NCBI GenBank assembly: GCA_003990765.1
Contig: RBNJ01000290.1
Coordinates: 1-33,993 of the forward strand
Reading direction: 5' to 3'
Length of the DNA stretch: 33,993 nt
Source: Jimgerdemannia flammicorona
Lineage: Eukaryota
Part shown: positions 1 through 33,993 of the stretch, one piece after another
How positions within the stretch are numbered: position 1 is the first letter of the stretch
Layout: each line of letters begins with the position of its first letter
Program-made: the position numbers and the translations under genes
The notes under the pieces: model-generated
What the model saw: only the letters and a program-made list of their open reading frames with translations
The model's database searches: none
Told to the model about the DNA's origin: nothing

Positions 1-2049
1 TTTTTTTGCGAATAAAGTATGGGTGGCTAGCATTAACAGCAAGCGAGGACACGGGCGAGGACGCAAAGGTATATATCACAAGTTGGGGGCACGCGCCAAT
101 CGGCAATACGAGCTATAGAATCGATAAACCTCCCGTGCCTAAAGAGAAAAGAAGGGAATAATAAAGACGGACCTTGAAGGCACATAAGCCGGTGTCATGC
201 ATCTACGACCTCGCTCGCGCGCATTCCTTCTCCGGCTCGCCTGTTCACAGAAACGCGGCGCCCTTGTGAAGCCTTCCCGCGGTGATGGCCGGGCAGGGCA
301 AGGCAGGATGAGGGTGTGCAGGGTTGGGGGAACTGGTGTGAGGGTTAAAGAGGCTCGGAAGGCTGAACAAACAAAGGCTTAGAAGGCTGAATAAGAGGCT
401 GAACAACAAAACCGCGTGGTCACCTACTTGGGACTGCCAGAACCCATGACAAAGAATGCGCTGTTATGAACCAAAATGGTCTTCGAATGGCCTAATCGAG
501 TGTAAGAAAAGTAGTGTCGCAAAAAATATACAAAGAAAGAGGCCCGAAGGCCAGGCTTATCCCGGTCCGAATTTATTAAGCGCCCGGACCGACCACAAAG
601 CCGTGCCCGCCCTTAAGCGCTGGTCGACGTATTTTAGAGTGCCTCGTTACCAACGACACTTGAAATGTATATGGAAGACGCCAACTTATCAATACTAGTT
701 TTGACCCCCCTCGCGCGCGGTTGTGGGATTCCCATATTTGGGGACAGGTGAAACAAATTTTGGACTTCCCCATGCGTTTCTATTCGACCCTGCTGCCCAC
801 ATGTCCAAACATCCCCTCCTAAAATAAAAAATAGTAATAAAAAAGCAATGAATTCTCTATGTGATCGGAGAGAAGTTGCGAGGATTTGTGGTGGGCGAGT
901 GATTCAATATATCATTGATTTTTGTATCGATGCAGCACTCAATTTCGTGCCCACCCAGAAAAGGAAGATAAAAAAAAAAAAAAAAAAATGGTGGGAACCG
1001 AGGACAGTTATGGATTGGGTAATTGACGTTGACTGAACGGCTGCCATTATTGAAAGCCAATTAAGGGGATCCACACGAGCATCATTGGCTCTCCACTAGT
1101 GGCCATCATAACCTCTATAATGGATGCTGAAGTTTTCTCTCTATAACAATATTAGTTAAAAAGCAAAAACAAAAATAAAATCCACTCTCATTTCAAAACT
1201 CCAGTATAATCTTCTCTTTATTTTATTTTTTCTTTTATTAGCTGGGTCTGAGGCATCAGAAGAAGGCTGCTTAAATAACCCTTTCTTGGTTTCTGCCTCT
1301 CTTTATTTTCTTTTAAAAGAGTCAAATAAAGAAAATAAAAAGATTCATAGAACTACAGGAGGGAGAATATATGATAGGTGGAAGAAGAAACAAACAGGAG
1401 AAAGTATTACACATCATGGTGATAGCTTTTATAGTAGATAAATAGAATCTAATAGCAGTTACTCCAATATCTTTACTAAGTAAAAAAAACTCCACCACTA
1501 CTACTATATCTAAAAACTTGTATTGCTTGTATGATAGAACTTTTTGGTTATCTGTTAGACTAAACTATATGTTTGCAAAACAAATCAATCTACAGCTCAA
1601 TAAATTTGGCAAATAAGATAGCTTGTAAAGTTGGTATACAGATCTAATCATTAATATATAAGAGTCATGACTTGGTGTCACCTGGTGCCCTTCCAGGATA
1701 GAGGGAGATGTTGGGGTCTACCACTTATAGACCTAAGTGGTATCATCTCTGGTTATATGGAATGAAAAATAATTAATATCTAAATAAATACAGAAATGAG
1801 TAATACACTCCATCTCTAATATTATTCTTGTTTTATATACTATCTATCATATTTTCAACTCCATATTTACACACAAAACCCATTTATTAATATATGAATT
1901 TGATGGTCTTTATAGCCTCTGTCTTTATCCTCAGTAATTACCAATAATCAAAGAATGATACTACAATAGTGCTGACTGACTTGAAGAGCAATACTATAGC
2001 CTACTTATATGAGATATCTGTCCAGGATATTTGCCTGTAGTATTATTGA

Positions 2050-2400
2050 AGTATTATATAGTTTTGAGCATATATTACTAAGAGTTAGTTTTAAGAACAT
2101 TTTTGCAGATTACAACTCTCACTTTTTATAATAGCTCTGTCTTATCATACTTGCTCTACCTTTGGTAGGGTCCAGTTAGGTTGCTCAGATATACTGTTAT
2201 GTCCAGGTACTCTGATCCCAGTATTTGCTTATATAGTGGCTCTGCCTGATTGCACTTACTCTGTAATTTGTCAAGTATAGTCAGATTTTTCAGACATATT
2301 ATCATATCTGAGTACTCAGATCCTGACATCTTTGCATAGAGCATAGGTGCCCATTCTGACAGTAGCTACACCTTGTTGTACTTATTCTGGCTTTTATATA
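2050..2400 (-). pseudogene. Degenerate tetratricopeptide-repeat (kinesin-light-chain/NLR-type TPR) gene fragment
   Basis: Minus-strand translation YKSQNKYNKV*...SGSEYSDMIICLKNLTILDKLQSKCNQAEPLYKQILGSEYLDITVYLSNLTGPYQR*SKYDKTELL*KVRVVICKNVL matches the TPR consensus LG.EHPDTA.SLNNLA.LY..QGKY..AEPLY.RAL.I.EK.LG about 2.5 times. It has in-frame stops and no CpG. Confidence 0.75.
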
Positions 2401-2656
2401 TAGTTTTCTGATAAATTGCCATTTAACAATAATTATGAATACTGTTTTATACAGCCTTAACATATAATTCTGGGGTTCTAATATTCTATATTGAATATTC
2501 CATTTAGTAGAAAGGTCATCAGACTAATAGTATATCATGTAGAAATCATAAGTTTAGCTAGATAGCTTATAATATATATAAGTGCAATAGTACTGGGACT
2601 ATAGATATTAAGAATCCTATAATTATCAAGTTATAGAAAGTGATCATCATCCATCA

Positions 2657-2683
2657 TTTTTTTTTTTTTTTTTTTTTTTTTTT
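2657..2683 (-). repeat. Poly(T)27 tract (poly(A) on minus strand)
   Basis: Direct reading of the sequence. Confidence 0.95.
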
Positions 2684-4589
2684 CTTCTTTATATTAATTA
2701 TGCATATCATATTCTGTCAATGATACAAAAATATGAATGACCAAGCCATGAATTACACAATGTGAGGGTTCTATAAGAAAAGAAATTGATGAGGTAGTTT
2801 GTAGTCTAAAATTGTTAGGTTTAGAGTAAATGAAATTCACTATGGAGTCTGAAAAGTGAAATTTCAATTTTATTATACTTATTCTAAGGTACATATCTTT
2901 CTACTAAAAATAATCTATTCTTTACCAATTTTGAGATATGTACATGTGCCTTTTATATACCTTAGAATGAATAAGCCATGAAGTGTATACTATTTTTAGC
3001 AAGTCATTGGTTGAGTAATTACCATCTGATATATATATATTATATCCAACCTACTCTGATAGATATCTTACTATATCAAAATGTCTCACTATACCACAAT
3101 GAGAACAGTACTGCATCAGACCTAAATAGCCATATAAGAAAGACTACTCACTTTTTAATATACTATCATATCAAGATAATTTCCCATACCAAAGTGATAC
3201 CATCAAAGAATGATAGTATACCTACTAATAAAGAGACTATTGTGGGCCATTTACTACTATTGGAAAATGATATAACTGAAATATCTATATTGGATAGTAG
3301 TGTATCATAATATCTTTGGAATATTCTGAAGCAGTATGATGGACTTATTCATGAGGTGTTATTTTCTTATTGATCATCTATATGGATTTGGTGAATTTGA
3401 TATCTCCTATATTATGTGGAACTTTGGCAATAGATCTGTCCTCCTGATATGCTAGGCCTTAGTGGTTTCATTTATCTTATTAAGACATCATCATGAACTT
3501 AAAGAGTCTGATTATCAATATATATACCATACTGAACCTTGGTTTCACTCTCTCTTCCAGATAGCATACTATGCTAGATTTCTTCTTTTGAGATATTATA
3601 TCATCTTTGTCTTAAAATATAGATTACTAGATAAGCTTTATAGGTTTCAATTTATATGATGTGCTAAACTTGAGTAATTTACTATTTTTAGATAGTAGTA
3701 ACATATTATTTATATATTTTTTATTGTTGTAGTCAGTTTTGGTAATAGTTTCTGATAGATAGGATCAGCTTCATGGTACTGTTAAAATGACTTCTTCAGT
3801 GGCCTTGATATAAACTATTCATTCCTCTGATATTTCTGATGTTGTTTTCCTATTTAAGTCATTCAGTATGGTAGGTCTCTTCAGTTTTATGAGGAAAGTT
3901 TATATAATGATAGAATATAAGAAGAGAGATCTCAGTAAATAGATAGAAAGTTCAGAGAAAATTTTTAGTTCAAAGTCATTTGATCTATATAATACTTATC
4001 AATATATGAGATTAATTAATTAATGAATTAATTGTTGCAGATGATACTTTATGAAAATATATAGTAAATGGTCACAATTTATTACTGAGTAATACTTTTC
4101 TACTGGCCAGTAATTTGTAGTTGGATAATGACTTACTTCTGTAAACTGCTGGGTTATAATTAATCTCATTGGTACTGGGTTGATAAATAATTGCAGGGGT
4201 AATGATGATTATCCACTAAGGGATAATTAAGGGAGATACTTTGCTATTATATAATAACTTACTATTGGATGAATATTTGTAGGTAGTATGAAAACTTAGT
4301 ATTGGAGATAAAATATTATATCTGAGCATCAACTGACCTTGAGATAATTGACTTTTATTTTCATTAAAGATGTGATTATGTGATGACATTTATGACATTT
4401 TGCTCATATTGTAAAAGATCAACACTAAGTGTACTTCATCCAACCATTTTTAAGACAGTTGCTTATAATATAATATCTATGAAATTTAGGCATATATTAT
4501 TATTTTTACTTATTATTATCATTTATTTTATTATTAAAATGAAATCAGATATATTTGTAGAGTGTCTGCTGTCCTATCCTCCCTAGTGC

Positions 4590-5145
4590 TTTTCATCTCT
4601 CTATCTATAATCCCCTCCTCCTTATCTACAACTCTCTTCTCATCCACAACACCCTTCCTATCTATAACTTTCTCTTTATCTGCAACTCTCTCCCCATCTA
4701 CAACTCTCTCCCTATCTGCACCCTCCTCTCTATCTGCAACCTCTTTTCATCTACAACTCTCTTCCCCATCTGCAACTCTCTTCCTATCTATAACCTCCTT
4801 CCTTCTCATTAGCAACCCTCTCTCCATCTATACCCTCCTCTCCATCTGTAATCTCTCTCTATCTATAACTCTTTTCTCTATCCACAACCTCTCTCTCTAT
4901 CTGCAACTCCCTTCTCATCTATACTCTCCTCCCCATCTGCAATCTCTCTCCATCCACGACTCTCTTCTCTATCTACAACTTCCTCCCCATCTATAACTCC
5001 TACTTACAACTCTCTATCTTTAACTCCTCTCTACTAGTAACCCTCTTCCTATCTCCAACCCTCTTTCTATTTATAACCTTCTCTCTATCTGCAACTCATA
5101 ACCCATCTTATCTGCAACCCCTCTCTCTATATTCACAATCTCTTC
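4590..5145. repeat. CT-rich minisatellite, ~17-19-bp unit
   Basis: Recurrent units such as ctctctccccatctacaa, ctctcttccccatctgcaa and ctctcttcctatctataa. The unit ends tctgcaa/tccacaa/tctacaa/tctataa are consistent with a decayed tccgcga. Confidence 0.9.
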
Positions 5146-5307
5146 CACCTAAACTGACTCTTATGCTCTTACTTCTGAACTTATATAATTTCTCCTAACA
5201 GACTACTTATCTCTTATATAGACCTCCATTCTTAATGTAAATGCCATAAAAAAGATCAACAATTCTGGTTATGATGAATAGTGGTGGAAAATGGACAATG
5301 ATGCAGA

Positions 5308-5432
5308 GGCAAACAATGGGGAAGAAGGAATATTATAAGGACAAATAATACAGAAAGAAGAATATTTTGTGGATAAATAATGTAGAAGAAAGAATATTTT
5401 AAGGAGCAAATGATACAAAAGAATGAATATTG
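5308..5432. repeat. Short degenerate tandem repeat, ~31-33-bp unit, about 4 copies
   Basis: ggacaaataatacagaaagaagaatatttt / ggataaataatgtagaagaaagaatatttt / ggagcaaatgatacaaaagaatgaatattg. Confidence 0.7.
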
Positions 5433-7361
5433 TAATATAGTAGTTACATAACTGTATAAGTATATTGGATTTCTATATCTTAGAAAGTTGATCTTCTTTG
5501 ACTTTATAGAGTTCTCAGAATATAGAGATGGGAGAGTTCAAAATATATCTGCCTGCAGGCTTACTAGTTCTCTTGCTTCTTCTTTGCTTTGAACTATTTT
5601 GATCTGAGGTTTATTCACTCTAGATATTGGGGATATTTTATATAAGTTTGCTAGCTATAAGGTGGCTAAGTTATGACTATATTTCCTATGAGTTACTTTC
5701 CACAAGTATTAATTCTTAATATCTGTTAAATCTTTGATAATTGTCAAGATTTAACATCTATGAAATCTTGACATTTGTGAAAACATTAACATTCATCAAA
5801 ACTTTAACATTTGTGAAATGGCTGCTATTTGTAAGGCTATATATTTGGGGGTACTGCAATATCAAATGTCTATTCCCCTGATTCATGTTCCTAATTCGGA
5901 TCAACCGTCACAATATATATACGCGTGTTGGTGGTGGCAAGTAAAACAGCCACATCATTATATGTCATTTCATTTGCCTGCTGGCCTCACATTATTGCAT
6001 TCCGGCATGAATATTGGGTTCCAATCATATTTCAACAATCCAGGATACCGTTGACGTGTCGGGTTTTACGCGCCGGCAAATTGCGCGCAATAGCATGAAC
6101 ATCGGACGCTGATGGCATTGATTGCGGACCAAGGCCTGCCTCCATCTAACGACTCAGCCCGTCAGAATACGCGCAGCCGCAGCCCGCTTGTACACTTGTC
6201 ATCACGTGATATTCGGTTTAACCTTTTTTACTTCTTTCACTCCTTCCATCACTCTACACCCACATTCCGTTACACCGCCAAGATGTATATCTTCGCCGAG
6301 ATCTGAGGTCTCCTCCCCCTTCCCCGAGGTCCCTCTGGCGCCGAGATCAATTCTCCCTCCCTATCATCATCACAGGTCACTTAACCAGCTCTGATCACCT
6401 CAGACCCTCACATGAACATCCTCAAAGACAACAATTTAGTATTCACTTAAGCTCTCGAAATCTCCCTTTATTTTATTTTATTTTTTGTATAAAATTGGAA
6501 AATAGCATTGGCAGTGTTCATCCGTGCATTACCCGAGTCGAGTCTCGGATACATAACCAAACTGAAACTCTCGTATGTCGAAACGGCGTGAAGCGTTATG
6601 GGCAGCTACGTGTTGGAATCAAGAGAGCAATTTTTGCGTGTTCGCTCACCTGGTTCATTCTAAAAATTTAAGTTGACAAGGCGGCATGCACCCCACCGTT
6701 TCCCTCTGATAAATTGGGGGATCCACAATCAAATCCTGTGATGTAGGTGGGGGGGGGGGGCGGCCTTTTTTTTACGTTTTCCATGAGGGCAAATTGCTGT
6801 ATTATATCCGTGTAGGCAAATTGATAGACACTTTCCAATTTGGTACTTTTCCATATGGAAAATCGCACAATTCACTCACATCGGCATTTAGGATATCTTA
6901 GCTTTAGACTATACCAAATTTATTCATCCAACAGAGAATTCAACTAAATAAATGCTATAAATGCCTATGCTTTGTAGCGTAACATACGTTAATACCAAAC
7001 ATACCAAGCACTCATATATAATGCGACTGCTAACATTTCATACCCATTTATGAAACCGTTAGAAGAAAAATGGGCATTTCGCTAAGAAAATTTTGCATCG
7101 GTTCGAGAGAGATGTCACTAATAAAAGAAACTACCTGTTGCTTTGATAATGTATAGAATTTTCAAACGGACGACGTATTTGTAGCGACCGATAATTCGGA
7201 ATGTTGATCCTTTGTTAAAAGATGAGAAAGGTTAGTAAATTGTTTCGAAAGATTGAATAAATTGTGCTCTGATGACAAGTGCTGTGTTGACAAGTGGGAA
7301 CCTTATGAAATATCATATATCATATCCACTAATGCTTGTCACTTTCAATTCCCCTACTAAT

Positions 7362-8627
7362 CATGCCAAGTTTGCCAGCGTATATGATTGAAATTTTGTC
7401 GACATGGCTTTTACAAACGCCTCGTCCATTTCCTCCTTGCTCTGGATTCCGCATCGAATTCCAATGAACTCCAAACATTGCCTCCATCCGCTATGTCCAC
7501 GAATCCTTCACGTAAGTTGGGCGCCGTATTGACAGAATTTCAACGATAGAAGACTGCTAGCATGCTGGGCGAAATGTATGAGAAACCTGTTAGAGACATC
7601 CGTAACATTTTGAAGTTGAAGATGGCATAAGTGAGGGCAAGAGTCGATGAGAAAGCAAAGCGACTGGTCAGAAATGGCTGCGTATATACGTCGATTGCGT
7701 GTCCCACGAGCAAATCAATGACAATGTCCTCAAATTCGGATAATCGGCGAGGGCACGCACAACGGGGTTCTGAAAACATTTAAGGCTATTGTTAATATAG
7801 AAATAGTCGAAATTGGGATGTCAGATTCGCAGGCCTTGATCTAGGGGATCAGCCGCCATATTGAGGTTTGAAACACACAACGAGCGCAATCTCGGAAGTG
7901 CGAAAACGAATAGCAGGAGATAATTTGCTCCTCCTAAATTCAAACGCCTGAAGCGAGTTGGGCAGGTTTTGTTGTAAGGAATCGCAGTAGGGATATATCA
8001 AGTCACTATCACGAAATGGAGTATCGCTGTCATAGATATAATCCTCGATGGCAAATAATTCGAGGTCTTGCGACAAGACAGGAAAGATGATCTGCAAAAC
8101 GCCATCAAATAGTAGCTGGTCATCGGTATAGTCTACGAGATAACTGAGGTCGATTTTCCGAAGCTGAGAGGATTGAAGGAGCCTCAGGATGCAAATGATT
8201 GCTGTGCTGGTATGGCCAATGTTGTCCTCGCGGTCGTACCAAGCGTACAGCGTGAAGTTCCTGATGTGGCTGCCTCGGTTGATGCACATTCGGCGACCAA
8301 AGAGTCTGCAAGCCTTGGCCAAATTTCGTCATTCGATTCTATGAAATCCTCGTACGTGTATTCTCCGCAACCAATGTCGAGGGCCCTGCAGAGCCGCAGG
8401 AGAGCGGCAGCGCGCCAGTCATGCGAGACTAGTGAGCAATTGAAGAGGGCGCTGCGATGGAAATAATGATCAACGTTGGAGTGGACATGATTGTTTCGCA
8501 AGAAAGGACATGACTCTAACGAAAGACCGTTTAAGCCACCAATCAACAAATCCATCGTCAATATAACAACGTCCCTATCAGCGTTATTGCCTCCGTTATG
8601 CTCTCTATCCTTCTTTAGCGTACTCAC
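7362..8627 (-). pseudogene. F-box / leucine-rich-repeat (RNI-like) protein pseudogene with several frameshifts
   Basis: An F-box C-terminal half RSALFNCSLVSHDWRAAALLRLCRAL (~8380-8460) is followed by LRR-like segments in changing frames: ILRLLQSSQLRKIDLS, RALADYPNLRTLSLIC, and ISDQSLCFLIDSCPHLCHLQLQNVTDVSNRFLIHFAQHASSLLSLKF (~7535-7675). The GTG 'start' at 8627 reads GTGAGT and is probably a splice donor. Both ends are approximate. Confidence 0.7.
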
Positions 8628-9037
8628 AATACATTTGAATCTGAATCCCTCCGAATGGCCATGATCCGATGAACTCTGTGAACTTCCCTCATTTCATTTG
8701 TTCATTACCTGGTCTCTGGCGAATGCGCCTTCACAGTCAATATATATATACATATCCTCTAAACTATTCTCGTCTTGGAGTTTTCAGGCAGTTTGTTCAT
8801 TGTATGGATTGGGGGACAATATATACCCTTCATTTATATTATTTCCGAATTTCGAATGAAGTAAGTTGTGTCACTCCCTCCCGTATTGTTTGCCTTCTTC
8901 AAAATATCCTGTTGTTCAAATTTAGATAGCCTTTTGGTATTGTGCTCGTCCGAAAAAATTGAAATGATAATAAAATTTGTTAAATTTGGCCATGTTTCCA
9001 TCGAGAAATCGTATTTCAAAGTTTGCAAAAAAAAAAA

Positions 9038-9079
9038 CGAATCGGACACCAATTAGATTCGATTCGTTTGGGAGCACTA
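9038..9079. mobile_element. Orphan terminus of the hAT-type family seen as the MITE at 32577-33000
   Basis: gattcgattcgtttgggagcacta matches the MITE right end (caattcgatttgttgggagcacta), including the GATTC/GAATC subterminal motifs. I found no partner left end. Confidence 0.7.
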
Positions 9080-9295
9080 GTCACAATAGCAGATTAATTT
9101 AAATGAAGGGCGTGATTCACGGCGGATCAAATCCTTTAATGGAGTTCTACGAAAGAAAAAAAAAAGAAATGACAACCAGACTACTACATCGCGTCGCATC
9201 GTCCCATACCATAAAGTTACATGTAAAAAACATATAAAGCACTCCATCTCTCTCACAATTACCATGAATAATAGAAAAAAATATACATGTCTTTC

Positions 9296-9300
<5 letters not shown>

Positions 9301-9366
<66 letters not shown>
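9301..9366 (+). repeat. Poly(A)66 tract
   Basis: Direct reading of the sequence. Confidence 0.95.
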
Positions 9367-9368
<2 letters not shown>

Positions 9369-10189
9369 AAAAGATGGAAGAAACCTGCGGTGTGGTCGAC
9401 ATTAATAACTTTTTTTAAAAAATTTTGCTTTAGTGACTCGAATTATTAGAGTACTAAAGTTGACAAGGATGATCTGAATATTGAATGAGACCATCCACCA
9501 TCTGGTTTTGCACGTTTTTACAAAACAACTGGGGAGCCAGGTCCACATTGGTCAGGACGCTGCTATGAGCGAGATCGAAGATAGGGTTTGGCGGTACACG
9601 GTGACTTATTCCGCCACGGAACAATACACAACCTACTTGCTGTATTTTATGCGGGTCAGCTCAGCAAAGATACTTTTACTGTGTGGAAATTTTCACTGCC
9701 GTACGCAACTACCTCACCGTTGACCTCTTTAGGACACGGTTTACGTTGATCGAGAAAAATAAAATTTAAATATAGTGCACCACGTCTATAGTAATTTTTT
9801 TCATTAAAAACTCTATTTCTAGACAATTAATATAATAATAAAATAATAATAATAATAATCTAATAAAAGACTTTCTTAAATTTACTTCTATAGAGAGTTT
9901 TTATTATTATTCATTTTTTTTTAATTTGTGGCTTAAAATTAATCACATGACTATGTTTATTCCAATTTTAACTCGTTACATTCTGGCTATAACTCTATAG
10001 AGAGTTTTTTTTAATTTTATTATATTTATAATAAGTAATAATTATTTGAAAAATATATATGTTTTTTTTAATTATTTTTTCAACTTCTATTTCTTGAAAA
10101 TGACATTATAATTTTTTTTTAAAAAAATATAAAATAATCTAAATTATTTCTAACTTTAATTCTATAAAGAGTTTTTTTTTGAAAAAATA

Positions 10190-11330
10190 TCTATTGATAG
10201 ATATAAATTCTCATCAATAAAAGCTTATCATTGCTACTAAATTCTCATTGACAGAGGCTCACTGGCAAAGAACCATTGATAGGCTCATGATAGAGAAAGG
10301 TCAATAGAGGTTTAATGGTAGAGAACTATCATTGCTGCTGAATTCTCATTGATAGAGGCTTGATGGCAGAAAACAGTTGATAGAGGCTCAATAGTAGAGA
10401 ATAGTTGATAGAGGCTTATTACTGCTGAATTCTCATTAATGGAGGCTCAATGGCAGAGAACAGTTGATGGAGGCTCATCACTGCTGAATTCTCATTAATA
10501 GAGGCTTGATGGCAGAGAATGGTCAATGGAGGCTCAATGGCAGAGAACTATCATCACTGCTAAATTCTCATTAATAGAGGCTCAGTAGTAGAGAACTATC
10601 ATTATTACTGAATTCTCATTAATGGAGGCTCAATGGCAGATGACAGAGAACTATCAATTGAGGCTTGATGGCAGAGAATAGTCAATAGAGACTTGATGGT
10701 AGAGAACAGTCAATAGAGACTTGATGGCAGAGAACCATCATTACTGCTAAATTCTCATTGATGGAGACTCAATGGCAGAGAATTATCATTACTGCTGAAT
10801 TCTCATTAATGGAGGCTCAGTGGTAGAGAACTATCATCACTGCTGAATTCTTATTGATAGAGGCTCAAAAGTTCTTATTGATAGAGACTCAATAGTTGAT
10901 AAAGGCTCAATGGTAGAGAACTATTGTCACTACTGAATTCTCATTAATGAAGGCTCAAAAGTTCTCATTGATAGAGGCTCAATAGTCAATAGAGACTCAT
11001 TGGTAGAGAACTATTATTGCTGTTAAATTCTCATTGATAAATAGTTGATGGAGGCTTAATGGCAGAGAACAGCTGATGGTAGAAAACTGTCATTACTGCT
11101 GAATTCTCATTGATAGAAGGAGAATGGTTGATAAAGACTTAATAACAGAGAACAGTTGATAGAGGCTCGATGATAGAGAATAGTTGATAGAGGCTTGATG
11201 GCAGAGAACTATCAATAGAGACTCATTGCTGCTGAATTCTCATTAATAAAGACTCAATGACAGAGAACTATAAATAGAGACTTACTGATAGAGAACTGTC
11301 AATAGAGATAGATAGAGAACCATTGATGGT
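10190..11330 (+). repeat. Modular tandem array (28-bp and 20-bp modules), transposon subterminal region downstream of the transposase
   Basis: Repeated tcaatggaggc(tc/tt)(a/g)atggcagagaac(a/t)g and tcat(c/t)(a/g)ctgctgaattctca. Confidence 0.92.
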
Positions 11331-11450
11331 ATATAAAATATATATATTTATTTGACCAATATATATATGTATATAATATGAAAATAAAATAAAAATAATA
11401 AAATAAAATACAGTTATTCTATAACTAAATATCCCTTTTATAACTAAATA

Positions 11451-13850
11451 CTAAACATCAATAGATTGAACCATACTTTGAGAAATATGGCAATGTAAAC
11501 GATATTTTTTTACTACATATTCTGCAGCAGCTAAAGTAAGTTTCTGCCAATATATAATTATAGATTTTTGACAATAATATGCATATTTTCAGATAGTAAG
11601 AAGGTCAATAGATATTAAAGCTTTAGGAATATTTTTCTTCAGTCCTATCCATGTATAGTCACAATGAATTCTAATTATTATAATTAACAAAATATTAATA
11701 TTAATATTCTAATTATCATATTTATTTGCTAATTTAATAGATCTATATATATACATATCTGCAGTATAGTTTTACAGTACTCTAAAAATGTTCAATGTAA
11801 TTTAATTCACAATAAAATTTTGGATAAAAAATACACTTATGACCTAAGGCTTCAATGGTCTCTTGAATAAGTAGTTTTTATACTATAAAGTTCTCTTGAA
11901 GAGACATTATTTTTTCAGCACAACAATTGTTAGTCTTGTATACTTCTTGACATCTTGCTAATATTTTTTCTTTTGGCTATAGACCTCTTTCTTTAAGTAC
12001 TACTTTTAATCCTTTTGCTTGACCTTAAAGATTTTCATCAGAATAATCAGATGGAAAAACCATTTCTTGTAAAATACCATTATATGTTATAGTATACATC
12101 AATGGTTGCTTTCCACCTAGATTAAGATTCATCTTATGAGCCAGTAGAGCATCTGAGACATATATTGAGTATCCTTGACTATTGTCAAATGCAAATACTC
12201 CAATACAGTTTGGGTGAACTGCTTTGAAAATTGAAATTGCCATTGTTATAATCTAAATATTAAATAAATAAAAATAAAAATTTTGTTTTGAGTATACATT
12301 TATATTCTGAACAATATTCAGCAGTAAAAGGCCTCCCATCGACCATTCTCTGCCATTGAGTCTCTATCAGTGGTTCTCTACCATCAAGCCTGCATCAATT
12401 GTTCTCTACTATTGATTCTTTATTAATGAGAATTTACAATGAAAATTCAGCAGTGATAAACCTCTATTAACTATTCTCTATCATCAAGCCTTTATTATAT
12501 ATATATATATAATTATAAAATATATTTATCTATTGAAGTATATCTTCATCAGTCCAATATTCTTCATGATTTTTGCCAACTTCAAATAAAATACATGCCT
12601 CTCTTGGAAATATTGCTATCATTTTTGAATATTTTTCTTCAAGTATAGCTAGATGTCCAATAGTATCTAGAAGAAATTCACTCACCATTAAACCAGCATC
12701 TCTACTTTTTTTTCTCAAAGGTTGTTCTTCTTTTGGTCCCCATCTATATCTAAGATCATCATTAGTATTGAAAACAGCTTCATCATGAGTAATTAAGATA
12801 TGTTGTTCTCCAAATAGAATGTTGTATGGTAATGGTTGAAGATCTTGATCATATTTAACCATTAATGATTCCCATCCAGCTAGTTGTTGTAAGAATTATT
12901 GATAATGAGCTTTAACATCTTTATGTTTATAATCATCAACATAAATTCCTTTTCTGCATTTGCTGTAAACATATTCCATTTTGATCATCCATCTTCTTAT
13001 AGTTTCTTTATGAATAGTTGTCACTTTTATTGATAGATTAAGTGCTGGAAAAATTTCTATCTCCAAATGTTTTTTAAGTGTTCTAGGAGTTGCTGTAAAT
13101 TTGTTATCTTGTAAATAAGTTATAACTGCATGTTGAACATTTATCTCTTCAAGAAGACTTTTAACTTTTGAATGTTTTTCTTATTTGATAGTAGAAACAA
13201 GTCATTCATCAATCCAATCCTGTCTCCATTTCTACAAAAGTTTTGCATAATAATATCCATAGTTGACACTTTCTGTAATAAGATTACTGATCTCAAAATT
13301 ACTATGAGATATGGTGAAGTCATAAAATCATAGACAGAGAGAGATCTTTTGTTGTTTTTATAAAGTTTTGTAGTACCCCAATATGAATATCATCATTGTC
13401 ATCATCATCACTATCTTCTTCATAGTTATCAATTTCATCTTTATCTTCAATATTATTATCTTCATCTTCATCATCCTCATCCTCATCCTCAGTATCATCC
13501 TCACTATTGTCAACTTTCTTCTCTTTCTCATCCTTATTATTATCTTTTTCTTCTTTATCATTCTTGTTTCTATATATAACAAATTAATTATATTATTAGA
13601 TTTTATATATATAACTTTTTTTTTTTTTAATTTCTATATAGATTAATAATTTACTTTACATACTTTAGTATATTTTGGTTGCTACTACATTCAGATGGTA
13701 GTGGTAATAGTGATGGGGAAGTACAGAGAGTTGAAAGACTTGAAGATTGCAAAGAAATTGCCTTATACATATCCTTAATAATTCTTCATCTTTTCTAATA
13801 TCATATCTCCCTCAGCTGAAGTACTTGTTTTGTCAATCATCTCATTTATA
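11451..13850 (-). pseudogene. Intron-containing DDE transposase pseudogene (IS630/Tc1-like, long D-E spacer); further small 5' exons may extend to ~14840
   Basis: Motifs in order: an acidic tract (13380-13570), KHSKVKSLL, ETIRRWM, KGIYVDD, ITHDEAVFNTND (D1), QPLRKK, GKNHEEYWT, FAFDNS (D2 at 12184-12186), GGKQP, KGLKVVLKERGL, GHKCIFYPKFYCELNYIE (E at 11791-11793), CDYT, AEYVVKKY, then a stop at 11451-11453. Introns inferred at ~11672-11758, 12253-12529 and ~13570-13665. Many TAA/TAG/TGA stops sit at expected Q/R/W codons. Confidence 0.88.
12318..12493 (-). repeat. Same modular array, reverse orientation, inside transposase intron 12253-12529
   Basis: gaccattctctgccattgagtctctatca...gagaattt...aattcagcagtgat is the reverse complement of the modules. 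Confidence 0.85.
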
Positions 13851-13898
13851 CTGTAATTATAATATAATATAATATAAAGGTTAACATAAAAGGCTTAT

Positions 13899-14622
13899 AG
13901 AATTCTCATTAATAGAGGCTCAATAGTAGAGAACCATCAATAGAGGCTTGATGGTAGAGAGTGGTTGATGGAGGCTTGATGGCAGAGAATAGTTAATAGA
14001 GGCTTAATGGCAGAGAATGGTCAATGGAGACTTGATAGCAGAGAACTGTCAATAGAGGCTCAATGGCAGAGAACTGTTATTGCTGCTGAATTCTTATTGA
14101 TAGAGACTCAATGATAGAGAACCATTATAACTACTAAATTCTCATTAATGGCAGAGAACTGTCAATGGAGGATTGATGGCAGAGAACCATCATTGCTGCT
14201 GAATTCTCATTGATAGAGGCTCGATGAGAGAGAATGGTCAATGGAGACTCAATGGCAGAGAACTATCATTACTGCTGAATTCTCATTAATGGAGGTTTGA
14301 TGGCAGAGAATAGTCAATGGAGGCTTGATGGCAGAGAACAGTCAATAGAGGCTTGATGACAGAGAATGATCAATGGAGGCTCAATGGCAGAGAGCAGAGA
14401 ACAGTTAATAGAGGCTTAATAATAGAAAACTATCATCACTGCTGAATTCTTATTGATGGAGGCTCAATGGTAGAGAACCATCAATAGAGGCTCAATGGCA
14501 GAGAACAGTTGATGGAGGCTCAATGGTAGAGAACTGCCATCACTGCTAAATTCTCATTGATGGAGACTTGATGGTAGAGAATAGTTGATGGAGGCTTAAT
14601 GCCAGAGAACCATTGATGGAGG
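13899..14622 (+). repeat. Same modular array, forward orientation, filling a putative intron (13851-14630)
   Basis: The 28-bp period is visible (unit starts at 14314 and 14342), interspersed with the 20-bp GAATTC module. On the minus strand it is bounded by GTAATG (14630) and TTACAG (13851). Confidence 0.92.
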
Positions 14623-14843
14623 ATCATTACTTGTTATAGCAAAATCCTTCTTGCTAATAGTATTGATACAGCAGCATTATAGGCATAGTTCCATCTAGCT
14701 GATATATATATATATATGTAAGATTATATTTTTACATATCTTGTTTGAAGTATAGATAGGTAGGTTTGTAGGTGTATAATTAGTATCAATAAATTTTGAC
14801 ACAAATCAATATTTCTAAGTCCAACAGAACAGATAAGTATCAG

Positions 14844-15612
14844 TGAGCCTCTATCAATAGTTCTCTCCATCAATCATTCTCTACTATTGAGCCTCCATCA
14901 ATGAGAATTCAGCAGCAATGAGCCTCCATTGACCATTCTCTGCCATCAAGCCTCCATCAACTGTTCTCTACTATCGAGCCTCCATCAACTATTCTCTGCC
15001 ATCAAGCCTCCATCAACCATTCTCTGCTATTGATCCTCCATTGACCATTCTGCCATTGAGCCTCCATCAATGAGAATTTAGTGATGATGGTTCTCTGCCA
15101 TTGAGCCTCCATTGACCATTCTCTGCCATTGAGCCTCTATTGACCATTCTCTGCCATCAAGCCTCCATCAATGAGAATTCAGCAGTGATGATGATTCTCT
15201 ACCATCAAGCCTCCATTGACCATTCTCTGTCATCAAGCCTCTATCTGAGAATTCAGCAGTGATGAGCCTCCATTGACCATTCTCTGCCATTGAGCCTCCA
15301 TTGACCATTCTCTGCCATCAAGCCTCTATCAATGAGAATTCAGCAGTAATGACAGTTCTTTGCCATTGAGCCTCTATCAATGCAATGAGAATTCAGCAGC
15401 AATGAGCCTCCATTGATGGTTCTTCGAGGCTGAATTCTCATTGATGGAGGCTCAATGGCAGGGAACTGTTGATGGAGGCTCGATGGCAGATAGAGGCTCA
15501 TCACTGCTGAATTCTCATTGATGGACATCAGCAAGCCTCCATCGACAGTTCTCTGCTAGCAGTCCTCCATCAATGAGAATTCAGCTTCCATCGGCAAGCC
15601 TCCATGAGGATT
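14844..15612 (-). repeat. Same modular array, mainly reverse orientation, with a short forward block at ~15428-15527
   Basis: gagcctccattgaccattctctgccatcaa and gagaattcagcagtgatga repeats. The orientation flips at ~15425 and flips back at ~15530. Confidence 0.92.
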
Positions 15613-16559
15613 CAACAACCAATATAATATATATAATATATAATAGAGTCTAAAAAATGATCTTTTTAGTTTTTTTAGTTGATATTTATCACTAATGTAT
15701 GACTGCATTTCATTTTTTAAAATCGACTGTGACGAGTATAGGCGTGGTGCACTATACAAATGAGGAATACCATTAGCAGCTCCACAGAATAACAACATTC
15801 CTAAAGTTAACCTCTCAAAAGTAATTTAAATCAAGGAAACGTATAATTATCCAAAGATAACAAAGTACGGATTACAAGCAATCCCACCAGCCTCCCCGCT
15901 CCACCATAGTTTGCAACGAGTGATTCCCCCAAAGGTAATTTCAGACTGTTCAGACTTGGATATTGTTGATCATCTACCGTCATCTCTTTTCTCGCCTTGC
16001 CGCCAACACGTTGAGCGTTGCCTTCATGTCCGTGATTGGCGTTTTCATGTCGTCTAAAAAGAATTAAGAATAACAAATTTGAGACCATGTCCATCTCTAA
16101 TGCTCGTAATTATAAAGCTAGTACTGATACATGCTCCATTATTTCAGACTTACTTTTTCCTCCTCCGAAATTGAGCACATGACGACGCTTTCGAGCTGAC
16201 GAAATTCTGTCATGTCATCTGGTCCAAGGAAGATAATCCTGTCTAGAGTGTAGGTCAACACTCTATTTGTAACGTGGCCATTGTGTGTCATTGGTGTCCG
16301 TACATTTCGAAATTCGAAAAGCTGCTCGTACATATGTTCGTCACCTGAAATGAAATAAAGAAATTTAGAAGTGTTCCCACTATTGACGCTTGCAAAAAAC
16401 GTTGCGTACCTGGGCGGGGGTCAGGAAGTGTTTGCTTGAATGTGGCATAATTATGTAAAATGCATTTGATTGCTGCGTCCGGTGACCATGCTCTCAGGGC
16501 AGTCGCACGAATCCCTTCGTTATTCTCCCTGACGCAGTTGATATTGTACCATGTTACAA

Positions 16560-16712
16560 AGCTTACGGCCATTCCGTGTCCTCGTCTCCATAATAATGCC
16601 AGAACGGGCATGTCGTGGTCGCGATGTTGCTTGTGGCCTCGGAGCGGACGCAACGACAAAGAAAACGATGGAGACACACCGCTTCACCTTGCTGCGCAGT
16701 AAGGGCGACAAA
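16560..16712 (+). pseudogene. Ankyrin-repeat gene fragment, frameshifted and truncated at a CpG-depleted block
   Basis: Across frames it reads CQNGHVVVAMLLV / LGADA / NDKENDGDTPLHLAAQ*G, matching the ankyrin consensus (G.TPLH.AA..G, LL..GAD.N). Confidence 0.75.
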
Positions 16713-16715
16713 GAA

Positions 16716-17575
16716 ACCCCTGAACAAGAAGTCCCTGAACAGGAGGAACTCTCAGAACTTATCCCCTGGAATAACTCTCACTGGACACCACCAGAAGATG
16801 ATGACCCCTGGAATGCTGAAGAAGGACCAAGCATAGTTACTATTACCCTAAGATGAGAAATATACCAGGAAAGTGCCTTTCAGCTAAGAAGATACCAGCA
16901 TTAAAAGGTCTTCTGCTCTTTCCAAAACTACTGCTATTAGTGCCACTTATTGGACCAACAAGAAAGACAGAGACACTGCAGACTAGGATCCCCAATCACA
17001 ATTATGTAGATAACCACCCTCTAAGAAACCACTATAATGTTGAAAAGATGAGCTAATGTATAAGATCACTTCACCTGAACAGAAGTACAGCCCTTATGAT
17101 AAAGATAGATACTGATTCCTAAGATAGTAAGAAGTCAATAACTAAGAACTATATTTTCAAGCAATGGGATATTGCAATTATGAAAAATACTCAGATTGCT
17201 GAGATTGTCTATATCAGAAGATTTATTTCAGCCAAGATATTACTATATATATACTGAAGAAAGGAGATAACAGAGCTCAGATATAAAGAAACCAGGCCAA
17301 GAAATCAAAGAAAAAGGCTCTTAAGATCTATAATCTAGGAAATGATATCTTAGTTCTTATTAGATATAAAATCTGTTAAGGATGGATAGAAGACATCATC
17401 AGCTTTATAGAAGTCCTAGATTCTATGAGAAAAAGAGGAATCAATTATCTCTGAGATCCCTCTACTGGAGCCAGATGATGGCACCTCAATCTTAGAGTCT
17501 GGGAGCTCATATTCATTAGAGCCTCAGCCCAAGAACAATCCAAACTCATTGAACTTATTACCCAATATATTTTGT
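16716..17575 (+). mobile_element. CpG-depleted, A-rich degenerate coding segment, possibly the pre-RT part of a Ty3/gypsy polyprotein
   Basis: A long frame interrupted only by C>T-type stops ends in QEQSKLIELITQY, which resembles the segment preceding gypsy RT. No diagnostic motif was seen. Confidence 0.3.
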
Positions 17576-19110
17576 TACCATTTCTTTCTCCACTAACATT
17601 CACATTACACAAACTTCACAACATACTCTTGAGCAGTTTATTGGAGAAAGATACTAGTAATATAGTAATAAATAAGTAATTTTATAGGTATACTGTATTG
17701 AGAGGGCCTGGGGCATTTAACTAGCAATATATTAAGAAGAACTATAGTATAGAAATGGAGTTCTTTGGCAATACTGGTGGTCAGGAAAGAGTTGACAGAA
17801 GTTGATAGCAGAGATTAGTTAGCAGGAGGTTAGGTCAGATGAGCTTTGTAGAGAAGATAAAGACAGGTAGCTGGTCTGGAGATATTAGAGATAGGAGATA
17901 GAAGGAGAAGAAGAAGTCAAATACTGAGAGAGCTGGGGGGTCACTGTTAGATAGAGCAGGCATAGGGGCTGGGAGAGCTATTGCTGGAAGCCATTAAGTA
18001 ACTGCTGATAGTAATATAATAAGAGATCTGAAAAAAAAAAATCCAGATATAACTACTGATGATAAGGTTGAGTATATTGGATATATAAGGAAAGAAATCT
18101 AATAGATAGTATAATAGGCCTAGTAGTAGTTCTAGTACTCAAGAAGTTGATCTCAGAATTTACAATTATATTGTACTTCTAGAGGCTAGCAGTAATAGGA
18201 AAGATGGTCTTGAGATAAATTGTAAACTAGCTGACTAGTACTGTCTTAATAAAGTTTCTATATAAATTGGGGGAAGTTAAGATAGAGTTTGAGGAGGAGA
18301 GGCCTTTGATGAAGGCCATAAAGACTGAGTTGTTAGTTGAGAAAATAGTACTGATGGCTCAATATATAAGGTGAGATCTGAGAGTAATTTAGCTACTAGT
18401 GAAAGAAATACCTATAGTGATAACCATCAAGATGAGGAGGAGAATAAAGAAGATCATGAGAGAGTATAGAGAGATAGTAAATGTTAGATTTCAGATATAG
18501 GAGGAGACTATATTTAGGATAAGAGATATAGATATATAAATTTAGCTTACAGAAAAGGAGAATACTGAGAAGACTAGGGACTGGTCTTTAGTACTGATGT
18601 GAGATATTTTTACTTATAAGATAATGAGAATGAAAGAGAGTAAGAAGGAGGAGGAGAATTTGTTAAAGATTCTGAAAGATTTCAGTAGAGTAGTAAAATG
18701 ACAAGTAGTGGTATAGTGAGTTTATGAGACTTTGATATACTTAGAGATAATAAATGACAAGATGATTTAGATAGATAAAGTGATGTGAGAGAAGGATTAG
18801 AGGAGAAAGAGATAGAGAGATCTGCTGGCTAACCTGAAGGAGAGGCTGATGACTAGGGCTAGAGACAGTTCAGGAGGAGTAAAGGTAAGTAATTGGACTG
18901 AATATGATATGGAAGAGAAGGTGGGGGATAAGGTGCTAAGATGGGAGACAAGAAGTCAATAGCTCTATTATGATAGTATGCTTGAGATCTGGAAGAAGGA
19001 AGAGGAATATTTAATATAAGTAAATATTTAGAAGAGGAGAGATGTGGAGAATATAAAGATAAGAAGCATACACAGGGTCTGGTTTGGGGTACCAGATATA
19101 GTAAAGAGTG
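17575..19110 (+). mobile_element. 5' part (5'UTR and ORF1) of a LINE related to the copy at 20570-25518; heavily mutated, 3'-truncated
   Basis: Collinear similarity: 17998 gtaactgctgatagtaatataataagagatctgaaaaaaaaaaatccagat vs 20914 gtaactgctgatagagctgtaactagggatctggaaaaaaatccagat; 18562 gactagggactggtc vs 21435 gacaaggaactggcc. Confidence 0.75.
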
Positions 19111-19117
19111 AGCAGTA

Positions 19118-20350
19118 GTCAGAGTAATAACTAATCATACTGCTCTCAAATAGTAATTTAACTATAAGAAACTATTAGAATTCTTGTCTACTAGATTCTT
19201 ATTTTACAGAATTACAAAATCACTATTATTTACAAATCAGAAAAAGCTCATAATAATATTAATGTACTTTTCTATCAGTCTCAATAAACCAGAAAAAGAA
19301 TGTATTAAGGAACTATACTCTAAAGAAAGCTTCTATAACTATTAAAGTACAAGAAGATCTCATCTGATAAGAATATTAGAAAGCTCACTAAAGATAAGTA
19401 AACATAGAAGAAAAGTTATAAATAATATACTAATACTGACTCTACCTCTGAATACAAGTCTGAGACATATTCAAGAAATGTAACATTTACTAGAAGTATT
19501 AAGAAAAGAAGAACTATCAAGTATTACTACAATCAATCACATCATTAGTCTATTTCTTTCAAAGATAGAAAGTAGATATTATTAGATCTTTGCCAGTTAT
19601 ACTAAGAAGAAATAAATATATTCAAATATTTATAGAATATCTAACTAAATGACCTAAAGCTTTTTCAATAGAAATTGCTGATGTCTTAACTATTATAGAC
19701 CTCCTCTATAGCCTCACACTCAGATATAAACTCTCAGAAGAACTTATTTCTAACTGAGATATAGAATTCATTAATAATATAATTATAAATTATACCTGAA
19801 TTTACAAGATTCACCTCAAATGAACAACATCATACTACTCTCAAACTAATAGTATGATAGAATAAATAAACCAGACCATTAAGAAAGAACTTTTCTCTAT
19901 CAATTCTACTAACTAAGACCTCTGCTTATCTGAAATTCTATGAGAAATTCAGAACACCCCTATTACCTCTATCAAATAAAAGTCATTTAAGATGATATTT
20001 ACTAAGAAGACTAGAACTGTTAATTATGAGAATCTTGGAGACCTCCTCAAAAAGCCAGAACAATTGTATAATTAAGCCTGAGCTCAGATAATCAAGACCC
20101 AGGAAAGACAAAAGAAGTACTATGACCAGAAGCAGAAGGATTAGAAGATTCAGATTATAGGTCAAGGAGAAGTATGATTGAAACAAACTTTGCTACCAAA
20201 ATAAAGCTTAAATAGAAAGAACCTTATCTTGTATACAATATCAGAGAAACTAGTATCTATTTGAGAAGTATAGATAGATGTACTCTGAAGACTCCAGTCT
20301 ATATCAATTATCTTAAGATATATCTGTCAGTTCCCTTGCCTCAGTTCTGA
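19118..20350 (+). mobile_element. Ty3/gypsy pol fragment: RNase H C-terminus and integrase (decayed)
   Basis: VITNHTALK, ILQNYKITIIYKSEKAHNN (cf. VITDH.ALKWL, YKPGK.H.NADALSR), then IEYLTK*PKAF, ELISN*DIEF and TTSYYSQTNSMIE*IN (rve core). Confidence 0.8.
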
Positions 20351-20569
20351 GAAATCAATAGAACCCACCTTTAACAGATTCAGATATACTAAAGAAACCA
20401 TATCTTAGTAGAATGCTTACTATAGATTTATTAACTATAGACTTATTATATAATCAGCCAACTACTGTAAAATCTTCCAATCTTAGAACAGATCTATATT
20501 TGCAATACTACTGGTCTATCTCAAAGAAATACTACTGATCTATTTCAAAGAAATATTACTACTACTGAC

Positions 20570-23500
20570 AGACTATCAATATAGACAGCAATGAGCATAC
20601 TGATGGGTATACTGGCCAGGGAGACAGCAGTGCCTTTGACTGACAGTAGGTCAGAAGGAGGTGAGGAGATTGTTTGGAGATGTCAGAGCCCCCAAGGGTT
20701 GGCCATGGTATTGGTGGCAGAGGGAGGGGTGGAGTGAGGCAACAAGGAAGTGGGAGGATGATCTTTGCTGATAAGGTTAGGATGGGGACAATGATATCAG
20801 GTCTGGATAGTTGGTTGAGACTGAGGAAAGTATTGACAGCTACAGCTGGGGGACAGAGAGGGGCCCTCATAAGAGGGACAGGCAGTAGAGGGGGGGGAGT
20901 AGGGCTGGGGGTGTAACTGCTGATAGAGCTGTAACTAGGGATCTGGAAAAAAATCCAGATGTGACAGTTGTTGGTAGATCAGAACAGGGGAAGAGCATGA
21001 GGCCTGAAGACCTGGCCAATGGCATGATGGGTATGGTGTTGACACTATTACTCAAAAAGTAGAGGTCAGAATTCGCTGTCACATTGTACTTCCAAGACTT
21101 GGTGGTAACTGCAAGGATGATTTTGGGGCTGGTGGTATAGGAGGTGAAGGGGGTGGCTTCAGTGAAGTTTTTGAAGAGAAAAGAAGAGGGTAGTGGTGGG
21201 TGAAGTAGTGGTTCCTATGGCCAGGTGTATGTGCTGGAACCCTTGTATAGTGTAGTTGACAGTATTGAATCTTCTGATAGTATCAAGGGAGAGAGCCAGG
21301 GAGCTGATTGTGGAGGTGGTCAAAGAGTATGGAGAGATTGTGGACATTGGGTTCAGAGTCTGAGAGAGTACTGAACTCAGGACTAGAGACATTGATGTCA
21401 GGGTGAGGCTGGCTGGGAGAGAGAATACAGAGAAGACAAGGAACTGGCCAGCAACTCTTAAATGGGGACTGGTTGAATGTAAGGTTGTCTGGGTGAAAGA
21501 GATACAAGAGGAGGAGGAGGACTTGCTGGAGGCTCTTGAAGATCTGGCAGGAGCAGTAGAGAGGAGGAGATTGGCTTGGAAGGAGTATGAAGCCAAAACA
21601 GTAGTGGAGATTGTAGATGAAAAGAGGGTCAGGATGGACCAGATGGCCTGAGAGAAGATGCAGGGGAGGCAAATCCAGAAGGAGCTGTTGGAGAAGTTGT
21701 AAGAGAGTATGGTAGATATTAGTGTAGGAGAAGATGGTACTGGATAAGAGAGTGACTGGGCTGGGGAGTACTGGACAGCTCAGAGTGTGGCCAATGGTAG
21801 ACTGAGTAAGGAGGGATGGAGAGGCACAATGGAGGATGCAGAAATGGATGAAGAAGTGCATCCTCAGTATAGTGTTCTGGGCAGAGTGAGGGGTGAGGAG
21901 GAGCTACTAGATATACTAGAGGAGGAGTGAGATGAGTCAGTGAGGAGGAGCACTTTGGTGGTCTCTGTGGTGGGGGTCGAAGGGATCACCCAAGGTGTTG
22001 TAGAGGCAGTGGATGAAGAGAAGTAGCTGTGGAAGGCTCTGGAGAGAGTGGTGGCAGAGGAGCTGAGGGGTGAGGATTTCTGGATTTTGAGTAATAGGTA
22101 TTAGGAAGAAATTCTCCATGGTGAGAAGGTGTCAAGGAAGATTAGGAATGAGATCCTGGCAGTACTCTTGGAGTCAGTGGAATATCAGATAGATGATCAG
22201 AGGTAGGAGGCCCTTTGAAGGGCTGCAGATGACTGGGCAGCATACTTGTAGGGGTCAAGGAAGGGGCTGGAGAAGTGGAGGGTGGTGTGTGAGAATTATC
22301 AGATAGCAATAAAGGTTGTGGATGGGACAGAGTATCAGGAAATATTAGAGGAAATTGATGCTCAGGCTGTAATAGAAGATGAGGTAGAGGCAGAGTGGCA
22401 TTTGGATCTGGTTAGTAACAGGATGAGCATAGAATACTAGATGGGGTTCTCCTTATCAAACATTATTCAATATGAACAATATAACTTATATTTTTTCTTT
22501 GAACATAAATAGATTGAGGGGTGCAGCATGGTGAAGGAATATCTTTGGCTGGTTGAAGGGGCTAAATGTAGATCTCTTCTTACTACAGGATATATAGTAT
22601 GAGACAGAAATGGATTTACAGAACTGGACTAGAGAATGGAGTGGAGCAGCTGTGTAGACAGGGTGGGTGGACATTCTGGTTTGAAAGGAGATGGGGGACA
22701 TTGGGAACATTGGACACTGGGAGAGTAGGTTGGTATAGAGAGTAGAGAAGAGGCCTGGGTGGAACCTTTTAACAGTAGGGTCATGTTGTTGCCTGGCTGA
22801 GAGGGAGGAATGTATAGATTGGATCAGAGACTTGAGAGAAGCTAGAGTTATGGATGAGGTAGGGATTGATTGTCTGGGGGGGAATTTTAATATAGTATAT
22901 GATAGTAGGGTGGACAGGACTGATGGAGAGAGAAGAATGGAGAGCAGAAGTAGCAGGCTTGAAGATTAAATAGAGATAGAGAGATTGAGCTCCTTGATTG
23001 ACTCAGAGTGATGGTTTTGGGTGGATCACTGAATTTATACTTACTGGTTAGCAGGGCTGGGCTCCAGAATTGACTGGGTACTGATGGCAGAGTACTGGGG
23101 AGTGGATGTCTAGAACATACTGGAGGTGGTTTGGTGCCTGTGGTCAGATCACTGGGGTCTGATAGGGAGTGGGAGATTTGGGGGAAGTGGAGATGGGCCT
23201 GGATATTAGCAACTAAATTCTTCTTTGTTGGAGGATGGTTCCTTATAGTCAGATTGAGAGGTGGAAGTTATTGAGAAGATTGGTAGGTGGTGGAAGCAGG
23301 GATTAGTGATTAGAGACTGCTGGCAGCAGTTGAAATCAAGTGCTCAGAGGTACTGGAGGGAGGCAGGGAAAGGAAGGAGTGCTCAGTGGTAGTAGTGAGT
23401 GCAATGGGCTTTATAGAGATTGGTGGCACTTCTGGGGAGGTGGGTGGGGTTGCTGGAGGATTAGGGGGGGGCTGATTGGCAAATTCTGCAGATACAAAAG

Positions 23501-25518
23501 GAAATAGATGAGCTAAAGAAAGTGTTATGAATAGAGGAAGAGGCTCAGCTAAAGGGTATGGTGGTAAGGTTGTGGTGGCAGAGGTTGGAAGAGGGGGAGA
23601 GGTCTACTAGATTTCTTTCATAGTTGCTCCAAGCTTAGAGAACCAGATAGTGGTGGGATGGTATTTTGGATGAGGATGGAGAGATGATGGCAGGAACTCC
23701 TGAGATTTTGGGATTGCTGAGGACTTACTAAAGGAATTTATGGAGTAATGATGAAGGGGGTGAGGATGTCCTGAACATTGAACAACAGCTGGAGGATTGG
23801 CATCCAGATCCAGCACTGGGTCTGGAGATATTGAGAGATCCAGTGTGGGGAGAGAATGTATGCAAGGTCTTGGCTTTGATAAGCAAGGGGACAGCTCCAG
23901 GAGAGGATGAGCTGCCCTGGAATTTTTGGAAGAAGAAGGCTGGGGTAGAGGTGGTATTGGAGAAGATGATGGTGATGAGTAGTGAGGTCCTTTGGTCTGG
24001 AACTTGGATTGGGGGCCAGTACCTTGGGCTGATCTCCTTGCTCTATTAGGATAAGAGAAGAAGAGAAGTTGGAAGAACTGATGACCAATCATGCTCCTTG
24101 ATATAGACTGTAAGCTAGTGACAAAGATCTTGGTGACTAGATTGCAGGGGATCACTCAGCAGATACTAGGAGTAGAGCAGAGGGGATTTGTTGGTGGTCA
24201 GTTGATCCAATATGGAACTGCCTGGGTCTATGGGGTGATTGAAGGGGCTTGGGCAGCTAGGATTGATGGCCAGTTAGTGTTTCTGGATCAGGAGAAAGTG
24301 TATGACAGGGTGAGGAGGGTCTGGCTGAAGGGAGTGTTGAAATATATAAGAGTTCCCCCAGAGGTCCAGAGGTCTTTAATCAGTCTTTTGGAGAACAGTC
24401 AAGTAGTATTGGTGGTGAATGAGCACAGGGGTGTGACTTTTCTGCTAGACCATGGAGTGCCACAAGAGGATCCTTTGTCACTCATCATATATGCCCTTTT
24501 TTTGGAGCCCCTATTGGACAGAATCCAGTATCGAATTGGGGGTTTAGACATTTTGGGGATTAACTAGAAGGTTGGGGCTTTTGTGGATGACAGAGTGGTT
24601 AGACTAGATTCATTAGAGAATGTAGAGAAATTAAGAAGGACTGTAGAATGATATGAGAGGGGCTCAGGTACTTGACTCAACTGGTACAAATGTGAGACTC
24701 TGGTGCTAGGCAGCAGAATAGTTGGTGGTAATGTGATTGGAAAAGTGGTGCCAGCAGGAGAACCAGTCTGATACTTGGGGATATACTTTTCAGTATATGG
24801 GTCCCTTCTGCCCTATATCTGGTAGGAACAGTAGCTACTAGCATGAGAGAATATTCTCTTGAGGTAGGATGGTTGGTATATATCCTTGATAGGAAGGATG
24901 ATGGTGCTGAATGTATATTGGCTGCCAAAGCTGTGGTATGTGGAGTATCATTTAGACTTCTTAGCATGGGTGGTTGGGCAACTTCTGAAGATAACAAGAT
25001 CATAAATTTGGGCCAGGCAGAGAAGTCAGATAGGCTGGGAGATTCTGACTCTACCTGTTGACAGAGACAAGCTGGGCTTAGTGAACTTTACCAAGTATCT
25101 CTATTGCCTGAGAGCATGATGGCTAAAGAGAGCAAGTGAGTTGAGGGGCTGAGAGTGGGTACCACTCATGCAGAGAGTGTGGGAAGTCTGGTATTCCTCT
25201 CATGGAGTGACTGGTGACTTGCTTGCAATAGTGGCTATAGACAGGAGTAGGAGGATGCATTATAAAGACTTTTGGTGGGGAGTGGTGGATGGTACAAGGA
25301 GAATTGGACTTCAGTGGCAGGGTGATGAGAAGGAGGCAGACTGGAGACCACAGATGTAGAGATGGGATAGACTACTGCTGAGAGGTATATTGGTGGAGGA
25401 TTTTCAGCTTGGCAATGGAATGGAATATATATGAGGGCTCAGGGGAGACTTGTGGCCTGAAGCATAGCAAAGGGTGGGGATTGGCAAGGAGTAGGACTGG
25501 AATGGTATTTGGCCTTGA
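20570..25518 (+). mobile_element. L1/Tx1-like non-LTR retrotransposon: ORF1 (~20570-22470) and ORF2 APE endonuclease-RT (from 22473), decayed, 3' end missing
   Basis: APE motifs FSLNINRL, DLFLLQD, LGGNFN (~22874), SRIDWV (~23063) and WSDH (~23140). RT motifs APGEDEL, N**PIMLLDIDCKLVTKIL, QRGFV, FLDQEKVYDRV, GVPQEDPLS and AFVDD (~24578). ORF1 has an RRM-like segment (VKEYGEIVDIG). No poly(A) tail. Confidence 0.92.
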
Positions 25519-26310
25519 GATATCATTGGACCACTACCAGTAACAATATCAGGAAACTACTATATTATAGTTATTGTAGACCTCTTTTCCAAATAGATAG
25601 AAGCAGGAGTATTACAAGAAGCCAATGCTCTCTCTATAGCCGACTTCCTGTACTGAGAAATCATCTGTTGCTATAAGACACCAAGGCAAATCACCATAGA
25701 CTGTGGCACAGAATTTATCAATGAATTCTATGAGATAATATATCAGAAATATAAGATTCAGCACATCAAGACCACTGCATACCACCCTCAAGAAAATGGA
25801 CAGACAGAAAGAACCAACAAGACCCTCAAGAACATCCTGGTGAAAATCTCAGACATATATGAGAATTGAGATAACTACCTCCTAACTGCCCTCTCTGTTC
25901 TATGAGACATGTAGTCACAGAGCACATACTTTACTCCAAGAGAACTGCTCTTTAGAGAAGAAGATTCTGATGGAACCTCAGCCACAAATCTAGACCTAAC
26001 TTAGAGACAGATCAATGCAGAAATCTGGAGATTACACCAAATCAGGAAGAAGGCCATCAATAAGTTACAAGTACTGATAAGGAAGAATGCAGAAAAGAAT
26101 CACAAGACCCTAGAACTCATCCAAATCAGAGAAAAGGTCCTACTGTATCAAAATATGATAGAAGCCTCATGGTTGCAAAAACTGGAGCCTAAATGGGAAG
26201 AACTCTTCTATATGTAAGATATTAAGAGAACTATCTTCTGGTTTAGAAAAATCTCAGGAACTATACTGTCTACTACAGTATACAGGAACAGACTCAAGAA
26301 GTACTATGAA
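25519..26310 (+). mobile_element. Ty3/gypsy integrase (rve plus C-terminal region) of the element ending in LTR copy A
   Basis: DIIGPLPVTISGNYYIIVIVDLFSK*IEA, QITIDCGTEF, TTAYHPQENGQTERTNKTLK, KLEPKWEELF, RNRLKKYYEP. Confidence 0.92.
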
Positions 26311-26673
26311 CCTATACAAGAGAAGCAAAATGTGATAACTGCCTGAGAGATTCTAGTCTGTGAATCATAACAGCATATCCTGTGACTGGCAGGCTTTCTG
26401 TCTGAACTATTCTCTAAAAGATACAGCACCAGCAACTACTCATCCATGAGACTTTTAAAGCCAGAGGAATTCAAACCATCAACTGATTGATCAAGATCAG
26501 AATCAGGCCCTTGCTCTATATGAAGGGAGTGACCCTTTACCATTATACCAAAATATATAGAGAAGATACCAGTCCATAAATACCACTTTTCAACCCCTTA
26601 CTAGAGGTTATGGGATCAGCAAATTTTTCAGAACTGGACCAATGAATAAGGATATTCAAGAAGATCCTTATTT

Positions 26674-26683
26674 AGGAGGAAGA
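26674..26683 (+). promoter_or_regulatory. Polypurine tract preceding the 3' LTR
   Basis: aggaggaaga lies immediately before TGTAAC, the position where similarity to the two solo LTRs begins. Confidence 0.75.
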
Positions 26684-28258
26684 TGTAACACTGATCCCAG
26701 AATAATGACATCAGTACAAGAGATAGCCTTTTCTTGCAAGTTACCAGATTGGAATATAAGAAGATCATATAGCATATAAGATGAGCAATTATGACCCACC
26801 GTGAGTCATTTTGATCACAGTATAGGTATCTTGAGGAATATAAAAGAAGAATTAAGGAACTGTAGTAGCAGTAACTCAACAAGACCCACCAATCCCAAAA
26901 TAGCTCAAAGGCTTACCACAAATGAAATGTCTGCTGCTCACTAAACCTCAAGGTCAAGAAACCACCAAGATACCTCAGTTGAAGAAAGGATGTTTCAAGA
27001 CATCTGAAGAGCCATGAGGACCTGCACAAGAAGGACTTCTAGTGTTAACCTGGGCACTAGTGACCCTTATCACTATATTCTCTACTACTGTAAAATAGAA
27101 ACAAGGATCACCATTACTACCAAATACCTCCAAATATAGCAGGAGTATGAAATAGGAAACCTCCTCTGCTGGGAGTTCCCATAGGCCAGCCCTCAAGAGT
27201 TATAAGATACCACTCTCATAGATATATAAAACAAGAACAGCTAAAAAGATTCATCAGATCTTCAGGTATGTACCATGGTCAATCTCCAACTTAGAGTATG
27301 TTAGAGTCTCAGACTTCAGAGACCTGTCAGCTCACCATATCAATGCACTAGAAGCCAGAGTAGCTATAGAAGCCCAGTCTACTATCATCCTCAATAGTGA
27401 TAAAGTAGAAGACTTCTGGCATCCCATTCTCCAGGACAACTCAGACTAATTTCTGCAAGGATTGGTCTCAGTATTCTAAGGCCCAAGTATCCAGATTAGA
27501 CCTCCCTAAGACTTCACATTTGTTCCCTATTTTGTGGAAGAGAACCTTGTAGACTGGAGAGCTCTAGACCTCCTTGTTTCTACTACCACCAAATATGATG
27601 ACATCATTGCCAATGATGTCATCCTGCATGATATATGCAAAACATGTGACTTATGTAATAATGATGATGATGAGATAGATGCAACATTCATGGACCTCAT
27701 CTCTTTCAAAGATATCCTAATGAGGATAAAACCACTATAGTCTTGAACATTCTGCTCTAAGTCCTTTGGTTATACTTAATAATACCAGTACCCTTTTCCT
27801 ATATAACAGCTATTCCTCCATCAGTATTCTGATGTGACTCAGAATTATTCCAGCACTATTTTCCTGTATCACTGAAATTATACCAGTATTCTGAATCTAT
27901 ACAACCATCAGTGCTGACACTGGAACTTAGCAGTTTTCCATATTCTGGCATTTTATTTTAGTTATTGGAATTTATATTTAGCTTTATATCTTAGCAATCA
28001 TTGAATTATATTTTGTATAAATATCCCTCTTATTTCTTCTGAAATAAAGTTAGTTCTAGTTCACTTATGTATATACAATCTCTTGCAGACAATCTAAGAG
28101 ATAACAGGATAGTTTAAAGATAAGAAGTTTGATGACTATAAGACCTTGGGAAGGCACTCCAATAAGAACTTGTTTATAACAAACTTGAGTTAGTCTAAGA
28201 GATATACCTTAAAGAGAGTCTGATGTATTTGAAGAACTCAGTGACCACTATGTATAAC
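26684..28258 (+). mobile_element. LTR copy A (3' LTR, ~1.57 kb)
   Basis: Starts TGTAAC after the PPT, ends ...ctcagtgaccactatgtataaca, and is collinear with the reverse complements of 29024-30536 and 31075-33105. TATAAATA at 28016 and AATAAA at 28042. The right boundary is uncertain by a few bp. Confidence 0.88.
26927..27760 (+). pseudogene. Decayed ~280-codon ORF of unknown function inside the LTR (copy A)
   Basis: ATG at 26927. The frame is shared with copies B (~29500-30285, minus) and C (31581-32420, minus, 840 nt). Most stops in one copy are CAA/CAG/AGA in another. Confidence 0.65.
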
Positions 28259-29023
28259 AATACCAAGGTCTTTTCTAAATTAGATCTTTATTCTGATTAT
28301 CATCAAGTCTGTATCAAGAAAGAAGATGTTTCTAAGACCACTTTCAAGATATGCTGTAGTTTATAGGAATTCTTGATCATATCATTTAATCTTACCAATG
28401 TACTACCAACCTTTTAAAGATTGATTATATTCCATAACCATATCTTAATATCTTTATTATTAACTACTTAGATGCCATTCTGATATTAAATATATCAGAA
28501 AAAGAACACTTTAAGTATCTTAGATAAATGTTCAAGAAATTATAAAAAAATAAGCTTTACTGTAAGCTTAACAAATATAAGTTCTTCAAGAAGGAGAGAG
28601 AATATCTTGACTATATTATCTCAGCCAACAGTATTTAGCCTGACCCTAAGAAGGTTTAAACAGTCTCAGATTGATCTATTCTAATAAATATTTATAATAT
28701 CAGGTCTTTTTTGAGACTATCAGAATACTATTACTGATTCATTAAAGGCTATTTTTATATTGTCAAGTCTATGACTAAATTGTTGTAAATCAGTAACCCA
28801 TTTCAATAGACTCCTTCCTGCCAAGAGATATTTCAAACCCTAAAGACAAAATTAATAACTGTATCTACTTTATATAACTCAGACCCAGCTCTATACTTTA
28901 CAGTTACTACAGATATATGGAGATATATAATTGATGCAGTACTATTTCAAGATATAAGCAAAGAACTCTAGTCAGTTATATATTCTTCATGAAAGTTGAA
29001 TGAGACTGAATAAAAATATATAT

Positions 29024-30536
29024 TTTCATGTAGTGGTTACTGAGTCCTTCAAATATGTCAGATTCTCTTCAAGGTATATCTCTTAGACTAACTCAAGTTT
29101 GTTATAAGCAAGTTCTTATTGAAATGCCTTCTCAAGGTCTTATAGTCCTCAAACTTCTTATCTTTAAACTGTCTTGTTATCTCTTTAGATTGCTTGCAAG
29201 GAATTGTATATATTACACAAAAGAACTGACTTTATTTTGAAGGAAATAAGAGGGATATTTATCCAAAATGTAGTTTAAAAGTTAATAAGATATAAAGCTA
29301 AATATAAATTCCAATAACCAAATAAAATACTAGAATACAGAAAACTACAGTTTTTGGTATAGATTTCAGTATTGGTATAGATGATTATATAAGAAAAAGA
29401 TGCTGGAAGAATTCTGAGTTATATAAGATCAGAATGTCAGTAGAAGGATTAACTGTTATATAGAAAAAGGATGCTAGTAGAACTCAGTATTATCAAGAAC
29501 TTAAAGCAGAATGTTCAGGACCATGTGGGCTTCATCCTCATCATTGTTGAAGGAGATGAGATATGCAAATGCTTTATTCATTTTGCATATATCATATATT
29601 TCATATATGTCACATAAGATGATGTCATCATTGATGACATCATCACATTTGGCAGGGGCTCTCCAATCTATGACATTCTCTTCAACAAAATAAAGAACAA
29701 ATGTGGAGTCTTAGAGAGGTCTGATCTGGATGCTGGGGCCTTGAAATACTGAGATCAATCTTTATAAGAACTGATCTGAGTTGTTCTGAAGAATGGGATA
29801 CCAGAACTCTTCTACCTTATCACTATTGAGAGTGATAGTGGACTGGACCTCTGTAGCTACCATGGCTTCTAGTGCATTGATATGACAGGCTAACAGACTG
29901 AGACTTTGATATACTCCAAGTTAAGGATCACTCATAGTATATGCCTGAAGATCTGATGAATCTTCTTGACTATCCTGATTTCATATATATCTATGGGAGT
30001 GGTATCTTGTAGCTCTTGAGGGCTAGCTTGAGAGAATTCCCAGTAGAGGAAGTTTCCTATTTCATATTCTTACTACATCTGGGGGCATTTGATAGTAATG
30101 GTGATTCTTGTTTCCATCTTGCAGTAGTAGAGTATATAATGATAAGGATCATCAGTACCTAGGTTGACACTAGGAGTCCTTGTGGTACATGTTCTTATGG
30201 CTCTTCAGATGTCTTAAAACATTCTTTTCTAGACTGAGGGGCCTTAGTGATTCCTTGATCTTAAGGTTTGATAAGCAGCAGGTATTTTGTTATAGTAAGT
30301 CTTTAGAACTATTTCTGTGAGCTTGTTCAGATTACTGCTACTGTAGTTTCTTGATCCTTCTTTTATATTCCTTGAGACATCTGTCTTGTGGTCATAACAA
30401 CTCATAGTTGATCATTATTACTCATCTTATAGCCTGAGTGAGTTATGCTGTATGATCTTCTTATACTCTGATCTGGTGGCTTGCAAGAAAAGACTATCTC
30501 CTGTACTGATGTCATCATTCTGAGGTCACTATTACA
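29024..30536 (-). mobile_element. Solo LTR copy B
   Basis: Reverse-complement homolog of 26684-28258, flanked by ATAT (29020-29023 and 30537-30540). It interrupts the host RNase H. Confidence 0.88.
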
Positions 30537-31074
30537 ATATGCTACTTATGAAAAAGAACTTCTGGCTATCCATAAAGCTCTATAAAATTTGCAATATTAT
30601 CTCAAAAGCCAAGACTTTGATATTATCACTGATTATAAGTAAATCATATACTTTAACTTGAGTCTCTATTTATTTTCAAATATACAAAATAGATCAAGTA
30701 TATTTAAGCTTTTAATATCAAGATTATCTATAAGCCAAATAAGATAAATATAGTAACTAATGTCCTATTAAAAAGGCCTGATCTTAGTGCCATTAAGGTG
30801 ATTCTAGACAAGACTCTTTTGGATAAACTAAAAGAAGAATACCACCAGAAGCTGATCCAAAAGAAATTTTTACAAGTTTACCAAAAGAATGTAAGATTAC
30901 TGATAGAATTATATATAAGAATGATAAAATATATATCCCAAATTCCAATAATCTTCACTTTAAGATTCTCTGACTCTCTTCTTACTGGTCACATGAGATA
31001 TCAGAAAACTATCTACAATATCTGACATTATTTCTTCTGGCCTGTAATGAATCAAGATATCAAGAAATATATAT

Positions 31075-33105
31075 TGTCACATAGTAGTCACTGAGTCCTT
31101 CAAATATATCAGATTCTCTTCAAGGTGTATCTCTTAGACTAACCACAAGTTCGTTATAAGCAAGTTCTTATTGGAGTGCCTTCCCAAGATCTTATAGTTC
31201 TCAAACTTCTTATCTTTAAACTGTCTTGTTATCTCTTAGATTGCTTGCATGGAATTGAGGATAAATGAACTGAAACTGACTTTATTTCAAAGGAAATAAG
31301 AGTGGTATTTATACAAAATATAATTAAATTATTGCTAAGTTATAAAGCTAAATATAAATTCCAATAACCAAATAAAATACTGGAACACAAAAAACTATGA
31401 TTGTAAGTACAAGTTCAAGTATCTGTATAAATAGTTGCACAAGTTCAGGATGCTAGCAGAATTTCAGTAGTATAGAAAAAGAATACCAGAAGAATTTCTG
31501 AGTTACATAAGATCAGAATGCCAGAAGAATAATAGTTATACAGAAAAAGAATACTGGTAGAATCCAGTGTTATCAAGAACTCAGAGCAGAATATTCAGGA
31601 CTATGGGGGCTTCATATTCATCACTATTATCAAGGCTAGAGGTCAGGGACAGGATGTCTTCAAAGGAGATGAGGTTCACGAAAGCTTTATCTATTTTACA
31701 TATTTCACCTATATCATGCAGGATGATGTCCTCATTGATGATGTCATCTTATTTGGTGGCTGAGAAAGCAAGGAGATTCAGGGCTCTCCAATCTATGACA
31801 TTCTCTTCTACAAAATAAGAAACAAATGTAGGGTGTTGGGGAAGTCTAATCCAAAAGCTAGGGCCTTAGAATGCTGAGATCAATTCTTATAAAAATTGAT
31901 CAGAATTGTCCTCAAAAATAGGATTCCAGAACTCTCCTACCTCATCACTATTGAGAGTGATAGTGGACTGGGCTTCTGTGGCTATTATGGCCTCTAGTGT
32001 ATTGGTATAGTGGACTGACAGTTTCTTGAAGTCTGAGGTTTTAGTATACTTCAAGTTGGGGATTGACCATAGTACATACCTGAAGACCTGATGAATATTC
32101 TTAGCTATTATTATCTCATATACATCCATAGGAGTAGCATCTTGTATTTCTTGATGACTAGTCTGAGGGAATTCCCAGCAGAGGATATTTCTTATTTCAT
32201 ACTCCTGCTATATCCAGAGGCATTCAGTAGCCATGGTGATCCTTGTTTCCATTTTATAGCAGTAGAGAATATAATGATAACAGTCACTAGTACCCAGGTT
32301 AAGGCTAGGAGTCCTTCTTGTCTGAGTCCTCATGGCTCTTCTGATGTCTTGAAATATCTTTTTCTGGACTAAGGGGTCTTGGTAGTTTCTGGACCTTGAG
32401 GTTTGGCAAGTGGCAGGTATTTTTTTTGTGGTAAGTCTTTAGAACTATTTCTGTAAGCTTTATTTAGGCTACTGCTACTGTGGTTTCTTGATCCTTCTTT
32501 TATATTCCTCAAGATTTCTGTCTTGTGGTCATAAGGACTCATAGTTGGTCATCATTACTCATCTTGTAGCCTGGATTAGTACTCCCAAATGAGTCGAATC
32601 AATTTGAATCAAATCAAATTGAGGGTTAAATGAGTCAAATCGAATTGGGGATTTTTCAATTCGAATTAATTCAAATCGAATCAAAAGTCAAATTGAATTG
32701 AGGGTCTGATTCAAACCCTAATTTTCAAAATGTAATAACTCAGCATAAACTCATCCAAATCTAATGTACTTTAGCTTGTTAGAATCACATTAATACGGTG
32801 AATCTAACAAGCTAAAATATGTTAAATTTAAATGAGTTTTCATCGAGTTATTACATTTTGAAAATTAAGATTCAAATCGAACTTCGAATTGAATTGGACC
32901 TTTGATTCAATTCAAATCAAATTGAATTGGACCCTTGATTTGATCGAATCGAATTGAGTTTGAGCCAAATTCGATTCAATTCGATTTGTTGGGAGCACTA
33001 GCCTGGATGAGTCATGTCATATGATCTTCTTATGCTCTGATCTAATTACTTGTAAGAAAAGGCTGTCTCTTGTACTGATATCATCATTCTGAGGTCACCA
33101 TTACA
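31075..33105 (-). mobile_element. Solo LTR copy C (contains the MITE)
   Basis: TGTCAC...TTACA ends, flanked by ATAT (31071-31074 and 33106-33109). Removing it plus one ATAT restores the host frame KKYISIYNH. Confidence 0.9.
32577..33000. mobile_element. hAT-type MITE, 424 bp, fold-back structure
   Basis: TIRs tagtactcccaa / ttgggagcacta match at 11/12. The 8-bp TSD gcctggat is perfect (32569-32576 and 33001-33008). The element is absent from the homologous site in LTR copy B (~30430). It has internal inverted arms and GAATC/GATTC subterminal motifs. Confidence 0.93.
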
Positions 33106-33993
33106 ATATCTATCTACAATCACTATCAAGAACAAGACATCAAGATCACAGCCATATGGTCTACTCCAATCTCTCTCAGTTTTAGCTACAAAATAGAAAT
33201 AAGCCACAATAGACTATATTGTTTAACTACTCAAGATATCTTAAGGAAATGATGTCATTATTATCTTTGTTAACTATCTTAACAAAACTATCAAGTTGGA
33301 GTCAACCAAGACTAATGCCACTACCTCTGATATTTAAGACAATTCTTCCAAATTATGGTCTTCTAAAGATTATAATTAGTAATTAAGATCTGAAATTTAC
33401 AAGTCATTTCTGACAGATATTATTCAAGACACTTGAAGCCCAAGAAGCTCTAAGTACAGCATACTACCTACAGACTAACAGACAAACTGAGCAAGTAAAC
33501 CAGACCCTTAAGTAGATATTAAGAATCTATATTTCTTATAAACTAGACAACTGAGAACAATATCTTATCTTAATTGAGTTTGTCTATAATAACTCAGTTC
33601 AAGTCTCAATAGGCTTTATATCTTTTAAGTTACTATATGGTCAAGATATACAAACTCCATCAAGTCTACTTGTTTAAGTTGAGAAAGAACTTTTTAATAT
33701 TTCCATTACCTAAGACCTCATTGATGATATAGCTACAATAATTTAAGTTGTTAAGAACAATTTAATCAAAGCTCAGATATGTTAAGTCAAATATACCAAT
33801 ACTAGAAAACAAGAGATCAAATTCAAGATCAGTGATCAAGTACTCTTATCTACTATAAATATCAATTTGATATCTCAGATTAACCATTCTTCTAAAAAAC
33901 TCAATCAAAATACATTAGTCTTTATGAGATACTTGAACAAGTATCTCCTATCTCTTTGTTGGTATTGAAATGTAGCCAAATTTGGCTGCAAAA

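Follow-up and report, generated by a model that had tools for sequence, protein, structure and literature searches.

An inherited, unstable minisatellite at four non-coding sites of a Sagan-type transposon in Jimgerdemannia flammicorona

A dead transposon with four repeat blocks

The window, by which we mean the whole 33,993-nucleotide stretch of Jimgerdemannia flammicorona contig RBNJ01000290.1 analysed here, holds a dead copy of a Sagan-type IS630/Tc1/mariner cut-and-paste transposon (Table 1). The element runs from 9773 to 15754 between 18-bp TIRs and is flanked by a TA duplication; an earlier sequence-only reading had given its span as 9771-15756, of which the interior stands, the dinucleotides 9771-9772 and 15755-15756 being target duplication and not element. 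A TATA target duplication was ruled out by the termini of an array-free MITE and of locus L114, which show TA; at L114 two element ends abut across one TA. The TIR core has 48 exact matches in genome G000 against 0 for the control. The catalytic motifs THDE, FDNS and ELNYIE are all found in the window copy, whose second D and E lie approximately 130 residues apart, compared with 130 and 132 residues in the relatives L115 and L112; the third coding exon of the window copy aligns over this span. Pfam DDE_3 is matched below its curated cut-off by exon 3 of L022 (E 2e-4) and above it by the relative P0017 (E 1e-6), the E motif weakly matches Sleeping Beauty (5cr4, E 0.087), and the Atlas returned unnamed eukaryotic clusters only, plus one with DDE_3 on 12% of its members. 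Assignment to the Sagan group is suggested by the TA duplication, the short TIRs, the DDE type and the long D-E insertion.

The transposase gene has four coding exons on the reverse strand, and the second carries stops as well as a frameshift near 13310. The intron at 12253-12529, proposed from the letters of this copy, proved correct, the same phase-0 intron being present with a length of 79 nt in two intact metagenome relatives; of 7 subfamily copies aligned, 4 retain its GT donor, which has become AT in the other three, among them the window copy. The further intron that had been suspected at 13851-14630 keeps its end at 13851 but starts at 14739 and lies in the 5' UTR, the donor at 14630 having been dropped because it is not conserved in L013. 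A GTATG donor with an acceptor just before the ATG occurs in L013, L021, L032, L104 and L114, and the donor also in L105, a count of six loci read by eye or by a regular expression that found the N-terminus in 12 of 38 loci and the donor in 5. From its position before this donor, the unique segment between blocks 1 and 2 probably comprises the core promoter and a 5'-UTR exon. A coding role for this segment or for the arrays was rejected, since indels and the unit lengths of 11, 17 and 20 nt do not keep frame.

The four blocks stand where they had first been placed: a profile of the 28-mer and 20-mer repeats matches only between 10230 and 15591 and nowhere else in the 34-kb window. Their originally delimited spans sum to ~2.8 kb of 5,986 bp, as had been estimated, and 2,384 bp parse into whole units within four main segments. 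As also claimed, no block interrupts a transposase exon in this copy. The sequence-only reading was silent on orientation, which, relative to the gene, is sense, antisense, sense and antisense from block 1 to block 4. Among the copies mapped the same holds for block 1 (sense in 9/9), block 2 (antisense in 8/8), block 3 (sense in 9/9) and block 4 (antisense in 7/7, with one internal inversion); in L043, L044, L045, L053, L056 and L058 block 4 occupies the equivalent position and mostly points the same way. Block 1 includes a local inverted patch at 15423-15519 that is present in contig C567 too. Dissimilar unique ends of approximately 400 and 125 bp part blocks 4 and 1, respectively, from the TIRs.

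Table 1. Features of the element in the window, in order of position
Feature	Position	Strand	Remarks
TA target-site duplication, left	9771..9772	.	TA before 11/11 MITE termini read
TIR, element 3' end	9773..9790	+	17/18 bases match opposite end
AT-rich 3' subterminal region	9791..10191	.	16% GC; three CTATAGAGAG-type motifs (9888, 9995, 10162)
Array block 4, 3' of stop codon	10192..11335	+	units antisense to gene
Coding exon 4, decayed	11451..11670	-	ends at stop codon; homologous exon in intact L115
Array-free intron	11671..11758	-	donor GT>AT; 105-nt intron at equivalent site in L115
Coding exon 3	11759..12252	-	second catalytic D (FDNS) and E (ELNYIE)
Phase-0 intron, 277 nt	12253..12529	-	donor GT>AT; short in sister clades and intact relatives
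Array block 3, inside phase-0 intron	12315..12500	-	units sense to gene
Coding exon 2	12530..13569	-	acidic tract, putative DNA-binding region, first catalytic D (THDE)
Array-free intron, 94 nt	13570..13663	-	same intron in clades C, D, F
Coding exon 1	13664..13845	-	start ATG 13845; 4 stops; basic N-terminus homologous to that of intact L115
5'-UTR intron, 889 nt	13851..14739	-	donor GT>AT; assigned by homology
Array block 2, inside 5'-UTR intron	13899..14625	+	units antisense to gene
Unique segment between inverted blocks 1 and 2	14740..14845	-	conserved among subfamily copies
Array block 1, 5' subterminal	14846..15612	-	units sense to gene
TIR, element 5' end	15737..15754	-	
TA target-site duplication, right	15755..15756	.	

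Units, copies and relatives

The arrays had been described as strings of two modules. The 20-mer is indeed a unit, but the 28-mer resolves into an 11-mer and a 17-mer, hence three units of 11, 17 and 20 nt, all of which begin with TCG or its decay products and have their first 3-7 bases in common. The 1,147 unit junctions take few routes, mainly those coded 12 (418), 21 (309), 31 (181) and 23 (106) and more rarely 13 (92), 22 (29), 32 (11) and 11 (1). In G000 a degenerate junction pattern of 27 nt is matched exactly 101 times and its reversed control 0 times; the 11-mer alone is unspecific, giving 97 isolated background parses over both strands of 28 kb. When unit order was compared among copies it was irregular, as it had seemed from the window, with block length and unit order differing at the same four sites; block 3 measures 196 bp in the window copy, 1,111 bp in contig C3262 and 1,341 bp in C2134. 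A truncated unit follows 7 of the 38 20-mers in C2134, spread over blocks 1, 2 and 3, and 0 of 181 in 11 other contigs (Fisher p 3e-6, in a test that leaves out C2531, which has 2 more). One variant unit is thus found in three blocks of one copy, and blocks therefore exchange sequence.

Arrays are also a feature of other copies, being carried by all seven subfamily contigs that were found through the transposase and present in 39 of 42 tree rows of this genome's radiation (a quick tree with SH-aLRT support, leaving out the rows L020, L057 and L130 with fewer than 200 residues). With them the element is about twice as long and gains inverted repeats that are dense in CpG. The type of unit goes with the transposase clade, and sister subfamilies have different arrays in similar places. 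Clades B, B2, C and D have putative DNA-binding regions that are 85-90% identical alongside subterminal arrays that differ, and the TIR core, which the units do not resemble, is likewise common to subfamilies whose arrays differ. Arrays sit in the 5'-UTR intron at 4 of the 6 loci where that donor was read, and the coding intron corresponding to 12253-12529 is short in all 17 sister-clade copies measured. In the one case where an array abuts an exon (L020) it looks like a deletion product. A search for the units across the genome listed 17 contigs, of which 15 have unique element sequence beside the array and two are fragments cut by nested insertions. A related 18-mer, which shares the start of the 11-mer, is found on a transposase from the distant E/F clade. 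Among 12 array types, no 4-mer shows enrichment in more than 6; ATCG does so in 5 and ranks in the top three CpG contexts for 9 of the 11 types that still have CpG. Both this context and the 18-mer may be a sign of constraint.

The intact relatives L112 (2.76 kb from TIR to TIR, with a TIR of 33 bp) and L114/L115 have no arrays; relatives were not found in the first metagenome scan or in a viral scan. The MITE, of 561 bp and with 8 full copies at 90-100% identity, is built from the AT-rich 3'-type end, and the units are absent from every full-length copy (8/8). Its ends are 83-88% similar, from which the subfamily that moved it can be provisionally assigned. As an array-free MITE with the same ends has moved, the arrays are not needed in cis for movement.

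The sequence-only reading had supposed that the arrays spread while the gene was under selection. Support for this is indirect: purifying selection is found on the branches that separate the element's clade from its relatives (dN 0.19 and dS 2.43 against L115). However, most branches leading to single copies have a dN/dS near 1 and changes shared within the clade show no selection, so the changes in array length cannot be placed in the active phase. Mutation has reached every G000 copy examined, the arrays as heavily as the exons, with a C-to-T spectrum strongest at CpG and CpA.

Passenger or functional sequence

The arrays are an inherited, unstable minisatellite riding inside the element. 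We tentatively favour, at somewhat short of even confidence, the view that this minisatellite hitch-hikes, homogenises itself and is kept out of exons by selection. Its irregular order and variable length would result from slippage or unequal exchange at the 3-7 bases with which the units begin, by which whole units would be added, removed and reordered, and in the longer term the same turnover would have replaced the unit sequence in each subfamily. Units also pass between the blocks of one element, opposite orientation included, most likely through template switching while the excision break is repaired, a route familiar from DNA transposons generally. Selection on the transposase in active ancestors would have confined the arrays to the two ends, the 5'-UTR intron and a single coding intron, where they would be tolerated passengers, unneeded for excision or insertion; after insertion each copy would be silenced and then eroded by C-to-T change. 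The four fixed sites, the alternation, the variable length and order, the few junction routes, the variant unit shared by three blocks, the lack of a 4-mer enriched across most array types, the array-free intact relatives, the mobile MITE and the near-identical putative DNA-binding regions alongside different subterminal arrays all speak for passengers. Against this stand persistence in 39 of 42 rows despite doubled length in a repeat-mutating genome, where loss by deletion would be expected more often, the bias to the promoter side and the 5'-UTR intron while the coding intron stays short, the related 18-mer on the distant E/F clade and the frequent ATCG context.

Protein binding, chromatin effects and hitch-hiking had all been entertained from the start, and of these hitch-hiking fits best. 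The main rival, which we regard as rather doubtful, is a cis-regulatory platform resembling that of Arabidopsis VANDAL elements, in which many copies of a short CpG-containing motif near the promoter, within introns and at the 3' end would be bound by the transposase or some host factor, so that transcription continues or methylation is kept off, while units turned over between subfamilies in an arms race. The layout matches the motif-bearing tandem repeats of VANDAL21 as presented in parts of PMC5735166, unit type tracks transposase clade with arrays kept in nearly all rows, and blocks 1 and 2 bracket the likely promoter; furthermore, AtMu1 transposase alone is reported to activate cognate copies, binding at TIRs (preprint 10.64898/2026.08.24.746577). 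However, exons, arrays and AT-rich ends fill the window element and a second gene like VANC is absent from it, so an element-encoded binder could only be the transposase, and near-identical putative DNA-binding regions go with different subterminal arrays, decay is as heavy in the arrays as in the exons, and the relatives with intact genes are array-free. That a one-gene element, in a fungus with strong repeat-directed C-to-T mutation, evolved VANDAL-like counter-defence needing no accessory gene, with clade-specific arrays near the promoter and in introns that are homogenised across blocks, bound by transposase or a recruited host factor and maintaining expression, is put no higher than unlikely. 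Extra transposase-binding sites for synapsis, by analogy with the subterminal repeats of CACTA and hAT elements or the internal TIR repeats of Galileo, would suit blocks 1 and 4, which are subterminal and mutually inverted, and the internal repeats of Galileo hold secondary binding sites (as cited in passages of PMC4079207). This is very unlikely: a transposase-binding role in transposition is weakened because the units are unlike the TIR, the TIR core is shared across differing arrays and an array-free MITE moved, and the CTATAGAGAG-type motifs that recur in the AT-rich end are better candidates.

Alternating orientation might matter more than sequence if blocks folded back as DNA or pre-mRNA, the resulting dsRNA or altered splicing holding the activity of the element in check, with pairings of blocks 1-2 around the promoter, 2-3 around exons 1-2 and 3-4 around the catalytic exons. 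Alternation is strict in all copies mapped, and clades B, C, D and E repeatedly show arrays paired in inverted orientation; in C3262 blocks 2 and 3 are complementary over ~1.1 kb at 72-74%, with a pairing energy of -374 kcal/mol for 300-nt pieces where shuffled ones average -135, and the 5'-UTR intron array of clade C is itself a hairpin (z -23.6). Such folding follows trivially from inverted copies, which also arise as by-products of template switching, and some clades lack inverted pairing in the stretch examined (L028), and we consider this explanation improbable. The remaining alternative, that a small mobile repeat or satellite targeting these elements inserted independently at each block, could appeal to the 5-7-nt AT-rich direct repeats that can be found across block edges, to the 18-mer's presence on a distant clade and to its multi-kb arrays in C442 and C2264, with no transposase in the stretch examined. 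It is largely refuted and has the slightest chance of all, as the blocks share neither an end sequence nor a uniform target-site duplication, the edge repeats are of unequal size, edges are orthologous between copies, and, among the contigs listed, arrays other than those on the two fragments lie beside unique element sequence.

Relation to known systems

Tc1/mariner elements are usually described as a compact, intronless gene between TIRs, at least in parts of bioRxiv 10.1101/2021.09.26.461848. The Sagan group, as characterised in passages of PMC3164196, has a TA duplication, short TIRs, a long D-E insertion and named fungal relatives, all of which find a likeness here (the insertion being of 130-132 residues), but those passages mention no introns or internal arrays. 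The Sagan-type elements described here comprise intact relatives of ~2.8 kb and array subfamilies of 6-9 kb with four introns and clade-specific arrays. A literature search that took in few subscription journals and neither Repbase nor supplements turned up no account of such arrays in Sagan or Tc1/mariner elements.

Closest in layout are the VANDAL elements, whose dynamic tandem repeats, according to portions of PMC5735166, occupy introns, upstream and terminal non-coding regions, vary between related families and gain, lose and jointly diverge their units. The arrays here are similarly dynamic, non-coding and family-specific, with units diverging together, but belong to another superfamily and kingdom, in an element with alternating blocks, a three-unit grammar and no VANC-like gene; any parallel with VANC anti-silencing would be one of array layout. 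Tetris and Galileo likewise have variable inverted tandem repeats in a DNA transposon that can reach kb-size arrays, although in the sections of PMC4079207 that treat them these are TIR-derived and lie within long TIRs, whereas here the TIR is 18 bp, the units bear no relation to its sequence and two blocks lie in introns; the long modular TIRs holding repeats from the termini that define foldback elements are absent. The arrays also share with transposon-derived minisatellites, including that of the Tc1/mariner MITE miDNA4, an origin in non-coding parts and spread by the element, but the relevant passages of PMC9659126 list no autonomous Tc1/mariner element in which arrays occupy several fixed sites and turn over by subfamily.

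Subterminal transposase-binding repeats of CACTA and hAT elements are required in cis and kept in non-autonomous derivatives, unlike the units here, which the full-length MITE copies lack. One Tc1/mariner radiation has doubled in size through arrays at homologous non-coding sites whose sequence was replaced clade by clade. If neutral, these would be a clean natural record of minisatellite origin, homogenisation across inverted blocks and growth to kb size in a DNA transposon; if functional, they would mean that sequence-specific anti-silencing reaches beyond the Mutator-like and CACTA elements of plants, into fungi and into an element with a single gene. The intact array-free relatives L112 and L115 make this choice testable.

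A dead Sagan-type element and its predicted gene

The window copy ends in a terminal inverted repeat (TIR) of 18 bp, with 17 positions identical between the two ends, and the core of this repeat has 48 exact matches in the Jimgerdemannia flammicorona genome (G000) as against none for a control. The target duplication is TA: it precedes 11 of the 11 termini read of short non-autonomous elements (MITEs), and in the metagenome relative L114 two ends adjoin across a single TA. TIRs of clade A, the subfamily of the window copy, are short; a copy from sister clade C (L025:2143-3121 and 6569-7550) has inverted ends of 982 bp with 96% identity.

The gene model of the window copy was predicted from intact metagenome relatives (a search giving 8 loci, two of them intact). 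L112 is complete at 2.76 kb and has a single 79-nt intron; in L115 and L114 the frame is open once introns of 79 and 105 nt are removed. The named protein relatives are fungal, in keeping with a fungal host. A probable 5'-UTR intron is indicated by five other loci (L013, L021, L032, L104 and L114) that have a GTATG donor together with an acceptor shortly before the ATG, and by L105, where the donor recurs. All three triad motifs (THDE, FDNS and ELNYIE) can be read, and the D-to-E spacing is 130-132 residues in the intact relatives; this spacing, the TA and the short TIRs match the long D-E spacing, TA and short TIRs given for Sagan elements in the available part of PMC3164196. The window copy is dead: the 489 aligned core residues include 9 stops, exon 1 has 4 further stops, the frame shifts near 13310, and GT has become AT at 3 of the 4 intron donors. 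In the clade D copy L032 (398-1090), the 5'-UTR splice donor and an array cassette are present in three tandem copies.

Coordinates of features in the window
Feature	Position	Strand	Basis or detail
Element	9773-15754		flanked on both sides by TA dinucleotides
Array block 1	14846-15612		
Array block 2	13899-14625		in 5'-UTR intron
Array block 3	12315-12500		in QQ|II intron
Array block 4	10192-11335		
5'-UTR intron (putative)	13851-14739	minus	recurrence of donor/acceptor in other copies
Start ATG (predicted)	13845	minus	intact relatives
Coding introns (predicted)	13570-13663, 12253-12529, 11671-11758	minus	intact relatives
Stop codon (predicted)	11451	minus	intact relatives
Reverse transcriptase fragment	24085-24564		Pfam RVT_1, E 3e-10; within LINE-like element

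Arrays inherited with the element at fixed non-coding sites

Profile matches to the array units are confined, within the window, to the element. Parsing of 30 block segments gave 574 11-mers, 489 17-mers and 221 20-mers, and the original forms of these units were inferred as TCGATGGAGGC, TCGATGGCAGAGAACNG and TCGTCGCTGCTGAATTCTCA, respectively. The repeat array proposed by the sequence-only reading is thus present, but its 28-mer is not a single module, being an 11-mer plus a 17-mer, and there are three units rather than two. With these numbered 1, 2 and 3 in order of length, 1,106 of 1,147 junctions fall in five kinds (12, 21, 31, 23 and 13). Units 1 and 2 have seven starting bases in common, and all three units have three, which may allow slippage or unequal exchange in register.

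The arrays are inherited with the element and their non-coding sites are fixed. All 7 clade-A contigs from the transposase search carry them. A genome-wide pattern scan gave 101 matches; among the 100 listed, on 17 contigs, unique element sequence adjoins the array on 15 contigs; on C19531 the array has beside it only the nested insertion that is typical of block 1, and on C6936 retroelement insertions cut it off at both sides. Relative to the gene, site and orientation are constant: block 1 is sense in 9/9 cases, block 2 antisense in 8/8, block 3 sense in 9/9 and block 4 antisense in 7/7, with an internal inversion in one. One array (L020) does abut an exon, exon 2; because the stretch examined lacks both exon 1 and the acidic tract, this contact reads as a deletion.

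Length changes by whole units. Block 3 spans 196 bp in the window, 1,111 bp in C3262, 1,341 bp in C2134 and at least 570 bp in the closest copy, C567; the short block of the window is therefore probably a contraction. The order of units is orthologous in part: three irregular markers are common to the window and C567, with whole units added between them. Sequence is also shared across blocks, and unit grammar goes with the element, not with the block: the three blocks of C2134 contain junction 13 35 times and junction 23 twice, the corresponding counts for the window being 7 and 17. A shortened-unit variant follows 7 of 38 20-mers in C2134 (blocks 1, 2 and 3) and 0 of 181 elsewhere, excluding C2531, where it occurs twice. 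Its presence in all three C2134 blocks suggests that blocks of opposite orientation exchange sequence, or have a lineage-specific source in common.

A 450-bp MITE-like insertion inside block 1 (L013:5030-5480) is common to C3262, C2134 and C15962, occurs also in L104 and has left a remnant in C19531; it marks a sub-lineage with continued movement.

The arrays decayed after insertion. Differences among units are mostly C>T and G>A, and array cytosines have changed from their templates in 58% of CpG, 40% of CpA, 23% of CpC and 7% of CpT contexts. Exons follow the same order (0.46, 0.35, 0.30 and 0.11), with 732 of 910 differences being C>T or G>A, an excess partly built in by an inferred ancestor that leans towards C and G. 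CpG observed/expected is 0.0-0.2 in exons and arrays, whereas CpG is kept in the flanking host DNA (1.1 and 0.78). In the window element (9773-15754) and clade-A copies this C-to-T spectrum is RIP-like, CpG > CpA > CpC > CpT, in exons and arrays.

Turnover of arrays between clades

Surroundings were fetched for about 45 of 144 transposase matches, picked on identity and contig size. In a quick tree of 48 rows, three short rows having been dropped, 42 form one radiation (support 98) whose sister is the array-free L115. Arrays occur in 39 of the 42 within the stretches examined, the other three being partly truncated or interrupted; none was seen in three G000 rows outside the radiation or in three metagenome rows (L113 and L115 with incomplete flanks). 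Unit type goes with clade (19-mers; 18/22-mers; 25-mers with 12-mers; 17-mers with 187-bp units; 10/23-mers; 39/40-mers), and the 18-mer array of L163, which on transversions is nearest L135 and clade F, is related to the units in the window. Sister clades have arrays on both sides of the gene and, in 4 of the 6 loci examined for it, within the 5'-UTR intron. In 17/17 sister-clade copies measured, the QQ|II intron is short, which suggests that arrays invaded it only in clade A.

Several further arrangements were observed. Multi-kb arrays of a related 18-mer (L060 and L061, at G000:C442:5350-8540 and 15976-19213; L165; L062) show satellite-like growth, with no transposase in the stretches examined; those on C442 form an inverted pair with about 7 kb between the two. 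In clade C the array of the 5'-UTR intron (L021:2620-3040) consists of 19/14-mers that form an almost perfect hairpin (z -23.6), and on L120 (G000:C9542) a 4.3-kb array separates two transposase matches in facing orientation, as in a foldback-like dimer. L092:357-5950 has a related end, a few A-type units, then 26-, 15- and 9-mer arrays and apparent gene fragments; it may be a nest or a non-autonomous element that carries cargo.

Tandem repeats within DNA transposons are already known (PMC4079207 and PMC9659126, available parts), and the clade-specific arrays of this radiation are a real variant of them. The literature searched (partial coverage, without Repbase entries) gave no account of such arrays, either for Sagan or for any other Tc1/mariner element, nor did the available part of PMC5751038.

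Passengers or platforms

Purifying selection acted while the element diverged from its relatives (dN/dS 0.19/2.43 against L115 and 0.28/0.79 against L022), which places arrays in active ancestors. To that extent the claim that they spread while the gene was under selection has indirect support; their growth may belong to the active phase or to a later one, dN/dS being near 1 on most branches to single copies. Most of the 16 transversion columns that copies share are non-synonymous.

Our tentative preference, falling somewhat short of an even chance, is that the arrays are passengers. They would grow by slippage at the starts common to units, template switching in gap repair might contribute, and selection would exclude them from exons. 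Their near-universal retention and their preference for the promoter side speak against this. A regulatory platform is a possible but rather unlikely reading, drawn by analogy with VANDAL, Arabidopsis Mutator-like elements with an element-encoded anti-silencing protein: the array layout is close to that in the available part of PMC5735166, but the VANC-like gene of VANDAL has no counterpart in the window element and binding of the units is putative. A preprint, as far as available, describes a transposase activating its own family through TIR binding (10.64898/2026.08.24.746577). The putative DNA-binding regions of clades B, B2, C and D are 85-90% identical, although their subterminal arrays differ; a shared-core scan found ATCG enriched in 5 of 12 array types, and five other 4-mers in 6 of 12.

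That the units are binding sites for transposition is very doubtful. Arrays are dispensable in a 561-bp AT-rich MITE, which has a TIR as in the element, shows 83-88% similarity to the AT-rich end of clade A and consists of two ends of the element's 3'-end type (L079-L081 region types; L140-L147, for example G000:C13013:3890-4450). With 40 of 126 candidates scored, it has at least 8 full copies of 90-100% identity, and no array units were found in 8 full copies. Fold-back effects of the arrays are improbable, and separate insertion of each block, given as an alternative to inheritance at constant sites, is the most remote of these readings.

Elsewhere in the window, a reading frame right of the element (16451-16702) has a terminal motif that we take to be ankyrin-like, with no Pfam match at E 0.01. 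A separate decayed 18-bp CT-rich minisatellite (4614-5095) lies in AT-rich, probably transposon-derived DNA, a 66-nt poly(A) run (9301-9366) lies 400 bp left of the element, and a decayed LINE-like element with strong GC skew occupies 20000-26000.

Follow-up and report, generated by a model that had tools for sequence, protein, structure and literature searches.

Does a Ty3/gypsy-type retrotransposon's long terminal repeat (LTR) carry a gene of its own? Where LTR elements have accessory genes, these are known from the region between the LTRs, and a few retroviruses have them within U3. The question arises from the window analyzed here, a stretch of 33,993 nt from Jimgerdemannia flammicorona, in which a sequence-only reading had noticed three copies of a putative LTR sharing a reading frame. 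Our analysis indicates that this repeat family seems to have a protein-coding gene of its own, an unusual feature. In the literature consulted, we came across no retrotransposon whose LTR contains a complete conserved gene.

The repeated unit and its surroundings

We asked first what the repeated unit is. Copy A compared with the window by blastn yielded exactly three copies of one TG..CA-bounded unit, with a mutual likeness of about 75%. They lie within a span of 6.4 kb, in a dense nest of elements, and lack an internal region of their own:

25483-26683, plus strand: element 1, 3' part of a gypsy-type element, with integrase core, pol end and an untranslated tail of ~380 nt
26674-26683, plus strand: polypurine tract AGGAGGAAGA, 10 nt, read from the sequence, adjoining the TGT of copy A
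26684-28259, plus strand: LTR copy A, 1576 bp long and likely to be the 3' LTR of element 1, without flanking duplication
28260-29019, plus strand: element 2, the host gypsy element, from RT to RNase H
29024-30536, minus strand: LTR copy B, 1513 bp, solo insertion, ATAT duplications at 29020-29023 and 30537-30540
30541-31070 and 33110-33993: continuation of element 2, with RNase H to integrase zinc domain in 30541-31070
31075-33105, minus strand: LTR copy C, 1599 bp without its insertion, solo, ATAT duplications at 31071-31074 and 33106-33109
32577-33000: foreign 424-bp insertion in copy C, with terminal inverted repeats TAGTRCTCCCAA, outside the LTR proper

Copy B aligns with copy A over 30536..29031 on the minus strand (75.3% identity, 1597 columns), and copy C over 32568..31079 and 33105..33019 on the same strand (76.3% and 81.6% identity). 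The foreign insertion in copy C has an internal palindrome and is flanked by an 8-bp duplication, GCCTGGAT, at 32569-76 and 33001-08. Both B and C inserted cleanly into plus-strand gypsy pol, where Pfam detects RVT_1, RT_RNaseH_2, RT_RNaseH and Integrase_H2C2: the RNase H profile halts at position 47 before copy B and restarts at 47 after it, and Integrase_H2C2 is split by copy C. Two copies had previously been called solo LTRs with target site duplications, and we arrive at the same view, as B and C are both flanked by ATAT with pol continuing across each. The description of the unit as a polypurine tract followed by TGT...ACA is accurate for the termini of A and C and for the tract before A, but copy B retains only the TGT at its 5' end, its 3' end being mutated.

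The claim that the unit is an LTR is supported within the window by the TG..CA ends, the 4-bp duplications, the polypurine tract before A and the lack of terminal repeats inside the unit (first 260 nt against the rest of each copy; best matches of 9-14 nt, E 0.004-1, none at the 3' terminus). On the other hand, no two-LTR element with a primer binding site was found: blastn detected no 5' partner of copy A in the upstream 26 kb of the window, and other sequence collections yielded no long locus. The tract AGGAGGAAGA lies ~380 nt past the end of the integrase-bearing pol of element 1 (Pfam rve at about 25501-25789; translation ending in ...RNRLKKYYEP). The integrase of element 1 shows no DNA similarity to that of the element at 33106-33993, and the protein database holds no close relative of element 1, the best being 41% identical.

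Two other kinds of element were considered and rejected. A TRIM or miniature LTR element with an ORF does not fit a 1.5-kb unit without short direct terminal repeats at both ends. Nor is this an additional ORF of the internal region, as B and C are complete, duplication-bounded insertions without other internal sequence.

A conserved orphan gene family

Is the shared frame a gene? Profile searches recovered 12 relatives of 87–342 aa in public protein sets, 11 of them at E ≤ 2e-32; gene-caller proteins are open by ascertainment. Among 1.84 billion representatives, a profile search found five proteins (138–342 aa), none fused to gag or pol. With tblastn, intact database proteins matched the window at E 1e-113 to 1e-42, far beyond chance, and the values for four intact relatives against copy C were 8e-107 to 1e-58. 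One intact homolog is nearly identical to the rough consensus that the sequence-only reading had drawn from the window. Within the family, identity falls to 27–37% while ORFs remain open over 325–342 aa (two full-length members), and all six full N-termini start with MP[A/P].

The sole homologous DNA, a metagenome contig (L001) found by peptide pattern and tblastn, carries an intact ORF of 323 codons. A dN/dS comparison was run against it by the NG86 method, which is rough under strong transition bias, a bias only partly addressed by shifted-frame controls; it gave 0.21, 0.13 and 0.12 for copies A, B and C, respectively (pS 0.63–0.73, pN 0.24–0.26), whereas the same alignment in the two other frames gave 1.06 and 1.30. 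Among A, B and C themselves, the in-frame ratio is 0.21–0.36 versus 0.60–1.17 in control frames. The ORF is thus a real gene of a small, conserved orphan family under purifying selection, with intact versions elsewhere. That the repeat carries a real gene of ~270-280 aa was the core of the earlier proposal, and it is strongly supported by the intact homologs, by dN/dS of 0.12-0.21 against about 1 in controls and by the conserved start and flanking motifs.

Decay of the copies in the window

The intact genes lie elsewhere; in the window, the three copies are old pseudogenes and there is no working gene. They have one frame in common, and the stops of A and B given below were counted in alignment with the frame of C:

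26927-27760, plus strand: ORF relic of copy A, ATG kept, 8 stops, 2 frameshifts
29501-30285, minus strand: ORF relic of copy B, start changed to ATA, 9 stops, 1 frameshift (-10 nt near 29897)
31581-32420, minus strand: ORF relic of copy C, free of frameshifts over its 279 codons plus stop, with 4 internal stops and the start changed to ATA
27137-27139 (A, plus strand), 30075..30073 (B) and 32210..32208 (C): TAG shared by all three copies, codon 71

Most of the decay is due to C>T and G>A changes, in DNA that retains hardly any CpG. For seven of the eight stops in copy A, one or both of the other copies have a sense codon, mostly CAA or CAG against TAA or TAG. One of its frameshifts is a loss of 2 nt near 27223-27234; the other is an indel between A and C near the tail. 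Most of what the sequence-only reading had said of the relics was confirmed: the continuous frame of copy C from 32420 to 31581, stops in A that are mostly sense codons in B or C, a TAG common to the three copies and an ATG surviving in A only. The exception is the indel between A and C, described as 27 nt and in frame. Our alignment gives 28 nt, so the conserved tail of copy A (...IVLNILL*) lies in frame +2. The best conserved part of the unit is the last ~310 LTR columns, with 0.08–0.12 transitions per site versus 0.17–0.19 in the ORF.

The shared TAG deserves separate consideration. Codon 71 is Trp in the database proteins P0001-P0003 and in L001, and the remaining four Trp codons show none of 12 possible changes of this kind across A, B and C. 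Taken together, this suggests that the source lineage may already have had a broken ORF, in which case the gene would be dispensable for transposition. On the other hand, parallel hits at codon 71 are possible, since by our own arithmetic about 0.4 triple hits are expected over the 21 codons one step from a stop. Stops common to just two copies occur in all three pairings.

Placement, expression and possible function

That the gene is real and sits inside a real LTR we regard as highly probable. How it would be expressed has to be read from the motifs around it:

26836-26846, plus strand: TATA-1, an upstream TATA-like motif GAATATAAAAG in copy A, 88 nt before the ATG
30360-30370 (B) and 32497-32507 (C), minus strand: the same motif
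28014-28050, plus strand: TATA-2 box TGTATAAATATCCCTC, then AATAAA (28043-28048), in copy A, downstream of the ORF
29250-29265 and 29229-29237, minus strand: TATA-2 and AATAAA in copy B
31300-31315 and 31279-31287, minus strand: TATA-2 and AATAAA in copy C

TATA-1 is identical at 11 of 11 positions in A, B, C and L001, amid upstream DNA that is otherwise unalignable. It lies 65-88 nt upstream of the ATG, and in L001, B and C the leader between the two contains no earlier ATG. The TATA-2 and AATAAA pair is kept in all four sequences, and the ORF lies in sense orientation upstream of it; by the position of this pair, the ORF can be read as lying in U3.

The best overall explanation, to which we assign a probability of roughly 0.5, is that a Ty3/gypsy-type retrotransposon has the 1.5-kb unit as its LTR, with a complete sense gene between the LTR 5' end and the LTR's own TATA/poly(A) block. 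Transcription of the gene would start from its own promoter, GAATATAAAAG, and end via the LTR AATAAA about 285 nt beyond the stop codon. Paired and solo LTRs alike would each make up a self-sufficient unit yielding an mRNA of roughly 1.2 kb. The start of genomic RNA would lie behind TATA-2, with that poly(A) signal absent from the 5' end of the RNA. With the transcription start, poly(A) site and U3/R/U5 borders read from motifs alone, the combination of own promoter, LTR AATAAA and genomic start behind TATA-2 comes out at slightly under even odds.

Alternatively, the gene might be expressed in the manner of retroviral sag or nef, as a U3 ORF, the placement given by the sequence-only reading, without its own promoter and read via spliced or subgenomic RNA from the 3' end of the full-length transcript; TATA-1 would then be an enhancer or conserved by chance. 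A sense ORF upstream of TATA-2 and AATAAA would indeed fall within the 3' U3 of genomic RNA, and the analogy with retroviral accessory genes draws on established knowledge. However, neither the perfect conservation of TATA-1 at a promoter-like distance from the ATG nor the ATG-free leader in L001, B and C is in line with such a scheme, which we therefore consider rather unlikely.

Could the ORF instead lie in R? TATA-1 would then be the genomic promoter and AATAAA the R/U5 border, making R about 1.2 kb long and the ORF the first cistron of genomic RNA, repeated at its 3' end. TATA-1 fits in both its conservation and its position, and a single promoter would suffice. Against this, some 20 nt ahead of AATAAA there is another conserved TATA box, longer than the first, which is the usual layout of an LTR with a short R, and transcripts from the 5' LTR would meet a poly(A) signal ahead of gag. 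Moreover, an R of 1.2 kb is, to our knowledge, far beyond the lengths seen in retroelements. We regard this arrangement as improbable.

Slightly less probable still is that a non-autonomous derivative has the unit as its LTR, or that the unit is an independent cassette mobilized in trans, with copy A as another nested insertion beside element 1. Such an origin would agree with the absence of paired LTRs from the window, with three copies in 6.4 kb of densely nested elements without an internal region of their own, and with the best database relative of element 1 reaching only 41% identity. Yet the 10-nt purine run abuts TGT exactly, ~380 nt after the pol end, where a polypurine tract is expected, and terminal repeats are absent from the unit itself. 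In addition, copy A is flanked on the left by the end of one pol gene and on the right by the middle of the RT of another; no single gene joins these two flanks, and A is therefore no simple solo insertion.

LTR elements can capture host sequence, and a host gene or fragment taken into the LTR would owe its conservation to its host origin rather than to use by the element. The protein does lack a retroelement-like domain in Pfam, but the profile search of 1.84 billion representatives turned up no longer or differently framed host relative. Moreover, at synonymous saturation L001 still shares TATA-1, TATA-2 and AATAAA as well as the ORF, which argues that the ORF has long traveled with the LTR and makes host capture very improbable. 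Finally, a chance frame or ascertainment artifact in a non-coding repeat, to which the three broken window copies, gene callers that list open frames only and low AlphaFold confidence might point, we consider already refuted by dN/dS (0.12 in frame versus 1.06 and 1.30 out of frame) and by the later profile search, with members that keep open frames at 27–37% identity. The MP[A/P] start in all six full N-termini also speaks against it.

How does an LTR-borne gene compare with known systems? Mouse mammary tumor virus (MMTV) sag is a gene in the LTR U3, and the nef gene of HIV/SIV, like the bel/tas genes of foamy viruses, extends into the 3' LTR. Like these, the gene described here is a sense accessory ORF in or into the LTR, duplicated with it and dispensable for gag-pol chemistry. 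Unlike them, it is carried by a Ty3/gypsy-type retrotransposon, lies wholly in the LTR with its own TATA-like motif and is known from sequence alone. No sequence, family or fold match links it to Sag, Nef or Bel (Pfam; PDB at E ≤ 1; Foldseek at E ≤ 0.001 with a poor model).

Plant LTR elements carry additional ORFs (aORFs) in sense and antisense, described in two papers as internal, either upstream of gag or in the stretch from pol to the 3' LTR (PMC7264820, PMC3485330). ORF0 of Retrosat2/RIRE3/RIRE8, for example, has Ka 0.26 and Ks 1.65 (PMC3485330). As far as these accounts go, the resemblance is that of lineage-restricted ORFs of cryptic function on gypsy-type elements, evolving faster than pol yet constrained; the difference is that the window ORF lies inside the repeated unit itself, so that solo LTRs retain it. 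The aORF review does not mention an ORF "in", "within" or "inside the LTR" (PMC7264820). Accessory ORFs were likewise added to LTR retrotransposons of bdelloid rotifers, by capture; the likeness is by description only, and the part of that paper available to us places none in the LTR (PMC5408684).

What might the protein do? Its N-terminus is basic, its core helical and its tail acidic. In P0001, the first 45 residues have a net charge of +8, the last 60 residues of P0001, P0002, L001 and P0008 carry -13 to -16, and whole-protein net charge is -8 to -34 in the six members scored. Two window copies and four family members matched no Pfam family, and PDB sequences gave no match at E ≤ 1. The mean AlphaFold pLDDT was 36 with 4 sequences and 50 with 9; with so poor a model, Foldseek was a weak test and gave no match at E ≤ 0.001. 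The Arg-rich N-terminus, the helical core and the strongly acidic tail with its conserved short hydrophobic motifs (DLI-F and P..LNF-L) hint at a nuclear factor that would regulate the family in trans, perhaps a transactivator or counter-silencing adaptor, an assignment that we make only tentatively.

Equally speculative is the view of the LTR as a gene in its own right, with each repeat a promoter-ORF-terminator cassette for an acidic nuclear factor of unseen fold that acts in trans for the whole family, as a transactivator or counter-silencing protein, two cassettes per insertion and one expressed copy per solo LTR. If so, family fitness would depend on LTR-borne gene dosage as well as on full-length elements. 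If the LTR does hold a complete conserved gene, a solo LTR would be more than the relic of a promoter, namely a potential gene, and the family would offer a natural case of retroelement self-regulation in trans. It would also add an orphan family of clearly constrained proteins without a known fold. In annotation, such ORFs are masked along with repeats, so that the extent of this family may go well beyond the 12 proteins recovered.

The repeated unit and its status as an LTR

A blastn comparison of positions 26684-28259 with the whole window revealed exactly three copies of the unit, which are 75-76% identical.

Copies of the unit in the window
Copy A: 26684-28259, + strand, 1576 bp
Copy B: 29024-30536, - strand, 1513 bp
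Copy C: 31075-33105, - strand, 1599 bp without a foreign insert of 424 bp

Copies B and C are clean insertions within a plus-strand gypsy-type pol (element 2). The RNase H profile stops at position 47 before B and restarts at position 47 after it, the integrase zinc domain is split by C, and ATAT is found on both sides of each copy. To the left of copy A, an integrase core (about 25501-25789) leads to the end of pol, a tail of about 380 nt and a 10-nt purine run touching TGT, all belonging to a gypsy-type element 1. The right flank, by contrast, is the middle of the reverse transcriptase of element 2, the same element that hosts B and C. The integrases of elements 1 and 2 share no DNA similarity, and the best identity of the element 1 integrase to longer proteins is 41%. 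Since the two flanks of A derive from different elements, A is most plausibly the 3′ LTR of element 1, nested within element 2; blastn of A detected no 5′ partner within the window. The ATAT duplications, the interrupted pol and the purine run at A make the LTR status of the unit, as claimed by the sequence-only reading, well supported within the window. A TRIM-like or miniature LTR element was rejected because the unit itself lacks short terminal repeats.

The same 10-nt context, AAATATATAT, precedes both solo LTRs (29010-29023 and 31062-31074), and all three copies lie within 6.4 kb, each inside other gypsy elements. Together with the duplicated ATAT, these features hint that insertion favours alternating AT or repeat-rich chromatin.

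Evidence for a protein-coding gene

The three copies share a reading frame. In copy C it runs for 279 codons plus a stop, with no frameshifts and 4 internal stops, while 8 stops and two frameshifts have accumulated in copy A, and 9 stops and one frameshift in copy B. Almost every stop is either TAA/TAG opposite CAA/CAG or TGA/TAG opposite TGG in another copy. The common frame, the mostly C>T-type stops, the ATG kept in A alone and a TAG common to all three copies (codon 71) had all been recognized in the sequence-only reading and are confirmed here. Its in-frame 27-nt indel between A and C did not hold up: in the present alignment the indel is 28 nt long, which places the conserved tail of A out of frame.

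This subfamily may have inherited the codon 71 TAG from its ancestor; at the other four Trp codons, such changes number 0 of 12. Parallel hits in A, B and C are a possible explanation as well. Each of the three pairings of copies has stops common to its two members, and about 0.4 triple hits are expected over the 21 codons that a single C>T or G>A change would turn into a stop, according to our arithmetic from the Gln-to-stop rates per copy (6, 6 and 2 of 16).

Intact homologues exist. The translation of copy C, with X at the stops, retrieved four intact proteins at E-values of 8e-107 to 1e-58; the longest of them, P0001 (271 aa), is near the rough consensus proposed earlier. A profile of these four matched five proteins of 138-342 aa among 1.84 billion representatives, none of the five fused to gag or pol. 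With a wider profile, 12 proteins were found in a 5.8-billion set (11 at E <= 2e-32), all on contigs of 567-4848 nt; P0007 is encoded on the 4,848-nt contig and P0002 on one of 1,625 nt. Identity to P0001 drops to 27-37%, and P0007 and P0015 are still full-length frames of 325-342 aa; each of the six sequences whose N-terminus is complete starts with MP(A/P). Among metagenome contigs, a first scan returned nothing and a second returned one locus, L001, a 1345-nt contig with an intact ORF of 323 codons. A search of viral contigs for the family found no locus, and a 15-residue match in a bacterial MAG among prokaryote genome contigs (L002) was taken as chance.

Substitution patterns were compared between the claimed frame and control frames.

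dN/dS from simple Nei-Gojobori counts, with stop codons skipped and a strong transition bias; it is the contrast that counts, not the exact values
L001 versus A, B and C, claimed frame: 0.21, 0.13 and 0.12
L001 versus C only, control frames: 1.06 and 1.30
Among A, B and C, claimed frame: 0.21-0.36
Among A, B and C, control frames: 0.60-1.17

The corresponding pS and pN values between L001 and the window copies are 0.63-0.73 and 0.24-0.26. With values well below 1 in the claimed frame and intact homologues in the databases, the idea that the repeat carries a real protein-coding gene is strongly supported. Codon-position counts from A, B and C alone were weakly informative. The contrast between claimed and control frames among these copies suggests that part of their divergence arose in an active lineage under selection.

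Proposed position and expression of the gene, and its product

Outside the ORF, L001 aligns to the window LTRs in short blocks only. A TATA-like motif upstream of the ORF (TATA-1, GAATATAAAAG) is identical at 11 of 11 positions in A, B, C and L001 and lies 65-88 nt before the ATG. A downstream box (TATA-2, TGTATAAATAYC-CTC) has AATAAA about 20 nt behind it. Within the window LTRs, conservation is highest over the last ~310 columns, and a few words in the last 200 nt are common to these LTRs and L001. L001 extends about 96 nt beyond AATAAA, so it is LTR-like DNA rather than just mRNA.

A TATA box with AATAAA close behind is the usual layout of a short-R LTR. From the arrangement of TATA-2 and AATAAA we infer that the ORF would lie in U3, as first proposed from the sequence. 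TATA-1, in turn, is at the right distance to serve as a putative promoter of the ORF's own, and the leader contains no upstream ATG in L001, B or C. Considering these features together, we prefer a model with two predicted promoters within one LTR, in which the ORF mRNA would end at the LTR's own predicted poly(A) site.

The retroviral genes MMTV sag, nef and foamy-virus bel occupy a similar place, lying in U3 or extending into it, but have no sequence relationship to the window ORF. In plant gypsy elements, extra ORFs sit between the LTRs (PMC3485330, PMC7264820), whereas the window ORF is inside the LTR. For the phrases chosen, open-access full texts returned no ORF inside a retrotransposon LTR.

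Pfam has no family for the window copies or for the family members, and a PDB sequence profile gave no matches at E <= 1. The structure prediction envisaged earlier did produce AlphaFold models, though poor ones (mean pLDDT of 36 from 4 input sequences and 50 from 9), and yielded no fold match: for the better of these poor models, Foldseek against PDB returned nothing at E <= 0.001 and the best VIA-align Z was 3.9 over 48,161 chains. With such models we make no fold claim, nor are the absent matches evidence of a new fold. ESM Atlas provided no lead for P0001 (best score 0.83, best TM 0.33).

The charge distribution is distinctive. The first 45 residues of P0001 have a net charge of +8, the last 60 residues of P0001, P0002, L001 and P0008 have net charges of -13 to -16, and whole-protein values range from -8 to -34 in the six members scored. 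Two short motifs, DLI-F and P..LNF-L, are conserved in the acidic tail. This build, a basic N-terminus and an acidic tail, resembles that of viral and cellular transactivators, and it is from this composition that we infer a possible regulatory role.

The octamer TGACATCA/TGATGTCA has 7 of its 9 window occurrences in the LTR copies (26706, 27599, 27614, 29620, 29635, 30507 and 31739), although these copies account for just 14% of the bases. One site lies close to the LTR 5′ end, with the remainder in the ORF part encoding DDII..DVI repeats; in L001 the octamer occurs at 143, 749, 764 and 779, three of these at 15-nt spacing. It looks like a CRE palindrome without its CpG, and could represent a protein repeat, a DNA element or both.

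Decay of the copies and surrounding repeats

Transitions outnumber transversions 4-7 to 1 among the copies. The CpG observed/expected ratio is 0.08 over 26684-33105 and 0.02 in a neighbouring LINE-like block, as against 0.69 over 1-9000. Alongside the ratio of 0.08, CpA stands at 1.10, TpG at 1.11 and TpA at 0.91; CpA and TpG are thus not depleted and TpA is not enriched, so classic RIP was rejected as the decay process. L001 (1-1345) is also CpG-poor (0.10, GC 43%) despite its intact ORF, and the family seems to be under long-term CpG loss with the ORF kept intact.

Other repeats in the window
32577-33000: foreign element in copy C, 424 bp, 12-nt terminal inverted repeats (TAGTRCTCCCAA), 8-bp duplication GCCTGGAT
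~20700-25480: LINE-like element, with Pfam RVT_1 at ~24064-24787
10262-11310 and 13909-14650, inverted at 14865-15380: arrays of a 28-nt unit, higher-order periods of 48, 56, 76 and 104 nt

Much of the insert in copy C is one long palindrome (arms 32657-32788 and 32798-32929), and we take the insert to resemble a hAT-type miniature element. The LINE-like element lies between two different gypsy integrase fragments (~19700-20300 and 25483 onward); its plus strand is strikingly rich in G and poor in C (GC skew of +0.53 to +0.56 for 21001-24000), and its reverse transcriptase fragment matched generic RT clusters only in ESM Atlas. Pfam searches gave just three weak sub-threshold matches for 17 ORFs of at least 80 aa at E <= 0.1, and no families at E <= 0.001 for 120 stop-to-stop frames of at least 45 aa from 1-10000 and 15300-19500. 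Rfam at the gathering threshold and a tRNA scan found nothing. The 28-nt arrays form long inverted repeats around 11300-13900. There are also homopolymer runs of 66 A (9301-9366) and 27 T (2657-2683), which may be the tails of retroposed sequences.
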